From assembly GCA_965248265.1 (NCBI GenBank), contig CBDFJF010000001.1, forward strand, positions 1,280,001 to 1,344,000: a stretch of 64,000 bases of DNA, in the 5' to 3' direction. Positions 1 to 64,000 of the stretch are shown piece by piece. The stretch is from Candidatus Latescibacterota bacterium (lineage in GTDB: Bacteria > Latescibacterota > UBA2968 > UBA8231). The notes below the pieces were generated by a model. That model saw only the letters and a program-made list of their open reading frames with translations, was not told the DNA's origin and did no database searches. Position 1 is the first letter of the stretch. Each line of letters opens with the position of its first letter. Position numbers and translations under genes: made by a program.

Positions 1-813
1 ACGTTGTCGGTTTCGACCCCGTTGATTGCTCTGGTGATGTCGAGGCTGCTCTGGTCGCTGCCTCCCGAAACCTGGGGGTGGATCTCGATGGGAGGCGCCT
101 TAGTCTACGGGGTCGCGGCGGAAAGCTTGAGGCGTATCGGTATCAGCAAGGCCCTGCCATACACCCAGGCCCTGGTGTCACTGCTCCTCCTGACGATTGC
201 GCTGTGTCACCTTCTGCATGGCGACACCCTCTTCCTGGCCCTGGCAGCCGAAGCCGTCGTCCTCCACCTCATATGCCGTCGGTTGTCCGATCGTGGCACG
301 GCCATAAGTGCGCATCTGTTGTTCGCAGCCATCGGAGTATGGCTTGCTGAACGCCTGTTGGTCACGCCGGTGGCAGGCATGGCAATACTCAATGTGAAGG
401 CGCTGACGTACCTGGCCGTGATTGCAGCAGCGTCGGGGATTTCTGTAATACTTCGATCGCATACAGAGCAACTGGCGTATCGTCTTACGGCCCATGTTGC
501 CCTCTTGGGATGGATTTTCAAGGAACTCTATTCGGTGGATGGCGGACAGGGGTACGTCACGGTTGTATGGGGCCTCTATGCGATCATACTTCTCCTTGCC
601 GGACTCCGTCAGAATCTCAACCAACTCGTCGTCGTCGCCATGGGAACCCTGCTTCTGGTGGTGGGAAAGCTCTTCGTGGTTGATCTAGCCGAGGTAGAAA
701 CGATCTGGCGTATCCTTCTGTTCCTGGGATTTGGTGGCATCTTTCTGGTGCTCAGCTACTATTTCCAGCACCTGTGGAAACGCCCATCGGAGTCCGCAGA
801 GGAACCAACGTGA
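1..813 (+). CDS. DUF2339-like multi-pass membrane protein, C-terminal part (probably 5'-truncated by the window edge)
   Basis: Many hydrophobic helices. The C-terminal 'VVGKLFVVDLAEVETIWRILLFLGFGGIFLVLSYYFQ' is typical of DUF2339 proteins. Confidence 0.7.
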   Translation, partial: TLSVSTPLIALVMSRLLWSLPPETWGWISMGGALVYGVAAESLRRIGISKALPYTQALVSLLLLTIALCHLLHGDTLFLALAAEAVVLHLICRRLSDRGTAISAHLLFAAIGVWLAERLLVTPVAGMAILNVKALTYLAVIAAASGISVILRSHTEQLAYRLTAHVALLGWIFKELYSVDGGQGYVTVVWGLYAIILLLAGLRQNLNQLVVVAMGTLLLVVGKLFVVDLAEVETIWRILLFLGFGGIFLVLSYYFQHLWKRPSESAEEPT

Positions 814-998
814 ATTCAAGATTTGCAGATTTTGCTGATAAAACAGAATATGCTGCAGGGAGCACAGACCCGATGACCCGTGGAGGAGGCTGGAGTTCCA
901 TCCATCCGGCCTACGTGCGCCTCACCAGCCACCACGCAACAAATGCCGAGTTCTCCTACACCACCGGATTCCGCTGTGCATGGGCTGCAGGTAAATAA
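810..998 (+). pseudogene. C-terminal remnant of a formylglycine-generating-enzyme (FGE-sulfatase/SUMF1) domain gene
   Basis: The 62-codon frame reads TRGGGWSS...VRLT...TTGFRCA, matching the FGE-domain C-terminal RGGSW...R...GFRC motif. The rest of the domain is absent. Confidence 0.6.
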
Positions 999-2336
999 GT
1001 GAACGACGATGTGAGAAACGATCGGCGAACCATCTTCGGTTGGGCCATGTACGACTGGGCAAACTCGGCCTACGCCACAACCACGATGGCCGCAGTCCTG
1101 CCCGCCGTGTTCTCGGGATCGATCGTTCCCGAGGGCGGCTACGCGCTCTTCGGTCACCTCTGGGACGGCCAGACACTGTGGGCCTTTCTGGTGAGCTTCG
1201 CTGCATTCCTCGTGTTCCTGCTGGCGCCGGTTCTGGGTGCCATCGCGGATTTCACTGCTGCCAAGAAACGTTTCCTGCGCGTTTTCGCATACGGTGGAGC
1301 ACTGTTTGCGACCCTGCTGTGCTTTGTCGGAACCGGGGACGTGATGCTTACCATGGCGCTGTTTCTGATCTCGCAGATGGGTTTTGTCAGTGCCAATGTC
1401 TTTTACGACGGTTTCCTTCCGGACATATCCACTCCCGACACCATCGACCAGGTCTCAGCCAAAGGCTACGCGTTTGGCTATCTGGGTGGTGGCTTGCAGT
1501 TCGCTATGTCATTGATCTTGATCAAATTGCACGCTCATTTTGGGATCTCCGAAACAACCGCTGTGCAGCTGGCCTTGGCCATGGTCGGCGTGTGGTGGTT
1601 CGCGTTCTCTACCATCGCGTTCTCACGCTTGCGGGAAACGGGTGAGAGCCGCGAGTTGCCAGCGACCTACAGCAGCCGGCCGAAGTTGATCTCCTTCGTC
1701 AACGTTGGCTTTGACCGCACCTGGGACACGGCGCGCAAACTCCTCGGTTTTCGGCAACTGAGTCTGTTCCTGCTCGCCTACATGATCTACAACGACGGCG
1801 TGCAAACGGTGATCGCGATGGCCTCTTCCTACGCTACCGACACTTTGAAGCTCGAGATGTGGGTGATCATGGCGGCCATGCTGGTAATTCAGGTCGTCGC
1901 GTTCGTTGGGGCACTCGTCTTCGGTGTGCTCGCCGACCGGATGGGAGCGCAACGAGCGGTACTGGTGTCGCTGGCGTTGTGGAGCCTGGCGGTCGTCAAC
2001 GCTTTCTTCCTGCCGGAAGGAGCCGCCGTGAGGTTTCTGGTACTTGGGGCCTTCGTCGGTCTGGTGCTGGGAGGGACTCAGTCGCTGAGTCGCAGCTTGT
2101 ACGGCTCGATGATTCCGGAGCAGGCCTCGGCTGAGTTCTACGGTTTCTATTCCGTGTTCTCGAAATTCTCCGCTATCTGGGGGCCTTTCATTTTCGGGTT
2201 GGTCAGTTACTCGACGGGCTCGGGACGCTACGCCATCCTGTCTATCGTCATCCTCCTGGTCGCGGGCGCCGTACTATTGGCCAAAGTGAATATCGAAGAG
2301 GCTCGGGCATCGCGGCTGCAGTGGAAGTTCGATTGA
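999..2336 (+). CDS. MFS transporter, UMF1/Atg22-like family
   Basis: N-terminal GWAMYDWANSAY and SLSRSLY/EFYGFYS motifs, with about 12 TM segments. Confidence 0.9.
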   Translation: MNDDVRNDRRTIFGWAMYDWANSAYATTTMAAVLPAVFSGSIVPEGGYALFGHLWDGQTLWAFLVSFAAFLVFLLAPVLGAIADFTAAKKRFLRVFAYGGALFATLLCFVGTGDVMLTMALFLISQMGFVSANVFYDGFLPDISTPDTIDQVSAKGYAFGYLGGGLQFAMSLILIKLHAHFGISETTAVQLALAMVGVWWFAFSTIAFSRLRETGESRELPATYSSRPKLISFVNVGFDRTWDTARKLLGFRQLSLFLLAYMIYNDGVQTVIAMASSYATDTLKLEMWVIMAAMLVIQVVAFVGALVFGVLADRMGAQRAVLVSLALWSLAVVNAFFLPEGAAVRFLVLGAFVGLVLGGTQSLSRSLYGSMIPEQASAEFYGFYSVFSKFSAIWGPFIFGLVSYSTGSGRYAILSIVILLVAGAVLLAKVNIEEARASRLQWKFD

Positions 2337-2338
2337 GC

Positions 2339-3676
2339 ATGCTGACGCACATCGTGCATCCCGTCTTGCGCCTGGCCTTGTGGGTGTTCTTTCGCAACAT
2401 CGACGTCAGAGGTCGCGACACGGTCCCCTCGGATAGACCGCTCATCTACGTGGCCAATCATCCCAACGTGATGATGGACCCCCTCATCATCGGTCTCAAC
2501 ACTCCTGGCAAGATCCCCCACTTTCTCGGCAAGGGCACGCTCTTCAACTATCGCCTGTTGGCCTGGTTCTTGCGCAAACTGGGTGTGATCGCCGTGGCCC
2601 GCGCCCGGGATAAGGACTCCCGCATGTCCTCCAACCGGGACATGCTGCGCGCTTCCTACCAGGTCCTGGGGCGTGGTGAAGCGCTGGCGATCTTCCCCGA
2701 AGGCATCAGCCATGCGCTCATGCGCGTCCACGAGCTGGAACCGGGCGTTGCCCGTATCGCGCTGAAGGCAGAAACGGACCACGCAAATGGGGCTGGAGTA
2801 CACATCGTCCCGATCGGACTGTCCTACGCCGATCCCGGTGTTTTTCGCAGTGACGTCGATGTCCATTTTGGCGAGGCCATCGTGGTGCGTCCGTTCGTGA
2901 AAACGACCCAGGAGAGTCGTCGTGCCGCGGAGAAGGAGTTGACCGCGCTGATTCACGAACGTCTGGCAGCACTGACGCCGCACGTCGAGGGCACCGATCT
3001 CGAAGCCATCATCAGAGACTTGTCTGCTATCTATGCCGACGAGGTAATGGCGCAACTGCCCGAATCGGAGGAGTTGAGCAAGAGATTGCGCGCGGACCAG
3101 GAAATCATCCGCGGTGTACAGTATTTCTCGGAGACCGAACCGGAATTGGTACAGACATTCGCTAGGAGGCTACGCGCACACCGGCGCAAGATCAGCCGCC
3201 TGGGGTTGGGTCTTGATTCGTTGTCAGTGCGAGACACTCCGTGGCAACCGTTGCGCCTCCTGCTCGCCATGATACTGTCGCCGCTAGCTGTTTACGGGTT
3301 CGTCCACAACGCCCTGCCGTACTACGTCCCTCGCCTTCTCGCGCGCCGCTATCGACAGGAGCCGGAAATGATCGCGACCGTCAAGATGACTACTGGCGCC
3401 GGTTTGTTCATTCTATGGTACCTCATTCTCGCGGTAGCCGCGGTAGTCATTCTAGGAACTGTGGGTGCTTTGTTTTACGCTCTCTCACTGCCTTTGAGTG
3501 GTCTCCTGACTCTTGCTTATGATGAACAGATCCTGCAGAAATTGTCGCTTTGGAAAGGGGCCGGATGGGGTGGCAGTAGGCGGCGGCGCCATCTTCGGAG
3601 ACTGGCAGACGAGCGGACCGCAATCATCGCCGACCTCGACGCGCTTAAGGATCGCTATGTGGCGGCGGAAGCCTGA
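2339..3676 (+). CDS. Lysophospholipid/glycerol-3-phosphate acyltransferase family protein with C-terminal TM region
   Basis: NHxxxxD (ANHPNVMMD) and FPEG motifs. ATG at 2339 follows the MFS stop. Confidence 0.85.
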   Translation: MLTHIVHPVLRLALWVFFRNIDVRGRDTVPSDRPLIYVANHPNVMMDPLIIGLNTPGKIPHFLGKGTLFNYRLLAWFLRKLGVIAVARARDKDSRMSSNRDMLRASYQVLGRGEALAIFPEGISHALMRVHELEPGVARIALKAETDHANGAGVHIVPIGLSYADPGVFRSDVDVHFGEAIVVRPFVKTTQESRRAAEKELTALIHERLAALTPHVEGTDLEAIIRDLSAIYADEVMAQLPESEELSKRLRADQEIIRGVQYFSETEPELVQTFARRLRAHRRKISRLGLGLDSLSVRDTPWQPLRLLLAMILSPLAVYGFVHNALPYYVPRLLARRYRQEPEMIATVKMTTGAGLFILWYLILAVAAVVILGTVGALFYALSLPLSGLLTLAYDEQILQKLSLWKGAGWGGSRRRRHLRRLADERTAIIADLDALKDRYVAAEA

Positions 3677-3737
3677 ATCTTCATTATTGTAGGTTGCGTT
3701 CTGTCAATGCTTGCCGATTCGCTAAAGGAGACCCGCC

Positions 3738-5174
3738 ATGCCTGACTCTCCGAATGTCCTGCTGATCAGCACCGACCACTGGCCGGGCCTGCTGATGGGT
3801 GCGGCCGGACATGACCGTATTCTGACGCCGACGCTGGATCAGCTGGCCGCCAACGGGGTGCGCTTTTCTCAGGCCTATACCGCCACGCCTACTTGTATAC
3901 CCGCCCGGCGCGCTCTGATGACGGGGACGTCCGCGAAAACGCACGGCGACCGGACTTTCGATGAGCACCTGCCCATGGACCCGAACCTGCCGACGATGCC
4001 GCAGGTGTTCCGCGATGCCGGTTATCAGGCCAAGGCTGTCGGCAAGCTCCACGTCTATCCCCAACGCGACCGCATAGGTTTTGATGAAGTGATTCTGTGC
4101 GAAGAAGGCCGTCATCACCTGGGTGGGGACGACGATGACTTCGAACGCTTTCTCAAGCGCGAGGGCTATCCGGGCCAGGAACTCACCCACGCCATGGGCA
4201 ACAACACCTACGACGTGCGGCCGTGGCATTTACCCGAACACTGTCATCCCACCAACTGGACCGTGCGGGAAATGTGCCAGCAGATCCAGCGCCGTGATCC
4301 AACCCGGCCGGCCTTCTGGTATTGCTCCTTCATCACCCCACATCCACCCGTGACTCCACCGCGTGACTACCTGGATCTCTATCATCGCCTCGGCGTGGAC
4401 GAACCCGTTGTCGCTGACTGGGCCCGCGACCTCGACAACCTGCCCTACCCCCTCCACCGTTACCGAGCACTTACACCGCAGGACCCGACCAGTACGATGC
4501 TGGCGCGCCAGGGCTTCTACGCACAGTGCTCCTACATCGACCACCAGATTCGGCTGCTGATCGGCCAGCTGCGCGAAGATGGGCTCCTCGACGACACCAT
4601 CGTCATGTTCGTATCCGACCACGGCGACATGCTCGGCAACCACGGCCTCTGGGCCAAACCGCCGATGTACGAGTGGTCGGCGAAGATCCCGATGATCCTG
4701 ATGCCCACCGCGGCCTATGATCGCTTCGGCCACCACCAGACGGACGACCGCTTGGTGGAACTGCGCGACGTCATGCCGACCCTCCTCGACCTGTGCGGTG
4801 TCGATATTCCGGATACCGTTGAAGGGATGTCATTGGTAGGCGAACAGCAGCGCGAACATCTCTACTGCGAGCATTTCGAGGTCGCGGAAATGGCCCTGCG
4901 CATGATCAGGGCCGGGAACCATAAACTGATCTGGTACCCTTGTGGCAATCGCCTGCAGCTGTTCGATCTGGAGAGTGACCCACAGGAGATGCGGGACCTC
5001 GCCGCGGACCCCAGCTGCGCCCCTGTGTTGGAACGATTGACGGCGTTACTGGTATCCGAGCTGTATGGAAGCGATCTGGACTGGGTGGAGAACGGCAAGC
5101 TGGTGGGAGCGCCTGCTCCGAACTTTGAGCCCCAGCCCAATCGACGTCTGTCCGGTCAGCGAGGATGGAGATAA
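3738..5174 (+). CDS. Cys-type sulfatase (arylsulfatase/choline-sulfatase-like)
   Basis: CxPxR (TCIPARRALMTG), GKLH, SDHGD and LFDLESDPQE motifs. GGAG RBS. Confidence 0.92.
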   Translation: MPDSPNVLLISTDHWPGLLMGAAGHDRILTPTLDQLAANGVRFSQAYTATPTCIPARRALMTGTSAKTHGDRTFDEHLPMDPNLPTMPQVFRDAGYQAKAVGKLHVYPQRDRIGFDEVILCEEGRHHLGGDDDDFERFLKREGYPGQELTHAMGNNTYDVRPWHLPEHCHPTNWTVREMCQQIQRRDPTRPAFWYCSFITPHPPVTPPRDYLDLYHRLGVDEPVVADWARDLDNLPYPLHRYRALTPQDPTSTMLARQGFYAQCSYIDHQIRLLIGQLREDGLLDDTIVMFVSDHGDMLGNHGLWAKPPMYEWSAKIPMILMPTAAYDRFGHHQTDDRLVELRDVMPTLLDLCGVDIPDTVEGMSLVGEQQREHLYCEHFEVAEMALRMIRAGNHKLIWYPCGNRLQLFDLESDPQEMRDLAADPSCAPVLERLTALLVSELYGSDLDWVENGKLVGAPAPNFEPQPNRRLSGQRGWR

Positions 5175-5229
5175 CTCCTGCCCCGCCTGAGCTTGCGAGA
5201 AGTTGGAGCCGTGGTACGAAACGTTTCCT

Positions 5230-5505
5230 TCAGGACGCAGGGTCGGCATCGCCGGGCTGCACCGCGATGCCCAAACTCTTGTACAGATCCACCTCCACTG
5301 CATCACTCAGGTAGATCCAGCTGTCCACCGGTTTGACCAGGATCATCTCACCGAAATCGCGGTCGATGACGTGCTTGGGAGTGGACAGCCAGTCGTGGAT
5401 CTCCGCGCTCAACGGTGCGGGACCCTCAACCGTGCAGGTGCAGCTTTTCTCGTCATAGCGGACGAGCCACTGATCGCTGCCTTTCTTTAACCTCAGAAAC
5501 TTCAT
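5230..5505 (-). CDS. Small hypothetical protein (91 aa)
   Basis: ATG-started ORF MKFLRLKKGSDQWLVRYD... with protein-like composition, filling the gap between two genes. No family recognised. Confidence 0.55.
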   Translation of the reverse strand: MKFLRLKKGSDQWLVRYDEKSCTCTVEGPAPLSAEIHDWLSTPKHVIDRDFGEMILVKPVDSWIYLSDAVEVDLYKSLGIAVQPGDADPAS

Positions 5506-5624
5506 CAATCCGGTCGCCTGTGGTGAGCGGTTGCTGCCAGGACGCAGATTTGTGTTCGCTGGATAGGGTACGCAGATTTCCACGCCAGACCAAGTAACTC
5601 AAAACCTAGACAAATACAGGAAAA

Positions 5625-6596
5625 ATGGCTGATTATACCAGCAAGCGAATTTTGTCTACAGCTCCCATAACGGATGAATCTATACAGATCCTCGAGCAGG
5701 TGGCCCCCGTCGTAACCGCGTCCTCCCCCGACGAGGACACCTTGATGGGGTACCTGGAAAACACGGTCGGCATTGTCTGTCGCGGTGAAGGAGTCGTCAC
5801 CGCCCGCATGATCGAGGCGGCGCCAGACCTGAGGGTCATCGGCCGACCGGGAGCCGGGTACGACACCGTCGATCTGGAAGCCGCAGGTGCCAGGAAAATC
5901 CCCCTCGTCTACGCGCCGATTGGCGGCTTCGCCGTCGCCGAGGGCACCGTCGGTCTATTGCTGTCGCTGGTCAAGCGCTTGTCCATCACCGACCGCGCCC
6001 TGCGGGCCGGCGACTGGAACGTGCGCTACGAGGTGCCGACAGGGGATCTCGTTACCCGGACCCTCGGTATCGTCGGCCTGGGCCGCATCGGCTCCCAGGT
6101 GGCGCGCTTGATCAGACCTTTCGACATGCGGGTACTGGGGTGCGATCCGTTAGTCGATCCAAAAACGGTCGCCGAGCTGGGCGTCGAGCTCGTCGATTTT
6201 GACACTCTGCTGGGCGAAAGTGACTACGTCACCCTTCACGTTCCACTGGAAGACGGTACCCGTGGTCTCATCGATCGGGCCGCCATCGCCCGTATGAGAG
6301 AGGGCGCGTTCCTGCTCAACCTCGCGCGTGGGGGCGTCGTCGAAAGTCTGGATGCGCTTTCCGAAGGACTCGAAAGTGGTCAGCTTGGAGGAGTCGCCCT
6401 CGATGTATTCCCCACCGAGCCACCTGATTTCACCCACCGCATCTTTCAGGATGAACACTGCATCTTCACCGCGCACAACATCGGCACCAGCAAGGTCGCC
6501 CTCAAGCGCATCCTGGATTCAATGTCGACGAGTATGGTCAACGTCCTCAACGGCAAGGCACCTGAGTACTGCGTCAATCCGGAAGTATTGGACTAG
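5625..6596 (+). CDS. D-2-hydroxyacid/phosphoglycerate dehydrogenase family protein
   Basis: GxGxIG (GLGRIG), GAGYDTVD, NLARG and ALDVFPTEP motifs. Confidence 0.9.
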   Translation: MADYTSKRILSTAPITDESIQILEQVAPVVTASSPDEDTLMGYLENTVGIVCRGEGVVTARMIEAAPDLRVIGRPGAGYDTVDLEAAGARKIPLVYAPIGGFAVAEGTVGLLLSLVKRLSITDRALRAGDWNVRYEVPTGDLVTRTLGIVGLGRIGSQVARLIRPFDMRVLGCDPLVDPKTVAELGVELVDFDTLLGESDYVTLHVPLEDGTRGLIDRAAIARMREGAFLLNLARGGVVESLDALSEGLESGQLGGVALDVFPTEPPDFTHRIFQDEHCIFTAHNIGTSKVALKRILDSMSTSMVNVLNGKAPEYCVNPEVLD

Positions 6597-6758
6597 GAGC
6601 CTGTCCGAGTATTCGCTTTGATAGGCGAGGGGGCGTCATTGTCGTCGATGGCAAGGCGCGTGATCGATCTGAATTGACGAATTCAGAGAGAGAGACGGAA
6701 CGCTGGCAGCGGCGGCAATGACGCCCCCGCAGCCCAAATGGGATACTCGGACAGGCTC
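6597..6758. mobile_element. MITE-like element, 162 bp, with 16-bp perfect terminal inverted repeats and CTAG flanks
   Basis: GAGCCTGTCCGAGTAT (6597-6612) pairs with ATACTCGGACAGGCTC (6743-6758). CTAG lies at 6593-6596 and 6759-6762. Nested internal inverted repeats. No transposase. Confidence 0.75.
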
Positions 6759-6764
6759 CTAGCC

Positions 6765-7661
6765 TCAGCGCACGAACCAGCGCATCGCACACCGCATCTG
6801 AGTGTCGGTGGTTGCAAGTGTGTAGGGGTCGTGGATACGGCGCTCGACAAAGCCATCGGTCCGGCACATCAGCCAGCCGAAATCCCACGCCTTGCTGGCG
6901 TAGCGCATCGGCACCGCAGGCCGCACCCGCACCAGAGGATGCGTCCCGGCGTTGAGGAGCCGCTTCCCGGTGTAGTAGTAGCAGGCTCCTACCTTTACGA
7001 AGACCTCGTGCTGTAGCGGCGATTCGCCTTCCGCAGCCAGATCGGCGCATAGCCCGGTGATGCCTACCTTGACGTCGCGGCCAGCGATCACCGCCGCCTC
7101 CAATGCATCGATCGATCCCTCCGAGTGACCGTCGGCCGAGTGACTGAACACCTCCTCCCAGCTGTCGCGGACCCAGTAGCGGAAAACCTCAAAGTCATAG
7201 ACGAAGTTTTGACTGGGAGCCTTGGTGTCCAGGTCGACGTTGTCGATGACATGGTGTTTCGGCATCGCCGGCGACGGCTTGGCCAGCTTATCCTCCCTCT
7301 GGCGACCGGCCGGTGAATCTTCGAAAATCGGCCGTGCGATCGCCTGTTCGCCGTTCTGGTTGTACATGAAGAAGGACATCGAGGACCCAGGCCCGAACCC
7401 TGGCAGCAATGACACGGGCTGTCTCAGATTGATTACACCGGCGCTCCACCGATCATCGATCAGATAGGTGATCCCGAAATCGGCTACCTCCTCCACCACC
7501 TCGTCGCTACCTGAATCTGGATCGATGTGCTCGCCGTGGAGAAACTGGGTGCCGATGCGCAGATCGGCACCACCACGGATGGCGTCCGCCAGTACCCCTT
7601 CGCTGCCGGCTGCAACCGCTCTGTCTTGATCGAGCTCCAGTACCTTCATCCACTCTGACAT
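6765..7661 (-). CDS. Hypothetical protein with a two-fold internal repeat; paralog of 16501-17334
   Basis: Two copies of a W..V.....GS...L..A+..G.D++ unit. Ends in RWFVR. Confidence 0.8.
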   Translation of the reverse strand: MSEWMKVLELDQDRAVAAGSEGVLADAIRGGADLRIGTQFLHGEHIDPDSGSDEVVEEVADFGITYLIDDRWSAGVINLRQPVSLLPGFGPGSSMSFFMYNQNGEQAIARPIFEDSPAGRQREDKLAKPSPAMPKHHVIDNVDLDTKAPSQNFVYDFEVFRYWVRDSWEEVFSHSADGHSEGSIDALEAAVIAGRDVKVGITGLCADLAAEGESPLQHEVFVKVGACYYYTGKRLLNAGTHPLVRVRPAVPMRYASKAWDFGWLMCRTDGFVERRIHDPYTLATTDTQMRCAMRWFVR

Positions 7662-7707
7662 TCAGTCACCCCTTCAAAGATTGGTATTGAGTTGCAGCGG
7701 TGATGAA

Positions 7708-8088
7708 TCATCCGCCGAGGATCGCGTAGGCTTCGATTTCGACCACCAGATCGGGATGCCCCAACGCCGCGACTTGCACCAGCGTCGACGCCGGCTTGAT
7801 CTCCCCGAACACCGCGCTGTGAGCCCGCGCCACCGCATCCATGTCCGCCATGTCGGTGACGTAGACGACCGTGCGGACCACGTCGCTGAAAGAAGCACCA
7901 GCTTCATCCAGAGCCTTGCCGATGATGCCGAGGGCGGCCGTCGACTGCTCGTGGGCGTCGCCGGTGGTATGGGGCGCCTGCGCGCAGGTACCTGCCACGT
8001 GCACGTGATCGCCGACCCGGACAGCACGCGAATAACCGAACGTCGACTCAAACGGTCCGCCACTGGAGATATTCTGTCGCTTCGCCAC
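7708..8088 (-). CDS. RidA/YjgF/UK114 family protein
   Basis: GYSRAVRVG, DVVRT, PAST and VEIEA motifs. GTG start at 8088 with AGGAG RBS. Confidence 0.92.
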   Translation of the reverse strand: MAKRQNISSGGPFESTFGYSRAVRVGDHVHVAGTCAQAPHTTGDAHEQSTAALGIIGKALDEAGASFSDVVRTVVYVTDMADMDAVARAHSAVFGEIKPASTLVQVAALGHPDLVVEIEAYAILGG

Positions 8089-8116
8089 TTTGCTCCTCCT
8101 TGATCTCAGCATTGTT

Positions 8117-8170
8117 GTGCCCTGTCACGGAAGTAGGCCGAATACAAGAATACTTTTCGTGACAGGGCAC
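8117..8170. repeat. Inverted-repeat element of the GTGCCCTGTCACG family in a divergent intergenic region
   Basis: GTGCCCTGTCACGGAAGTA (8117-8135) pairs with TACTTTTCGTGACAGGGCAC (8151-8170). The arm recurs exactly at 13362-13380. Confidence 0.7.
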
Positions 8171-8280
8171 TGATTTGCGGCCACGCCGCAGATGTGGTAT
8201 CTACCATACGCGGCGGCCGGGCTCATCGCCAGAATTGCCCTTCACCTCCACCCACCCCAGACACGCTACGGAGAAGCAGC

Positions 8281-9054
8281 ATGCGCAGAAGCAAGACGCT
8301 AGAAAAACTACGAGCCGGCAAACTGGTGCGAATTTGCGGACTCGGCCACTACATCCCCTCGTTCGTGCGCCACGCCGCCCATTTTGACTTCGACTGTATC
8401 TGGCTCGATCTCGAGCACCGGGCCATGAGCGACAACGATGTGCGCTCGTTGCTGGGATTCTGTCATCAATTCGATATTGATTGCATGGTCCGTTCTCCAA
8501 CACTGGAGCGCGTTCGCATCTACCGCTATCTCGAGGATGGCGCCGCTGGATTGATGTTCCCGCACGTGACCACTCAGGAAGATGCCGAGCGCCTTGTTGA
8601 GGCCGCCAAATTCCCTCCGCTTGGCAATCGCGGTCTCGACGGGGCCGGCCTCGACACCGACTTCTTCCTTCAAGGCGGTCCCGGGTACACCGATGATGCC
8701 AACCGGGAGACCTTCGTGGTAGCGCAGATCGAATCGCCACAGGCCGTCGAGAATGTCGAAGCCATCGCCGCCGTCGAGGGCATCGACGCCGTGTTCATCG
8801 GGCCGGCGGATTTGGGGTTGCGACTCCAGCACCACGCCGGCTCCATGACCATGGAAGAGGCCACCCAACGCGTTGCCGCCGCCGCCGCTGCCAACGGCAA
8901 GCCCTGGGGCCGGCCAGCCGGCACCCCCGAATTGCTGCAGGAACTCTACGATCAAGGTGCGCGCCTGCTCGCCCAGGGCGGCGAATTTATCGCCATCCTG
9001 CAGATGCTGGAGGCCGCGTCCAAGGTTTTTACCGGAGTTGAACCTGTAGAATGA
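8281..9054 (+). CDS. HpcH/HpaI aldolase family protein
   Basis: WLDLEH, FPPLGNRG, QIES and FIGPADL motifs. Confidence 0.92.
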   Translation: MRRSKTLEKLRAGKLVRICGLGHYIPSFVRHAAHFDFDCIWLDLEHRAMSDNDVRSLLGFCHQFDIDCMVRSPTLERVRIYRYLEDGAAGLMFPHVTTQEDAERLVEAAKFPPLGNRGLDGAGLDTDFFLQGGPGYTDDANRETFVVAQIESPQAVENVEAIAAVEGIDAVFIGPADLGLRLQHHAGSMTMEEATQRVAAAAAANGKPWGRPAGTPELLQELYDQGARLLAQGGEFIAILQMLEAASKVFTGVEPVE

Positions 9055-9131
9055 ACGACTCGCCGATCAACTACCTCGAGGGCGAGCTGATGCCCCGGGA
9101 AGAAGCGAAGCGGGCGAACTCACCCACCTGA
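9051..9131 (+). pseudogene. Possible N-terminal remnant of a class IV (IlvE-like) aminotransferase
   Basis: An ATGA-coupled 26-codon frame, MNDSPINYLEGELMPREEAKRANSPT, resembles the IlvE N-terminus (YxxGExxPxxEAK). Confidence 0.45.
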
Positions 9132-10271
9132 GGGCCAGTTGCGATAGACCCGTCCGCCCTTCACCACAGTTGCTGGTTCGAGCTTCTGCTTGCCCGTGCG
9201 GGATTCGAAGCGGGAGTCCTCGAGGTTGAATTCTCCGTCTCGCAACTCGAAGACGACCGCGTCCCCGCAGCTACCCTCAGCCAGTGTTCCCAGTCTGTCC
9301 TCATGCAACACATCCCGTGCAGGCACCGAGGTCACCTTCGCCAGAGCGTCGTCCAGCGTCAGCCCCAGATGTAGGAACTTGGTAATCACGTTGGCCAGAT
9401 CGTAGACGGGGCCGTTGACGTTGTAGACATGCAGATCAGAGGAAATCGTCTGCGGCAACACACCCTGCTCGAGCGCCGCTTCTACGACGGACCACGAGAA
9501 CGAGCCGGCGCCGTGACCGACGTCCATGATCACCCCCCGCTCGATCGCGGCATGTACCGAGTCCCGCACTCGGCCGGTCTCGTCGAGGATTCCCGTCGCC
9601 ATGTCATGAAAACAGTGCGTCAGTACGTCACCTCCCTTGAAGACGCCCAGCACGTCGTCCAGGGACTCGCACCAGGCGGCTTGCGGGTGCACCATGATCG
9701 GCAACCCGGCTGCATCCGCCGCCTCCCGCGCCCGGTGCAATGGAATCATGCCGGCGTCCGCGGAAACGATTGTATCCTTGGTCAGCCTCACCTTGACCCC
9801 GAGGATCAGATCCCGGTTGGCCTCGATCATCTTGCAGGCGACATCGACGTTGGCGTATTCGGGCAGGGCGAACTCCCCGACCTCCTGGCTGACCATCCCC
9901 TGCGAGGAGATGTTCAGGTACGCGCGAATGCGCGTCTGCGAAACTTCGATGACGTACTTGCGGAATCCGGGGAACGTGTCGGCCCCAGCGGATCCGGCAT
10001 CGACGACCGTCGTCGCTCCCCGCGCCAGACAGGTCGAATCGGGTTCAATGCCATAATGGGACACGCCTGGATAGACGTGCACGTGGATGTCGATGAAACC
10101 CGGTGAGACATATCTATCGCTGGCGTCGATGACCTCGCGCGCCTCGACCGCCGGTAAATCATCGTCAACGGCGGCGACGGCACCCTGTGCGAAGGCTACG
10201 TCCCTTAACGCGTGAATGCCCTGAGCCGGGTCGATCAGAGTTCCATTCTTGATTAACAAATCGTATTTCAT
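9120..10271 (-). CDS. Amidohydrolase/deacetylase family metallohydrolase (dihydroorotase-like, EF_0837/Atu3266 type)
   Basis: IDIHVH, VDAGSAG, GVK, THCFH, DVGHG and SSDLH motifs. Confidence 0.88.
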   Translation of the reverse strand: MKYDLLIKNGTLIDPAQGIHALRDVAFAQGAVAAVDDDLPAVEAREVIDASDRYVSPGFIDIHVHVYPGVSHYGIEPDSTCLARGATTVVDAGSAGADTFPGFRKYVIEVSQTRIRAYLNISSQGMVSQEVGEFALPEYANVDVACKMIEANRDLILGVKVRLTKDTIVSADAGMIPLHRAREAADAAGLPIMVHPQAAWCESLDDVLGVFKGGDVLTHCFHDMATGILDETGRVRDSVHAAIERGVIMDVGHGAGSFSWSVVEAALEQGVLPQTISSDLHVYNVNGPVYDLANVITKFLHLGLTLDDALAKVTSVPARDVLHEDRLGTLAEGSCGDAVVFELRDGEFNLEDSRFESRTGKQKLEPATVVKGGRVYRNWPSGG

Positions 10272-10286
10272 CTTGTGCCCTCTGTA

Positions 10287-11033
10287 TCAACGCAGAAAAT
10301 CGTGGACCACTTCGCCGTAGTTTTCAGTGTAGTCCATCTCGGTGTAATAGGCTCCTAGATATTCAACAGGAGCAAAATCGGACAGATCGTAAGTCGGCAC
10401 CGCCTCGAACTGCACGGTTCCATTCCCTGCCCGGCACACGTGCACGGTTACATCGGATGTCGCCTTGCCGGCGTCGACGAGTTGCATCACCTCCGGTCCC
10501 GACCCGTCGACTTTGGGGATCACCTTCAGACGCCACGAGGGTGTCAACTGCGGAAGATCCTCGATGCTGGCCTCCTTGTGCATCGTCGAACGGATGCATA
10601 TGGCGTTGCCGCCTCCCACCTGGGTATTCGTCACCATGACGCGCTCCTCCATATGCACGTCCATGTCGGCGTAAACCTTCGGCGTACCGTAAATCTCGCG
10701 CCCGGCCGGGATACTGCCACGTGAATTGAGAAATACCACAGGGGCAAAATAACCGAGCTGGCCTTCGTAACGGCACTGGACCACCAGGATGCTCTCATCA
10801 AAGGCGCCGTAATTACCCGACCACCCGACGGTGAGGCCGATGGCGACGCACAGACCGCCATCCGCCGGTGCGAAGCAGGCGGGCAGCACACGGTCGATCG
10901 CTGCCGGCTCAGCGCGAAAACAAACAAACTGAAAACAGGCATTCCGGTACCGTGCGGGCGGCATAGGATAGTACGGCGAAAACGCCGGCATGTTGGCGAT
11001 CTGATCCAGAGGTATCGTCATCTCGATTGTCAT
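10287..11033 (-). CDS. Acetoacetate decarboxylase family protein
   Basis: GREIYGTPK (Schiff-base Lys), LKVIPKVDG and N-terminal SPYYPMPP motifs. ATG at 11033. Confidence 0.85.
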   Translation of the reverse strand: MTIEMTIPLDQIANMPAFSPYYPMPPARYRNACFQFVCFRAEPAAIDRVLPACFAPADGGLCVAIGLTVGWSGNYGAFDESILVVQCRYEGQLGYFAPVVFLNSRGSIPAGREIYGTPKVYADMDVHMEERVMVTNTQVGGGNAICIRSTMHKEASIEDLPQLTPSWRLKVIPKVDGSGPEVMQLVDAGKATSDVTVHVCRAGNGTVQFEAVPTYDLSDFAPVEYLGAYYTEMDYTENYGEVVHDFLR

Positions 11034-11196
11034 CCTCCACTCTTGGGGCAGAATTGCCACCACACACATCGGTAACATCGACACATGCGAACAGAGCCGC
11101 CATCGGGAGTCTGGATCTTGCCTTTACGCGCAGCCGCGATTGGGTTAACATCCAGCCTTCATTTGGACGAGCAGGCACGAATTCAGGAGGAAAAGG

Positions 11197-11634
11197 ATGC
11201 TCAATATCGGCGACCAGGCGCCCGGGTTCGCGGTTCAGGACCACACCGGTGCCATCATCAACCTGAACGACTACGCGGACAAGAGGGTCGTTCTCTGGTT
11301 TTACCCCCGCGCCAGTACCGGTGGGTGAACGGCTCAAGGGATTGGATTCCGTGACCGAATCCAGGAATATGAGGACAAGAACGTACAAATACTCGGCGTC
11401 AGCACCGACGATGTTGAAGCCAACGCCAGGTTCGCTCAAGAGAACGAGTTCCCCTATCCGCTCCTGTGCGATACCGATCGCACAATCTGCGTCGCCTATG
11501 GCGCCTGCGACAGCAATGACGCCAAATCCGCCAATCGTATCACCTACGTGATCGATCCGGGCGGAGCGATCGTGCAGGCCCATGCCGAGGTGGATGCTCG
11601 GAAGCAACCGAAGGAGCTGATAGAAACACTCTGA
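11197..11634 (+). CDS. bcp: Peroxiredoxin of the BCP/PrxQ family, putative selenoprotein (Sec44), 145 aa
   Basis: AGGAGG RBS, then MLNIGDQAPGF...VVLWFYPRASTGG[TGA 11326-11328]TAQGIGFRD...ILGVSTD...FPYPLLCD...RITYVID...LIETL*. The TGA sits at the peroxidatic Cys position and is followed by a hairpin. Confidence 0.9.
11343..11363 (+). promoter_or_regulatory. Putative bacterial SECIS element
   Basis: TGGATTC-CGTGACC-GAATCCA forms a 7-bp stem with a G-containing loop, starting 14 nt after the in-frame UGA. Confidence 0.7.
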
Positions 11635-11659
11635 GGAGCTGGCGTGGGATTCGAAATGA

Positions 11660-11684
11660 GCAGATGTCCACACACGGCATCTGC
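11660..11684. terminator. Hairpin between the convergent bcp and SDR genes
   Basis: GCAGATGTC-CACACAC-GGCATCTGC forms a 9-bp stem with one G-U pair. No clear U-tract. Confidence 0.3.
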
Positions 11685-11752
11685 CCATGTGCATTCGGGC
11701 ACGGTATTACCTGCGAATTGACCAGAATTCGAGCGTAGGTAGCCTTTCCCTC

Positions 11753-12505
11753 TCAGACCAGCAGCGCGCCTCCATTGACATGGAGGGTCGCCCCGGTGAT
11801 ATAGCTTGAATGGTCGGAGACCAGAAACAGAATCGTGTCCGCCAACTCTGAAGCCGCCGCCTGGCGCTTGAGCAGCGAAGCCTCACGCAATTGGCGCGCG
11901 CCGTCTTCCCCGAACGTGGCCGTCATCGGCGTGTCGATCGATCCCGGCGCCACCGCGTTCACGAGAATGCCGTCGGCAGCGTATTTCTTGGCCACTGATT
12001 TCATCAGCGGGATCAAGCCGCCCTTGCTGACGCCGTAGGCGACACTGGCGATGATACTGCCGGTGAATGCGGCTAGCGACGAAATATAGACGATGCGGCC
12101 GGACTTGCGCTTCTGCATGTGGGGTGCCACCGCCTTCGTGCACAGGAACGGACCGGAGAGGTTGACCTGCAGGATCTTGTTCCAGTCATCCAGCGTCGTC
12201 TCCTCCCAACTCACCAAGGGACAGATGCCGGCGTTGTTTATGAGAATGTCGATGCGGTCGAACTGCTCGGCTGTCTGCGTGGCCATGGCCTCCACCTGGT
12301 GTTGATCCGAGACGTCGACGGCGATCGGAATGGCCTCACAGTCGTATCGGGAATTCAAATCCTCGGCCACCTTCCCGGCCGCCTCGATGTTGACGTCGGC
12401 AATGGTCAGTCCGGCGATTCCCGCCTTGGCGAAGCGCTCCGCGAATGCTGCTCCCATGCCAGAGCCTGACCCGGTGATGATGGCAACCTGATCATTCAGC
12501 TTCAT
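11753..12505 (-). CDS. SDR family oxidoreductase (FabG-like)
   Basis: TGSGSGMG, NNAG, YGVSK (YxxxK), VNAVAPG and HVNGG motifs. Confidence 0.93.
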   Translation of the reverse strand: MKLNDQVAIITGSGSGMGAAFAERFAKAGIAGLTIADVNIEAAGKVAEDLNSRYDCEAIPIAVDVSDQHQVEAMATQTAEQFDRIDILINNAGICPLVSWEETTLDDWNKILQVNLSGPFLCTKAVAPHMQKRKSGRIVYISSLAAFTGSIIASVAYGVSKGGLIPLMKSVAKKYAADGILVNAVAPGSIDTPMTATFGEDGARQLREASLLKRQAAASELADTILFLVSDHSSYITGATLHVNGGALLV

Positions 12506-12527
12506 CCGTCCTTCTCCTGTTTTCTTT

Positions 12528-13229
12528 TCACGTGATCAGCTCGTCCGGCAGGTGTTCGGTGCGGGCCATGTAATGCATCTGCAGGTTACCCTCGGTGAAT
12601 TTCAGGTGGGTGATGGCAGTGTTGTGATGCGACAAGCCCACGTGCTGACTGGGCAGCAGGTGGAGTAGCGCCTTCAACAGTGAATCGATGAATCCGCCAT
12701 GAGCCACCAGAGCGATACGGCTCTCCTCCGCGGCGCGTTCCCACAGCGCCTCGGCCACCCCGATCGCCCTGCCATGCGCGGAGGCCGTCTGTTCCTGCCC
12801 GCGGCTGGGATCCCACCAGCCGTCGTCGCTAATCGTCGCGGGTACCACATACCCGTTGAAGCGCTCCTCGATGTCGCTGCGGTTCATCCCGGGGTAACCG
12901 ACGATTCCGCGCTCGTCCCCATGGTCGAGGAAGATTCCACCCCACTCGTGGATGTCCACCCATACCTCCGGGGCCATGTTCAGCGCTCGCCCGATAGGCT
13001 GAGCGGTCTGCAGCGTCCTCAGCATCGGACTGCAATAGATATGGTCGAGCAGCGGTGTCCCGTTGGACCGCTCTGCGGCCAGCAGATGACGGCCTTCGGC
13101 CAGGTAGTCGGCCACCCGATCGGCTTGCTTCTCACCTGGGTCTGTCAACGGTGGATCCTCGACGCGCTCCTTGGGATCCTCCAGTGCATTATTAAACGAT
13201 TGCCCGTGACGAATTATGAACAGATCCAT
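12528..13229 (-). CDS. Histidine phosphatase (phosphoglycerate mutase) family protein
   Basis: RHGQS, SPMLRTLQTA and VAHGG motifs. ATG at 13229 with GGAG RBS. Confidence 0.92.
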   Translation of the reverse strand: MDLFIIRHGQSFNNALEDPKERVEDPPLTDPGEKQADRVADYLAEGRHLLAAERSNGTPLLDHIYCSPMLRTLQTAQPIGRALNMAPEVWVDIHEWGGIFLDHGDERGIVGYPGMNRSDIEERFNGYVVPATISDDGWWDPSRGQEQTASAHGRAIGVAEALWERAAEESRIALVAHGGFIDSLLKALLHLLPSQHVGLSHHNTAITHLKFTEGNLQMHYMARTEHLPDELIT

Positions 13230-13420
13230 TCTCTCTCCTTTGAGGGCCTTTGATTGCTTCGATAGACGTAAGCGGTAGCCCACCGTGCGGTCAAGGCGTC
13301 ATAGTCTGTGGGTGGGAAGTCCTTGACGACTGCTCCGTCACTACCGTCTGTACCTGCGGTAGTGCCCTGTCACGGAAGTATCATCGACCTCACCGATCGA
13401 TCGTACACGGAGACTACGGT

Positions 13421-14272
13421 TTGAGCCATGTAACAGATGCAGATGTCGATTCGTATCACGAGAACGGATTCCTCGTCGTCCGAGGATTGGCAACCCCGGA
13501 AGAGGTTGCCGTGCTGCGGGAGGATGCTACCCGGGTCTGCCGGGGCGAGTACTCGCACTCCAGGTTGCCACCCAGCGATCCCGGGGAGTCCGATGAGCAG
13601 GTGCTGGCAAGATTTCTGTGCATCCATCAGCCGCACAAGATCAGTCCGGTCCTGCTGGAGACCGGGGTCAAGCACGCTGGCATGGCCGCGGTTTTGGCTC
13701 GCCTTATTGGACCGGACGTCAAGTGTATGCAATCCATGCTGTTCATCAAGCCGCCGGGGTTCCAGGGACAGGGGTGGCATCAGGATGAGATCTATATCCC
13801 GACGCGGGACCGCAGCCTCACCGGCGGCTGGATTGCCCTGGATGACGCCACCGAAGAAAACGGCTGTTTGCGGGTGCTTCCCGGCTCGCACAAAGGAGTA
13901 TTGTACGAACAGCGAGACCATAACAATCCGGATGAGTTTGACGGCAACGTCGAGTCATATGGCTTCGATCCGTCAGATGAGATTGCTGTCGAGGCCAAAA
14001 CCGGCGACATCGTCTTCTTCCATGGGTACTTGCTGCATCGCTCCTTCAAGAACCGGAGCTCGGCCTACCGCCGTGTCCTGGTCAACCACTACATGAATGC
14101 CTGGTCCCTTCTTCCCTGGCGCGTGCCGGAAGGACAGACCGCAGCCAGAGCCGACTTCAGAGACATCGTCATGGTAGCGGGTTCCGATCCGTATGGATGG
14201 AAGGGAATGGAAAACACCAGCGACATCAGCGTCCGGCAGTGCAAGGCATCGCAAGAGCTGCAGGCCGGCTGA
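13421..14272 (+). CDS. Phytanoyl-CoA dioxygenase (PhyH) family Fe(II)/2OG oxygenase
   Basis: WHQDE, WIALDDATEENGCL, PGSH and LLHRS motifs. Likely TTG start at 13421 after GGAG. Confidence 0.9.
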   Translation: MSHVTDADVDSYHENGFLVVRGLATPEEVAVLREDATRVCRGEYSHSRLPPSDPGESDEQVLARFLCIHQPHKISPVLLETGVKHAGMAAVLARLIGPDVKCMQSMLFIKPPGFQGQGWHQDEIYIPTRDRSLTGGWIALDDATEENGCLRVLPGSHKGVLYEQRDHNNPDEFDGNVESYGFDPSDEIAVEAKTGDIVFFHGYLLHRSFKNRSSAYRRVLVNHYMNAWSLLPWRVPEGQTAARADFRDIVMVAGSDPYGWKGMENTSDISVRQCKASQELQAG

Positions 14273-14288
14273 AGAGGCACACCTGGCG

Positions 14289-14855
14289 ATGGCCGATTCC
14301 TCCCTATTCCGACTCAGCGTAGATGACGACGTCGAACTTCGTATAATGTCGGAATCCGACAGCGAGGATTTTCATCGCTTGAACTCCACCGACAACGCCA
14401 CCATGAAGCAGTGGCTTCCGGCCAGAGATACCGAACGCACCCTCGAGGAGACCCGCGAGTTTATCGCACAACTCAAGGCTGGATTCATCGATGACAAGGG
14501 AATCGCCGTGGGTATCTGGTATCAGGAACGCCTGGCGGGATTCCTGGATGCCCAGCGCATCAAATGGACTCACAAGAAAACAGAACTGGGATTCTGGCTG
14601 GGCACCTCGTTCGAAGGCAAGGGCATCATGACTCGCTCCTGCAGCGCCCTCATCGATCACAATTTCCGCGAATTCGGTCTCAATCGGGTCGAGATGGAAT
14701 GCGCCTCCGGCAATTCCGGGAGTCGTATGGTGGCCAAGCGTCTGGGATTCAGACAGGAGGGCAAGATGCGCCAGGCCGCCTGGCTCAACGACCGCTTCGT
14801 CGATTACGTGATCTATGGCCTGCTGGCTGACGAGTGGCGTGCAGCCAGCTCATGA
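14289..14855 (+). CDS. GNAT N-acetyltransferase, RimJ/RimL family
   Basis: ELGFWL, GKGIMT and N..S..VAKRLGFRQEG motifs. Confidence 0.9.
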   Translation: MADSSLFRLSVDDDVELRIMSESDSEDFHRLNSTDNATMKQWLPARDTERTLEETREFIAQLKAGFIDDKGIAVGIWYQERLAGFLDAQRIKWTHKKTELGFWLGTSFEGKGIMTRSCSALIDHNFREFGLNRVEMECASGNSGSRMVAKRLGFRQEGKMRQAAWLNDRFVDYVIYGLLADEWRAASS

Positions 14856-15160
14856 GCGCCACCCCTGAAACAACAACCGGGGGCACGGTTCTCCTCGAAC
14901 CCCAGTGGAGCCGCTTGTTGTGTCTCGACGCCCTCAGCCAGGTCGATATGCCGGCCGAAGAGGCGGCGGTGGTGGCGGACAGCCTTCTGGATGCCAGCCT
15001 GCGAGGTGTGGACAGCCACGGCCTGGCATTGTTGCCTTTATATATAGAGAGAATTCGCTCTGGACAGATCGTTCCGGGCCGGAGTTCACTGGTTCGACGC
15101 AACGACGAGACCACTGCCCTCCTTAGGGCCTGCGGTCGCGGCTGGTCGATTGTGGGGTGA
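14852..15160 (+). pseudogene. Truncated Ldh_2 (malate/L-lactate/ureidoglycolate dehydrogenase) family gene
   Basis: AAVVADSLLDASLRGVDSHGL matches the Ldh_2 N-terminus. The frame diverges after TTALL and stops at about 100 aa, while family members are usually about 350 aa. Confidence 0.75.
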
Positions 15161-15201
15161 CCCCCCCCTGACTTTGCCAGATCAGCATTCATGAGGAGTT
15201 C

Positions 15202-16485
15202 ATGATGCGGCTTTCAACCTTCCGAACCGTTGTCACACCCCCATTTGGCCATTCACTCTGTGGCGGGTGGATCCTGCCGGCACAGTACGTCACGACTGCC
15301 CTCTACGCCCAGGGAATCGTGCTCCAGGATGATGCCCAGGCTCCCGTCGTTCTGTGCGCCGTTGACTGGTGTGAACTACGAGCCGCCGACCATGTACTGT
15401 GGAGACAGACCATCGCCGCGGCCGTCGGCACTGACCCGGAGCGTGTCGCCGTTCAATGCGTGCATCAACACAATGCGCCGATCGTCGACCAACTCGCCCA
15501 AAGCCTGACAACACCTCACGGAATGCCGGACTTCGCGGATGAAGCCTGGACCGCGTCCTGCGCCGGCCAGGTCGCCCTCTTCGCTCAGGATTCGATGCGC
15601 AAGACTCGGGAAGTCACCGACATCGGCGTCGGCCAGGCGCCCGTGGACCGGGTGGCCTCAAACCGGCGCGTCCACAAGGTCGATGGAAAACTGGTTGAAA
15701 TGCGTTTCAGTAGCTGTACGGACCCGGAGTTGCGCGGGATGGAAGAAGGCCAGATTGACCCGATGCTGAAAGCGATCAGTTTCTGGTCCGAAAACGAGAA
15801 ATTGGTCTGCCTCCACTACTACGCCACGCACCCGATGAGCTACTACTATGACGGACTCGTCAACCACGATTTCGTCGGCATGGCCCGCGAGCGCCGCACC
15901 GCCGAGGACGACGCCCTCCACATCTATTTCACCGGTTGCGCCGGCGACATCAGTGCCGGCAAGTACAACGATGGCTCGGTGGAAGCCCGCCCCATGCTTG
16001 CCGAGCGCATCTACCAGGGCATGCTCGCGGCGGAAGCGGCGGCGAAGCGATCACCCCAGGCCGGATTTTCGTGGCAAACCGAGAACGTGGCGCTGCCGCC
16101 GGGACCACAGTTCGAGGAGGAATCGCTGCTGGCGACGATCGCCGACTCCGGCTTGGGCGACGATTTTCGCAAACACGCCGCCATGGCCCTCGTCCACCTG
16201 CGCTGGGTGCGGGTGGGAAAGACGACGCCACTGACCAGCCTGCGTCTGGGCGACGACATCAGGATCATTCACCTGCCCGGCGAGCCGTTCATCGATTACC
16301 AGCTCTACGTGCAGGAAAGTTATCCTCAGAAATTCATTGCCGTAGCCGGCTATGGGGACGGCATCCCGGGGTACATTCCGTTGGCAGAATCCTTCGCCGA
16401 AGGGGGCTACGAAATCCGCACGTCCTATGTCGGGCCCGATGTCGAGCAGGAGCTGAAACAGCTGCTGATGACGCTGGCCGTCTGA
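15202..16485 (+). CDS. Neutral/alkaline ceramidase-like metallohydrolase, function unknown
   Basis: HQHNAP, NRR, YATHP, FTGCAGDI, LPGEPF and GYIP...GGYE motifs. Confidence 0.7.
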   Translation: MMRLSTFRTVVTPPFGHSLCGGWILPAQYVTTALYAQGIVLQDDAQAPVVLCAVDWCELRAADHVLWRQTIAAAVGTDPERVAVQCVHQHNAPIVDQLAQSLTTPHGMPDFADEAWTASCAGQVALFAQDSMRKTREVTDIGVGQAPVDRVASNRRVHKVDGKLVEMRFSSCTDPELRGMEEGQIDPMLKAISFWSENEKLVCLHYYATHPMSYYYDGLVNHDFVGMARERRTAEDDALHIYFTGCAGDISAGKYNDGSVEARPMLAERIYQGMLAAEAAAKRSPQAGFSWQTENVALPPGPQFEEESLLATIADSGLGDDFRKHAAMALVHLRWVRVGKTTPLTSLRLGDDIRIIHLPGEPFIDYQLYVQESYPQKFIAVAGYGDGIPGYIPLAESFAEGGYEIRTSYVGPDVEQELKQLLMTLAV

Positions 16486-16500
16486 CTGAGGGTCCTCGAC

Positions 16501-17334
16501 TCATCTGGCGAACCACCGGACCCCGTAGCGGGACCATGTTTGTTCCCACTTGAGTGTTGATACGTTCAGCGTCTGCCGTCGCACTCGCCCGTCCGTGCGC
16601 ACCAGGAGCCATCCCGGCTCGATGATATCGTCGCGGAACTTCAAGGGGATGTCCGGCCGCACCAGAAAAGTCGGTGTGGTCAGTGCCCCGAAGAAGCCTC
16701 CGTCGACGTGAGCGAACTGGGTTCCACACGATGTAAAGACTTCATGATCGACCCGATCTTCTCCCGGAGAGGCCAGGTGGCTCCACAGATTGCGAATGCC
16801 GACTTTCAGCTCGCAGCCGTCGTTGGCGGCGCTGCGCACCTCTTCCCAGCTTCCCTTTGAGGGAGTGCCGTGTTCGTCGTGACAGCATACCTCTTCCCAT
16901 TCGTTCCGAACCCACCAGTGGTATTGCTTCGAGAGCCACTCCTGGTCCAGGGCCCGCTCGAAGGGGGTGTTGTCTACACGGATCCAGCTGGCCGTGGCCC
17001 CATCCGCGGGTTGTCCGTCAAGGGGGACCATGGCCGAGGAGGAAGGCGCGGCCACGTTGAAGATCCAGTATGCGATCGTAGGCCGCGCCCAGAAATCGAG
17101 GCCACAATCCACCGGGTGACGGAGAGTCGACAGCCCACCGACATGGTCGTCATCGATGACCCATGTCGTCTGCAGCGACATCGTCTCCTCCACCAACCCC
17201 GTCGATTCCGGATCGTAAGTCGAAAACCGGCGCAGGTCGGCACCACGGCGGACAGCTTCTGCAACGGCCCCGACACTACCCTCGGCCGGGCGAAAGTCCT
17301 CCCTGACGCTGCATATCCTGGTCCAGTTCGACAT
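16501..17334 (-). CDS. Hypothetical protein with a two-fold internal repeat; paralog of 6765-7661
   Basis: Shares GADLR, KVGI, HEVF, GWL..RTDG and a terminal RWFAR with 6765-7661. Confidence 0.8.
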   Translation of the reverse strand: MSNWTRICSVREDFRPAEGSVGAVAEAVRRGADLRRFSTYDPESTGLVEETMSLQTTWVIDDDHVGGLSTLRHPVDCGLDFWARPTIAYWIFNVAAPSSSAMVPLDGQPADGATASWIRVDNTPFERALDQEWLSKQYHWWVRNEWEEVCCHDEHGTPSKGSWEEVRSAANDGCELKVGIRNLWSHLASPGEDRVDHEVFTSCGTQFAHVDGGFFGALTTPTFLVRPDIPLKFRDDIIEPGWLLVRTDGRVRRQTLNVSTLKWEQTWSRYGVRWFAR

Positions 17335-17420
17335 GTCTTCCCTTTTCACGATGGGCGTTAGTCGATACACTCACCATCACCTGCGCACAAATTGGGCCCT
17401 GACCATCCGGAGCGCCACCG

Positions 17421-18998
17421 ATGACGCGCTGCCAGCACGGAAACTTGATCCTGAACGAGCCCTGCAGCGTCGGCTTCATGATTCTCAAGCCGCCCTTCGA
17501 GCCCGAGCAGATCTATCCGATCGTCGACCGCCTGGTGGGCACGCAGGTCGACGTATTCAGTTTCTCACTCAGTCGCGGCGGAGACAACTATGGCCATCGC
17601 AGCAAGGTGGCACCCTGGCTACGCGCAGCAGATGATGTCTGGGAAGGAGCCGACTCGTTCTGGAAGTTCGGCCTGATGTACCGCAACCAGATCGCGGTGC
17701 AGGAGGCGGGGTGGGATCCGCTGAGCGTCGTCGTGGAGCGGGCCCATGAGAACGGTCTGCGGCTGTGGGGCGCGTTCCGCATGAACGAAATACACGAGGA
17801 CTGGCCGGAGGCGGCCGTCTACCGTAGCGACTTCAAGAAAGAGCATCCCGAGCTTCTGTTGGGTTCGCCCTACCCGGAACCCCATGTCCGCGGCAACCTC
17901 GATTCTGATTTTTGCTGGGGTTGGAATTACGCCATGCCCGAAGTGCGCGAGCGCCGCCTTGCCGTGATCGAGGAGGTCGCCAACGACTACGATGTCGACG
18001 GCATCGAGCTCGATTTCATGCGCCACACGTTCTACTTCAAGACCGAGGAGCGCGAGCTCGGCATGCCTCTGATGAATGACTTCATGCAGCAGGTGCGGCA
18101 GGTGATGGATCGGGCGTCGGAGCGCAAGGGCCGCCCACTGACGCTGGCCGTGCGTGTCGACCGTAATTTCGCCGAAAACAGGGCCCTCGGACTGGATGTG
18201 CTCACCTGGATCGAGGAAGAGCTTGCGGATCTGTTGATACCCATGGACTGTGGCCGCATGGACATGCAGGCGGATGTCAAAGGTTTCGTGGAGGCCGCTC
18301 GGAACACGAGGTGTGAAATCGCCGGTGGCATCGAAAACAGGACCTACGGCCCCTATGGTTACCTCGCAGACGACGACACCGATTTCTGGCGTTTCGGAAC
18401 ACTGCCCATGCTGCGCGCCGCTGCGCTGGGTTACTACCGGCAGGGCGCCGGCAGTATCTACCTGTACAATTACTTGTACATCCGGGATCATACACAGGTC
18501 GAACCCGATCCTGACGCCTACGCTCGCGATGCATGGCAGGCGCTTTCCGAGATAGGAGCACCCGAGGAGATAGAGCACAAGAGCAAGTGCTATACCGTTA
18601 CAGTCGACCCGATCCCCTTGTACACCGGCGCGCTCGCCAGCGACCGCATGCAATTGCCACGGGTGCTCGAGCACCCAGGCGATTCGCTGACATTCACTCT
18701 CTTCGTCGGTGACGAGCTCGAAACCGCAAGACAGGATGGCATCCTCGATTCCGTGCGCTTGCGCATCACGGCCCAGGACTTCCGGTATCCGGGCGATGCG
18801 CTGACCGTGCGCCTCAACGGCGAGGTAATCGAGTCGATTCGTTATCCATGGCGGCCGCTGGCCCTGATCTACGACGATGTTCCGGCCAGGCTTGGTGAAA
18901 ACTCGGTGACTATCGTGCTCGAGAAACGCCGTCCTGGGCGGCCGGAGCCGATCCAGCTTCAGGGACTGGAATTGCTGATTCTCTACGAAGAGCACTGA
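17421..18998 (+). CDS. GH10-like (GHL/DUF187) TIM-barrel protein with C-terminal beta-sandwich
   Basis: FRMNEIH, NYAMPEVR, YDVDGIELDFMR and GLDVLTWI motifs. Confidence 0.75.
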   Translation: MTRCQHGNLILNEPCSVGFMILKPPFEPEQIYPIVDRLVGTQVDVFSFSLSRGGDNYGHRSKVAPWLRAADDVWEGADSFWKFGLMYRNQIAVQEAGWDPLSVVVERAHENGLRLWGAFRMNEIHEDWPEAAVYRSDFKKEHPELLLGSPYPEPHVRGNLDSDFCWGWNYAMPEVRERRLAVIEEVANDYDVDGIELDFMRHTFYFKTEERELGMPLMNDFMQQVRQVMDRASERKGRPLTLAVRVDRNFAENRALGLDVLTWIEEELADLLIPMDCGRMDMQADVKGFVEAARNTRCEIAGGIENRTYGPYGYLADDDTDFWRFGTLPMLRAAALGYYRQGAGSIYLYNYLYIRDHTQVEPDPDAYARDAWQALSEIGAPEEIEHKSKCYTVTVDPIPLYTGALASDRMQLPRVLEHPGDSLTFTLFVGDELETARQDGILDSVRLRITAQDFRYPGDALTVRLNGEVIESIRYPWRPLALIYDDVPARLGENSVTIVLEKRRPGRPEPIQLQGLELLILYEEH

Positions 18999-19023
18999 GC
19001 GTCAGGATCAATGAAAGGAAAAC

Positions 19024-20022
19024 ATGGCATACCGTAGAATCGGCGTGATCGGATGTGGAGGAATCGGCGTGGAGCACGTCAAGGGCCTGGTGGGAATGGA
19101 CAGTGCTGAATTGGTGGCCTGTTGCGACCTCAATCAGGACGTCCTTTCCGCCTTCGGCGAACACTGGTCGGATACCTGGAAGGGCATCGCGCCATACACG
19201 GATTACCACACGATGTTGACCGAACAGAATCTCGATGTGGTGACGATCGCCACCCCGGACAATCGGCATGCTGACGTTGTCGTGGATGCGGCCAATGCCG
19301 GCATCAAGGCAATTTTCTGCGAGAAACCGCTCTGTACCAGCATGGAGGATGCCTACCGCATGCGGGATGCCGTCCAATCCAATGGGGTCGTCTTCTCGGT
19401 CGATCACACCCGGCGCTGGCAACCGCTGTGGACGCACATGAAGGAGCAGGTCATCAAGGGTGGTCAGATCGGCGAGGTACAGTATGTCGTCGGTACCCTG
19501 AGTGGCGGGCGCGCGGCGCTGTTTCGCAACGGCACCCACTTGATCGACGCCCTGTGTTACCTGGCGGACTCCGATCCTGCTTGGGTATTCGCGGAACTCG
19601 AAGAGGGGTTTGAGGACTACACCGAATACCGCGGCAACGGAGGACGCGATCCCACCCTGGAGCCCTCAGCCAGCGGCTACATCCACTTCCACAGCGGAGT
19701 CCGCGGCTTCTACACCGGCACCTCCAAGCAGACGGCTGGACCCAAGTGGCGTTTTGAGATCGTGGGCAGCGAGGGGCGAATCCTCGTGGGTAAAGAAGCG
19801 CGGCTGCTGCGCAGCGGAGAGGACGGGGAGACCATCGTCGCCCCGGAGACGGAGATGAGCGGCATACCAGCAGGGGTGCGCGAATTGATCCATGCCCTGG
19901 ACGAGGGGCGCCAAACCAAGTCGCCGATGCCCGCGGCCATGAACGTGATGGAAGTCATCTTCGGCTTCCTGGAGTCCCAGCGACGGGGCAATTCCCGCGT
20001 CGACCTGCCACTGGCCAGGTGA
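19024..20022 (+). CDS. Gfo/Idh/MocA family oxidoreductase
   Basis: GVIGCGGIG, IATPDNRH, CEKP and GTHLID motifs. Confidence 0.93.
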   Translation: MAYRRIGVIGCGGIGVEHVKGLVGMDSAELVACCDLNQDVLSAFGEHWSDTWKGIAPYTDYHTMLTEQNLDVVTIATPDNRHADVVVDAANAGIKAIFCEKPLCTSMEDAYRMRDAVQSNGVVFSVDHTRRWQPLWTHMKEQVIKGGQIGEVQYVVGTLSGGRAALFRNGTHLIDALCYLADSDPAWVFAELEEGFEDYTEYRGNGGRDPTLEPSASGYIHFHSGVRGFYTGTSKQTAGPKWRFEIVGSEGRILVGKEARLLRSGEDGETIVAPETEMSGIPAGVRELIHALDEGRQTKSPMPAAMNVMEVIFGFLESQRRGNSRVDLPLAR

Positions 20023-20028
20023 CCGGCG

Positions 20029-20808
20029 ATGAAAGTCAGCTACATCAGCGCGGAGATGTCGGACGATTTCGAACGAGCCGTGCGCCTCGGTGCCCAGGCG
20101 GGGTCGTCAACGGTGTCACTCCGCTCCAAGGTATTCGGCAAGGGCCTCGAGGATCTCACCGAAGACGAGGTGCTGCAAGCACGTCAGATCCTCGCGGACA
20201 ACAATATGTGTCCCGGCATGGTGTTGTCCCCGGTCGGCAAATGCGATATCGAAGATGATACCGCGATCTCGGCTCAAGGTGACATCCTCAAGCGCACGAT
20301 CGCTGTCGCCGACGGTCTGGGTACAAAAACGATCCGTGTCTTCCCTTTCCGTCCGCCCGATCCGGTCCCGTATGGCGATTCCAGGTTGCGTGAGTACGGC
20401 GACCGCATAGTCGAGTGCTGGACGCCGTGGCTGGACATGGCAGCCGAGGCCGGCATCGATTTGTGTTTCGAATGGGTCGGTACCACCCTGGCTCTGACCT
20501 GTGTTCAGATCCGCCAGGTCATCGACGCCCTCGGTTCGCCGGACCACATCGGCGTGATCTGGGAAATCGATGTCTCAGCCCAGGCGGGTGAATCGCCCGA
20601 CGTTGGCTATCCGCATATCCGCGATCTGATTCGCGACGTTCACATCAAGCGCTTCGGCGAGGGAGCCACGCGCGACGAGTACGCCACGGCGTTCAGGCTC
20701 CTACAGACGGGCGGCTACGAGGGCCCGTTGACGGTCGAGCATTGGGGTGGTGAGGAAGAGACTCTCGAGGGTGTCGCGGAAGTACAGGAACTGGTCGACG
20801 AATCGTAG
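20029..20808 (+). CDS. Sugar phosphate isomerase/epimerase (xylose isomerase-like TIM barrel)
   Basis: SPVGKC, IRVF, VHIK and GYEGPLTVEH motifs. Confidence 0.8.
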   Translation: MKVSYISAEMSDDFERAVRLGAQAGSSTVSLRSKVFGKGLEDLTEDEVLQARQILADNNMCPGMVLSPVGKCDIEDDTAISAQGDILKRTIAVADGLGTKTIRVFPFRPPDPVPYGDSRLREYGDRIVECWTPWLDMAAEAGIDLCFEWVGTTLALTCVQIRQVIDALGSPDHIGVIWEIDVSAQAGESPDVGYPHIRDLIRDVHIKRFGEGATRDEYATAFRLLQTGGYEGPLTVEHWGGEEETLEGVAEVQELVDES

Positions 20809-20811
20809 AAG

Positions 20812-21651
20812 CTATTCGGCTGCTGCCCTCGTTATTGCCGCGATCTTATCCGCGAACCTGATCTGGCTGTTGTCCTCGGGGGCATAACCGATGACACGGC
20901 GCGCGTTGGCAATGCTCCAGAAATTGTGGGTGTTGCCGCTGACCCCGTAGAAGATCTGGAACGGCACTCCGTTTTCGTCGGTGATGTCTTCCGTCTCGAT
21001 GCTCTTGACGGTCAATTGCACCTGGTCGCGTACGCTCAGGTAGGCCCCAAGTGCTCGGTGCATTCTCTTCAGGTTCTCAGGTCCGCACGAGTCGATATCG
21101 GTTTCGCGCGGACCGCCGATCCGCAGTTGCACATTCTCCAGCTTGCGACCGTCGCTCACCCCTCCCGTCGCGAAAGCAAAACCCAGAAGCTCGTACGCGG
21201 CCTTTGCCCAACCATAGAAATTGTCAGACAGCGGCTGCATTCCCGGGGTAACCCACTCCATCTTGTCCGCCCAGATCAAATGCTCGTAGTAGTCGGCGGC
21301 ATGGTTGGAGCTGACCACTACCGCCCGCCTCACGCCCTCTTCCACGCAGGTCCGGTAGACGTTGTGAGCCATGTTCACGTTGTCCATTTCCGCCCAGTAA
21401 GCGTCCTCGGGTTTGTCGGCAACCGTGAACCCACAGTGCACGACGGCATCCGCGCCGCGGAAATTCTCCCGGTAGACGTCACGGTCACGCTCCAACAAGT
21501 CGACGACGGTGACATCCTGCACCTCTGCGCCCTGGCGATCCGTGGTCTTGATATCCAGCAACGTCAGGTCGTAGCGTTCCCGCAGCGCCGGCAGTATTCT
21601 CCCGGCGACATAGCCGCAAGCGCCCGTGATCACCACCTTGCGTTTAGCCAC
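20812..21651 (-). CDS. NAD-dependent epimerase/dehydrogenase (uronate dehydrogenase-like)
   Basis: ITGACGYVAG, SSNHA, YGWAK, LRIG and IGYAPEDNS motifs. GTG start at 21651. Confidence 0.82.
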   Translation of the reverse strand: MAKRKVVITGACGYVAGRILPALRERYDLTLLDIKTTDRQGAEVQDVTVVDLLERDRDVYRENFRGADAVVHCGFTVADKPEDAYWAEMDNVNMAHNVYRTCVEEGVRRAVVVSSNHAADYYEHLIWADKMEWVTPGMQPLSDNFYGWAKAAYELLGFAFATGGVSDGRKLENVQLRIGGPRETDIDSCGPENLKRMHRALGAYLSVRDQVQLTVKSIETEDITDENGVPFQIFYGVSGNTHNFWSIANARRVIGYAPEDNSQIRFADKIAAITRAAAE

Positions 21652-21677
21652 TGATTCTCTCCCTTGCCGCGACACCC

Positions 21678-22520
21678 TCAACCTCGATCCACAAAACCGT
21701 AGGCCTTCTTCGCATTCTTCCACCAGTACTTCTCAGCCGCGTCCGCTCCCTTGGCTTCGAAATACGAGCGTACGACAGATATGACCGTCGCGTAGTCAGC
21801 GTACGCGTCGGACACCGGCCAGTTGCTTCCGTAGACGATCCGATCTTCGCCGAAGGCCTCCCAGATGGCGTCCAGGGTAGGCACGTAATAGCCGGGATCC
21901 GTCGGTGCGGGTTTCACCGCCGTCGTCTCGACGAGCCCTGAACCCTTCATGTAGACCTGGGTGAACTCGCCGGCCCGGTTCATGCACTCGACCCAATGCG
22001 GATCGGGCGGATTGCCGTCGACGGGGACCAGGGCGATGTGGTTGATGACGATCGACAGATCCGGCAACCGCTTCGCCAGCTCACACAGTCCGTCCCAGTT
22101 GTCCGTGTTCATCAGGACATCAAGCTGCAACCCCTTCTTCGCCAGCAATTCCATATCACTCATGAAACTACCGGCGTCGAGATCCTGGAAGGCGTCCCCC
22201 CCGACGCGGATTCCACGGAAGAGCGGGTTGGCGCTCAAGCGCTCGATATCGCCGCCGAACTCGGCCCGGTTGGGATTCACGTGGCCGACCAGACCGACGA
22301 TCCACGGATCATCTGCGGCGATATCCAGAATCCACTGATTGTCATCCAGCCAGGCGCTGGCCTCGACGACCACCGTCCCGGTCACCCCCTCCGAGCCAGA
22401 TAAATTCCTGTGGTGCTCCGGCAGCACGGTCCGGTAGAGCAGCTCGTTGTCCTCCGGTGGCCAGGGTACGCCCTGAGGACGGCTGGGGTCGTAGAAATGC
22501 GTATGCGTATCGATGATCAT
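21678..22520 (-). CDS. Amidohydrolase_2 family protein (L-fuconolactonase-like)
   Basis: IDTHTH, GIR, VINH and YGSNWPV motifs. Confidence 0.85.
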   Translation of the reverse strand: MIIDTHTHFYDPSRPQGVPWPPEDNELLYRTVLPEHHRNLSGSEGVTGTVVVEASAWLDDNQWILDIAADDPWIVGLVGHVNPNRAEFGGDIERLSANPLFRGIRVGGDAFQDLDAGSFMSDMELLAKKGLQLDVLMNTDNWDGLCELAKRLPDLSIVINHIALVPVDGNPPDPHWVECMNRAGEFTQVYMKGSGLVETTAVKPAPTDPGYYVPTLDAIWEAFGEDRIVYGSNWPVSDAYADYATVISVVRSYFEAKGADAAEKYWWKNAKKAYGFVDRG

Positions 22521-22553
22521 CGGCTCTCGCTCGTTTTGGGGTTTCTCTCTCTG

Positions 22554-22755
22554 TCACTCCTGATACCATTCCTGCCTCTTGAGCATCTCCTGCTGCTCGG
22601 CGGGCAGCGCATCGATTGTTGATTTCATCCGTCCACGCTGCGTCAATCTGACCGCCGGTATAGACGCCTGCTTTCAGCCGCTCGAAACCGAATGCATCCC
22701 GGAGTCGTGTCTGCTCCGAGGTCTCGACCACTTCCAGCGCCAGATGCTCGGGATC
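22554..22755 (-). pseudogene. Frameshifted C-terminal remnant, probably of an RraA/HMG-aldolase-like gene
   Basis: PEHLALEVVETSEQTRLRDAFGFERLKAGVYTGGQIDAAWTDEI continues in another frame as IDALPAEQQEMLKRQEWYQE*. This resembles C-termini I recall from long RraA-family proteins. Confidence 0.45.
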
Positions 22756-22870
22756 GTAGGGGTCGTCGTCATGAATCCGTGGTCCTCCTGTCATCAAGCG
22801 CACCATCACACATATATTCGCGCTTGCCGAAGCAGCCGTTCCCTTGCCTGTGAATCGCCGAGCAGACCTC

Positions 22871-24832
22871 ATGTCAACACGGCACGACACGGACGACCTG
22901 GTCACTATCAGAGCATCTGGTGTTTCAGCTCCCCCGGGCTGGGCGCTGATGCAACGTCAGCTCATGGACCTCAACGACGAGGGGGCTGAGCTGTTCTGCC
23001 AAACATACAACGAGCGGGCAGGTGGAATCTACTGGGCCGATTGCGTCGATGATTTCTATGAGCGCTACTACAACTGGGGCCTTCATTTTTCCCTGGGCGG
23101 TGATGAAAACGTCCTGTTCCGGGCACTCGAGGGGTGGAACGCCGTCACCCGCACCGGTGATGACAGCATCGTACACCGCCCCAAGCATCAGTGGTTCTAC
23201 CATGGGGACAAAGCCCGTCGCCGCTTCACGCAGCAAATCCACCGCGAGTACTTCAACAAGCAGTCAAAGTCGGGCGCCGGCTCCGCCGAATGGCACCACA
23301 TGGGTGAGGCCAACATGGCCTTCTACCACCTTGGACTCGCCGATCCGACTATTTCCGAAAACCTGCGGCGCGCCAAATCCTTCGCAGCCATGTTCATGGG
23401 AAGAGACCCGCTAGCTCCCAACTTCGACCCGCAGCTGGGGCAGTTCCGCTCCAACATCCAGAGCAGCGAAGGCCCGGTCCTCGACAACGACGTCGCTCGC
23501 ACGGTCTGGTGGCTTCAGGGCATCGCCTACGGCAAGCCGATGCGGGCCTACATCAACGGCCAGGGGGGACGTTCATCTCTGTGGCCGGCGATAAAGGATC
23601 TGCCGATTGACTGGTTCGAGGACGAGCAGCTGCGTGACCATGTCGTCAACACATTCGAAAAGGCCGTGCTGCAGGGAGATTCGCCTCAGAGTCTGGCGGC
23701 CACCGCTCTCATCACCAATGCCTATCTGTACACGGGTGAAGACGAGTACCGCCAATGGGTCCTCGACTATATCGAGATGTGGATGGGCAAGATTGAGCAG
23801 AACTCGGGAATAGTCCCCGACAACATCGGACCCAGCGGCAAGATCGGCGAGTACAAGGACGGCACCTGGTGGGGCGGCATCTACGGCTGGAATGGGCGCG
23901 GCTACACCAACATCTTCCACTCGCTGACGATCGGCGCCGAGTGCGCCCTGCTGCTGACCGGAGACTACGGGTACCTCGACCTGCTGCGATCCCAGGTCGA
24001 AATGCTGCTCGACAACGCGATCGTGACCGAAGACGGTACTCTGCTCGCCGCCAACAAGCATGGACCCGACGGTTGGTACGACCACGCACCACTCCGAGTA
24101 AAAGAAGCCGCCCACCTCTACCACGCCTCGCAAAGCGAACAGGACCACGCCCTGTTGCTCCGCCTGCGCGAGGGCGACCCCGGCACCGACTGGAGGATCC
24201 TCGAGGATGAGGGGGAGACGGGGCAGGATCGCAACGAGAAGGCACGCTTCATGTACTATGAGGGTGAAAACCCCTCCTGGCCGGAAGACCTCATGCGCGC
24301 CGAGGTGAAACGGACCCTCGAGAACCATCAGTTCATGCTTTCGGACGAGCGCACCCCCGAGCAAATCATCGCTCAGAACCGGGAAGCGGCTAATCCGGTG
24401 GCAACGAAAGGCCTGACGAACGTGGCTCTCGGCGCCCCCCAGGCGGTCTACAACGGAGGTCTGGTCCGTGCTACCGTCCGCTACTTCGACGCCGAGCGCC
24501 GCCGGCCCGGCCTGCCACTGGATGTTGCTGCCTTCGTCGATCGCATCGCCGATCGCGATGTTGGCGTGCACCTGGTGAACACGAGTGTCAAAGAGGAACA
24601 CACGGTAATTCTTCAGGCTGGTGCCTTCGGTGAGCACAACTTCAAGACGGCACGCGCGCGCGCTGACGAATCGCGCCACCAGGCCGATATCAATGGCAAG
24701 TACCTCGCCGTCGCCTTGCCGCCGAGCACCTCGATACAGATCGACGTTGCCATGGACCGCTTCGTCAATCAACCCAGCTACGCTTTTCCCTGGCACGCTG
24801 AGGGCATTCCCATACCCTTCCAAAACGATTGA
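22871..24832 (+). CDS. Conserved hypothetical protein, about 650 aa, probably with an alpha/alpha-barrel-like core
   Basis: Long ORF with DDFYE, EWHHMGE, PDNIG, WWGGIYGW, YNGGL, RPGLP and QAGAFGEH motifs. Function not recognised. Confidence 0.8.
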   Translation: MSTRHDTDDLVTIRASGVSAPPGWALMQRQLMDLNDEGAELFCQTYNERAGGIYWADCVDDFYERYYNWGLHFSLGGDENVLFRALEGWNAVTRTGDDSIVHRPKHQWFYHGDKARRRFTQQIHREYFNKQSKSGAGSAEWHHMGEANMAFYHLGLADPTISENLRRAKSFAAMFMGRDPLAPNFDPQLGQFRSNIQSSEGPVLDNDVARTVWWLQGIAYGKPMRAYINGQGGRSSLWPAIKDLPIDWFEDEQLRDHVVNTFEKAVLQGDSPQSLAATALITNAYLYTGEDEYRQWVLDYIEMWMGKIEQNSGIVPDNIGPSGKIGEYKDGTWWGGIYGWNGRGYTNIFHSLTIGAECALLLTGDYGYLDLLRSQVEMLLDNAIVTEDGTLLAANKHGPDGWYDHAPLRVKEAAHLYHASQSEQDHALLLRLREGDPGTDWRILEDEGETGQDRNEKARFMYYEGENPSWPEDLMRAEVKRTLENHQFMLSDERTPEQIIAQNREAANPVATKGLTNVALGAPQAVYNGGLVRATVRYFDAERRRPGLPLDVAAFVDRIADRDVGVHLVNTSVKEEHTVILQAGAFGEHNFKTARARADESRHQADINGKYLAVALPPSTSIQIDVAMDRFVNQPSYAFPWHAEGIPIPFQND

Positions 24833-24843
24833 TCAAGAAGAAT

Positions 24844-26262
24844 ATGCCGACCAAGTCAACTGACAAACCCAACATCCTGTATTTGGTTGCCGACCAGCAG
24901 AAGGCAAACGCGACAGCCCCCTACGGCAATCGCCTGATCGACTGCCCCTGCACGGAGCGTTTCGCGCGCGATGGGGTCGTCTTCGGCAACGCTCACGTGG
25001 TCAGCACCATCTGCACCCCTAGCCGGGCGTCCGTCATGACCGGCGTCCACCCCCTCGTGCACCAAGTCACCTGCTGGCAGAACAACGCCCCCTGGAACCT
25101 GCCGCAACTGGCCGAGTTGTTTGCTGCTGGAGGCTACTACACTGGTGTGGCCGGCCACTACGAACTCGGTCAAAACCTGGGCCGAGGATGGCACGAGCAA
25201 GCCGATCTGTTCGCGCGCGGTGGTGGTTTTGGCGAGGCCCTCGACCACAAGTACTCCCGCGGCCGCGCTGATTGTGGCTATTCCAGTGGCAGCATCGACA
25301 TCCACGCCAGCGAAGGACATTCAGCACTGCTGGGCAGCAAGGGCATTCAGATGATCGACAACGCGCAGGTTGCCGGTGCCCCCTTCTTCATTCACGTGTC
25401 GTTCAACGATCCGCACCCACCCTACTTCGCGCCACCACCCTTCGATACCCTCGTCGATCCTGAATCCGTGACGCTGCCGGACCCTGGTGGTGCTGGCCGG
25501 CCACAATGGCAGTCGCGCGCACGTGCCGAAGTCGGGTATGAAACGGCGTCTCCCGCTGAGCTACGACAGGCCCTGGCTGTCTACTACGGCATGATCGCTT
25601 ACGTCGACACCCAGATGGAACAAATATACCAGGCGCTGGAAGCCCGAGACCTGCTGGAGAGCACGTGGATCCTCTTCGCCGCCGACCACGGCGACTTCAT
25701 GGGCGAAAAGGGACTGTTCGAGAAGTGCGAGGTGCCGTACGGCTGTCTGACCCACGTGCCGCTCATCATCGTGCCACCGAGGGGGCAACCTCAACCGGGT
25801 CCCGACAGAGTTGACCACTTGGTGCAGAGCGTCGATTTCTTCCCGACCCTTCTCGGCTTGGCTGGTCTCGAAGTGGCCTCCTATACGCAGGGCAAAGACC
25901 TTCTTCCATGGTTGAGAGAGGGAGCCCGCGAACCGTTGCACGAATGCCTCTTCGCCCAGGTAGGCGATTACCAGGGGGATCTCAAGAACACGTTTCCCGG
26001 TGGCACCTTCGAATCAGGACGCCGGAAGGCCCTGGTCCAATCTGCCAGAACCACCGAGCATCTCTACATCCGTGATGACGAATGCGGTAATGAGGCCTAT
26101 GATCTGGGTGCGGATCCTTCCGAACTGCACAACGAGCTATCAGCCGGTGGCTCGGAACCGGTGTGGACCGATTCCATGCTAGGACGTGTGGATGATTGGG
26201 AGCAAAAGTGCCTGGAGCTGCGCGCGCAGCTGGGTGTGGTTCCAGGGGAACGGGGCTTTTAA
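24844..26262 (+). CDS. Cys-type sulfatase
   Basis: CTPSRASVMTG, PHPPY, ADHGD and YDLGADPSE motifs. Confidence 0.92.
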   Translation: MPTKSTDKPNILYLVADQQKANATAPYGNRLIDCPCTERFARDGVVFGNAHVVSTICTPSRASVMTGVHPLVHQVTCWQNNAPWNLPQLAELFAAGGYYTGVAGHYELGQNLGRGWHEQADLFARGGGFGEALDHKYSRGRADCGYSSGSIDIHASEGHSALLGSKGIQMIDNAQVAGAPFFIHVSFNDPHPPYFAPPPFDTLVDPESVTLPDPGGAGRPQWQSRARAEVGYETASPAELRQALAVYYGMIAYVDTQMEQIYQALEARDLLESTWILFAADHGDFMGEKGLFEKCEVPYGCLTHVPLIIVPPRGQPQPGPDRVDHLVQSVDFFPTLLGLAGLEVASYTQGKDLLPWLREGAREPLHECLFAQVGDYQGDLKNTFPGGTFESGRRKALVQSARTTEHLYIRDDECGNEAYDLGADPSELHNELSAGGSEPVWTDSMLGRVDDWEQKCLELRAQLGVVPGERGF

Positions 26263-26310
26263 CATTGCGCGGGTGCGCCGGTGACGAGGATCGTCGACTC
26301 AGTATCGTAA

Positions 26311-27036
26311 TCAACCGTGTGACAGGTACGGCGTGGGATCGGGCTCGACTTCGGCGAAGAGTGTGTCGACGAAGTCCGCGATACTGAAAAGACGGCAGTC
26401 GGAGGCCCCCACCAGCCCGCGTCGCATTCTACCCAATCCATCCCAGAAAGCACCGAGTGTTGGCCGGTCGAGATGGGAGAAAGGCACGTCAGAATCGAGT
26501 GCACGCTGTCGGCTCCAGACCATGGCCTCTACGACGTGACAATAGGTCGAAGACTCGTAGTCGACGCCGAGCATGAGCAGTTTACCCCCGCGCTGGTAGG
26601 CTCTGTACATGGGCGAGTGGGTCCCGTAGGTTCGCCCCCATGGCTCGAGATCCCAGGGCGAAACCAGTCCGTGCGAGCTGCGGTGGTCAGCGACGAAGAC
26701 GGCGGCGGCGGGACCGCGGGCGGCCACTGAATGGGAGTAGTGATCAGAGCGGACGGTGCCTGGCAGCTTGCGGAAATACTCCGTGATCCATCCGACCGTC
26801 GACCGTGTCGAGGAGATGTTCCAGTCGCGGCGCAAGGCCAGCGTGTTCCTCAAGTTGAACGAGGGCAAGAGGAGCAAGCCGCCGGGACCAACGGCAGCCT
26901 CGAGCGCTCGCACGACGGTCGCGACCCCTCCGTCGACCGCCCCAAGGCTCTTGAAGGATGAGTGGATGAACAGGAGGTCGCCCGGATGGATCCCGAGCCT
27001 CCTGAGATCGTTTTGCAGTCGTTCTTGCGTCCACAT
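26311..27036 (-). CDS. AAC(3) family N-acetyltransferase (YokD-like)
   Basis: LFIHSSFKSLG, RSDHYSHSVAARG and LMLGV...STYCHVVE motifs. Confidence 0.88.
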   Translation of the reverse strand: MWTQERLQNDLRRLGIHPGDLLFIHSSFKSLGAVDGGVATVVRALEAAVGPGGLLLLPSFNLRNTLALRRDWNISSTRSTVGWITEYFRKLPGTVRSDHYSHSVAARGPAAAVFVADHRSSHGLVSPWDLEPWGRTYGTHSPMYRAYQRGGKLLMLGVDYESSTYCHVVEAMVWSRQRALDSDVPFSHLDRPTLGAFWDGLGRMRRGLVGASDCRLFSIADFVDTLFAEVEPDPTPYLSHG

Positions 27037-27052
27037 GTGGGTTACCGGAGCC

Positions 27053-28087
27053 TCAATTTCTCTGACCCGATGCGAAGCGGGGCATCACCGACCTGGCAAA
27101 CAGATCCAGCCCATCCGTTTCTGGGGCATCCGTGAACCACAGAATGAAATGACTGATGCCCAGTTCGACATAGCGCGACAATTGTTGAGTGACCTCGTCG
27201 GGCGTACCGATCAACCAGGTCGATGCGATCGACTCGGGTAGCTCATCGGTTGAGCCGCTCAGATAAGAGCTCAAATCCGGGTCAGGGCTCTGGCTTGGGT
27301 CTATATTCGCCATTGCCCTCAGTTGCTCCCTGACGTTGTCCGGGCTCTCCACTACAAGAATCTGGATCTCGAGACTGCGCTCGATCTCGTCGACATCGCG
27401 GCCCACCTGCTCACAGGCCGCAGCCAACAGAGCCAGACTTTGTTGCAGCGACTCACTGTCCGTCGGTACGCTGTTCCAGCCCTGACCGTAACGCGCACAG
27501 GCTGCCAGGATATGCGGATGCGCCTCGCCAAACCATACGGGCGGATGGGGGCGTTGCACCGGCCGAGGATGACACACCGCCTCTTTTGTCTGGTAGCGGG
27601 GCCCGTTGAAGGTGACCGGTGATTCACTCTGCCACAGGGCCAGAGTCAACTCCAGGCCCTCGACCGTGGCCGCAATCCGCTCTTCAGCTGTATCCGGATA
27701 GGGCAGCCCATAGGCATAGTGTTCGGCCTCACCGAAGGCGGGATCGGCGAAAAAGATGAACCGTCCCCCCGATATTTGGTCCAGGGTAGCGCCCATCTTG
27801 GCCGCCAATGCCGGATGGCGGAAAAAGTGTGCTTGGTGCAGCAGTCCCAGCCGCGCTTGTTGGGTGGAACCGGCCAGGGCAGCCAGGGTTGTCCATCCTT
27901 CCAGAACCGCGTCATCGCGGCCAAGTATCAAGTGATCTGCCACCCACAGTGAGTGGTATCCCAGCTGGTCTGCCCGCCGAGCCAGTTCCAGCGTGTCAGC
28001 AGTCGACAGCTCCGGGTAGTTGGGGGTCCGAAACAGTCGAGGGCCGGGCATGGCGAAAATTGGGACACTGTAACCGAATTGGATCAT
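27053..28087 (-). CDS. LLM class flavin-dependent oxidoreductase
   Basis: LWVADH, LAALAGST, FRHPALAAKMGATLDQISGGR and PVQRPHPP motifs. ATG at 28087. Confidence 0.9.
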   Translation of the reverse strand: MIQFGYSVPIFAMPGPRLFRTPNYPELSTADTLELARRADQLGYHSLWVADHLILGRDDAVLEGWTTLAALAGSTQQARLGLLHQAHFFRHPALAAKMGATLDQISGGRFIFFADPAFGEAEHYAYGLPYPDTAEERIAATVEGLELTLALWQSESPVTFNGPRYQTKEAVCHPRPVQRPHPPVWFGEAHPHILAACARYGQGWNSVPTDSESLQQSLALLAAACEQVGRDVDEIERSLEIQILVVESPDNVREQLRAMANIDPSQSPDPDLSSYLSGSTDELPESIASTWLIGTPDEVTQQLSRYVELGISHFILWFTDAPETDGLDLFARSVMPRFASGQRN

Positions 28088-28095
28088 GTGGCGAA

Positions 28096-29286
28096 TCACA
28101 CCTTCTGCTTTGTCGTGAGTATCGTCCTGCGGCGATATTCTGTCGAGGAGCGGTAGAGAGCAACGGCGCAGAAAAGGGCGACCAGCATCAGCCCCACGCT
28201 GATCGCGAACGGCTGCGCGGAACTGACGTCCATGAGGTACCCCCCGCCGAGACCGCCGGTGAGCATGCCGGCGCTCCACACGAAGTGGGCAAAACCGACG
28301 AGACGGCCCTGCTCGCCGGGTCTGGCCACCAGCTGGAGGAGGCCCGGCATCGTCGTCGAGAGAGACCAGGCTGATGCGGTCGCCAGCGTGCCGAATACGT
28401 AGATTCCCGTGATCGAATCAGAATAGAAAACCAGACCGAGGGCACTGAGTGTCTCGAGTGCTGCGGCGACGAAGATGGGTCGCCACCTTCCGATTCGGTC
28501 ACAGAGACGGCCGGTGGCGATCTGACAGAGGGCGGCGATGGCGAGTGTGGCAGCGCTGAATGTCGACACGGCCGTGTTCGACTCGGTCAGGCGGAAGATG
28601 AGAAGCGGGAGAATGAGCGTCACGGCTCCCCAGTAGCACGTCGGTAGATAGCGCAGGCCCATAAGGAACCAGATTTCCCGACGTGCACTGAGGGAGGTTC
28701 GCCGCTCTTCCGCTTTGGCCTCCGGTCGATCGGCTTCGATAGCGGGAAGGACAAGACCGGCAACCAGGACAAGCCCGACCGACCCGGCTATGAACAGACG
28801 TCCCAGGTAATCATACCCGTGGGCATCCGCGATGGGACCGGCGAAGAGATTGCCCAGCGACGTGCCCAGGGTGTTGCCGATGAAGTATCCGGCAGAGGCG
28901 GTACCGATACGCTTCGCGCCGACGGCGCTGATGAGATAGCTCTGGCCACCCGCACTGTCGAACCCGGCAGTCACCCCGATGCCGATGCATAAGAGCGCCA
29001 GCGACGCCGGATCCCCGGTCAGGAAGACAGCTCCGCCGATCAGCGGGCCGACCGTGCCGATGAGGTAGGCGCGCTTGGGGCCCCAGCGATCGGCGAGGCG
29101 GCCCGCGATGAGGGCGATGACACCACCAAGGATCAGGAACGTGGATCGTAGTCCAGCCGCGAAGAACGGGCTGCGGGCGAGATCGGCGTCGACGTAGACC
29201 GGCAGCAGCGCGTATCTTGGCGCACTCAGGAAACTGATCAGGAAAGAAACGAAGAGCAGGGCGAGGAAGCGTCGGTTGCGTAGCAT
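28096..29286 (-). CDS. MFS transporter
   Basis: GRLADRWG and GRLCDRIG motifs, with about 12 TM segments. Confidence 0.88.
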   Translation of the reverse strand: MLRNRRFLALLFVSFLISFLSAPRYALLPVYVDADLARSPFFAAGLRSTFLILGGVIALIAGRLADRWGPKRAYLIGTVGPLIGGAVFLTGDPASLALLCIGIGVTAGFDSAGGQSYLISAVGAKRIGTASAGYFIGNTLGTSLGNLFAGPIADAHGYDYLGRLFIAGSVGLVLVAGLVLPAIEADRPEAKAEERRTSLSARREIWFLMGLRYLPTCYWGAVTLILPLLIFRLTESNTAVSTFSAATLAIAALCQIATGRLCDRIGRWRPIFVAAALETLSALGLVFYSDSITGIYVFGTLATASAWSLSTTMPGLLQLVARPGEQGRLVGFAHFVWSAGMLTGGLGGGYLMDVSSAQPFAISVGLMLVALFCAVALYRSSTEYRRRTILTTKQKV

Positions 29287-29416
29287 GGAGCAAATATGCT
29301 GGCACGCGATGGCCGCGTCGATGTGGACGGCAGGGGCTGAGGTTGCCACAACAGGTCGATGTGACGTTTCTTACATGCCTCTATCGTGACAATCACCCCT
29401 TTGGACGGAGGAACGG

Positions 29417-30184
29417 ATGTACCCCAATCCCCTTAAAGAAAAGATTCACTCTGGCAACCTTGTCCTGGGTACGTCGTTGCCAGTGTTTACCCCGCACTTC
29501 GCTGGCGTGGTCATAGCCACGAATCCCGAGTTCCTGTGGATCGATACCGAGCATTCGCCGTATGGGATCGAAGCTCTGGACGTGATTCCGGTTCTGGCGC
29601 GGAACAAGGGAGTGGCCCCCATGATACGGGTCGCGTGGAACGACCCTACACTCATCAAGAAAGCCTACGATGCTGGCGCTGTTGCCGTGATGGTACCGCA
29701 GGTGGATACGGCCGAAGACGCCGCCCGCGCCGTGCAGTACGCCAAGTACCCACCCGAGGGCAATCGTGGACTGACCCCGTCCTGGACGCGGGTGGCGGGT
29801 GAGGACTTCGGTCACGTGATCAGGACCGCCAATGAAGAAACCGTGGTCGTGTTGCAGGTTGAGAGCCGGGAGGCCTTCGACAACCTGGAGGACATGGCCA
29901 AGGTACCTGGAGTGGATGTCCTGTTCGTCGGCCCGCTGGACCTTTCCGCCTCAGTGGGGACGATTACGGAAACGAATTCCGCCCAAGTTCGTGAGATCAT
30001 GAAGGAGGTGCCGCGCATACTCTCCGGCACCCCGGTAGCGCCGGGAACTACCTGCGCCGATGTGGCCGATGCCCAGGAAAAAATCGGGTGGGGGTATCGC
30101 TACGTGAGCGTCAGCCATGTGTTGAACGCAGGGGCACAGCTGGTGAAAAACGCGTTGGAAACCGTCAGAGACAGCGCTCCGTGA
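29417..30184 (+). CDS. HpcH/HpaI aldolase family protein
   Basis: WIDTEH, YPPEGNRG, QVES and FVGPLDLS motifs. Confidence 0.92.
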   Translation: MYPNPLKEKIHSGNLVLGTSLPVFTPHFAGVVIATNPEFLWIDTEHSPYGIEALDVIPVLARNKGVAPMIRVAWNDPTLIKKAYDAGAVAVMVPQVDTAEDAARAVQYAKYPPEGNRGLTPSWTRVAGEDFGHVIRTANEETVVVLQVESREAFDNLEDMAKVPGVDVLFVGPLDLSASVGTITETNSAQVREIMKEVPRILSGTPVAPGTTCADVADAQEKIGWGYRYVSVSHVLNAGAQLVKNALETVRDSAP

Positions 30185-30216
30185 CGGGCACTAGCGCCGC
30201 AAGGCTCTAGTGCCTG
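30185..30216. terminator. GNRA-capped hairpin between convergent genes; also a copy of the GTGCCC(T)GTCACGGA repeat
   Basis: GGCACTAG-C-GCC-[GCAA]-GGC-T-CTAGTGCC lies between and overlapping the stops at 30184 and 30207. Confidence 0.5.
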
Positions 30217-31454
30217 CCAGGTAGATCGAGGCAGACGATCTCCGCCATATTACGCAGGTACAACCGCCCGCCCGCCAGACTGGGCGTCGTCCAGCACCGG
30301 TCGCTCAACACCTGGGCGCTGGTTACCTCCACGTGGGCGTCGGGATTGGCCTCCACCATGGCGAGCTTGCCGTCGTCCCCCAGCACGATCAGGAGGCCAT
30401 CCGCCAGGATGAGGGTACCCTTGCCGTAGCCCCGGGCCTTCCATCGCTCATGGCCGGTCCGGGCATCCACGCACTTGAATATCGCCTCGTCGAAGCCGTA
30501 GATGGCTCCCTGGTGATACACCGACGTGCTGATGTGATTCTTCATTTGTTGGTTGAACCACACTTCCCTCACGCTCGGACCGGCTTCGGTAAGCTCCATC
30601 TGCAACACCGCGCCCCCCATGCCGTAACCGGAAGAAACGAAGACGCGGTCAGGGGCGATGAACACCGGCGTCGCCGGATGTTGGCCGAATTCGGTCGGCC
30701 ATTCGTGGCGCCAGTAAATCTGTCCGCTTGGCGATATTGACACCAGGGCCTTACTCGTAAAGAACAGAAGTTGCCTGAAACCCTGCGCATTCACGGCGAT
30801 CGGTGAGGAGTAGCCGACCGGGTCCCCCCCACTGGCCCACACGAGCTCGCCAGTCATCTTGTCGAAAGCCATGATCGCTCTTTCGTCTCCCCCGACTCCA
30901 GTATTCACCAGCACGGTATTGCCCTCGACAAGCGGCGACCCCGTGAACGCGAAGGCCGGCCGCTTGCGCCCGAACTCTGTGCGCAGATTGTGCTGCCAGA
31001 TCGTGCGACCGGAAGCGGCCTCCAGAGCCAGCAGCTCACCGTGCGCTCCCAGCGCGTAGACGCGGTCCCCATCGACGGTCGGCGTTGACCGCGGTCCGTT
31101 TCCGTACGTCTGCATGAACTTGTCCCCGCTGCGGCGCTTCCAGACTTCACTGCCGTCGGCGGCATCAAGGCTCACCACGAATTCGCCCGATTCGGTGGCA
31201 TGCATCGTGTAGACCCTCGAATTCGCGATCGACAAACCGGAAAAGCCCTCCCCGATGGGTCGGCGCCAGACCTCCTTCGGGCCGCTTTCCGGCCAGGCCC
31301 TTTCCAGACGCGCTGTGCGAGAGACGCCATCCCGGTTCGGGCCGCGCCATTGCGGCCAGTCCTGCGTCCCATCGACGCCCGGCTCATCTCCCGAGTCCCC
31401 ATGGGCGGGAAACCCAATCATCAGCGTGATTACCAGCAAGGCTCTGCGATTCAC
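30207..31454 (-). CDS. Secreted PQQ-binding-like (BamB-like) beta-propeller protein
   Basis: Signal peptide, DWPQWRGPNRDG, repeated D..TG...W units and WTTP...GGRLYLR. Confidence 0.88.
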   Translation of the reverse strand: MNRRALLVITLMIGFPAHGDSGDEPGVDGTQDWPQWRGPNRDGVSRTARLERAWPESGPKEVWRRPIGEGFSGLSIANSRVYTMHATESGEFVVSLDAADGSEVWKRRSGDKFMQTYGNGPRSTPTVDGDRVYALGAHGELLALEAASGRTIWQHNLRTEFGRKRPAFAFTGSPLVEGNTVLVNTGVGGDERAIMAFDKMTGELVWASGGDPVGYSSPIAVNAQGFRQLLFFTSKALVSISPSGQIYWRHEWPTEFGQHPATPVFIAPDRVFVSSGYGMGGAVLQMELTEAGPSVREVWFNQQMKNHISTSVYHQGAIYGFDEAIFKCVDARTGHERWKARGYGKGTLILADGLLIVLGDDGKLAMVEANPDAHVEVTSAQVLSDRCWTTPSLAGGRLYLRNMAEIVCLDLPGRH

Positions 31455-33166
31455 TCAATCCCCCTGCCTTCCACTACCGTGAGGAACTGATTGGCGGCTA
31501 TGTCATCTAACCGATCCATCTCACCGCTCGGCCATCTGATCTCCACCGCATCGGCAATCATTCGATCGCCGAGCCCGAAGCTCACCCTCAGGTCATTCTG
31601 CGACAGATAGCTGTAGCTGCCCCTGACCTCCTTCACCTGGTGCAGGTCCCCCGCCCGAACGGCGATGCGAGCTCCTATGCTGTGCCGTTTGCTTCCGGCC
31701 TCGAGGGCGCTGATCGTCAGCCAGTTGTGGGCGTTGCCCCCATCGTTGCGCAACAGAGACGCCCGCTGGCCTGAGTTACCCACCAGGAAGTCCATGTCGC
31801 CATCGTTGTCATAGTCGCCGAACGCACACCCCCTGCCGACGTTTATCAGACGGAGACCAGGCCCCGCTGAATCAGACACGTCATCATAGCGGTATCGGCC
31901 CCGAACGTCGGGACCGTCGTTGCGCAGCAGCAGATCCTGTTGCGCGTAGGAAGTGAAGGAATCGACGGCTTTCGCTTGGTCTTGGACATGCCCGTTGACG
32001 GCGAGCAGATCCTGGTACCCATCGTTGTCGAAGTCCACAAAGCCGATCCCGAATCCCAACGGCCGCAGACTCGCCAGGCCGATTCCCGAGTTGAAAGCGG
32101 CGTAGGCGAAAAGCAAATTGCCCTTGTTCTCGTACAGGCCGTTGGGTTCATTCTGGAAATTCGTGACCACGATATCCATGTCGCCGTCATTGTCATAGTC
32201 GCCCGCATCCACTCCCATGCCGGCTTCTTTCTGACCGTCACGGCCGTAGGCGACGCCCGCCAATGCCGCGATCTCCCGGAACGATCCGTCCCCCGCGTTG
32301 TGGTAGAGGAAATTCTTCACAGCGTCGTTGGCCACGTAGATGTCTACCAGGCCGTCGGCGTCAAAGTCTGAGGCCACGACTCCCAATCCCCGGCCCTCGG
32401 TGTCAACGGTATCCACCAGGCCGGCACGCTCTGTCGCATCGACGAACACACCGCCCTCGTTGCGGTAGAGGATATCTGCCGCGCCCTTGAAATTGACCGG
32501 ATGTGGATAGGTTTTGAGATCGCGCACGGAGGTGGATCCGGCGACGTAGGGCTGCAGCAGCTTGCGGGCGGCGTACGACAGATCGTAGCGCACATAGTTG
32601 GCGACATACAAATCCAGGTCGCCGTCGTTGTCATAGTCCAGGAATGCCGCCGAGGTACTCCAGTTGGTATCCCCGACCGCTGCCTGTGCGGTGGCATCGG
32701 CGAAACGACCGTCCCCCTCGTTTCGATAGATCACGTTGGCGCCGTAGTTGGTCACGTACAGATCGAGGCGGCCGTCGTTGTCGTAGTCAGCTGCGGCACA
32801 GCCCATCCCGTAGCCACCGTCGTCGGCTCCTGCTGCTGAGCTGACGTTCTCGAATGTCCCATCGCCCCGGTTGCGGTAAAGGGCGTTGCCGGCACCGGCG
32901 GCGTCGGGATAGCCGGGGAATGGTGCACCGTTGACCATATAAGCATCCACAAACCCATCCCCGTCATAGTCGACGAAGGCGACGCCCCCTCCCATCGTCT
33001 CGGGAAAATACTTGCGGCCACTCGCACCGTTGACATGCACGAAATCGATTCCGGCCTGCCCGGCTACGTCGACGAATTCGACCTGCGCCGTTTCCGCGGC
33101 CACGAATCGATCGGGCGATACCAGCAACGAAAAGGAGATACCTGCGCGGACAAACCAACTGTTCAT
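31451..33166 (-). CDS. CRTAC1 family protein (FG-GAP/VCBS repeats plus ASPIC/UnbV domain)
   Basis: Repeated DYDNDGxxD motifs, then YLSQND...FGLG...IRWPSG. Confidence 0.92.
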   Translation of the reverse strand: MNSWFVRAGISFSLLVSPDRFVAAETAQVEFVDVAGQAGIDFVHVNGASGRKYFPETMGGGVAFVDYDGDGFVDAYMVNGAPFPGYPDAAGAGNALYRNRGDGTFENVSSAAGADDGGYGMGCAAADYDNDGRLDLYVTNYGANVIYRNEGDGRFADATAQAAVGDTNWSTSAAFLDYDNDGDLDLYVANYVRYDLSYAARKLLQPYVAGSTSVRDLKTYPHPVNFKGAADILYRNEGGVFVDATERAGLVDTVDTEGRGLGVVASDFDADGLVDIYVANDAVKNFLYHNAGDGSFREIAALAGVAYGRDGQKEAGMGVDAGDYDNDGDMDIVVTNFQNEPNGLYENKGNLLFAYAAFNSGIGLASLRPLGFGIGFVDFDNDGYQDLLAVNGHVQDQAKAVDSFTSYAQQDLLLRNDGPDVRGRYRYDDVSDSAGPGLRLINVGRGCAFGDYDNDGDMDFLVGNSGQRASLLRNDGGNAHNWLTISALEAGSKRHSIGARIAVRAGDLHQVKEVRGSYSYLSQNDLRVSFGLGDRMIADAVEIRWPSGEMDRLDDIAANQFLTVVEGRGIE

Positions 33167-33234
33167 GTGTGTACGCTCTCTACTTCACTTTAACGCGAGT
33201 GACCGTGTTGCCGAACTGGCGGACCCAGATGACC

Positions 33235-35454
33235 TCAATCCGGCTGCCCGGCGATCGCCCAGACGTGCTCCAGTGTGCGGACGATGAGCATATTGCCGGA
33301 GATCGCCGGAGTCGCAATGACGATCTCGCCCATCGGGTTCTTGGCCAGCAGCTCGAACTCGCGGCTGTGACGTACCACATAGACGTCTCCCTCTTCGCTG
33401 GCGATGTAGAGACGGCCCGCAGCGGCTACTGGGGAGGCCGAGAACGCGGCGCCGCCTCGACCGGCGACGCGCTCGCGGAAAATCCGCTGACCTGTTCTGG
33501 CATCGAAGGCAGTTAGAATACCATTGTTTGCCAGGGTGTAGAGGTGATCGCCGTAAACCAGGGGCGTCGGCACGTAGGTGCCGCCCCCGGTCTTGCGCCA
33601 GGCGATGTGGCGGCTGGACTCCTCGCCCTTGGCGAGCGAGATGTCTCCGCGGCCGCCGGGACGGATGGCGTAGGTGCCCCGCACCGGCGCCCAACCGCCG
33701 GTGACGAAGGCCAGGCCGTGACCGGTGACCACCGAACCCACCGTGATCTCGGAGTGCGGGCCCATGCTCCACAGTTCGCGGCCGGTGTCGGCGTCATAGC
33801 CGCGAATCCGGCGGCTGCCGTTGGTGACGATCTCCATGCCCTCGGGCCCCTCGATCAGGGCCGGCGTCCCCCAGGATGGCAGGTTGTCTCGCGATGTCCT
33901 CCAGACCTCGCTGCCGTCCTCCAGGGAGTAGGCGGCGATGAACGGGTCCTTGGCGCGGTCGATCTGGACGATCACGCGGTCGCCGTGGAGGATCGGCGAG
34001 CTGGCGTGCCCCCACTCGAATCCGGAGTCGTAGAACCAGCCGACGCTGAGAGTGCCGAGGTCGCGGCGCCACAGAAGCTTGCCCTCCACGTCGTAGCAGA
34101 AGAGGCCCTCCGAGCCCAGCATCGCCACCACGCGACGCCCGTCGGTCACCGGTGTGGCGTTGACCTGCGAGGCCTTCATGTGGTGCTTCGCTCGCGGTGC
34201 TCCCTCCTGGGCGACTCGCTCCCACACGATCTCGCCGTTCGAGCGGTCGAGGGCTACAAGACGCCAGCTGTAGTCGGCTGCGATCTCCGCCAAGTCCGGA
34301 TCGCCGTAGACACCGATTCGCAAGGGTTTCTCCTCGGCGCCGTAGACGGCTGTTGCCAGGTAGATCCGATCGCCCCAGACGATCGTGCTGGCGTGGCCGC
34401 GGCCGGCGACCGGTGTCTTCCACAGAATGTCGGTGCCGTCCTCGATGTTCCAGGTCAGCGGCGGCGTGCCCCGGGCGGTACCAGTGGTGGCGACACCGCG
34501 GAATCCCGTCCAATTCTGCTCTGCAACGCCAGCCGGCACGACCGGCTCCGTCGCCACGGTCTTCTCCGCCGGTTCGGCGATGGCCTCGGTCCTGGCGTCC
34601 CCCTGTGGAGCGGCGCTGACTTCCTCACGGATAAAACGGCGGGGAGTGTCGAAGTTCCCCTGCATGAGCCGCGCGGCCTTGACCGTTTCGCCCTCGACCT
34701 CGATCTCGATCTCGACAAACGTGCCCCCTCGCTGGCGAAAGCGGGTGTCATCGAGGGCTTCCAGGGGGAAGGTCTTACCCCGCACGGTGCCGGAGAGCAG
34801 ACCGGCGGCGTAGAACAGCTCGAGCTTGATTGTCCTCTGCCGCTCGAAGGCGTAGACTCCGGCGTAGCGGGCGAGGAGGTCGGACGAGATTTCGTATGTG
34901 CTCGGCGGCGGCAGCTCGGCGCCCGCGGCCTCGAGCGCAGCGGCGACTTCCTTCGCCTCGTCGAGCTTAGCTCGCGACAGGGCGGCGGTGAGCATCTGGG
35001 GTGAAAGCTTGCCCGTGCCGATCAGTGCCTTCACGGCCTCGACATTTTTGTTGACGATCGCGCCCATGATCGCGTCTTCTATATCCTCTCCGTGCTCGAC
35101 GAGCAGAACGATGACGTCAGGGTGGCCGCGTTGGCTCGCCCAGGTCATGGCGTTGGCGCGGTACAGGTTGTCGCGGTGGGCCAGGTCGGCACCGCGCCCG
35201 ATGAGCAGGCGGACGACGTCAGAGTGGCCCCATCCGGCAGCGTACATCAGGGCCGTGACGTCGTACTGATTGACGGTGTCCACCGGAACACCGGAGTCGA
35301 GCAGCTGGCGCACCTTCTCTATGTCGCCGGCGCGAGCTGCGTCATGGAGGGCGTCTGCCCGTTCATCCGCGAGCACCGGAAGGCGGGTGCCCGGGACACC
35401 GGCCATCAGGAAGCAGAGAGTGAACACGGGGATTGGATGAGATAAGCTTTTCAT
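33235..35454 (-). CDS. Secreted ankyrin-repeat plus PQQ-like beta-propeller protein
   Basis: Ankyrin units (LHDAARAG, TALMYAAGWGH, AMTWASQRGH), then NWTGFRG and PQQ-propeller repeats. Confidence 0.88.
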   Translation of the reverse strand: MKSLSHPIPVFTLCFLMAGVPGTRLPVLADERADALHDAARAGDIEKVRQLLDSGVPVDTVNQYDVTALMYAAGWGHSDVVRLLIGRGADLAHRDNLYRANAMTWASQRGHPDVIVLLVEHGEDIEDAIMGAIVNKNVEAVKALIGTGKLSPQMLTAALSRAKLDEAKEVAAALEAAGAELPPPSTYEISSDLLARYAGVYAFERQRTIKLELFYAAGLLSGTVRGKTFPLEALDDTRFRQRGGTFVEIEIEVEGETVKAARLMQGNFDTPRRFIREEVSAAPQGDARTEAIAEPAEKTVATEPVVPAGVAEQNWTGFRGVATTGTARGTPPLTWNIEDGTDILWKTPVAGRGHASTIVWGDRIYLATAVYGAEEKPLRIGVYGDPDLAEIAADYSWRLVALDRSNGEIVWERVAQEGAPRAKHHMKASQVNATPVTDGRRVVAMLGSEGLFCYDVEGKLLWRRDLGTLSVGWFYDSGFEWGHASSPILHGDRVIVQIDRAKDPFIAAYSLEDGSEVWRTSRDNLPSWGTPALIEGPEGMEIVTNGSRRIRGYDADTGRELWSMGPHSEITVGSVVTGHGLAFVTGGWAPVRGTYAIRPGGRGDISLAKGEESSRHIAWRKTGGGTYVPTPLVYGDHLYTLANNGILTAFDARTGQRIFRERVAGRGGAAFSASPVAAAGRLYIASEEGDVYVVRHSREFELLAKNPMGEIVIATPAISGNMLIVRTLEHVWAIAGQPD

Positions 35455-35472
35455 GTTCGCCTGGAATCCGTT

Positions 35473-36693
35473 TTAGTCCGGGAGTTGCTCGCGCATTTTG
35501 TAGGCGTGGAGCGCATGGGCTGCGTCTCCCACCAACTCGTGATAGGTGTTGCGGTCTCTGCGCTGGATCGGCCTCAGGCGGTCGAAAGTCTTCAGTTTGT
35601 GAAGCTGCTTGGCGGTGTCCTCAAGCTCCTCAAAGGCCTTATCCAGGGGGGCCCGATCCAGAACCCCCAGTTGGATCGCCCGCAGGTAAGTTTCGAGTCC
35701 ATGGCCGAGGAGCTTGAGTCGTTGGGAGAGGACCTCGTCCTCAAACTTCTGGAGCTTGCTCGCGTTGGAGCTGAACTTCCGGCGCACTTGGACCAGTGTC
35801 CGCTCCCAGTATGCTGACTCCGCGTTCAGGCGGTAGAGGCCAATCTCGTACTGCTCCTTCAAGAGCGCTGGGAGCGTCTTACCGTGCATGCGCTGCACCG
35901 ACTGGAAGAGGTGGAGTCCTTCACAGTAGTAGCGGTGGATTTCAGCCGGTTGGGGCCTTCCGTCCTTCAGGATCGCGGCCTTCTCATAGGTTTCGCTGTC
36001 CCCCTCGCCGCTCATGTATGCCTTGAAGTAGGCCTGGTTCTGCGCGAGGACCTCGAGCGCTTCCGCGCGCACCTTGACGACGAGCTGCTCCAGCTCAGGA
36101 TCCCCTTGCTCGGCAGCGCCAGCCACCACCTCGAGCAGCCACGCATGGTTGTGGAAGGCCGGTCCGCCGCTCGACAGCAACATGCCGGGCCGATAGCGCC
36201 GAGCATAGCCCACCACGAGGTCTGCGAAACTGACCTCGCGGTCCTTGAGCTTGAAATGGGTCGAGGGCGGGACGCCAACCTCGAGGAGCGTTTTGAAGAA
36301 CAGACCGGGGTGTGACTCGATTGGGAAGTTGTCCTCGGTGCGCAGGAGAAAGGCGGGCTCGCCCTTGGTGTTGTAGTAGAGGTTGTCCTCGACCAGCCGC
36401 CGGTATGCGAGGTCTCCCGACTCCAGGCGCAGCTCCAGGCCGTAGACGAGGATCCCGTGGGCCATAGTCCAGGGGTCGTTCGGGTTGAGGCAGTGCTCCT
36501 GCACGACCGCTTCCAGGATCTCTTCGCCCGAGAGCTCCCTGGGCGGTCTCTTCGTCTTGGCGTCTCCCTCCCGCTGCCCCCCTTCGGGGCAGCCTATCAG
36601 GGTGAGCCCCGCGACCAACGACAACGCCGCGCTCAGACGCCGCCTCACGGCGAATCCGGTGCGGGCTCTACGCTGCTCTGCACGCTTGATCAC
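35473..36693 (-). CDS. Hypothetical protein, putative lipoprotein
   Basis: LIGC lipobox-like signal. Conserved-looking PWTMAHG, ESHP, CEGLH and VGDAAHA motifs. Confidence 0.75.
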   Translation of the reverse strand: MIKRAEQRRARTGFAVRRRLSAALSLVAGLTLIGCPEGGQREGDAKTKRPPRELSGEEILEAVVQEHCLNPNDPWTMAHGILVYGLELRLESGDLAYRRLVEDNLYYNTKGEPAFLLRTEDNFPIESHPGLFFKTLLEVGVPPSTHFKLKDREVSFADLVVGYARRYRPGMLLSSGGPAFHNHAWLLEVVAGAAEQGDPELEQLVVKVRAEALEVLAQNQAYFKAYMSGEGDSETYEKAAILKDGRPQPAEIHRYYCEGLHLFQSVQRMHGKTLPALLKEQYEIGLYRLNAESAYWERTLVQVRRKFSSNASKLQKFEDEVLSQRLKLLGHGLETYLRAIQLGVLDRAPLDKAFEELEDTAKQLHKLKTFDRLRPIQRRDRNTYHELVGDAAHALHAYKMREQLPD

Positions 36694-38322
36694 TCAACTG
36701 TCGTCCCGGATGGAAAGTGAAGTGAGCCTCTCTCCTACCGCCCAGGGCTGGCGGCAAGGTACGCCCCGTTCGTACCTCCACAGACGCTGCCGGATCCAGC
36801 CGAAGTCACCGGCAGCGGACTCGACCCGCGCCAGAGCCGCCTGCTGCCAGCGGATCGCCTCTCCGAAACGCCCCAGTTCGGCCACTGCCATGGCGAGCGT
36901 CTCGGCATCGGCAACGGTCTCGGTCCCCCGCACGGACTCGCTGGCCATCTCCAACGCAACCAGGCCGTCGCGTCGCGATGCTTCCGGCATCGTCGCCAGC
37001 AGCCGTGCCAACAGCATCTTGAGCTCGCGGCTCGCGCGTAGCGCCCTGACATCTTCCTCCACGCTGGCCAGAGCCTGCTCGAAGCGCTCAAGCCGCATCA
37101 GGGCGACGACGGCTCCAAAGCGCGCAGACACCAGTTCGGGTCGCAGTTCCCGGGCGCGCCGGTAGCTCGCCAGCGCTTCTTCGAGACGGCCTCGATCGAA
37201 GAGCAACCCCGCCAGTGCCAGGTGAACGCGCTCTGAATGCGGATCGAGCTCGAGTGCCCGGCGCAAATGATGCTCGGCCGGCTCGTACTCACCATCACCT
37301 GTGAGGACCTGGGCTAGCAGTAGGCGGCTGAGGGTGTAGTCGGGCGCCCGTTCGACGAGTTCCTCGAGCTGCTCGAGCGCCTCCTGTCGCCGGTCGAGCT
37401 CGAGCAAGGCTGCAGCGAGATTGTACCGCACTCGCGGCTGCTCTGGATCTGCTGCTAGAGCCCGCTCGTACTCACCCACCGCCGCATCGAAGAGGCCGCG
37501 GTGGGCAGCCGTCATGCCGCGTTTGACGTAAACCTGGGTGCCGTCGCGCAGATTGCCCAGTTCCACCATGAGCGGATCTGAGAGTGCGACGGGAATGTGC
37601 CCCTGACGGGAGGCCCGGTCGAAGAAGGTCGCGGCACGCTCCTTCTCTCCCAGGCTGCGGTACGCCAACCCCAGGGCGTAGTGGATCTGAGAGGCTTGCG
37701 GTTGCTCGGTTAGCGCCTTTTCCAGCTCGCCGATCGCCGGCGTGAATTCGCCGGTTTCGAGGGCCACCCGGGCGAGGCCGACGCGGGCTGCGACACAGCG
37801 CGGATCAGCCTCGAGAGCCTGCCGGAAGTGGCGACGAGCGCCTTCGAGGTGGTGCTGCTCAAGCTCGACTTCGCCCAGCCACACCAGACTCGGAATGTCG
37901 AAGGGCCGCAGCGCCAACCCCTGCTCAAAGGCCGCGGTGGCAGCGCTGTAGTTGCCGAGCGTTCGCTCAACTTGTGCCAGAAGATAGGCCCAGCGAAACG
38001 TCGCCGGACTCAGCGAACATGCGTTTATGTAGCAGATTCGCGCCGGCTCCAACTCTCCGTACGTGTGGAAAACCTGACCCAGCTGCCCATAGCCTCGAGC
38101 CAGCAGCTCTGGCTCGGTTCCGCCTGCTCGCAACAGGCGTGAAACCGCAGCGTGTTGCCGCCGCAGTTGCTCACGCGGCTCCGGGTCGAGGCTGGCGAGA
38201 TCGGGCAAGGGCGGCAGGGACAGGAGCTCGGCCTGTCGTGCATCCGGTGACTGCTCAGAAGAGCCGCAGCCCGCGAGCAAAGCCATCGAGAGCGTTGCGA
38301 CGACGGCGTAGATCCCGCTCAT
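36694..38322 (-). CDS. Tetratricopeptide repeat lipoprotein
   Basis: LLAGC lipobox, multiple TPR units and a C-terminal LARLLAT...RDG..AL..A...AIRWQ cap. Confidence 0.88.
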   Translation of the reverse strand: MSGIYAVVATLSMALLAGCGSSEQSPDARQAELLSLPPLPDLASLDPEPREQLRRQHAAVSRLLRAGGTEPELLARGYGQLGQVFHTYGELEPARICYINACSLSPATFRWAYLLAQVERTLGNYSAATAAFEQGLALRPFDIPSLVWLGEVELEQHHLEGARRHFRQALEADPRCVAARVGLARVALETGEFTPAIGELEKALTEQPQASQIHYALGLAYRSLGEKERAATFFDRASRQGHIPVALSDPLMVELGNLRDGTQVYVKRGMTAAHRGLFDAAVGEYERALAADPEQPRVRYNLAAALLELDRRQEALEQLEELVERAPDYTLSRLLLAQVLTGDGEYEPAEHHLRRALELDPHSERVHLALAGLLFDRGRLEEALASYRRARELRPELVSARFGAVVALMRLERFEQALASVEEDVRALRASRELKMLLARLLATMPEASRRDGLVALEMASESVRGTETVADAETLAMAVAELGRFGEAIRWQQAALARVESAAGDFGWIRQRLWRYERGVPCRQPWAVGERLTSLSIRDDS

Positions 38323-40175
38323 GGCACCTCACCCGTCACTCGCTCACTCACCCACTCACCGCTGCCTTCCACGAGAGTGTGATAGCGTCCAGGAGCAAGG
38401 TCCCGCCAGCGCTCCCGCAGTCCGCTGGGCCAGAGGACCTCCACGTAAGTGACGGCTTCGCTGTCGCCCAGGCCGAACAGCAGCCGGGGATCGCTCGACG
38501 CCAGGTAGCTGGCAGCGGCGCGTGACCGCCTGACGAGGGGCGCTTCACCGTCGCGGACGAGCGTCGCTACCGCGCCAACCATGTCTCGACCCGTTCGCCC
38601 CACCAGTCGCAAACCCAACCAGCCCGATCTGCGGGCTGTCTGATTCACCAGCAGTTGCACGGGCCCGCTGTTGTTGCAGATGAGCACATCGGGATCGCCG
38701 TCTTCATCTACGTCGCCCACCGCCGCTCCACGGCTGACGTGCGGCAGCGCCAGGACCGGCGCCTGCGCACTGGCGTTCACGAAACGGCCACCTCTGTTGA
38801 GGAACAGCTGATTCGGCTGTTCGAGCGGCAGTGGATCGCCCGTCGCTCGCAGTTGTCGGATGGTCCTGACGGCGCCGTTTACGGCCACCAGATCGAGCCA
38901 GCCGTCGTTGTCCACGTCGAGCAGGGCGGTACCGAAGCCGGTCAAACCCATACTCGGGGGGCCGAGCCCGGCAGCGGCGGTGCGGTCGAAGAACAGACCG
39001 CTGCCGTCGTTTACGTAGAGTGTGTTGACTTCCATCAACAGATGGGTCATGAACAGGTCTTCGTCCCCGTCCCCATCGACGTCGCCCGCATCCACCCCCA
39101 TGCTCGCCTGGACACGTCCCTGGGCGTCGACGGCGCTGCCGCTCATCATACCCTCCTCGCGAAAATGTCCCTCTCCCTGGTTCATCCAGAGTTTGTTGGG
39201 AGTCTGGTCGTTGGCCACATAGATGTCGATCCAGCCGTTGCCGTCGAAATCAGCGCTCACCACACCGAGACCGGGACCAGGAGCGGCAATCAACCCGACC
39301 TCGCTGGACACGTCGGCGAATGTTCCGTCACCGAGATTGCGCAACAACCGGTCCGTCTCCGGTCTGTATTTGCTCGGGCCGCAGTATTCGGGCGCGCCGT
39401 GCTCGGTGGAGCAGACTTTGTGACTGGCGATCCGGAAGTCGACGTAGTTGACGACGTACAGATCGAGAAGACCGTCGTGATCGAAGTCGACGAAGGCCGC
39501 GCTCGTCGACCAGCGGGAATCGTCCGTCCCGCTCTCTGCCGTGGCATCGGAGAAGGTGCCGTCTCCCGCGTTGCGCCACAGCTGATTGGCGCCCAGGTTC
39601 GTCACATAGAGATCGACCCGGCTGTCGCCGTCGTAGTCACCGGCGGCCACACCCATACCGTAACCGTAGGCCTCGATGCCGCTCGCGTCGGTCACATCGC
39701 TAAAGCGCAGCAGGCCCCTTCCACCTGGCGAGGTCGTGAGGTCGTTGCGGAACATGCGATCACGAAGTGGCGCGTCCTCAGCGGCAGGTAACAGGGCCTC
39801 GCTCAACTCCACGCCACCGAGCATCCGACCCTGTACCAGATAGACATCGAGATCGCCGTCGTCATCGTAATCGAACAGGGCGCCCCCTGCCCCCATGATC
39901 TCGCCGAGGTAGTATTCGCCCGACATGCCGTTGAAGTGGTTGAAATCGAGTCCCGTTTCATTGGCTCTGTCTACGAACGCGACGGACACTGATCCATCGC
40001 CAGAGGACGCCGGTCCGCTGCCCGAGTCCTGGCAGGCGAGTATCTGCAGCAACACTGCGAAGAGGACGGCAGGCTGCCGTATCGAGAAGGTCTGCGCGGG
40101 ATTTCTCCCCCCGTGCACGATGGAATGGCGGCTGTGCACGCTGCAGCGACCAACAACCGAGCGATCCAGTTTCAA
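38319..40175 (-). CDS. CRTAC1 family protein (FG-GAP plus ASPIC/UnbV), putative lipoprotein; start uncertain
   Basis: DYDDDGDLD repeats, SYLASSDPRLLFGLG and WPSG motifs. ILAC lipobox-like site. Confidence 0.9.
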   Translation of the reverse strand: MKLDRSVVGRCSVHSRHSIVHGGRNPAQTFSIRQPAVLFAVLLQILACQDSGSGPASSGDGSVSVAFVDRANETGLDFNHFNGMSGEYYLGEIMGAGGALFDYDDDGDLDVYLVQGRMLGGVELSEALLPAAEDAPLRDRMFRNDLTTSPGGRGLLRFSDVTDASGIEAYGYGMGVAAGDYDGDSRVDLYVTNLGANQLWRNAGDGTFSDATAESGTDDSRWSTSAAFVDFDHDGLLDLYVVNYVDFRIASHKVCSTEHGAPEYCGPSKYRPETDRLLRNLGDGTFADVSSEVGLIAAPGPGLGVVSADFDGNGWIDIYVANDQTPNKLWMNQGEGHFREEGMMSGSAVDAQGRVQASMGVDAGDVDGDGDEDLFMTHLLMEVNTLYVNDGSGLFFDRTAAAGLGPPSMGLTGFGTALLDVDNDGWLDLVAVNGAVRTIRQLRATGDPLPLEQPNQLFLNRGGRFVNASAQAPVLALPHVSRGAAVGDVDEDGDPDVLICNNSGPVQLLVNQTARRSGWLGLRLVGRTGRDMVGAVATLVRDGEAPLVRRSRAAASYLASSDPRLLFGLGDSEAVTYVEVLWPSGLRERWRDLAPGRYHTLVEGSGEWVSERVTGEVP

Positions 40176-42427
40176 CGGGCTCCTAGACCTTCCTCGAACA
40201 TCTGCTCCGCCCGCTCGCGCAACTCTCCGAAAATTTCCTCGCGCTGCAGGAGCATCCGGTGCGTCTGCCGCGCCTCCACGGCCTTTTCCGGTTCGCCCAT
40301 CTTGCCGTAGAGACGGCCCAGGTGATTGTACACCTGGGCCTCTTCCCCTTGCTGGATGAGGCGCTCGTACTGCTGAACCGCCTCGCTGTTGCGTTCTAGC
40401 CCTTCATAGGCGAGGGCCAGATTCCGGCGTGCGAGCACGTGACCCGGGGTTCTGTCTAGGACATGGGAAAACTCCGCAGCAGCCGCCGCGAATTCCCGTT
40501 GTCTCAGATAGTTGTATCCCAGATTGTTGCGCACATCGTCATGCTCGGGCCGCCGTTCCAGGAGCAGCAGGTACTCGCGCTCCGCTTCCACCCAGCGTCC
40601 CCCTTGCTGGTAGAGGACTGCAATATTGTACCTGGCGTCAAAATGATCGGGGTCAAGTTCCAAGACTTTCAAGTAGGATTTCTCGGCGGCCTCTGGGCGG
40701 TCCGCCAGACGCAGGGCCCCGGCCAGGCCATAGTGGGAGCGGGCAGTTGTCGGTTCGATTTCGACGATCTCCTCGAACAGGGCGACGGCCTCTTCAATTC
40801 CTTCCTGCCCGAGATAGAGATTGGCCAGATTGCGCCGGGGATCCGCCCTGTGCGGAAACAGCTCTGCCAACAGCCGGAATTGCTCTTGAGCCTCAGCGCG
40901 GTTATCGAGATCGACAAGGAGCTCACCCAACTTGAGGCGTGCATCGTAGTGACCCTCATCCAGGTCGAGGGCTTTTCGCAGCTCCAAGGTCGCCCTCGCC
41001 GGCATGCCCTTGCGGGCGTAGGCCAGCGCGACGTGGTATCGGTCCTGGGCATCGTCCGACTGCTTGATGGCTCTGGCATTCAACGGCCACGCAACAAGAA
41101 GGAGCAAACCCGCTGCCGGCAGCACGATGCGCCACTGCCGGGCTGACACCTGGTCCTTCAGCCACGCGCCGGCGTAGCAGGCCAGCAGGATCAGCAGTGG
41201 TATGGCGGGCAGACGGTAGCGGGCGGTCACGGAGAAGGCGATGACCGCCCCTGCATAACACAACACGAACAATACCAGCAGACCCGCTCGTCTCTCCACC
41301 ATGGCCAGCAGCAGGCCGGCCAGGGCCAATGGGCCCACGATGCCGAATGGGAAGGCCAGCCAATGATGCCACACCAGCCCGGCCAGCAAGTCAGAATGGG
41401 CCCGGGCAAAATAGATATCGGCATGACGCCGAATCTCTCCGCCCTGCCAGAAATCGAACGTTTTCGTGGCCAGCGACTGCAGATAGGCTGCCGGCTCCTC
41501 TCTGGCGAACGAGGTCGCCTCCCGCCAGAAGTAAGCCGATTGTTCGGAGGGTTTCTCCAATCCCTGCCGGACCGGCTGTCGGGTCAGCTCATCCCAATCC
41601 GCACCCGGTCCCAACCTGACCGTTCGCTCGTGATCCGGGTTGTTGCCCAGATAAAAACTCAAGCCCGAGTCCGATGAGAGCAGGACCAGGTCCGCACCCT
41701 TGTGGTGGTTTCGCCACGTCGTGCTGCCGATGACGAGAAGCATCCCCAGCGCCAGCAACAGGACGCGGCTGAGCCGGGCGGGTAGCCCCAGATCTGTGCG
41801 CCAGAATATCCATCCGGCCACGCCCAAACTGAAGAGGAGGACATGGGCAACGGCCAGGCCGGCCAGGCCCAGCAGGAGTCCAGCAGCAAGACACGCCCAG
41901 GGGGTTCTAACGGTACCGGGGCGAAGGAGAAAGAGTACGAGGCTCAAATTGAGGAGGATAGCCAGCGTCGGGGGCAGAAGTACCCCCTCGAAGTAGATCA
42001 GCGGTCCGTACACCGCAGCCACGGTCCCGGCCACCAGACCGATGCCGGGCGAGGAGAATACCCGTCGGCCGATCAGGTAGAGCAGCACGACGCTGAGCGC
42101 GCCCAGGGTGTGCTGGATCAGGCGGTAGACGTGGTAATCAGCCCCGAAGAGCCAGTATACTGCCCCCAGGAAAGCGGGATAGAGCGGCGGCCATGTGAAC
42201 GGCTCGTCTCCCAGGCTGAACGTCGCAGCGAGCTGTTCGGCTTGCTGGAAGTAGCTCTGGGCGTCCGCGACGGGGGCATCGAAGAACGGGCTCTGAGCAG
42301 CGATCTCGTGGAGGTAGAGCAGGCGCCAGAGAAGGGCGAAGGCGAACAGGACCACGGCGCCGTACCACGTTCGGCCCGAGCACTCCCGGCAAAGCCGTTT
42401 CGTCCTCCGGATCAGTCTGTCGAGCAA
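40172..42427 (-). CDS. GT39/PMT_2 (ArnT-like) membrane glycosyltransferase with C-terminal TPR domain
   Basis: DAQSY, PPLYPAFL, YGPLIYFEG, FYLGNNP and TARYRLP motifs, many TM helices, then TPR repeats. Confidence 0.85.
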   Translation of the reverse strand: MLDRLIRRTKRLCRECSGRTWYGAVVLFAFALLWRLLYLHEIAAQSPFFDAPVADAQSYFQQAEQLAATFSLGDEPFTWPPLYPAFLGAVYWLFGADYHVYRLIQHTLGALSVVLLYLIGRRVFSSPGIGLVAGTVAAVYGPLIYFEGVLLPPTLAILLNLSLVLFLLRPGTVRTPWACLAAGLLLGLAGLAVAHVLLFSLGVAGWIFWRTDLGLPARLSRVLLLALGMLLVIGSTTWRNHHKGADLVLLSSDSGLSFYLGNNPDHERTVRLGPGADWDELTRQPVRQGLEKPSEQSAYFWREATSFAREEPAAYLQSLATKTFDFWQGGEIRRHADIYFARAHSDLLAGLVWHHWLAFPFGIVGPLALAGLLLAMVERRAGLLVLFVLCYAGAVIAFSVTARYRLPAIPLLILLACYAGAWLKDQVSARQWRIVLPAAGLLLLVAWPLNARAIKQSDDAQDRYHVALAYARKGMPARATLELRKALDLDEGHYDARLKLGELLVDLDNRAEAQEQFRLLAELFPHRADPRRNLANLYLGQEGIEEAVALFEEIVEIEPTTARSHYGLAGALRLADRPEAAEKSYLKVLELDPDHFDARYNIAVLYQQGGRWVEAEREYLLLLERRPEHDDVRNNLGYNYLRQREFAAAAAEFSHVLDRTPGHVLARRNLALAYEGLERNSEAVQQYERLIQQGEEAQVYNHLGRLYGKMGEPEKAVEARQTHRMLLQREEIFGELRERAEQMFEEGLGAR

Positions 42428-42465
42428 GTTCGCGGGAGTTGTGTTGCTGGTGATGTGCGTCGCTT

Positions 42466-42891
42466 TCAGATCACGGCCTCGTGCTCGATGAGGACCCGAT
42501 CCGGATTCTGCCTCCCGGTCCCCGTCGTGGTGCCCGCCAGGTACTTAATTCGAACGGTATCACCCGGCTTGACCCGGAACAGCGTTTTTCGCGCCTCACC
42601 GACCTCGCCCTGGACCTTCTCGATGTTGACGTTGAAGCCGGGACTTTCTTCTTCTACCGGAACCGGGACGGCCTTCCGGGCATCGGCTCTGAGGGTGAAG
42701 TCCGCCGTCGTGCCCACCACCTGGATCCGGTAGATATTCTCAGGGGTTTCATTCAAGAACAGGATTTCGTCATCTTCCCCCCCACGGCTATCGACCAACT
42801 TCCTTCCGCCACAGTCGGATAGCGCGAACGACGAGAGCAGCACAGTCAGCAATACCATCACCTTGCCCATGACACGATCCTCCATTGTCAC
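42466..42891 (-). CDS. Small exported hypothetical protein (possible lipoprotein)
   Basis: Hydrophobic signal ending ALSDC and a beta-rich mature part. Lies in operon spacing. Confidence 0.65.
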   Translation of the reverse strand: MTMEDRVMGKVMVLLTVLLSSFALSDCGGRKLVDSRGGEDDEILFLNETPENIYRIQVVGTTADFTLRADARKAVPVPVEEESPGFNVNIEKVQGEVGEARKTLFRVKPGDTVRIKYLAGTTTGTGRQNPDRVLIEHEAVI

Positions 42892-42900
42892 CTTGTGGGG

Positions 42901-45099
42901 TTACTTACTGGACAGGCTCTCGAAACGCTTCAGCATGGCTGTCGCTTCCTCCGCCTGGCCCTGCGCCGAGCGAAGTTGGGATAGATTGTAGTAAGCCTCT
43001 GCATAACCCCGATCGATTTCAACGGCCCGCTTCAGGGCCCTTTCCGCTTCATCGTGGCGTCCTGCGTCCGTATACAGTCCACCGAGCTCATTCCATGCTT
43101 CCTTGTAGGCTGGATTGAGCCTCAAAGCCCGCATCAGTGAATTTTCAGCCTCCTCGGGACGTCCTTGTTTGTTGTACAGGACCCCGAGCTCGTAGCGCGG
43201 TTCCGCGACGCTCGAATCGGCTTCGATGGCTTGCCACAGGGCCTTCTCCGCCTCCTCGTAGCGTCCCTGATTGGAATAAAAAAAGGACAACAGGCGGTGC
43301 GTGTAGGCGGATCTAACCCCTTCCAGGCGAAGGGCGTTTTCCAGTTCGGCGTACGCGGCCTCGAAGTTTCCGTCGGCCACGTGCGCCTGCGCGAGATCGT
43401 GCAGGCTGTCGCGGGTTGCCTCCTGTATTCGGGGATCGAGGGAGGAGTCATCCTCGGGAAGCCTTACGGCGCTGAGTTCACTCGCGAAGGTTTGCACCTG
43501 ATCCGCATACTTCTCCCGCACGTCTGCGAGCAGGCTGTTGAACAGCTGCTCCTCTGTCTTCAACCGAAGGTTGGCCGTCGCCCGAATTTTAGCCGCGGCG
43601 AATGGTTGCAATTTGCCCCCGCTCCTCTCCAGCACCCGGAAGACGGAATAGCCCTGCGGGACCTGCACTGGGCCAACGAGCTGACCCAACTCTGCGGCGA
43701 GCGCCTGGTCCAGCAGCTTCCCGTACCTGGCTCGCTGATACCCGTGTATGTGCAGATTCCCGTCCTCGGTACCGTGTCGTGTAGTCAGATGTACCAGGTC
43801 CTCAAACGGTTGCCCTGACTCCAACCGTTGACGCACGACGGTGGCCGCGTCCAGATCGTCCACGAGAATCTCCTGGATCGAGATCTGGTCAGGCTCGACG
43901 AACATGTCGTGGTGATCCAGGTAGAACCGCCTGGCCTCCTCCTCGCTCACCTCCACCTGGTCGCGGAGCGACGTCCGCAGAGCCATGAGCAGGAGCTTGA
44001 CCTCCTTGCGTTTTTTCCACTCGAGCGCTTGGGGGGTCTCTTGATACTCCAGCTTCCGAGACGCCTCCCAAATCATGATGTCGGGCACTACCCAGCTCCA
44101 GGCGGCCTCCACCACGGCGACACTGTCCCCGAGCGCGGGCATGCGTCGACGCTGGCGAAACGCCCAGTCGTAATCGCCGACCGTTATTTCTCCCCCTTCG
44201 TAGGTAAACAGCGTGGTGGCCGCCTCGGCGGGCGTGAGCTGTGGACGGGACGTTCCACCAGGCTCCTTGCCTACCAGGATCGCCAGTCCCTCCGGTTTCA
44301 GCGAAAGGCCTGATTCGTAGGCCAGCTCCTCGACCAGAGCCCGCCGCGCGACCGTCTGTTTCTCCAGCCCCAGATCGGAGCTCACTCTCTGACGGTTCCT
44401 GGGTGAGCTACCTTCCCGCTCATCGGTGAAGCGGATGAGGAGATAGTCACCGCCCGACGGCAGCGGCTCCGAGACTTCACCCAATTCCAGCTCGCGGAAG
44501 AGTTGGACGGGAATACCCCATCGGCGGACCGCGGATCCGTAGACGAAACCGAATTCCCCACCCTTTTCGGCATTGCGCTCGTCTATCGAGTGGAGCCGGG
44601 CCAGCTCGGCGAAATCAGCCCCCTCTTCCAGGCGCTGGCGAATCCCGGTGACCTGCTCTTCGGCCTCCACAACTATCCAGCTCAGGAGCCTCTGGCGGTC
44701 GAGCCCGTCTCTGACGAGACGCGCCTGCACTTCTTGCTCGGTGATGCTGACGAGAGGACTGAGGTGGCGTCTCTCGTAGTGATCGACGATGTGCCTGCGA
44801 AAGGCATATTCGTAGTCGGCCTGAACAGTGCTGGTGGTGTCGATGCCGCGAGAGCGGGTTTCGAGTACGAGCAGCTTTTCGTCGATGAGCGTCTGCAGGT
44901 AGTCGCGGCGGGCTGCATCCCCGACCTTTTTGCTGCGCAGTCCCGGCAACAGCGAAGCGGCGAACTCCTCGACTTCGCGCCGGTCGATGGACTCCTCGCC
45001 GACCCGGGCAACGACTGGAGTGACCTCTGCCTGCTCGCCGGGAGGCGCATCGGCGCAGGCGACGACGAGGAGACAAGCCGGAGCTATTTTTCGAATCAA
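42901..45099 (-). CDS. Lipoprotein peptidyl-prolyl isomerase with two parvulin domains and C-terminal TPR (SurA/PrsA-like foldase)
   Basis: VVAC lipobox. First parvulin domain: GADFAELARLHSID..GGEFG..GEVSEP. Second: EILV..GQPFEDL..VGPV..GYSVFRV. TPR tail. Confidence 0.85.
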   Translation of the reverse strand: MIRKIAPACLLVVACADAPPGEQAEVTPVVARVGEESIDRREVEEFAASLLPGLRSKKVGDAARRDYLQTLIDEKLLVLETRSRGIDTTSTVQADYEYAFRRHIVDHYERRHLSPLVSITEQEVQARLVRDGLDRQRLLSWIVVEAEEQVTGIRQRLEEGADFAELARLHSIDERNAEKGGEFGFVYGSAVRRWGIPVQLFRELELGEVSEPLPSGGDYLLIRFTDEREGSSPRNRQRVSSDLGLEKQTVARRALVEELAYESGLSLKPEGLAILVGKEPGGTSRPQLTPAEAATTLFTYEGGEITVGDYDWAFRQRRRMPALGDSVAVVEAAWSWVVPDIMIWEASRKLEYQETPQALEWKKRKEVKLLLMALRTSLRDQVEVSEEEARRFYLDHHDMFVEPDQISIQEILVDDLDAATVVRQRLESGQPFEDLVHLTTRHGTEDGNLHIHGYQRARYGKLLDQALAAELGQLVGPVQVPQGYSVFRVLERSGGKLQPFAAAKIRATANLRLKTEEQLFNSLLADVREKYADQVQTFASELSAVRLPEDDSSLDPRIQEATRDSLHDLAQAHVADGNFEAAYAELENALRLEGVRSAYTHRLLSFFYSNQGRYEEAEKALWQAIEADSSVAEPRYELGVLYNKQGRPEEAENSLMRALRLNPAYKEAWNELGGLYTDAGRHDEAERALKRAVEIDRGYAEAYYNLSQLRSAQGQAEEATAMLKRFESLSSK

Positions 45100-45111
45100 G
45101 TGGTCCTCAAT

Positions 45112-47967
45112 TCACTCCAGCCCGGCGAAAACGCTGATAAAGGTGGTCTGTATGTTCCTGGCCGGACCGTTCTCAGGATCGCGCCGGTCGAACTTGACCC
45201 CCATCTGAGTACTCAGTTTGTAGCCCAGATAGTCCCCCGTGTTGGTGAACTGCACGGCCAGGACGCGACTGTTCTGATCGTTGAGATCCTCCCTCAGATC
45301 CCTGAACTGGATGTACTCCACACCTGCTTCGACAAAAGTCCTGTTCAGGATCGGGTAGCGACCGAGCAGGGAGAACAGCTCCATGAGATTTTCGCGCTCA
45401 CCCACGTTGGCATGATCGCGCGTCTGGTTCCGGTACTCGCTCTTCCACCTCGGCTCCAGTTCCAACAGGCCCAGATCGAACTCGTAGGCGACTTTGTTGA
45501 TGACGCCGAAAAAATGCTCGTTCTGCAGCTGGTTGCGAATTCTGCGATCCTGCCTGTCGAGCTCAGTGTGGGTCAGGTCCCACTTGACCGTGTTGATGAA
45601 GCGCAGGTTACGCATGCCGGTGTAGTCGAAATTCAACCACAGGCTGTTGTGCCAGGCGTCCTCGAGCAGGAGCGGGTCGGTGATGTTCAGCGCTTGCCCT
45701 TCGGACTCGGGGGTCTGGTAGGCCCACTGGAGCAAGTTCTCGCGAATGTTGTCCTGGGCGCGCTTGACCATGTCGAAGACGCGCAGTCGACCGAGCCCAG
45801 GATAGTCGCGGTCGAGAGTGGCGAGCAGGTAGTTGGTCTCGTTGTCGCGGTTTTCCGAGATGAGGCGCTCGTCCATGCGGCCGACGATCACTCGAAACTC
45901 CGGGGTGATGTTGGCGCCGCCGTAGATATTGTAGCCTCGGTGATCCCGTCGATAGGGATAATCGGGCTCGTTGTCGTTCTCGAACCGGTCTATCCAGCCG
46001 TTGTTGTTCATGTCGGGACCGAAGAGGAATTCTGGTCTGTCCACGTTGAAGCGGAGGAAGGGCTCTTCGTAGTCTGGAAAGTCGTTGCGTCGTGCGCTGG
46101 CGCGGTTGTCGTTCTGGTTGAAGTCGGAGATGAAGTCGTTGTTTTCGTCCCATCCGGGGAATATCTCGAAGTCGCCGTTGCCCGCGCCTTTGCGCGCCAG
46201 GTCGGGAAACCGGTCCTGATCGTCGTTGTCGTCGACGAATTCATAGAAGTCGCGCGGGTCGCCGTAGTCGACGAACCCGGTCCTTGGCGCCCCTGTCGTG
46301 GTGACCGCCGTGGTGGAGTAATCGTGGTCCATGCTGAAGGCTTCACCAAACAGGAAAAATGGATAGGTCTCTTTGGAGACGTTTACCATCCAGGCCTCGG
46401 CGCGGCGATCACCCTCGATGCCGGAGAATGCGTCGTGGGTGATCAGGTTGGCGTTGGGGTACATCCTGTAGCTGTAGGACACGTCGTACTCCCCAAAGAC
46501 GTTGAAGCCGAGCACGTCCGTCACTTCGATGGTGCCGCCGACGACATGGGTGGCCGTGGGCAGGCCGTAGTCGAAGATGAGCAGGCGCAGATTGGAATTG
46601 TCCTGGACGTTGCCCTCTGCCCGGGCCACGAGCCGTGGCGCTGGTTGCTCTGCCTCCGAGCCCCCCCCGCCCACGTGAGTGGTCTGGCGATTGGAGTTCA
46701 CCCAGACCTGGTAGTCATTGCCGACCGGCACCTGGAAGCGGACCCTTTCGATCTCCGATTTGTCTCCGCGAGCATTGTCCACGAAGCCTGCGGGGCCCGT
46801 GCTGTTGAAATCGTAGCGCACGCTGATCTCCTCACCGCCATCGGCGGCCCGGAAGCCGGTGCGCTCGAACCCGCCCTGGATCACCGGCTCGAAGCCGATC
46901 TGCCTGGCGGTCTCCTGCTCTCCATCGATGTAGGTGATGATGAGATCGGAGCCTCCCTCGAAAAAGGAGGCCCCTCCCACGCCGTCTTCCGGGGAGTCGT
47001 CCTTCAGGATGAGCTCGACCCATTCTACGGGGGACGCGTTCTGGTCCTGGGTCAATTCCCCCTTGATCAGACTGGCTTCGAAACTTTCCAGATCGGTGTG
47101 GGACTGATGTGCGTTGACGAAAGTGGCGCCGAGCTTGATGAAATCGCCCAGCTGGGTGGTCACCCGTCCGCCGAACAGGGTCGTGTTGTTGGTAAGCTTG
47201 CTAGGAGCAAGGGTTTCCTCGCCGCCGGTCCGGTTGATGCGGGAATAGATGACGGTGGCTTCGTACTTGTCGGAGGCGAAGTCCCATTGCAGACCGTCGA
47301 AGGCGGGCTTGGCAAAGGTCATCGGCGTGAGAATGGTGCGCAGTTGGTGCCCGATGCTCAACGACGTGTGGTACTGGCCCTTGTGGTCCGAAGCGATCAC
47401 GAGGCCAGAGAACCAAGTTCTGAACTTTTCGTCCTTGTAGAGTGAATTGCCCAACTGGGCCTCGGGCTGATCCTGGCTGTGGTCGTAGATCAGCCAGCCT
47501 TTGGAGATGAAGTTTCCGTAGAGATCGTAGTAATAGTCGCCTTGGATCCCGACATCGACGTAGCGTTGGAAGCGTTGACGGGCGTAGTTGGTGTACTCCC
47601 ACTGGCGCCAGCGGTATTCTTCGTGGAGCTCGCCCGGCAGGTACCATTTGCGCATGGCCGGATCGAGAGAGGTCGTGAGCACGCTGGTACCCTGCGGTTG
47701 ATAGCTCCAGACATCCGCCTTGCGGATGCCCAGGCGCGTGCCATAATCCTGCTGCGCGAGGGCGGGACCGGAAACCGCGATGACGGTCAGGGCGAAGATT
47801 GCCTCGCGGCGTAAGTACCTTGCCACGAGGTGCGCGCCGCGAGCGCGGATGGATTCTACCGCGCTCAACGGTGATGGACTTGCGCTGCGAGGCACTACAG
47901 CAGCACGGTTGGAAAAAGTCGGTCTTCTCAAAACAAACCCTCCTCTGTATACCCTTAGATCCCTCAA
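45112..47967 (-). CDS. Large exported protein, probable outer-membrane beta-barrel with Asp-rich Ca-binding-like loops (true start possibly GTG 47826)
   Basis: Signal peptide ending ALA-QQ, alternating amphipathic strands, C-terminal TTFISVFAGLE, and DxxDxD-type motifs. Confidence 0.7.
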   Translation of the reverse strand: MRDLRVYRGGFVLRRPTFSNRAAVVPRSASPSPLSAVESIRARGAHLVARYLRREAIFALTVIAVSGPALAQQDYGTRLGIRKADVWSYQPQGTSVLTTSLDPAMRKWYLPGELHEEYRWRQWEYTNYARQRFQRYVDVGIQGDYYYDLYGNFISKGWLIYDHSQDQPEAQLGNSLYKDEKFRTWFSGLVIASDHKGQYHTSLSIGHQLRTILTPMTFAKPAFDGLQWDFASDKYEATVIYSRINRTGGEETLAPSKLTNNTTLFGGRVTTQLGDFIKLGATFVNAHQSHTDLESFEASLIKGELTQDQNASPVEWVELILKDDSPEDGVGGASFFEGGSDLIITYIDGEQETARQIGFEPVIQGGFERTGFRAADGGEEISVRYDFNSTGPAGFVDNARGDKSEIERVRFQVPVGNDYQVWVNSNRQTTHVGGGGSEAEQPAPRLVARAEGNVQDNSNLRLLIFDYGLPTATHVVGGTIEVTDVLGFNVFGEYDVSYSYRMYPNANLITHDAFSGIEGDRRAEAWMVNVSKETYPFFLFGEAFSMDHDYSTTAVTTTGAPRTGFVDYGDPRDFYEFVDDNDDQDRFPDLARKGAGNGDFEIFPGWDENNDFISDFNQNDNRASARRNDFPDYEEPFLRFNVDRPEFLFGPDMNNNGWIDRFENDNEPDYPYRRDHRGYNIYGGANITPEFRVIVGRMDERLISENRDNETNYLLATLDRDYPGLGRLRVFDMVKRAQDNIRENLLQWAYQTPESEGQALNITDPLLLEDAWHNSLWLNFDYTGMRNLRFINTVKWDLTHTELDRQDRRIRNQLQNEHFFGVINKVAYEFDLGLLELEPRWKSEYRNQTRDHANVGERENLMELFSLLGRYPILNRTFVEAGVEYIQFRDLREDLNDQNSRVLAVQFTNTGDYLGYKLSTQMGVKFDRRDPENGPARNIQTTFISVFAGLE

Positions 47968-48007
47968 GCTCCTGTTTACCGTGCACGCCCGGCGATGAAG
48001 GCTTTCG

Positions 48008-49960
48008 TCAATAGACGACGGCGACCGTTCCCAGAACCTCTTCTGATTTGACGTCCGCTTTTACCTCGAGCTTGAGCAGATAGAGTCCGGGTGGCACGAG
48101 CCGATCGTCAGCGTCGGTGCCGTCCCACAGTACGGGGTGGCGACCGCTCTCGATCTCGCCCGCGAACACGACGGCGATGCGGCGGCCGGAAAGATCGTAG
48201 ACGACGACCTCGACGGGTGTCGCCTTGGTGAGCTTGAAGACGTCGAAGCGGATTTCGGCGCTATCGTTGATGCCGTCGCCGTTGGGGGTGAAGGGGTTGG
48301 GCACCGCCTCCACAGCGCCCATCAGAGCCACCCCCGCGATGTCGGTGAGAACGGTCAGGTTCGAGCGCTTGTCCTCATCCTGGAGGTTCAGCCCGGGAAA
48401 ATCGCCGGTGAGAACCATGGCGTTGCCGGGAACCGCAGGCTGGGGCAGCTCATCAGATCCCTCGCTCGACCCCCATCCGTCGAATTCGATGCCGTAGCGC
48501 AGAACCGATGTGTCGAAGCGGAGTTTCAGCACGGAACCATCTTCCGTGATGGGCGGAAAACGGACCAGGAAGCGGTTGGGATCCACGGATACGAGGGCCC
48601 ATTCTGCCTCCTCGTCTGGGTAGGGCAACGATAAACCGGCCACGTCTACTTCGAAAACCTGTTCGTCCAGGATGTCTCCCTGTGCATCGAGCTTCTGAAT
48701 CTTTTCGAGGCGCTCGATGGGGGCCGAGGTCCGGATCTCGAAGGTGTCGAATCCGCCTTCGGAAGGCTCAAAGGCCTGCACCGCGTAGACGAATTCTCTG
48801 CTCTCCCCGATTTGCGCCTGACGCGGGAAGATCTCCGCGACGAGTTGCTGGGCAACCGGCGGTGAGTGCTCGAAGGAGAGGGAATCGACCCTTTGCGCCG
48901 CCTCCAGGTCCTGGCTTTCGAAGCGGATCTCGAATTGGAAGAACTGCCGCGGGGCCGGCGACGTGATCTGGATCCCTTCCCCGTCTGCGGCCGGCCGATA
49001 GGGCTCCGACCAGGGACTCCAGAACCGCGAATTCGCGCTGCTGCGGGTGCGCACCGAAATGCCGGATTTTTCGGGACCACCGATGGCGCCGGCCGACCAG
49101 TGAATCCGGCCGAACAGTGCGCCCCGTTCGCCCTCCTCTCCCCAATCGTCGGGGCCGAAGGGCCGGGACAGGTAGCTGCCGGCCGTCACATAGCCGCTGC
49201 CGAAGAGCTCGATCTCGTCGATCTCGAAACCGCCGAGGTACTGGGACGTCAGGCGCAGGTGCTCGACGAATTGGACCGGTATGTGCATCACGGCCCGGGC
49301 CCGCGTGTTCTGCCGTTCGTGGAATCTGGCGGTGACGTTCCAGTCGGGCCTGCCCGATTCTGAGAGATTGCTCGTGCCGTCGTTGACCTGGATGTAGTAG
49401 GCCCTGAGATACTCGCGGGGAAAAAGAGAGCTCGGATAGAAGACGATGCGATTCAAGCCGAGCGGTGCGCCCAGATCGATGTCGATGTGCTCGCCAAAGG
49501 TCGAATCGGAGATCTTGCGGTCATAGACCTCCAACGCGCCACCCGACGAATACTTGGTGCCGTTGATGATGTTCTCCAGGGCCTGTTGCAGTATCTCGGC
49601 GCTTCCCCGCGGCGGCCTGCCGAGGGGACTGTTCGGAGAGGTAATACTGACTCTCCCCCCGCGGGCGCGAATCTGCGTAAATAGATCGACCTCGGGGTCG
49701 ATCTGGATCGGCACGATCCAGCCGGGCTCGGCGGCGGAATCGATGAGGTTTCCAGGGGAGCTGCCGTTGCCTGCCCAGGGGTTCTCGACCCCGCCGATGA
49801 CGACGGTGTCCAGCGCCAGGCTCCCGTGGACGAAGAAAATGATCGACCCGATAAAGCAGCAGCCAGCGATACTGCGGTGACGGGGAGCCGGAGGACAGGA
49901 TGTCCGAGGACAGGACGTCCTCGGCCTCGGGCAGCTAGTAGACGACGGAGACGATGCCAC
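48008..49960 (-). CDS. Secreted protein with C-terminal T9SS type-B-like/FlgD-Ig domain (paralog 3); start uncertain
   Basis: PNPFTPNGDGIND...YDLSGRRI...WDG...VPPGLY...VAVVY*. In-frame GTG at 49960 overlaps the upstream gene. Confidence 0.85.
   Translation of the reverse strand: MASSPSSTSCPRPRTSCPRTSCPPAPRHRSIAGCCFIGSIIFFVHGSLALDTVVIGGVENPWAGNGSSPGNLIDSAAEPGWIVPIQIDPEVDLFTQIRARGGRVSITSPNSPLGRPPRGSAEILQQALENIINGTKYSSGGALEVYDRKISDSTFGEHIDIDLGAPLGLNRIVFYPSSLFPREYLRAYYIQVNDGTSNLSESGRPDWNVTARFHERQNTRARAVMHIPVQFVEHLRLTSQYLGGFEIDEIELFGSGYVTAGSYLSRPFGPDDWGEEGERGALFGRIHWSAGAIGGPEKSGISVRTRSSANSRFWSPWSEPYRPAADGEGIQITSPAPRQFFQFEIRFESQDLEAAQRVDSLSFEHSPPVAQQLVAEIFPRQAQIGESREFVYAVQAFEPSEGGFDTFEIRTSAPIERLEKIQKLDAQGDILDEQVFEVDVAGLSLPYPDEEAEWALVSVDPNRFLVRFPPITEDGSVLKLRFDTSVLRYGIEFDGWGSSEGSDELPQPAVPGNAMVLTGDFPGLNLQDEDKRSNLTVLTDIAGVALMGAVEAVPNPFTPNGDGINDSAEIRFDVFKLTKATPVEVVVYDLSGRRIAVVFAGEIESGRHPVLWDGTDADDRLVPPGLYLLKLEVKADVKSEEVLGTVAVVY
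49891..49920. repeat. 15-bp tandem duplication
   Basis: GAGGACAGGATGTCC followed by GAGGACAGGACGTCC. Confidence 0.6.
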
Positions 49961-52073
49961 TGTGGTTTTCGTTCCTCTCGTCCGTCTCGACCGAAATCCG
50001 GTAGATGTAGATTCCCGGAGGCACGAGCCTGCCATCATCGTCGCGCCCGTTCCAATTCTCGCCATAGGTACCGCTGACCAGCGGCTCGCTCTGCAGCTGC
50101 CTCACCCGGCGCCCGGTTAGATCGTAGATCGCCAACTCGGCCGCAGCGACGTCCGTCAGGTTGAGCAGAGCATAGGACAGCACCGTCTCATCGTTGATGT
50201 CATCCCCGTTGGGCGTAAACGGGTTCGGCTGCACCTGCGCCTGACTGACCAGCTCTTCGCTCAAGGGGATGGTCACCACGACCCCCCCTCCACTGTAGCG
50301 ATCGATGGCATCCCCGCCGTCCACGAGCTGTCGCACTTCGTCGCCGCCATCGATGAATATGCGGCCCTTGAACTCCGTGCCGAATTTGACCACGGAGGCG
50401 TCGAACACCACCTGCACCCGCTTCCCGTTATCGGCGACTCCCTTGAGAGTGTCGAAGTGCACGACCAGACGATCGTCCTGGATCTCCGCATTCGGGTGGG
50501 TGTCGTCCGGGTGAAGAAGGCACGGTGCACAGATGATCTTGTCAGTGCCCGCGCTGTCAATCCGCACCAGACGCACCGCCGAAGGCTGCACGAACGTCTC
50601 GATCTCCAGGCTGTCGAAGCCGCCATCGGTGTCTCCCAGTTCGGGCAGAAGGGTGTAGGTGAAGGTGGTGTCTACCGCCGCCGGCACTTCCTTCGGGAAG
50701 ATCTCGGCGACGGCCCGGCCGGCACTGGGCGGCTTGGAAAAGTCGAACCCGATCGCCTCCAGGCGACTGCCGTCGCTGATCGTGGGAGTAAAATCGATGC
50801 GGAACTGGATGTAGCGCCGCGGCCCGGGTGAAGCGACGGGCACACCCTCGGCTCCCTTGTCGAAATCATAGGGCGTCGACCAGAAGCTCCAGTTTTCGTG
50901 GTCGTAGGTGATGGGACCGAGCTGTGCACTGTAATCCGTTTTTTTCCGTTCTCTTCCTTGGGTTCGCCCGTAATCATCTAGCGTCAATGGCTCCCCGTCA
51001 TCCGAGAAAGTCGACAATTCGTCGCCCCGCTCGGTGAACACGGAGTAGACGCTGGGGTCGGGACAGCCGCCGAAAACGCTCCCTTGGCGGTCGCATGCGG
51101 CGCCCTCCGGCGTGTCCTCGGCGCGACCTGTGCGGGTGCGGATAATGGTGCGGGCATTCGGGTCCCGCGTGCCGGTCCAGTAGAGCCGGCCCCAACTGGC
51201 CAGCTCACCGGAATTCGCAGGCCCCACGTCTTCGATGTCGAAGATCTTGGAGATATAGGTGGCTTCGGGCACGTAGCCGTCGCCGTAGATCTCGAACTCG
51301 GCGAGCTGCCAGGTTTTGTTAGGGATCAAGACGCCGGCCCTAAAGCGCTCTACGACCTCCATGTAGACTTCTCGCCCGCGCAGCAGTGGAAAGGTAACTT
51401 CCACGCTGTCCTTCTTGTTGTCGAGCTCGTCGCGGACCAGTTCCCCGTCGACGTAAAGTCTAAAAACATCGACGTACTCTTCCGTGGAGTCCGGGTGCGT
51501 GAAGAAGAGGATCCGATTGATTGGGAAAATGGCTCCCAGGTCCACGGTGGGCCGGGGTGTTCCCTCCGGGCCGCCGATATCGCCCCGGTAATTGTAGACG
51601 GTGGTGGTGTCTCCATCCAGGGCGCGATCGAAATGCCCCGGGGTGCGCTCAAAAATCCGCTCCCGTTGCCAGCCACCCCGCTCTAAATAACCCAGAGAGA
51701 GGTTGAAGTCCGGCGCGATTCTGATCGGCATCACGTGGGTCTCGGAAAAGTCCAGACTGACGATTCCCCCAGACGCCTCGTTGTATTCAGGGTAGAGGTC
51801 TGCCTCCAGACGCCCGGCCGCCTCGATCCAGGTGCGGCTGTCCACTGTCAGCGCCGGGGCGTCGGCTGCCCAGCTCTCGGCCGATTCGGGGTTGCCGATC
51901 ACCAGCATAGTGCGCGAGTGCAGGCTCGTGGCGCCGGCAAGGCCGATGACCAGGCAGGCCAACCCATAGACGAAACTCCTCCTCGCACGCATGGTGCTAG
52001 TGCCGTGTCTCAGACGTAGGCTTGTGAAGTGAGGGCGTCGAGGCATCTGAATACAGGCATTGAGACACGTCAC
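49935..52073 (-). CDS. Secreted protein with C-terminal T9SS type-B-like/FlgD-Ig domain (paralog 2)
   Basis: Signal peptide and PNPFTPNGDDIND...YDLTGRRV...WNG...VPPGIY...VSVVY*. Alternative start ATG 51992. Confidence 0.87.
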   Translation of the reverse strand: MTCLNACIQMPRRPHFTSLRLRHGTSTMRARRSFVYGLACLVIGLAGATSLHSRTMLVIGNPESAESWAADAPALTVDSRTWIEAAGRLEADLYPEYNEASGGIVSLDFSETHVMPIRIAPDFNLSLGYLERGGWQRERIFERTPGHFDRALDGDTTTVYNYRGDIGGPEGTPRPTVDLGAIFPINRILFFTHPDSTEEYVDVFRLYVDGELVRDELDNKKDSVEVTFPLLRGREVYMEVVERFRAGVLIPNKTWQLAEFEIYGDGYVPEATYISKIFDIEDVGPANSGELASWGRLYWTGTRDPNARTIIRTRTGRAEDTPEGAACDRQGSVFGGCPDPSVYSVFTERGDELSTFSDDGEPLTLDDYGRTQGRERKKTDYSAQLGPITYDHENWSFWSTPYDFDKGAEGVPVASPGPRRYIQFRIDFTPTISDGSRLEAIGFDFSKPPSAGRAVAEIFPKEVPAAVDTTFTYTLLPELGDTDGGFDSLEIETFVQPSAVRLVRIDSAGTDKIICAPCLLHPDDTHPNAEIQDDRLVVHFDTLKGVADNGKRVQVVFDASVVKFGTEFKGRIFIDGGDEVRQLVDGGDAIDRYSGGGVVVTIPLSEELVSQAQVQPNPFTPNGDDINDETVLSYALLNLTDVAAAELAIYDLTGRRVRQLQSEPLVSGTYGENWNGRDDDGRLVPPGIYIYRISVETDERNENHSGIVSVVY

Positions 52074-52085
52074 TCGATCTCCTTC

Positions 52086-55000
52086 TCAGTACGCCACGCT
52101 GACGAGGCGGACCGCCGAGTTGTCCGAGCCCACGTCGCTGTCCACGTGGACGCGGCACAGATAGAGCCCAGGCGCCACGAGCTCCCCTTCGTCGTTGTGA
52201 CCGCCGCGGCCCTGCCATACCAGGACCCGCTCACCGCCCGCTTCCTCACGGGACACCACTGCGACCTCGACGCCGGCCAGGGTGAAGAACCGGGCCTCGA
52301 TCCGGCGTGGCGCATCGATATTCGTCACGGAAAGCACGAGCCGCACCCGATCGTTGATGCCGTCGCCGTTGGGAGTGAAGGGATTCGGCGTGATCTCCAC
52401 ACCGGACAGCACCCGATGGTCGTCGATGGGGGTGAAAATGGCCGCCCCTTGACCGTCGATCTTCTCTATGGCGTCTCCGGGGTCCGCCTTCTGCCAGAAT
52501 TCGGGCATACTCGTATCGACAACCTCCGAGTTGGCCACCTCGGCGGAGAAGGTCGTGCCGCTCACGAAGATGCGGGAGCGGAAACGCAGCTCCACCACCT
52601 CACCCTCGCGCAGCACCGGCCCTCTCTGCTGGCTGCCCAGCCGGTTGTAGCTGGCCCGGTTCAGGGGCTCGCCGTCGTTGTCGAGCGCCACCTCTTCGCC
52701 GTCGAAGAGCACGCGATAGTAGCGCACCAGCCCCTGGGATTCAAAGGGAAGTTCGTTGTAGTCGCCCGCATCCACTTTGCGCAGAGTCTGGGCTCCACTC
52801 TCAGGATCGGTCGCCGTCACCTCGAAATAGTCGATGCGGCCCTGCTCTTTGACCGGGTCCAGTGGCAGCTTGCTCCAGGCCGCCTCGGTGAGTACACCGC
52901 CGGATTTGTCCAGCGGGGCTTCATCCCCCGCCCTTGCGATGCGCTGGTAAATGGGGGCGCTGTCGGCGTCGTAGTCGACGAGGCGCGGCAGTTTTATCCA
53001 CAGGGTGTCGGCCGTGCGGGTCGGGACAATGTCGAGGGGATCCCCCGCTGAATTGAAGAAGCCGCCCTCAACATCGCCCGTGAACACCTCGACTTCATCA
53101 TCTGCGACGCTTTCTTCGTCCTTCTTCACGAGTGCGTCCCTTCCGCCGACGCGCACCTCTATTAATTCCATTTCATTTTGATGCGACGCCAGCACCCGGA
53201 CCTCGTCGAAACGGCTGCTCGCATCCGGCTCGTCGTCTCGGAAGAGCGGCCGCACGAAGACGGAGAACGTGTCCGGCACGACGCTGGCGACATCGACCTG
53301 GGGGGTGACCTCCGCCAGGACCTGGCGCGCGAAGGGATCGGTGAAGTGGACGATGATCGAGTCCAGGGTGGCAACGGCATCGGGTCGGTCGGAAACCAGT
53401 CTGGCCTCCAGTTTGAGGAATCGACGCGGCGAGGGCGAGATGAATCGGTCTCCGGAGTGCTCGTACGCCCTGCTCCAGGCGCTCCAATCCACTCCCGGGG
53501 CAGAGGTCGCGAGAGAATCGCCTCTGTCACTGTCTCTGGTCCTCCGGTGCCAGTACTTGTCGCGGGTCACTTCTGTTCCATCGGTGAAGAACCACCGCCA
53601 CTCAGTCTTGACTTCGTTGCCGGTTTGCGTGCGGACTTCGATGCGGGTCCCCGGAGGGGTGTCGCCGACCCATTCCACCCGTGTCAGGGCGCGCGCCTGC
53701 CGCTGGCCTCTGCTGTCCTTGAACTCGATCAGCGGCGACGTGAGCGTCACCTGCGCGACACGGCCCTCTCCGAACACTTGCATTTGGCGGATGGCGACAT
53801 GCGTGGAAGGCGACGTGTTGGAGCCGTCGAGGTGGACGAATTCGATAAGGCGGGTTCGCAACGGTTCGAAGCGCTCCTCCGTATAGAAGAATTCGTCTGT
53901 GGTCCCGTTGCGTTCGCGTTCAGGTGGCGAGATCCTGTTCCAGAGCGGGGACCCGTCTGAGGCGGCGGAACCGTCTGAAACCCGGACTGTCCACCCCCAG
54001 AGTTCGCGTGGTGGTTGGCCTCTCTCCGATATCGGGTTAGCCAGGATGCGGAAGGTGTCCACCCAGAACAAGGCCCCCAGATCGATGATGAGCGGCCCAC
54101 CCCATTCTGCCCGGGGTTGTCCTGGTCTCAGGGCGAGGTAGAGGTAGGCGTCCCAATCGTCCAAGAAGCTGCCATTGAAAGCATTTGGCGTATTCTGGTC
54201 TTTGATGCCCCGAGGGGTAATTTGGCCACCCCTCTCGAGAATCCCGAGCGCTATGTTGTCGCCGACCGTGATGACCTGCACGTCGGCGAGGCGCGGGCGT
54301 TCCTTCCGATAGTAACGCACTGTACCCAGGCGCCCGGGCTCCTCTGTCTCGATGGTCTCGTACGCTTCGCGGGTCGTCAGAACCTCCTCGCCGTCAAAGC
54401 TCTTGAGATAGTACTCGATTCTCCCCTGCTCTTCCCGCGACAGGTCGTCTTCATAGACCTCTCGGCTCACTTCCTCGGCCCGGTCCAGGTTGCTGTCGGT
54501 CACGACGATGCGGACGTACTGTATGGGTGTGCCGGTGAAATCGGCGTCAGCCTTCGCGTCCGGTTCGAGGACAAACTCGAACTCCCGCTGGTCCCGATTG
54601 CCCCGCGTCGTGCCCCCGACGACGCGGTAGTCCAGCGGCCGCACAGCGCTCTCATACTTTAGCAACCCGGTAGAGACCAGTACCCGGAACTGCAGGAAGG
54701 GATCCCCAAGCTCTTCGTCGACGAAGCGCAGGATGATCTTTTCGGCCGAAACCAGCCGGCCCAGGTCGAATTCGATCCACCACTTGAACGAGGGCTCGTC
54801 CAGGTCCGGCTCCCAGTAAGACTCGAAGCGGTCGTCATCCCGGTCGATGACATTGCCCGCAAGCTCCAGGTTGGAGCCGGCGTTCTTGATGCCGCCAGGC
54901 GCTCGCGGACCCTCGAGGACGGTTATGAATTGGTCCTGGTCCTTGGCATCGATAATGTGGGTGAAGCTGGGCGCATCGGTGACCGCATCCACCTGCTTGC

Positions 55001-55268
55001 GGAATTCGCGAGGTACTATCAGGGCATTGGGGCCGCCGTCCTTCATCTGCACTTCCAGAACGTCCTGGCGGACCTCATCGATCGGTTGCTCCAGATTCCC
55101 CAGTTGCCACTGACTCCAGTGGCTGGCCGTGTTGACGGTGATCTGCCGCTTCTGGATGTCGATCCGGTAACCCTGGGTGAAGCCCGGATTCGACCAGACC
55201 AGCAACATCGCGGCCCCGAGGAAAGCGGCCCCCTGGGCCGCCCTCGTCATGGTGGGAAATCCGTACAT
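52086..55268 (-). CDS. Secreted 1060-aa protein with discoidin-like modules and C-terminal T9SS type-B-like/FlgD-Ig domain (paralog 1)
   Basis: Signal peptide, WWIEFDLGRL and IIDLGALFWV jelly-roll-like motifs, and PNPFTPNGDGIND...VAPGLY...VSVAY*. Confidence 0.87.
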   Translation of the reverse strand: MYGFPTMTRAAQGAAFLGAAMLLVWSNPGFTQGYRIDIQKRQITVNTASHWSQWQLGNLEQPIDEVRQDVLEVQMKDGGPNALIVPREFRKQVDAVTDAPSFTHIIDAKDQDQFITVLEGPRAPGGIKNAGSNLELAGNVIDRDDDRFESYWEPDLDEPSFKWWIEFDLGRLVSAEKIILRFVDEELGDPFLQFRVLVSTGLLKYESAVRPLDYRVVGGTTRGNRDQREFEFVLEPDAKADADFTGTPIQYVRIVVTDSNLDRAEEVSREVYEDDLSREEQGRIEYYLKSFDGEEVLTTREAYETIETEEPGRLGTVRYYRKERPRLADVQVITVGDNIALGILERGGQITPRGIKDQNTPNAFNGSFLDDWDAYLYLALRPGQPRAEWGGPLIIDLGALFWVDTFRILANPISERGQPPRELWGWTVRVSDGSAASDGSPLWNRISPPERERNGTTDEFFYTEERFEPLRTRLIEFVHLDGSNTSPSTHVAIRQMQVFGEGRVAQVTLTSPLIEFKDSRGQRQARALTRVEWVGDTPPGTRIEVRTQTGNEVKTEWRWFFTDGTEVTRDKYWHRRTRDSDRGDSLATSAPGVDWSAWSRAYEHSGDRFISPSPRRFLKLEARLVSDRPDAVATLDSIIVHFTDPFARQVLAEVTPQVDVASVVPDTFSVFVRPLFRDDEPDASSRFDEVRVLASHQNEMELIEVRVGGRDALVKKDEESVADDEVEVFTGDVEGGFFNSAGDPLDIVPTRTADTLWIKLPRLVDYDADSAPIYQRIARAGDEAPLDKSGGVLTEAAWSKLPLDPVKEQGRIDYFEVTATDPESGAQTLRKVDAGDYNELPFESQGLVRYYRVLFDGEEVALDNDGEPLNRASYNRLGSQQRGPVLREGEVVELRFRSRIFVSGTTFSAEVANSEVVDTSMPEFWQKADPGDAIEKIDGQGAAIFTPIDDHRVLSGVEITPNPFTPNGDGINDRVRLVLSVTNIDAPRRIEARFFTLAGVEVAVVSREEAGGERVLVWQGRGGHNDEGELVAPGLYLCRVHVDSDVGSDNSAVRLVSVAY

Positions 55269-55300
55269 ATGGCGTCTACTGACTCCCTCGCAGAGCGTAT

Positions 55301-55338
55301 AAGGAAAACGAGGGAGGTCGTGGAGCCCCTCCCTCGTT
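55301..55338 (-). terminator. Intrinsic terminator downstream of 55394-56260
   Basis: 11-bp stem AACGAGGGAGG/CCTCCCTCGTT (55307-55338), ending TTTTCCTT on the minus strand. Confidence 0.7.
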
Positions 55339-55393
55339 CCGTATCCTCAGAAAAGATTGCGCCTGATCGTGTTGATCGGCCTCAACCTGAAAA

Positions 55394-56260
55394 CTAGAAC
55401 CGAGACTTCAAGCGGCCCCAGGTGTTGGACTCCACCGCCGTCATCGTGCCGCCCCCGGCGGGGGTGATATCTGTATCCAGCTCGAAATCAGCAGCTCTGT
55501 CGCCGTGTGCACATGGTGCTCCGAGGTACCACCAGCCGTCGTTCGCCCAGGTGCCGTCGGCAATCTGTTCGGCCTCGCTCAGGTGGGCGTCGTCGTCCGT
55601 GACGATCATGTCCCAACCGATAGTCTCGCCCGGATCGAGCGTGGACTGGATAGAGCCGGTGTCGTTTCCGTCGCCATCCCTCTGCAAGTCGTCCCAAGGT
55701 GTGAATCTGACTTCGTAGTAATACGTGCTCTCGCCGAACTCCTCGCCGATGAAGGACGTGGCGAATTCGAAGTGCGCCGGCTCTTGGTGAAACCCGGTGG
55801 CCGGGGTATGGTCCGCACCCTCTAGCGGAGGTACCGAGATGTTCCACCATCCGTTACCGTAGTCGAAATCGCTGCCCGAGTGATCGCCGTCGGTGTAAAA
55901 CTCGATGTTGTCGTCAAAGCAGGTGCAGTTATTGGGGGTATCCCTCACGTGGAGCTGGTCGAAAACCCAGGCGGCCTGGTACAGCTGATCGCTGTTGGCG
56001 TTGTAGCCTCCGTACCAGCCAAAGTCCAGGTCGGCCTTGTCGATCCCACCCCCCGGCCTGTCAGCGTAGGCGTTCCCGGCGGCATCCTCGATCAGAATGT
56101 GGAAATAATCGGGAAGCGCCGTCCACTCGCTTATATCCCCATCGATGGTGGGCAACCCATCGTCCGGAAACTGAATTGCCAGAAATTCGCCCCCTGAGTG
56201 CGCCGACGCCGATACGGCCATGAGGGCCACGGCCAACGGCAGCAAAAGAAGCTTCTTCAT
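55394..56260 (-). CDS. Secreted CBM9/DOMON-like protein with C-terminal TAVESNTWGRLKSRF tail
   Basis: GGAGGT RBS, signal peptide MKKLLLL...ASA, and PTIDGDISEW, DNIEFYTDGDHSG, YEVR and GETIGWD motifs. Confidence 0.82.
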   Translation of the reverse strand: MKKLLLLPLAVALMAVSASAHSGGEFLAIQFPDDGLPTIDGDISEWTALPDYFHILIEDAAGNAYADRPGGGIDKADLDFGWYGGYNANSDQLYQAAWVFDQLHVRDTPNNCTCFDDNIEFYTDGDHSGSDFDYGNGWWNISVPPLEGADHTPATGFHQEPAHFEFATSFIGEEFGESTYYYEVRFTPWDDLQRDGDGNDTGSIQSTLDPGETIGWDMIVTDDDAHLSEAEQIADGTWANDGWWYLGAPCAHGDRAADFELDTDITPAGGGTMTAVESNTWGRLKSRF

Positions 56261-56309
56261 TATGCGACTACCTCCTCGGTGTTGGTTGAGACATGGAAAA
56301 TTGATTAGG

Positions 56310-56357
56310 TAACTGTGACATACATTAACTGTGACATACATTGTGATACATATTAAT
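56310..56357. promoter_or_regulatory. AT-rich 16-bp tandem direct repeats upstream of the envelope operon; candidate operator
   Basis: TAACTGTGACATACAT occurs twice (56310-56341), followed by a degenerate TGTGATACATATT. Confidence 0.55.
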
Positions 56358-56766
56358 GATGCACCGAATCACCCGCTTCTGATAGCACCTCCCTTCGAAT
56401 TCGACGTTCTCTCGCGCCAGCGGTGTTCAGGGTATACGAAGCTTCCAGAAACGATATATAGAAAGCCAGGGCGAGTCAAGGGGAATTTGAATGCGGATAA
56501 AGTCATCGTCAGCTATTGTTAATTGAGGCGTTTGACTCCATCGGAATCCCCTGTGGGCCATCCTCCCCCCGGAGGGGCGTGCACTCGTTTCTACTCATGA
56601 CTCGTTGCGCTAAGTCGTGATTTCGTTGCGCGACTATTTCGGTGCGCGATCTCGATGAGCCATAGGCGCGCTCCGGACAATTTGCCACCCGTCGCACGAG
56701 GAATTCTGCTATCTTAGCACCCACTCCTCCCCGCCACGACGAAGCCTTTCGATCCGGAGAGCCGGC

Positions 56767-58737
56767 CTGAACCCGAATCGTTCCTACCTCCACGCCCCCA
56801 CCTTTCGGGCTCTGCTCATCGGCGCTGTGGGAGCGGCGGCCATCGGCAGTGGGGTACCCTACGGCAACATGGTCCTCCACGGCTCCCGCGTTGCCTCTTA
56901 TTTCAACACCCCCGCTGCCATCATCCTGTTCTTCTTCCTGGCCCTGTTCGGCAACGCTTTCCTGGGTCTGCTGCGCCGCTCCTGGATGCTGAACCGGGCG
57001 GAGCTCGCCCTCGTCTACATCATGTGGATCGTCGCCACCGCCATTCCCGAGTGGGGCTTCACTTCCTTCCTGCTGCCCGACATCACCGGCGTCGTCTACT
57101 ACGCTACCCCTGAAAACAACTGGCGTGAGTTGTTGCTGCCACACATTCCTCAGTGGATCATGCCGTTCCGGCAGCTTGCCGATGTTCAGGATTTCTACGA
57201 AGGCGCACCGGCGGGACAGGGCATTCCGTGGGGCAGCTGGGTGCCGGCGCTCATCTACTGGCTGTCCTTCATCACGGCCGTGTACCTGGCCATGATCTCC
57301 ATCACCGTCATCCTGCGCAAACAGTGGGTCGACCGAGAGAGGCTGGTCTATCCCCTGGTGCAGTTGCCCATCTCCATGATTCAGGACGACCCAGACGACA
57401 GTGGGCGGCCATCCATCATCAGTCCCTTTTTCAAGAATCCCCTGATGTGGGCTGGCTTCGTCATTCCGGCCATTCTCCAGACCCTCAACGGTTTGCACCA
57501 TTACTACCCGAGCATTCCGTCATTCTCTCTGTACGGCCTCTCGATTCCGCTCTTCCGCGACTCCGTGAGCATCCCCCTCAACTTGAGCTTTCAGATGCTC
57601 GGGTTCTCCTACTTCATCAGTCGGGAAATAGCCTTCGGCCTCTGCTTCTTTTACCTGCTCAACACCCTCGAGCAAGGCGTACTCAATGTGCTCGGCGTCC
57701 AGGAATTCGACTCGCTCCTGGGCAACTACAGCGCCTACACCGGCACCATCGTCGTGCACCAGGGCTTCGGCGCCATCATCATGCTCGTCCTCTTCGGCCT
57801 GTGGACGGCCCGCAGCCATTTGCGGCAAGTGTTCAGAACAGCCTTTGGTCGGAGGCCCGAAGTAAATCAAATAGACGACAGCAACGAGATACTATCATAT
57901 CGAGCAGCCGTGTTGCTGCTTCTTGGTAGTCTCACTTTCGTCGGCATCTGGTTGTGGCAGTCTGGGCTGCCGGGCTGGATCACGCCGATCTACTTGCTGC
58001 TGGCCTTCATCCTCTTCCTCGGCATCACCCGAGTCGTCGCCGAAGGTGGACTCGCCTTCATCTTCGCTCCCATGATCGCTTCCGATTTTATCACTGCCGG
58101 GTTCGGCACGAGGGCCCTTGGGCCTTCCGGCATCATGGCCTTCGCCTTCACCTACATCTGGGCCTCCGATATTCTGACCTTCGTCATGGCTTCTTCCGCC
58201 AATGCACTGAAGCTGGCTACAGAGACCATACAAAGAGGTATGCGCCTCGTGTTCTGGGCCATGCTGGTGGCCATCGTTGTGGCCCTTTGCAGCTCGGTGT
58301 GGGCGGTCATCGAATTGGCCTACCGCTACGGCGGCGCCAACGCGGACGTTTTTTTCCTGGGGTCAGCCAAACTGCCGTTTCAAATCGCCGCCGCCCGGCT
58401 CGAGTCGATCGAGGGCCCACACTGGCAGAACTGGTTCTACACCGGCATCGGCGCCACCGTCATGGGCGTGCTGATGCTGGCCCGGCAACGCTTCTCATGG
58501 TGGCCCATTCATCCGCTGGGTTTTCCAACATCCGCCGTTTTCGGTACCATGTTCTTCAGCGTCTTCCTGGCCTGGCTCTTCAAGAGTGTCGTGATCAAGT
58601 TCGGCGGCCCCCAACTCTACCTGCGCAGCCGCCCCTTCTTCCTGGGGCTGATCCTGGGCCAGTTCGTTACCGCCGGCGTCTGGTTCGGCATCGACTATCT
58701 CGTTGGCGGGAGCCACAACCACGTGATGTCCTTCTAA
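56767..58737 (+). CDS. DUF6785/DUF6784-like multi-pass membrane protein (putative transporter); probable CTG start
   Basis: About 650 aa with many TMs. LRKQWVDRERLVYPL, WWPIHPLG and PFFLGLILG motifs. Homology to the 63535 copy extends upstream of GTG 56827. Confidence 0.82.
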   Translation: MNPNRSYLHAPTFRALLIGAVGAAAIGSGVPYGNMVLHGSRVASYFNTPAAIILFFFLALFGNAFLGLLRRSWMLNRAELALVYIMWIVATAIPEWGFTSFLLPDITGVVYYATPENNWRELLLPHIPQWIMPFRQLADVQDFYEGAPAGQGIPWGSWVPALIYWLSFITAVYLAMISITVILRKQWVDRERLVYPLVQLPISMIQDDPDDSGRPSIISPFFKNPLMWAGFVIPAILQTLNGLHHYYPSIPSFSLYGLSIPLFRDSVSIPLNLSFQMLGFSYFISREIAFGLCFFYLLNTLEQGVLNVLGVQEFDSLLGNYSAYTGTIVVHQGFGAIIMLVLFGLWTARSHLRQVFRTAFGRRPEVNQIDDSNEILSYRAAVLLLLGSLTFVGIWLWQSGLPGWITPIYLLLAFILFLGITRVVAEGGLAFIFAPMIASDFITAGFGTRALGPSGIMAFAFTYIWASDILTFVMASSANALKLATETIQRGMRLVFWAMLVAIVVALCSSVWAVIELAYRYGGANADVFFLGSAKLPFQIAAARLESIEGPHWQNWFYTGIGATVMGVLMLARQRFSWWPIHPLGFPTSAVFGTMFFSVFLAWLFKSVVIKFGGPQLYLRSRPFFLGLILGQFVTAGVWFGIDYLVGGSHNHVMSF

Positions 58738-58755
58738 ACTTTACAGAGGTTGACA

Positions 58756-60435
58756 ATGTCCAGCTCTGATGGCCCCAGCTCTGATGATCTGAAACCGCGC
58801 GGCACCCGCCGTATCATTTATGTCAGCGACCCGTCCAGCGTGGCGTGGCGGTATTTGCCGGATCCGGTTCGCGAAGAGGATTTGACGGCCTGGATCGATG
58901 CCATCGCAGCCGCCGAGATCGACACCTTCGTGCAGGAGGTCTATTCCCAGGGTTGGTCGACCTACTGGCGCGGAGACCGCCTCGAATACGACGCGCGACC
59001 GCAACACCGGCGATTTCTGCCCTTGCTTGATGCCGGCGTTCAGCCTGTGGAGGTGCTGCTCGATCGATGCCACCACCACGGCATCGAGTTCTTTGCCGGC
59101 TTCCGCGTCAACGACAATCACGGCGCCGTGTCCATAGCCCAGGGCGTCGGGGCCGGCGCCGGCTTCATCGTCGACAATCCACAATTCCAGATCGCCCAAT
59201 GCCCGGACGAAGGATATCACTATAGGGAGTCCGCGCCTCTCGACTTCACCCACGAAGAGGTGCGCGATTTTATCGTCTCGGCTGTGGAGGAAGTAGTCGG
59301 ACGCTTCGCAGTAGATGGAATTGAACTGTGTTATCGCGACCAGCGCTATTTTCCACCGGACACCGGGGCCGAGCGCCGCGACCTGATGACGAGCATGGTG
59401 GGGCAGATTCGCGCCGTCCTGAACCAGCCCTCCCCCCGCACGGGAAAGCCCCGGATTTTCGGAGCGCACGTGTTCTCTTCGCTCGAGGAATGCCGCGACA
59501 TGGGCCTCGACGTGGAGAAGTGGATTGGCGAGGCGACGGTCGATTACCTGGCGCCGGCCGACATCATGCATGCCGATTTCAGCGTGGCCTACGAAGAGTT
59601 CACCGCGCTCACCCGGTCCACCGACTGCATGCTCTATCCATCCATCTTCCCCTGGACCAGCGTCGGCGCCCGTCGGCGCCTCAAGCAGGAACCGATTTCC
59701 AGCGATAACCGGCGCGCCCTTGCCCAGAACATCTACGGCGCCGGGGCCGACGGCATCTCCCTGTACAACCATTTCGAGTACATGCACGGAGGACTCGATT
59801 GGGGCAACGCCCACCCTCCCTTCTATCCGTTCGCACTGTTCGACGCCTGTGAACTGCGCCCAGAACGGGTCCTGAGCGGCCGGCGGCATTACATATTCGA
59901 TGCCACCTGGGGAGGATCCATGGGATTCGGTCCCGACCGCACCTCCACCGGTGCGGTCAAGGCACAGCGTGTCATTCTCGAGCGGACCTCACTGCCCTCC
60001 AGCGGTAGCTATCGCTTTGTGGTACGAGAGCATCTGAACGAAGCCAAGGCCGCGATGCTGCTCTTTCGCGGCTTCCACATGACGCTGAATGATCAACTGC
60101 GGGTGGCCGTCAACGGCACGCCGGTCGACCCGGCTGACCTGCGGATTCGCGACAACGAAGTCCGCGTCGACTTTCGCCAACCCCTCGATGAAGAGCAGGT
60201 CGAACGGCAAATGCAGGAAGGACATTCGCGGGAGCAAGCCGAGAGCTATCAGCCGGCGCCTGATCCACCCTTTGTCACCGCCTGGTTCGCCCTGGGCGCA
60301 CCGCCTGCGGTCTACGGTTGGAACGAGCTGGAGCTCGAGCTGGTCGCCGCCGACCCGGACGCCGATGGTGAAATCATCATCGAAGAAGTTGAAGTCTTCG
60401 TGATACCGCGTACCACGTCGCGTTTGCCGGCGTGA
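58756..60435 (+). CDS. GH10-like (GHL/DUF187) TIM-barrel protein; paralog of 17421-18998
   Basis: FRVNDNH, DFTHEEVR, VDGIEL, GLDVEKWI and GADGISLYN motifs. Confidence 0.75.
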   Translation: MSSSDGPSSDDLKPRGTRRIIYVSDPSSVAWRYLPDPVREEDLTAWIDAIAAAEIDTFVQEVYSQGWSTYWRGDRLEYDARPQHRRFLPLLDAGVQPVEVLLDRCHHHGIEFFAGFRVNDNHGAVSIAQGVGAGAGFIVDNPQFQIAQCPDEGYHYRESAPLDFTHEEVRDFIVSAVEEVVGRFAVDGIELCYRDQRYFPPDTGAERRDLMTSMVGQIRAVLNQPSPRTGKPRIFGAHVFSSLEECRDMGLDVEKWIGEATVDYLAPADIMHADFSVAYEEFTALTRSTDCMLYPSIFPWTSVGARRRLKQEPISSDNRRALAQNIYGAGADGISLYNHFEYMHGGLDWGNAHPPFYPFALFDACELRPERVLSGRRHYIFDATWGGSMGFGPDRTSTGAVKAQRVILERTSLPSSGSYRFVVREHLNEAKAAMLLFRGFHMTLNDQLRVAVNGTPVDPADLRIRDNEVRVDFRQPLDEEQVERQMQEGHSREQAESYQPAPDPPFVTAWFALGAPPAVYGWNELELELVAADPDADGEIIIEEVEVFVIPRTTSRLPA

Positions 60436-60473
60436 AACCCTTAGCTAGGCTTTCCAATACAAGGGAGACTGGC

Positions 60474-61817
60474 ATGGAAATGACGCTCATGCTGACGGGA
60501 GCGTTCGTGCTGATGGGCGCGTTTTCCACATGGGGGGCACCGCCCCCACCGATCGAACGTGTCGAAATCCGCGACGAGGGACTCTACGTGAATGGAGCGC
60601 CGTTCTTCCCGGTCGGCGTCGCCTGGGCCGCGCACTGGCATTTCTCTCTTCCCGAGGCCGGAGAGAAGGGCTTCAACATGGTCGACACCTTCGGCCATAG
60701 AGACGTTCCGGAGAGCTTTCGTGCCGACGTCGACGACGCTTATGCCAACGGCATGTACTCGGCCGTTCACCTTGGCAATGAGGTTTCTAAGAATTTGGAG
60801 CAGGTCGAAGAAATCGTCCTAGCCTGTCGGGATGCACCGGGATTGCTGGTGTGGAGCCTGGAGGATGAGCCGAACAGCCGTAACCCCGGCCCCGAAGACG
60901 AGGGCAAGCCCCACGTCGACATGCCCTACAAGACCCCGCCAGAGGAGCAACTCCCGGCCTACGAGTTGATCAGGCGGCTGGATCCGGATCACCCGGTGTG
61001 GATCAACCTGGCCTACGGTTACGAGCAGGACCACCGCGACTATAGGCACGTCGCCGACATCCACTCCGACAACACCTACCCTGTTCCCAACTTTCCGCTG
61101 ACCTACGTGGCCCAATTTTCCGACAGCGTCGTGAAAGGTGCCCGTGTAGGAGCAGGGGAAGGCAAGTTGGGATGGATGTACATCCAGATGGCCCCGTTGG
61201 CGGGGGGGCCCAAGGACCGTCCCCCGACCATCACAGAGGTCCGTTGCATGACCTACATGGCCGTCGCCCACGGCATCAGCGGTGTCAGCTACTTCAGCTT
61301 CCACTACGGAGGCCAGTACGAACGCGAGGAGTGGACCTGGTGGGTGAACCAGACCTCGCCCGGCTACTGGGCTCAGTGGGCAGACTTGACGGCGGAGTTG
61401 CGCACGCTGGCTCCCTACCTGGTGACGAGGGAAGTGCCCGAACCGGTCGAAGCGAGCATCACCAAGGGCACCAAGGGTCTTACTCGGGTCAAGACCGACA
61501 TGCATGCGGAGGAACATCGCTATTCCGCCCTGCACCTGTCCCTGCGTCGGGGCCCCAGCGGTTACTTTCTGATCGCCGTCAATGGAATAGACGAGCGGAT
61601 CAATGCCCGCCTCACATTGCCGGTACCGGATGGCGGTCTTGCCGAGCGTGCGGCGGTGCGTTTCGAGAACCGGTTGGTCGATGTCGAGGAGGGGATCTTC
61701 GACGATTCATTCGGACCCTACGCGGTCCATCTGTACGAGATCCCATTCAAGGAGGAAATCGATCGCGATAGCATTCGGTGGCCGCAATGGCAACGCCGGG
61801 TTCTCGGTCAGCCGTAG
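60474..61817 (+). CDS. Exported glycoside-hydrolase-like TIM-barrel protein
   Basis: Signal peptide, and LYVNGAPFFPVG, GFN, WSLEDEP, DPDHP, DNTYP and AVAHGISG motifs. Confidence 0.7.
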   Translation: MEMTLMLTGAFVLMGAFSTWGAPPPPIERVEIRDEGLYVNGAPFFPVGVAWAAHWHFSLPEAGEKGFNMVDTFGHRDVPESFRADVDDAYANGMYSAVHLGNEVSKNLEQVEEIVLACRDAPGLLVWSLEDEPNSRNPGPEDEGKPHVDMPYKTPPEEQLPAYELIRRLDPDHPVWINLAYGYEQDHRDYRHVADIHSDNTYPVPNFPLTYVAQFSDSVVKGARVGAGEGKLGWMYIQMAPLAGGPKDRPPTITEVRCMTYMAVAHGISGVSYFSFHYGGQYEREEWTWWVNQTSPGYWAQWADLTAELRTLAPYLVTREVPEPVEASITKGTKGLTRVKTDMHAEEHRYSALHLSLRRGPSGYFLIAVNGIDERINARLTLPVPDGGLAERAAVRFENRLVDVEEGIFDDSFGPYAVHLYEIPFKEEIDRDSIRWPQWQRRVLGQP

Positions 61818-62626
61818 AACACTTCGATCTTGTCGGCCTCCTTGCCAGGTACTGTTTCGGGATCGAGTGCGTTCTCGCCGAAGACTACCGGAAAGCTCAT
61901 GCCCGAATCCAGCGTGCGGGTCGCCGCATCGACGAAAATCACGGCGAAGGCGCGGCGGCGCTCCTCAGAAAGGTTTACGCCCGAGCGGTGGAGGAGATAA
62001 TTGTGCAGTAGAATGGCCTCCCCGGCTTCGGCTTCCAGATCGGTGATGTCCTCTTCGGAGATGTACTCAGCCTGCTCTTCTGGTGAGGGGAAGTGCTTAT
62101 CGTTGATGATGCCGTGCTTATGGCTGCCTGGCACGATCTGCATACAAGCATTTGCCACCGTGGCATCATCCAGGGCGATCCAGACGGTGACGAAGGGATT
62201 GGTGTCGATACCGAAGCCTGTACCTACATCCTGGTGCCAGTTTATTTGGGTGCCGGCCCCGGTGACCTTGTTCATGAACATGGAGCGAAAGACCGAGACG
62301 TCCTCACCGATGTAACGCCTGGTGATCTGGCGATAGAGAGGATGCTGCATGTAGGCTAGAAAAACGGGATCTTGCTCGAGGTCATCGATTCGTCGGTATT
62401 CGAGGGAACGCTCGGTGTTGCCCCTGGTCCGGTGCAATTCCCCGGTGCTGCTGTCGTGAAACTGGAAGCGCATGTTCTCATACTCGACACGGCCCAGCAT
62501 GATATCGTCCATGCGTTGCTGTAGAGCCTGGAATTCATTTGCAGGCAGCACCTTCCCCAAGCGGAGAAACCCGCGCTCCATGAACTCCTCGTGCTGCGCG
62601 TCGGTAAAGCTCGTTTGTGAGGTCAT
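61808..62626 (-). CDS. Phytanoyl-CoA dioxygenase (PhyH) family protein
   Basis: WHQD, WIALDDAT, PGSH and LLHRSG motifs. Confidence 0.9.
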   Translation of the reverse strand: MTSQTSFTDAQHEEFMERGFLRLGKVLPANEFQALQQRMDDIMLGRVEYENMRFQFHDSSTGELHRTRGNTERSLEYRRIDDLEQDPVFLAYMQHPLYRQITRRYIGEDVSVFRSMFMNKVTGAGTQINWHQDVGTGFGIDTNPFVTVWIALDDATVANACMQIVPGSHKHGIINDKHFPSPEEQAEYISEEDITDLEAEAGEAILLHNYLLHRSGVNLSEERRRAFAVIFVDAATRTLDSGMSFPVVFGENALDPETVPGKEADKIEVFYG

Positions 62627-62785
62627 CTCCGAAATCTCCTAATCTCGCATTTGAGATCGATCTTGCGAATATATACGGGTGAGAGATCAACCGGTAGATC
62701 ACACATGTTTTTTCGGCTGCGGACAAAGTAAGCGGGTATTATCATCCCGATGCGGACCCGTCAGTTCAATCAGAGAAAGGTTGAA

Positions 62786-63496
62786 ATGAAACCACTCGAC
62801 TATGGCCGTTCCTTCCTGCTCGGTAAGGGACCGGGGAATGAAGTACGAATGTGGGTGGAATCCCGCACGCGGATCACGGACGAAAACAGCGGCGCCAGCG
62901 AGGACTACGTCCAGACCGGCTCGTGCAAGAGTGAAGAGACCTTCGCGGATCGGGATCTCTTCAAGGAGCCCAACTACGATTTCATGGCCATCTACGGGCC
63001 TGAGGACTCCATCGTCTTCCGGCGCCTGGCACAGGCGCACGAGCACTACAAGAGCTGCGTACCTTCAGGCGATTTCTTTGGCGGACAGAAGTACCATCTG
63101 GTCGAAGGCGGCGACGTGGTGGAGCTCGAGGATGGCCAGGCGATCTGCGCTGCGACCTACGATTGCGCTCCTATCGTGGCGCAGACGGAAATCTGGAATG
63201 ACGAGACCGGACTTCGAGCCATCATCGAATACCCGGTCAAATCGATGAACACGAACCGCGAGCAGGGCGCCTACATTTACCAAGTGGACACGGGGCCGGT
63301 GGCCTTTCCCGATTTGAGCGTGCGGCACAAGCGTCATGCCGACGGAATCTCACTCGGTTTCATCGCCTTCAATGCGTCTCACTTTGCCGATTTCGTTCTC
63401 GAGGTGCCGACTGAGGTGGGAAACACTGAGATTCACCACTATTCGCAGGTGTTCAGCTTGCCGGCGAAAAACCGGTTGTTTTCGGTGACGGGTTAA
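62786..63496 (+). CDS. Hypothetical protein (236 aa)
   Basis: ATG 62786 after GAAAGG and protein-like composition. CKSE, NYDF, EYPVK and YQVDTGP motifs. No family recognised. Confidence 0.75.
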   Translation: MKPLDYGRSFLLGKGPGNEVRMWVESRTRITDENSGASEDYVQTGSCKSEETFADRDLFKEPNYDFMAIYGPEDSIVFRRLAQAHEHYKSCVPSGDFFGGQKYHLVEGGDVVELEDGQAICAATYDCAPIVAQTEIWNDETGLRAIIEYPVKSMNTNREQGAYIYQVDTGPVAFPDLSVRHKRHADGISLGFIAFNASHFADFVLEVPTEVGNTEIHHYSQVFSLPAKNRLFSVTG

Positions 63497-63534
63497 CGGA
63501 CTCCTTCAAGGGCCTTCCCCGCCGGTCTATCTGA

Positions 63535-64000
63535 ATGAGTGAGTCTTCTACCCTTCAGCCTACATTTCGGGCCCTGCTCATCGGCGCTGTGGGAGCGGCG
63601 GCCATTGGCAGTGGGATACCCTACTGCAACATGGTCCTGCACGGCTCCCGCATCGCTTCCTATTTCAATACCCCCGCGGCGATCATCCTGTTTTTCTTCC
63701 TGGCCCTGTTCGGCAACACCCTCGTGGGCCTGCTGCATCGAGCCTGGATGCTTTCCCGGGCGGAGCTCGCCCTCGTCTACATCATGTGGATCGTCGCCAC
63801 CGCCATTCCCGAGTGGGGCTTCACCTCCTTCCTGCTGCCCGACATCACTGGCGTCGTCTACTACGCTACCCCTGAAAACAACTGGCGTGAGTTGTTGCTG
63901 CCACACATACCTCAGTGGATCATGCCGTTCCGGCAGTTTGCAGATGTCCAGGATTTCTACGAGGGCGCCCCTCTGGGACAGGGCATACCCTGGGGCATGT
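63535..64000 (+). CDS. Second DUF6785-like membrane protein, 3'-truncated by the window edge (absent from the ORF track)
   Basis: ATG 63535, MSESSTLQPTFRALLIGAVGAAAIGSGIPYCNMVLHGSRIASYFN... Highly similar in DNA to 56803-57238. Confidence 0.88.
   Translation, partial: MSESSTLQPTFRALLIGAVGAAAIGSGIPYCNMVLHGSRIASYFNTPAAIILFFFLALFGNTLVGLLHRAWMLSRAELALVYIMWIVATAIPEWGFTSFLLPDITGVVYYATPENNWRELLLPHIPQWIMPFRQFADVQDFYEGAPLGQGIPWGM

Follow-up and report, generated by a model that had tools for sequence, protein, structure and literature searches.

A conserved module of three CTD-bearing paralogues, a predicted large beta-barrel and a parvulin lipoprotein, held in about nine copies in a Latescibacterota-type genome, likely builds a sugar-binding surface complex with T9SS help

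We analyzed a window of 64,000 nucleotides from an uncultured Latescibacterota-type bacterium, represented by a metagenome-assembled genome alone (assembly GCA_965248265.1, contig CBDFJF010000001.1, positions 1,280,001 to 1,344,000) and conclude that it contains a gene module which exists in about nine conserved copies and, aided by the T9SS, probably assembles a surface complex that binds sugars. In our best explanation, which we hold at somewhat less than even confidence, three paralogous proteins (B, C and D) would be T9SS cargo and a predicted large barrel protein (E) would be their dedicated partner in place of PorP/SprF. The module spans 42466-56341 on the minus strand; its genes and their neighbors are listed here in window coordinates.

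55394..56260, minus strand: gene A, secreted protein of 288 aa (frame 55394-56341; signal-peptide start at 56260)
52086..55268, minus strand: gene B, 1060 aa, the largest paralogue; carries discoidin-like domains and ends in a type-B-like CTD
49935..52073, minus strand: gene C, 712-aa frame, paralogue with a CHU_C/FlgD_ig CTD
48008..49882, minus strand: gene D, paralogue of ~620 aa from its likely later start (frame 48008-50065, 685 aa)
45112..47826, minus strand: gene E, predicted large outer-membrane beta-barrel, 904 aa from its likely GTG start at 47826 (frame 45112-47967, 951 aa)
42901..45099, minus strand: gene F, lipoprotein of 732 aa; two parvulin PPIase domains, then TPRs at the C-terminus
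42466..42891, minus strand: gene G, small exported protein of 141 aa
40172..42427, minus strand: gene H, multi-pass membrane protein, weakly PMT_2 (GT-C)-like, with TPRs at its C-terminus
36694..40175, minus strand: genes I (FG-GAP/UnbV_ASPIC) and J (TPR), accessory and co-transcribed, families from Pfam
56827..58737, plus strand: divergent and frequent neighbor, a DUF6785/DUF6784 multi-pass membrane protein (DUF6785 432 bits)

The first-pass annotation of this DNA had described A through G as co-oriented and mostly tightly spaced, and each gene was found as described on the minus strand. The gaps between frames are 9-125 bases, the exceptions being the C and D frames, which overlap, and the D-E spacing of 40 bases, which becomes 181 bases if counted from the likely start of E. 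The boundary that had been drawn at 42466 needs revision, since the co-oriented run extends as far as 30207, through H, a frequent member of the unit, then I and J and other genes after them, spaced by at most 68 bases or overlapping by 4 bases; I and J each overlap their neighbors by 4 bases. GHL10 and GH42-like genes follow the DUF6785 gene within the window.

The three paralogues end in motifs that can be read straight from the translations as originally quoted, PNPFTPNGD(G/D)IND, W(Q/N/D)G and V(A/P)PG(L/I)Y, with the C-terminal ends VSVAY, VSVVY and VAVVY. Their likeness extends beyond the CTD, in agreement with the claim that they are paralogues: by BLASTP, C and D align at E 1e-46 across 343 residues, B and C at 6e-19 in the CTD and 1e-11 across 429 residues of the body, and B and D at 6e-18 and 4e-09. 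The profile scans that had been proposed gave a divided answer. In Pfam, CHU_C (PF13585, cut-off 27) scored 40.2 bits in C, 30.5 in D and 15.8, under the cut-off, in B, and FlgD_ig (cut-off 27) scored 31.3 in C and 36.7 in D, but TIGR04131 in NCBIfam (cut-off 35) was not reached (25.7 bits in C, 20.7 in D, no match in B) and PorP_SprF gave no match. That TIGR04131 stays below its cut-off in all three proteins, and that E is unlike PorP/SprF, counts against the T9SS-cargo reading. Among 84 homologues of C, precomputed domain annotation lists PF13585 for 73 and PF00754 or PF22633 for 6. Discoidin/CBM32-type signals are weak in B and D, with F5_F8_type_C_2 in B at 17.1 bits, under its cut-off. 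AlphaFold2 modelled D as a chain of beta-sandwich domains with an eight-strand CTD at the end (pLDDT 83.4, pTM 0.71), and its Foldseek matches were generic Ig/FN3/CBM32-type adhesin and S-layer domains; the eight-strand sandwich is a further observation that counts against T9SS cargo.

An HMM built from the module CTDs was run over the ORFs of the genome. B scored 114 bits, and 33 ORFs scored 71-141 bits, every one a member of the B/C/D family; the match reached the last residue in all 33. Hydrophobic N-terminal signal-like segments were visible by eye in the translations of CTD proteins. E-family genes lie within 15 kb of 27 of the 33 high-scoring ORFs and of 3 of 82 weaker, type-A-like CTD ORFs, and such zones make up 5.9% of the genome. 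The type-B-like CTD class is tied to E. The same HMM matched the type-A-like CTDs of the genome at 20-50 bits, which indicates that the two CTD classes are homologous. Of 41 invariant columns in the alignment of the paralogue family, 14 lie within the last ~100 of 624 residues, and a CTD that is the best-conserved part of the paralogues is expected if all copies meet one shared machine.

At E 0.01 neither Pfam nor NCBIfam matched E, Pfam stayed empty even at E 5, and a PDB sequence search returned no match. The model of E (pLDDT 67.4, pTM 0.68) is a large membrane beta-barrel of ~24-26 long strands, as counted from the DSSP listing of the model. The N-terminal region of E is conserved, as is an Asp/Asn-rich loop, and a beta-sandwich interrupts the barrel after about six strands. 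Membrane beta-barrels make up all 50 VIA rows (Z 9.7-13.5) and the best-ranked matches in Foldseek, so that structure prediction and Foldseek agree with the suggestion that the product of 45112-47967 is a barrel. The family has 732 representative relatives, with homologues of ~890 aa, and on the strength of the model E is predicted to belong to an undescribed family of large outer-membrane beta-barrels. Structurally, E matched best with SlpA of the Deinococcus S-layer deinoxanthin-binding complex (7zgx, 8ae1; Foldseek E 2.5e-08; Z 13.5, rmsd 5.4 over 327 residues), whose outer-membrane barrel is very large and bears a surface layer. TM-scores of about 0.2 indicate that the two have only the general barrel fold in common; unlike SlpA, E has no SLH or other Pfam match, and the proteins show no sequence similarity.

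Several known barrel types were considered for E and rejected. No profile (PF11751, TIGR03519) links E to PorP/SprF, consistent with the earlier failure to recognise it as PorP, and PorP/SprF proteins are about one third the size of E. There was no Plug, TonB-box or TonB_dep_Rec match to suggest a TonB-dependent transporter or SusC, and the Pfam library did recognise a true TonB-dependent receptor elsewhere in this genome. A fimbrial usher was set aside because no Usher or PapD-type family appeared among the operon Pfam results and the likeness to FimD was not above that to other barrels. LptD is at odds with the lack of an LptD/OstA profile match, with the 13 full-length copies and with the absence of the family from 62 of 168 genomes of the phylum.

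Protein A had been labelled secreted and CBM9-like. A signal peptide is visible in its translation, in support of secretion, but the CBM9 label comes solely from a language-model look-alike search, because Pfam yields nothing for A even at E 5; in that search the nearest three Atlas clusters carry CBM9_1 in 13%, 37% and 100% of their members. The protein ends in the tail AVESNTWGRLKSRF, and a WG-x-[IL]K tail occurs in most of 54 A-like ORFs, with the strict pattern in 35. The description of F as a two-parvulin/TPR lipoprotein was upheld by Rotamase_2 (68.5 bits, cut-off 27), Rotamase (40.8, cut-off 21.7), Rotamase_3 (29.1, cut-off 22.5), TPR families over their cut-offs and a lipobox-like LVVAC in the translation. 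No SurA or PrsA equivalog model in NCBIfam reached its cut-off in F. F is likely a dedicated periplasmic chaperone. G has no family match in Pfam, including at E 5, and a G-like ORF was present in 1 of 58 full-flank loci; G is not a core member. H carries TPR families over their cut-offs in Pfam, and PMT_2 at 18.4 bits, under the cut-off of 26.1. A PMT_2-plus-TPR protein neighboring another cluster scored 35.6 bits, and BLASTP at E 1e-8 gave no link between it and H.

Synteny was counted in the relatives' loci with full flanks (n=58). E and a B-type paralogue were found in all 58, F in 57 and three or more paralogues in 54, followed by A-like genes (46), H (43), DUF6785 (28), I (18) and J (12). 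Gene order is kept in these loci, and the proposed cargo-barrel-foldase unit is conserved. This genome alone holds 13 full-length E-family genes in about nine clusters. In a phyletic survey of 168 genomes of one phylum, 106 carried E and 103 the D family; all 75 genomes of the family to which the window belongs have both, and none of the 56 genomes from three sister families has either. The barrel and paralogue families thus share one phyletic pattern within one phylum. Full-text literature searches found no description of the module. Of the three outcomes that the first-pass annotation had named as fatal to its proposal (E not a barrel, gene order not conserved, a system already fully described), none was obtained.

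The window itself contains no T9SS core genes, as had been reported, but a search of the whole genome did not bear out the idea that the unit stands apart from the T9SS. SprA was found at 296.9 and 276.6 bits in one 2090-aa frame (cut-off 200), PorU in three ORFs at 626-655 bits (cut-off 420), and PorV in Pfam at 67 and 32.8 bits (cut-off 27), the 67-bit one beside a PorU, with 155.6 bits in NCBIfam, under the cut-off of 250. In 47 further ORFs the match to the PorU model is confined to its C-terminal ~80-130 positions, the pattern expected of CTDs. The proposal of an analogous cargo-barrel-chaperone unit outside Bacteroidota stands as to the conserved unit and the predicted non-PorP barrel, but not as to separateness from the T9SS. 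PF11751 was not found in 10 operon proteins, and neither PF11751 nor TIGR03519 was found genome-wide in searches run without a positive control. With profiles that likewise lacked a positive control, GldL and GldN were not found, GldM reached 20 bits and the top GldK score was 92.5 bits (cut-off 350). SprA is present in 163 of the 168 phylum genomes, including the 56 without the module, so its co-occurrence with E says little; among the 106 E-bearing genomes 102 have SprA, and three of the four exceptions are at most 80% complete. One genome (G031, 96% complete) has E and D-family matches with no SprA match, and this, together with the absence of GldL and GldN from the matches, counts against T9SS cargo.

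In Flavobacterium johnsoniae, according to one report, type B CTD cargo needs a cognate outer-membrane shuttle encoded beside it (PMC12618676). The module resembles the Bacteroidota type B arrangement in the C-terminal CHU_C-class domain with its FTPNGDGxND motif, in the outer-membrane beta-barrel gene adjoining the cargo gene, in having several such pairs per genome, and in a genome that encodes SprA, PorU and PorV. It differs in its barrel of ~900 aa and ~24-26 strands with no PorP_SprF match, in its three paralogous cargo proteins per unit, in a CTD that scores below the TIGR04131 cut-off and is limited to one protein family rather than tagging diverse cargo, in its additional parvulin/TPR lipoprotein and weakly GT-C-like TPR membrane protein, and in its Latescibacterota-type host.

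We infer the following scheme for how the cargo is exported and docked, how it is chaperoned and glycosylated, and what the complex binds. B, C and D would cross the inner membrane via Sec, F would keep them export-competent, and H may glycosylate them. The CHU_C/FlgD-Ig domains at their C-termini probably act as signals for export by, and docking to, the T9SS translocon. B, C and D would exit via SprA and then be captured by E, giving one B-C-D set per barrel unit at the surface, and A, with its conserved AVE..SWGxIK tail, would join the complex. Glycan binding is suggested by the discoidin/CBM32-like B, C and D, the possibly CBM9-like A and the nearby DUF6785 and glycoside-hydrolase-like genes; on these grounds, glycans would be the most plausible ligand of the finished complex.

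A T9SS-independent route, in which E is the translocon, F the chaperone and B, C and D are subunits that thread or cap the barrel via their conserved CTDs, much as in the logic of chaperone-usher or two-partner systems, is in our judgement unlikely. A dedicated large barrel and a dedicated chaperone fit autonomous export also, and this too counts against T9SS cargo. Each unit has its own barrel and chaperone, with F in nearly every locus, and E is large and contains an inserted beta-sandwich, while its conserved N-terminal region could, in the model, be a plug. Ushers are among the structural matches of E (FimD 6e14_D, Z 12.4, rmsd 4.7 over 323 residues; 3rfz_B, E 6e-05), but SlpA, MtrB, LptD and porins match at least as well, and no module protein matches a Usher, PapD, POTRA or Omp85 profile. 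The chaperone-usher systems (FimD/PapC with FimC/PapD) do share with the module a similarly sized barrel into which a beta-sandwich is inserted, a helper of their own in the periplasm and several paralogous beta-sandwich subunits in one operon. In contrast, the module lacks sequence-profile membership, its helper is a parvulin/TPR lipoprotein and not an Ig-like chaperone, its subunits are multi-domain proteins of 600-1000 aa, and donor-strand exchange is not indicated. Autonomous export would also agree with the non-detection of PorP/SprF, GldL and GldN in searches without a positive control, and with the single 96%-complete genome that has E and no SprA match. Against this, the module CTDs belong to the T9SS CTD superfamily, and SprA accompanies E in all but four genomes, mostly incomplete ones.

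Slightly more doubtful is a SusC/SusD-like role in glycan capture and uptake, with E as import channel, A-D as glycan binders, DUF6785 proteins as inner-membrane carriers and the many copies serving different substrates; it concerns function and is compatible with either export route. The putative sugar-binding domains of B, D and some C homologues, the CBM9_1 look-alike clusters of A, and the multiplication of E as in expanded nutrient loci are consistent with it. DUF6785 is enriched near E, with 10 of its 33 copies in this genome no more than 15 kb from an E-family gene, a zone that covers 5.9% of the genome, and a copy at nearly half of the full-flank loci, but the other 23 copies lie away from E. 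The GHL10 and GH42-like genes that come after DUF6785 in this window, and a GH42 gene adjoining another cluster in this genome, also fit, but GHL10 occurs in only 1 of 77 loci and no glycoside hydrolase lies within the conserved core. SusC/SusD PULs resemble the module in their many paralogous loci per genome, glycoside-hydrolase-like genes near some loci, and an outer-membrane barrel of ~900-1000 aa with surface proteins bearing carbohydrate-binding-like domains; the module has no plug or TonB-dependent receptor signature, no SusD homologue and no hydrolases in its core. An envelope-biogenesis pair of the lptD-surA type with unrelated paralogues as neighbors, to which the order of barrel and two-parvulin genes and an LptD structure among the Foldseek matches (5iv9_A, E 1e-07) might point, is very improbable and already disfavoured, given the lack of an LptD/OstA profile match, the absence of E from every genome of the three sister families, its tight linkage to the paralogues and a copy number unsuited to a housekeeping gene.

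Beyond the T9SS-cargo explanation that we prefer, we consider it possible, though somewhat unlikely, that the module is a distinct type of outer-membrane machine restricted to one phylum. Such a machine would combine a new barrel family, bearing a calcium-loop-like acidic insert, with a private chaperone, would export and hold a heterotrimer of surface proteins, and would have been duplicated about ten-fold per genome for substrate-specific capture. If this were true, the module would be a counterpart of the PUL, independently invented outside Bacteroidota.

The first-pass annotation proposed that a run of co-oriented genes encodes a cargo-barrel-chaperone unit, and our results indicate that this unit is real, conserved and repeated, recurring at 58 loci with full flanks and in about nine clusters of the window's own genome. 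The operon and a plus-strand neighbour are laid out as follows.

55394-56260, minus strand: A, secreted 288-aa protein, from the signal-peptide start
52086-55268, minus strand: B, 1060-aa paralogue
49935-52073, minus strand: C, 712-aa paralogue
48008-50065 (frame), minus strand: D, third paralogue
45112-47967 (frame), minus strand: E, predicted barrel; 904 residues with a signal peptide if started from the GTG at 47826
42901-45099, minus strand: F, two-parvulin/TPR lipoprotein
42466-42891, minus strand: G
40172-42427, minus strand: H, TPR membrane protein
down to 30207, minus strand: I, J and further genes
56827-58737, plus strand: DUF6785/DUF6784 multi-pass membrane protein

Neighbouring genes in the operon are separated by 0-125 bases or overlap by 4 bases, the exceptions being the overlapping frames of C and D and the 40-181 bases that precede E. 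The GTG start assigned to E (904 residues) agrees with homologues of about 890 residues, whose alignments span 92-96% of that longer frame. Because the same-strand gene run, with H, I, J and others, reaches 30207, the operon extent first assigned, 42466..56260, was too short. The stretch at 30207-40175 (minus strand) encodes two FG-GAP/UnbV_ASPIC proteins, a TPR protein, a 406-aa protein without a family, an ankyrin and PQQ_2 propeller protein and a second PQQ_2 propeller protein.

Relatives of E are numerous. A word-indexed search yielded 377 matches among 8000 scored candidates, an exhaustive search yielded 732 representatives at 50% identity, and at least 835 related stretches are present in a species-representative genome collection. 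The window proteins were mapped on 77 fetched loci around E relatives, and counts were taken from the 58 with full 10-kb flanks. B was present at all 58 and F at 57, three or more B/C/D-family ORFs were found at 54, and A and H occurred at 46 and 43, respectively; the DUF6785 protein (28), I (18), J (12) and G (1) completed the tally. These loci carried one E gene in 33 cases, two in 24 and three in 1, and a few gene arrangements recurred among the loci, for example F-B-E-H-D-C-E-A. In the window's own genome (7.32 Mb in 2 contigs, 92% complete), 13 E genes are full-length and several more are divergent; they fall into about nine clusters, each of which includes B, C and D types.

We also surveyed 168 genomes of the phylum; 106 contain E and 103 contain the D family. 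The two distributions agree almost exactly family by family, and both proteins are present in 75/75 genomes of the window's family, while the E and B/C/D families are missing from all 56 genomes (G037-G092) that represent three sister families within its class. NCBI records labelled 'Gemmatimonadetes' do not show that the E family reaches a second phylum. The three records checked share SprA contig numbers, coordinates and scores with G118, G116 and G110 of the window's family, and thus the E family is, as far as seen, limited to this phylum. The records labelled 'Woeseia' and 'Bryobacterales' have E relatives on contigs 12.8 and 4.7 kb long and give no SprA match; these occurrences may be binning errors.

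E itself gave no match in Pfam (even at E 5) or NCBIfam, and none was found among PDB sequences with a profile of 31 family members. An Atlas search with E returned its own family and a sub-threshold DUF6029 lead at 0.89, which Pfam failed to bear out. The structural model of E (pLDDT 67.4, pTM 0.68) contains approximately 24-26 long antiparallel strands, as counted from the DSSP listing, and a confident beta-sandwich insert at residues 269-402 that follows about six strands. Two regions modelled with low confidence are conserved, the N-terminal residues 18-140 and, strongly so, the Asp/Asn-rich residues 534-616. Foldseek returned 68 matches at E 0.001 or better, the best-ranked of which are outer-membrane barrels (SlpA, MtrB, LptD, ushers, porins and SprA) with TM-scores near 0.2, and all 50 rows of a Foldseek-independent structure search were membrane beta-barrels (Z 9.7-13.5). 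Since both searches point to barrels, E is predicted to be a large barrel of the outer membrane that belongs to no recognised family, and the structural model thus agrees with the initial suggestion that this protein of about 900 aa forms a beta-barrel.

The proposal that B, C and D are three paralogues was borne out by BLASTP, where similarity extends past the tail into the body of the proteins. C and D align over 343 residues (E 1e-46), B and C align in the tail (6e-19) and over 429 body residues (1e-11), and B and D align at 6e-18 and 4e-09. The C-terminal domain (CTD) of these proteins had been described as type-B-like. C and D exceed the Pfam cut-offs for CHU_C (40.2 and 30.5 bits, cut-off 27, with B at just 15.8 bits) and FlgD_ig (31.3 and 36.7 bits), but in the NCBIfam type B model, TIGR04131 (cut-off 35), C (25.7) and D (20.7) fall below the cut-off and B has no match. 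PF13585 is present in 73 of 84 database homologues of C, and the sole informative source name among them is 'gliding motility-associated-like protein'. AlphaFold2 modelled D as an all-beta protein (pLDDT 83.4, pTM 0.71) with a jelly-roll region, two more sandwiches and an eight-strand C-terminal sandwich. Its Foldseek matches were confined to generic Ig/FN3/CBM32-type adhesin, S-layer and peptidase-appendage domains, with no enzyme among them.

Conservation of the paralogues is marked in the tail, where 14 of 41 invariant columns fall in the last ~100 of 624 residues. An HMM made from 12 CTDs of the window's own genome was run on the ORFs of that genome and separated two groups. The high-scoring group comprises 33 ORFs (71-141 bits) that are all of the B/C/D family and end exactly at the domain end, and the low-scoring group comprises 82 ORFs (20-50 bits) bearing a type-A-like PNPFNPST pattern. 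Zones of 15 kb around E-family genes, which amount to 5.9% of the genome, hold 27 of the 33 high-scoring ORFs compared with only 3 of the 82 low-scoring ones. Therefore, we conclude that the CTD of B/C/D is not a general tag and belongs to one protein family travelling with E. Three B/C/D-family ORFs with high-scoring CTDs at C2:2412885-2434329 (second contig of the same genome) have no E-family gene within 15 kb and may represent an orphan cargo cluster.

Among the remaining members, F contains two parvulin domains and TPRs above the Pfam cut-offs, and a lipobox-like LVVAC is present in its translation. H combines TPRs with a weak likeness to PMT_2 (18.4 bits, cut-off 26.1); a PMT_2-plus-TPR protein adjoining another cluster exceeds that cut-off at 35.6 bits, but a BLASTP screen did not connect it to H. 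A had been called a secreted CBM9-like protein. Its signal-peptide start is in keeping with secretion, but A has no family match in Pfam and none in a PDB sequence search, and CBM9_1 is found only through its three nearest look-alike clusters (13%, 37% and 100% of members); therefore the CBM9 likeness is a lead and not a result. The A family also shares a C-terminal tail, AVE-xx-[ST]WG-x-[IL]K-xx (gene A: 55394-55440), in which the final residue is not always aromatic. In the window's own genome 10 ORFs bear this tail (C1:1833543-1834544 and C2:2108808-2109839 are examples), and 6 of the 10 adjoin E clusters. Most of 54 A-like ORFs from relatives bear it too, and it may serve as a tag for sorting or docking.

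Additional genes were observed around the E clusters. The DUF6785/DUF6784 protein may be an inner-membrane carrier tied to the module; a second copy begins near 63562 and runs past the window end, and 10 of the 33 full copies in the genome fall inside the 15-kb zones around E-family genes, compared with the 5.9% of the genome that these zones cover. Downstream of the DUF6785 gene are GHL10 and GH42-like genes (58750-61817, plus strand), and a GH42 gene and a beta-helix protein adjoin another E cluster (C1:1444753-1448817). Three large membrane proteins (859-970 aa; C1:130685-133438, C1:147947-150859 and C2:2104111-2106690) adjoin two E clusters and share a spermidine-synthase-like domain, and two of the three also match MFS_1.

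The window's own genome encodes components of type IX secretion (T9SS). SprA was found in one 2090-aa frame (296.9 and 276.6 bits) along with three PorU proteins (626-655 bits), one of which adjoins a PorV-like protein that is under the NCBIfam cut-off (155.6 bits) and over that of Pfam (67 bits). The CTD-like C-terminal end of the PorU model gave 47 additional matches. GldM scored 20 bits, and the GldK matches were rejected as generic FGE-sulfatase domains. Profile searches for PorP/SprF, GldL and GldN were blank, but control genomes were blank too for four profiles, and absence is thus not established. Across the phylum, SprA is present in 163/168 genomes, including 56/56 of those without the module; only 4 of the 106 E-bearing genomes have no SprA match, three of them at most 80% complete and one 96% complete. 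The module therefore sits in a T9SS-equipped lineage, so the original notion of an analogous system outside Bacteroidota needs to be recast, although the unit it described stands.

We tentatively favour, at a little short of an even chance, a variant of the T9SS type B scheme with E in place of PorP/SprF. The B/C/D cargo would be exported through T9SS, and E would serve in the role of PorP/SprF. Several observations are consistent with such a variant: the tail is of the CHU_C class, it is strongly conserved across all paralogues, it is confined to E-linked genes, and the genome encodes SprA, PorU and PorV. Five CTD motifs are required for secretion (PMC12618676), and type B cargo reportedly stays anchored on PorP-like proteins (PMC9143113). 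A complex prediction for E (residues 26-904) and the D CTD (residues 515-624) scored 0.00 in two runs without controls and weighs neither way on binding. An autonomous export route, which we regard as rather doubtful, would be equally compatible with the size of E, its insert and its private chaperone. Glycan capture or uptake, which is compatible with either export route, seems an unlikely function, although discoidin and possible CBM9 modules, the many module copies, the enriched DUF6785 membrane proteins and the nearby GH-like genes speak for it. A housekeeping LptD-SurA pair is rejected because of copy number and phyletic gaps.

Full-text searches of one literature collection found no paper linking Latescibacteria with T9SS and none naming DUF6785. 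No RNA run was listed with window positions 46301-56300, for which DNA is present in four runs of one study.

Latescibacterota are widespread, uncultured bacteria that are presumed to subsist on complex polymers. A gene set with about nine copies per genome, present in 75/75 genomes of its family, must be central to cell-surface presentation. The module is a natural experiment on the handling of T9SS type B cargo, in which a much bigger barrel, served by a chaperone of its own, seems to stand in for the small PorP/SprF shuttle, and the three module-free families that keep SprA offer a clean natural contrast for finding its purpose. For annotation, the module gives a starting point for hundreds of proteins that are at present listed as hypothetical. 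Should E turn out to be a translocon or import channel, a new family of outer-membrane proteins would be gained, together with a defined set of partners.
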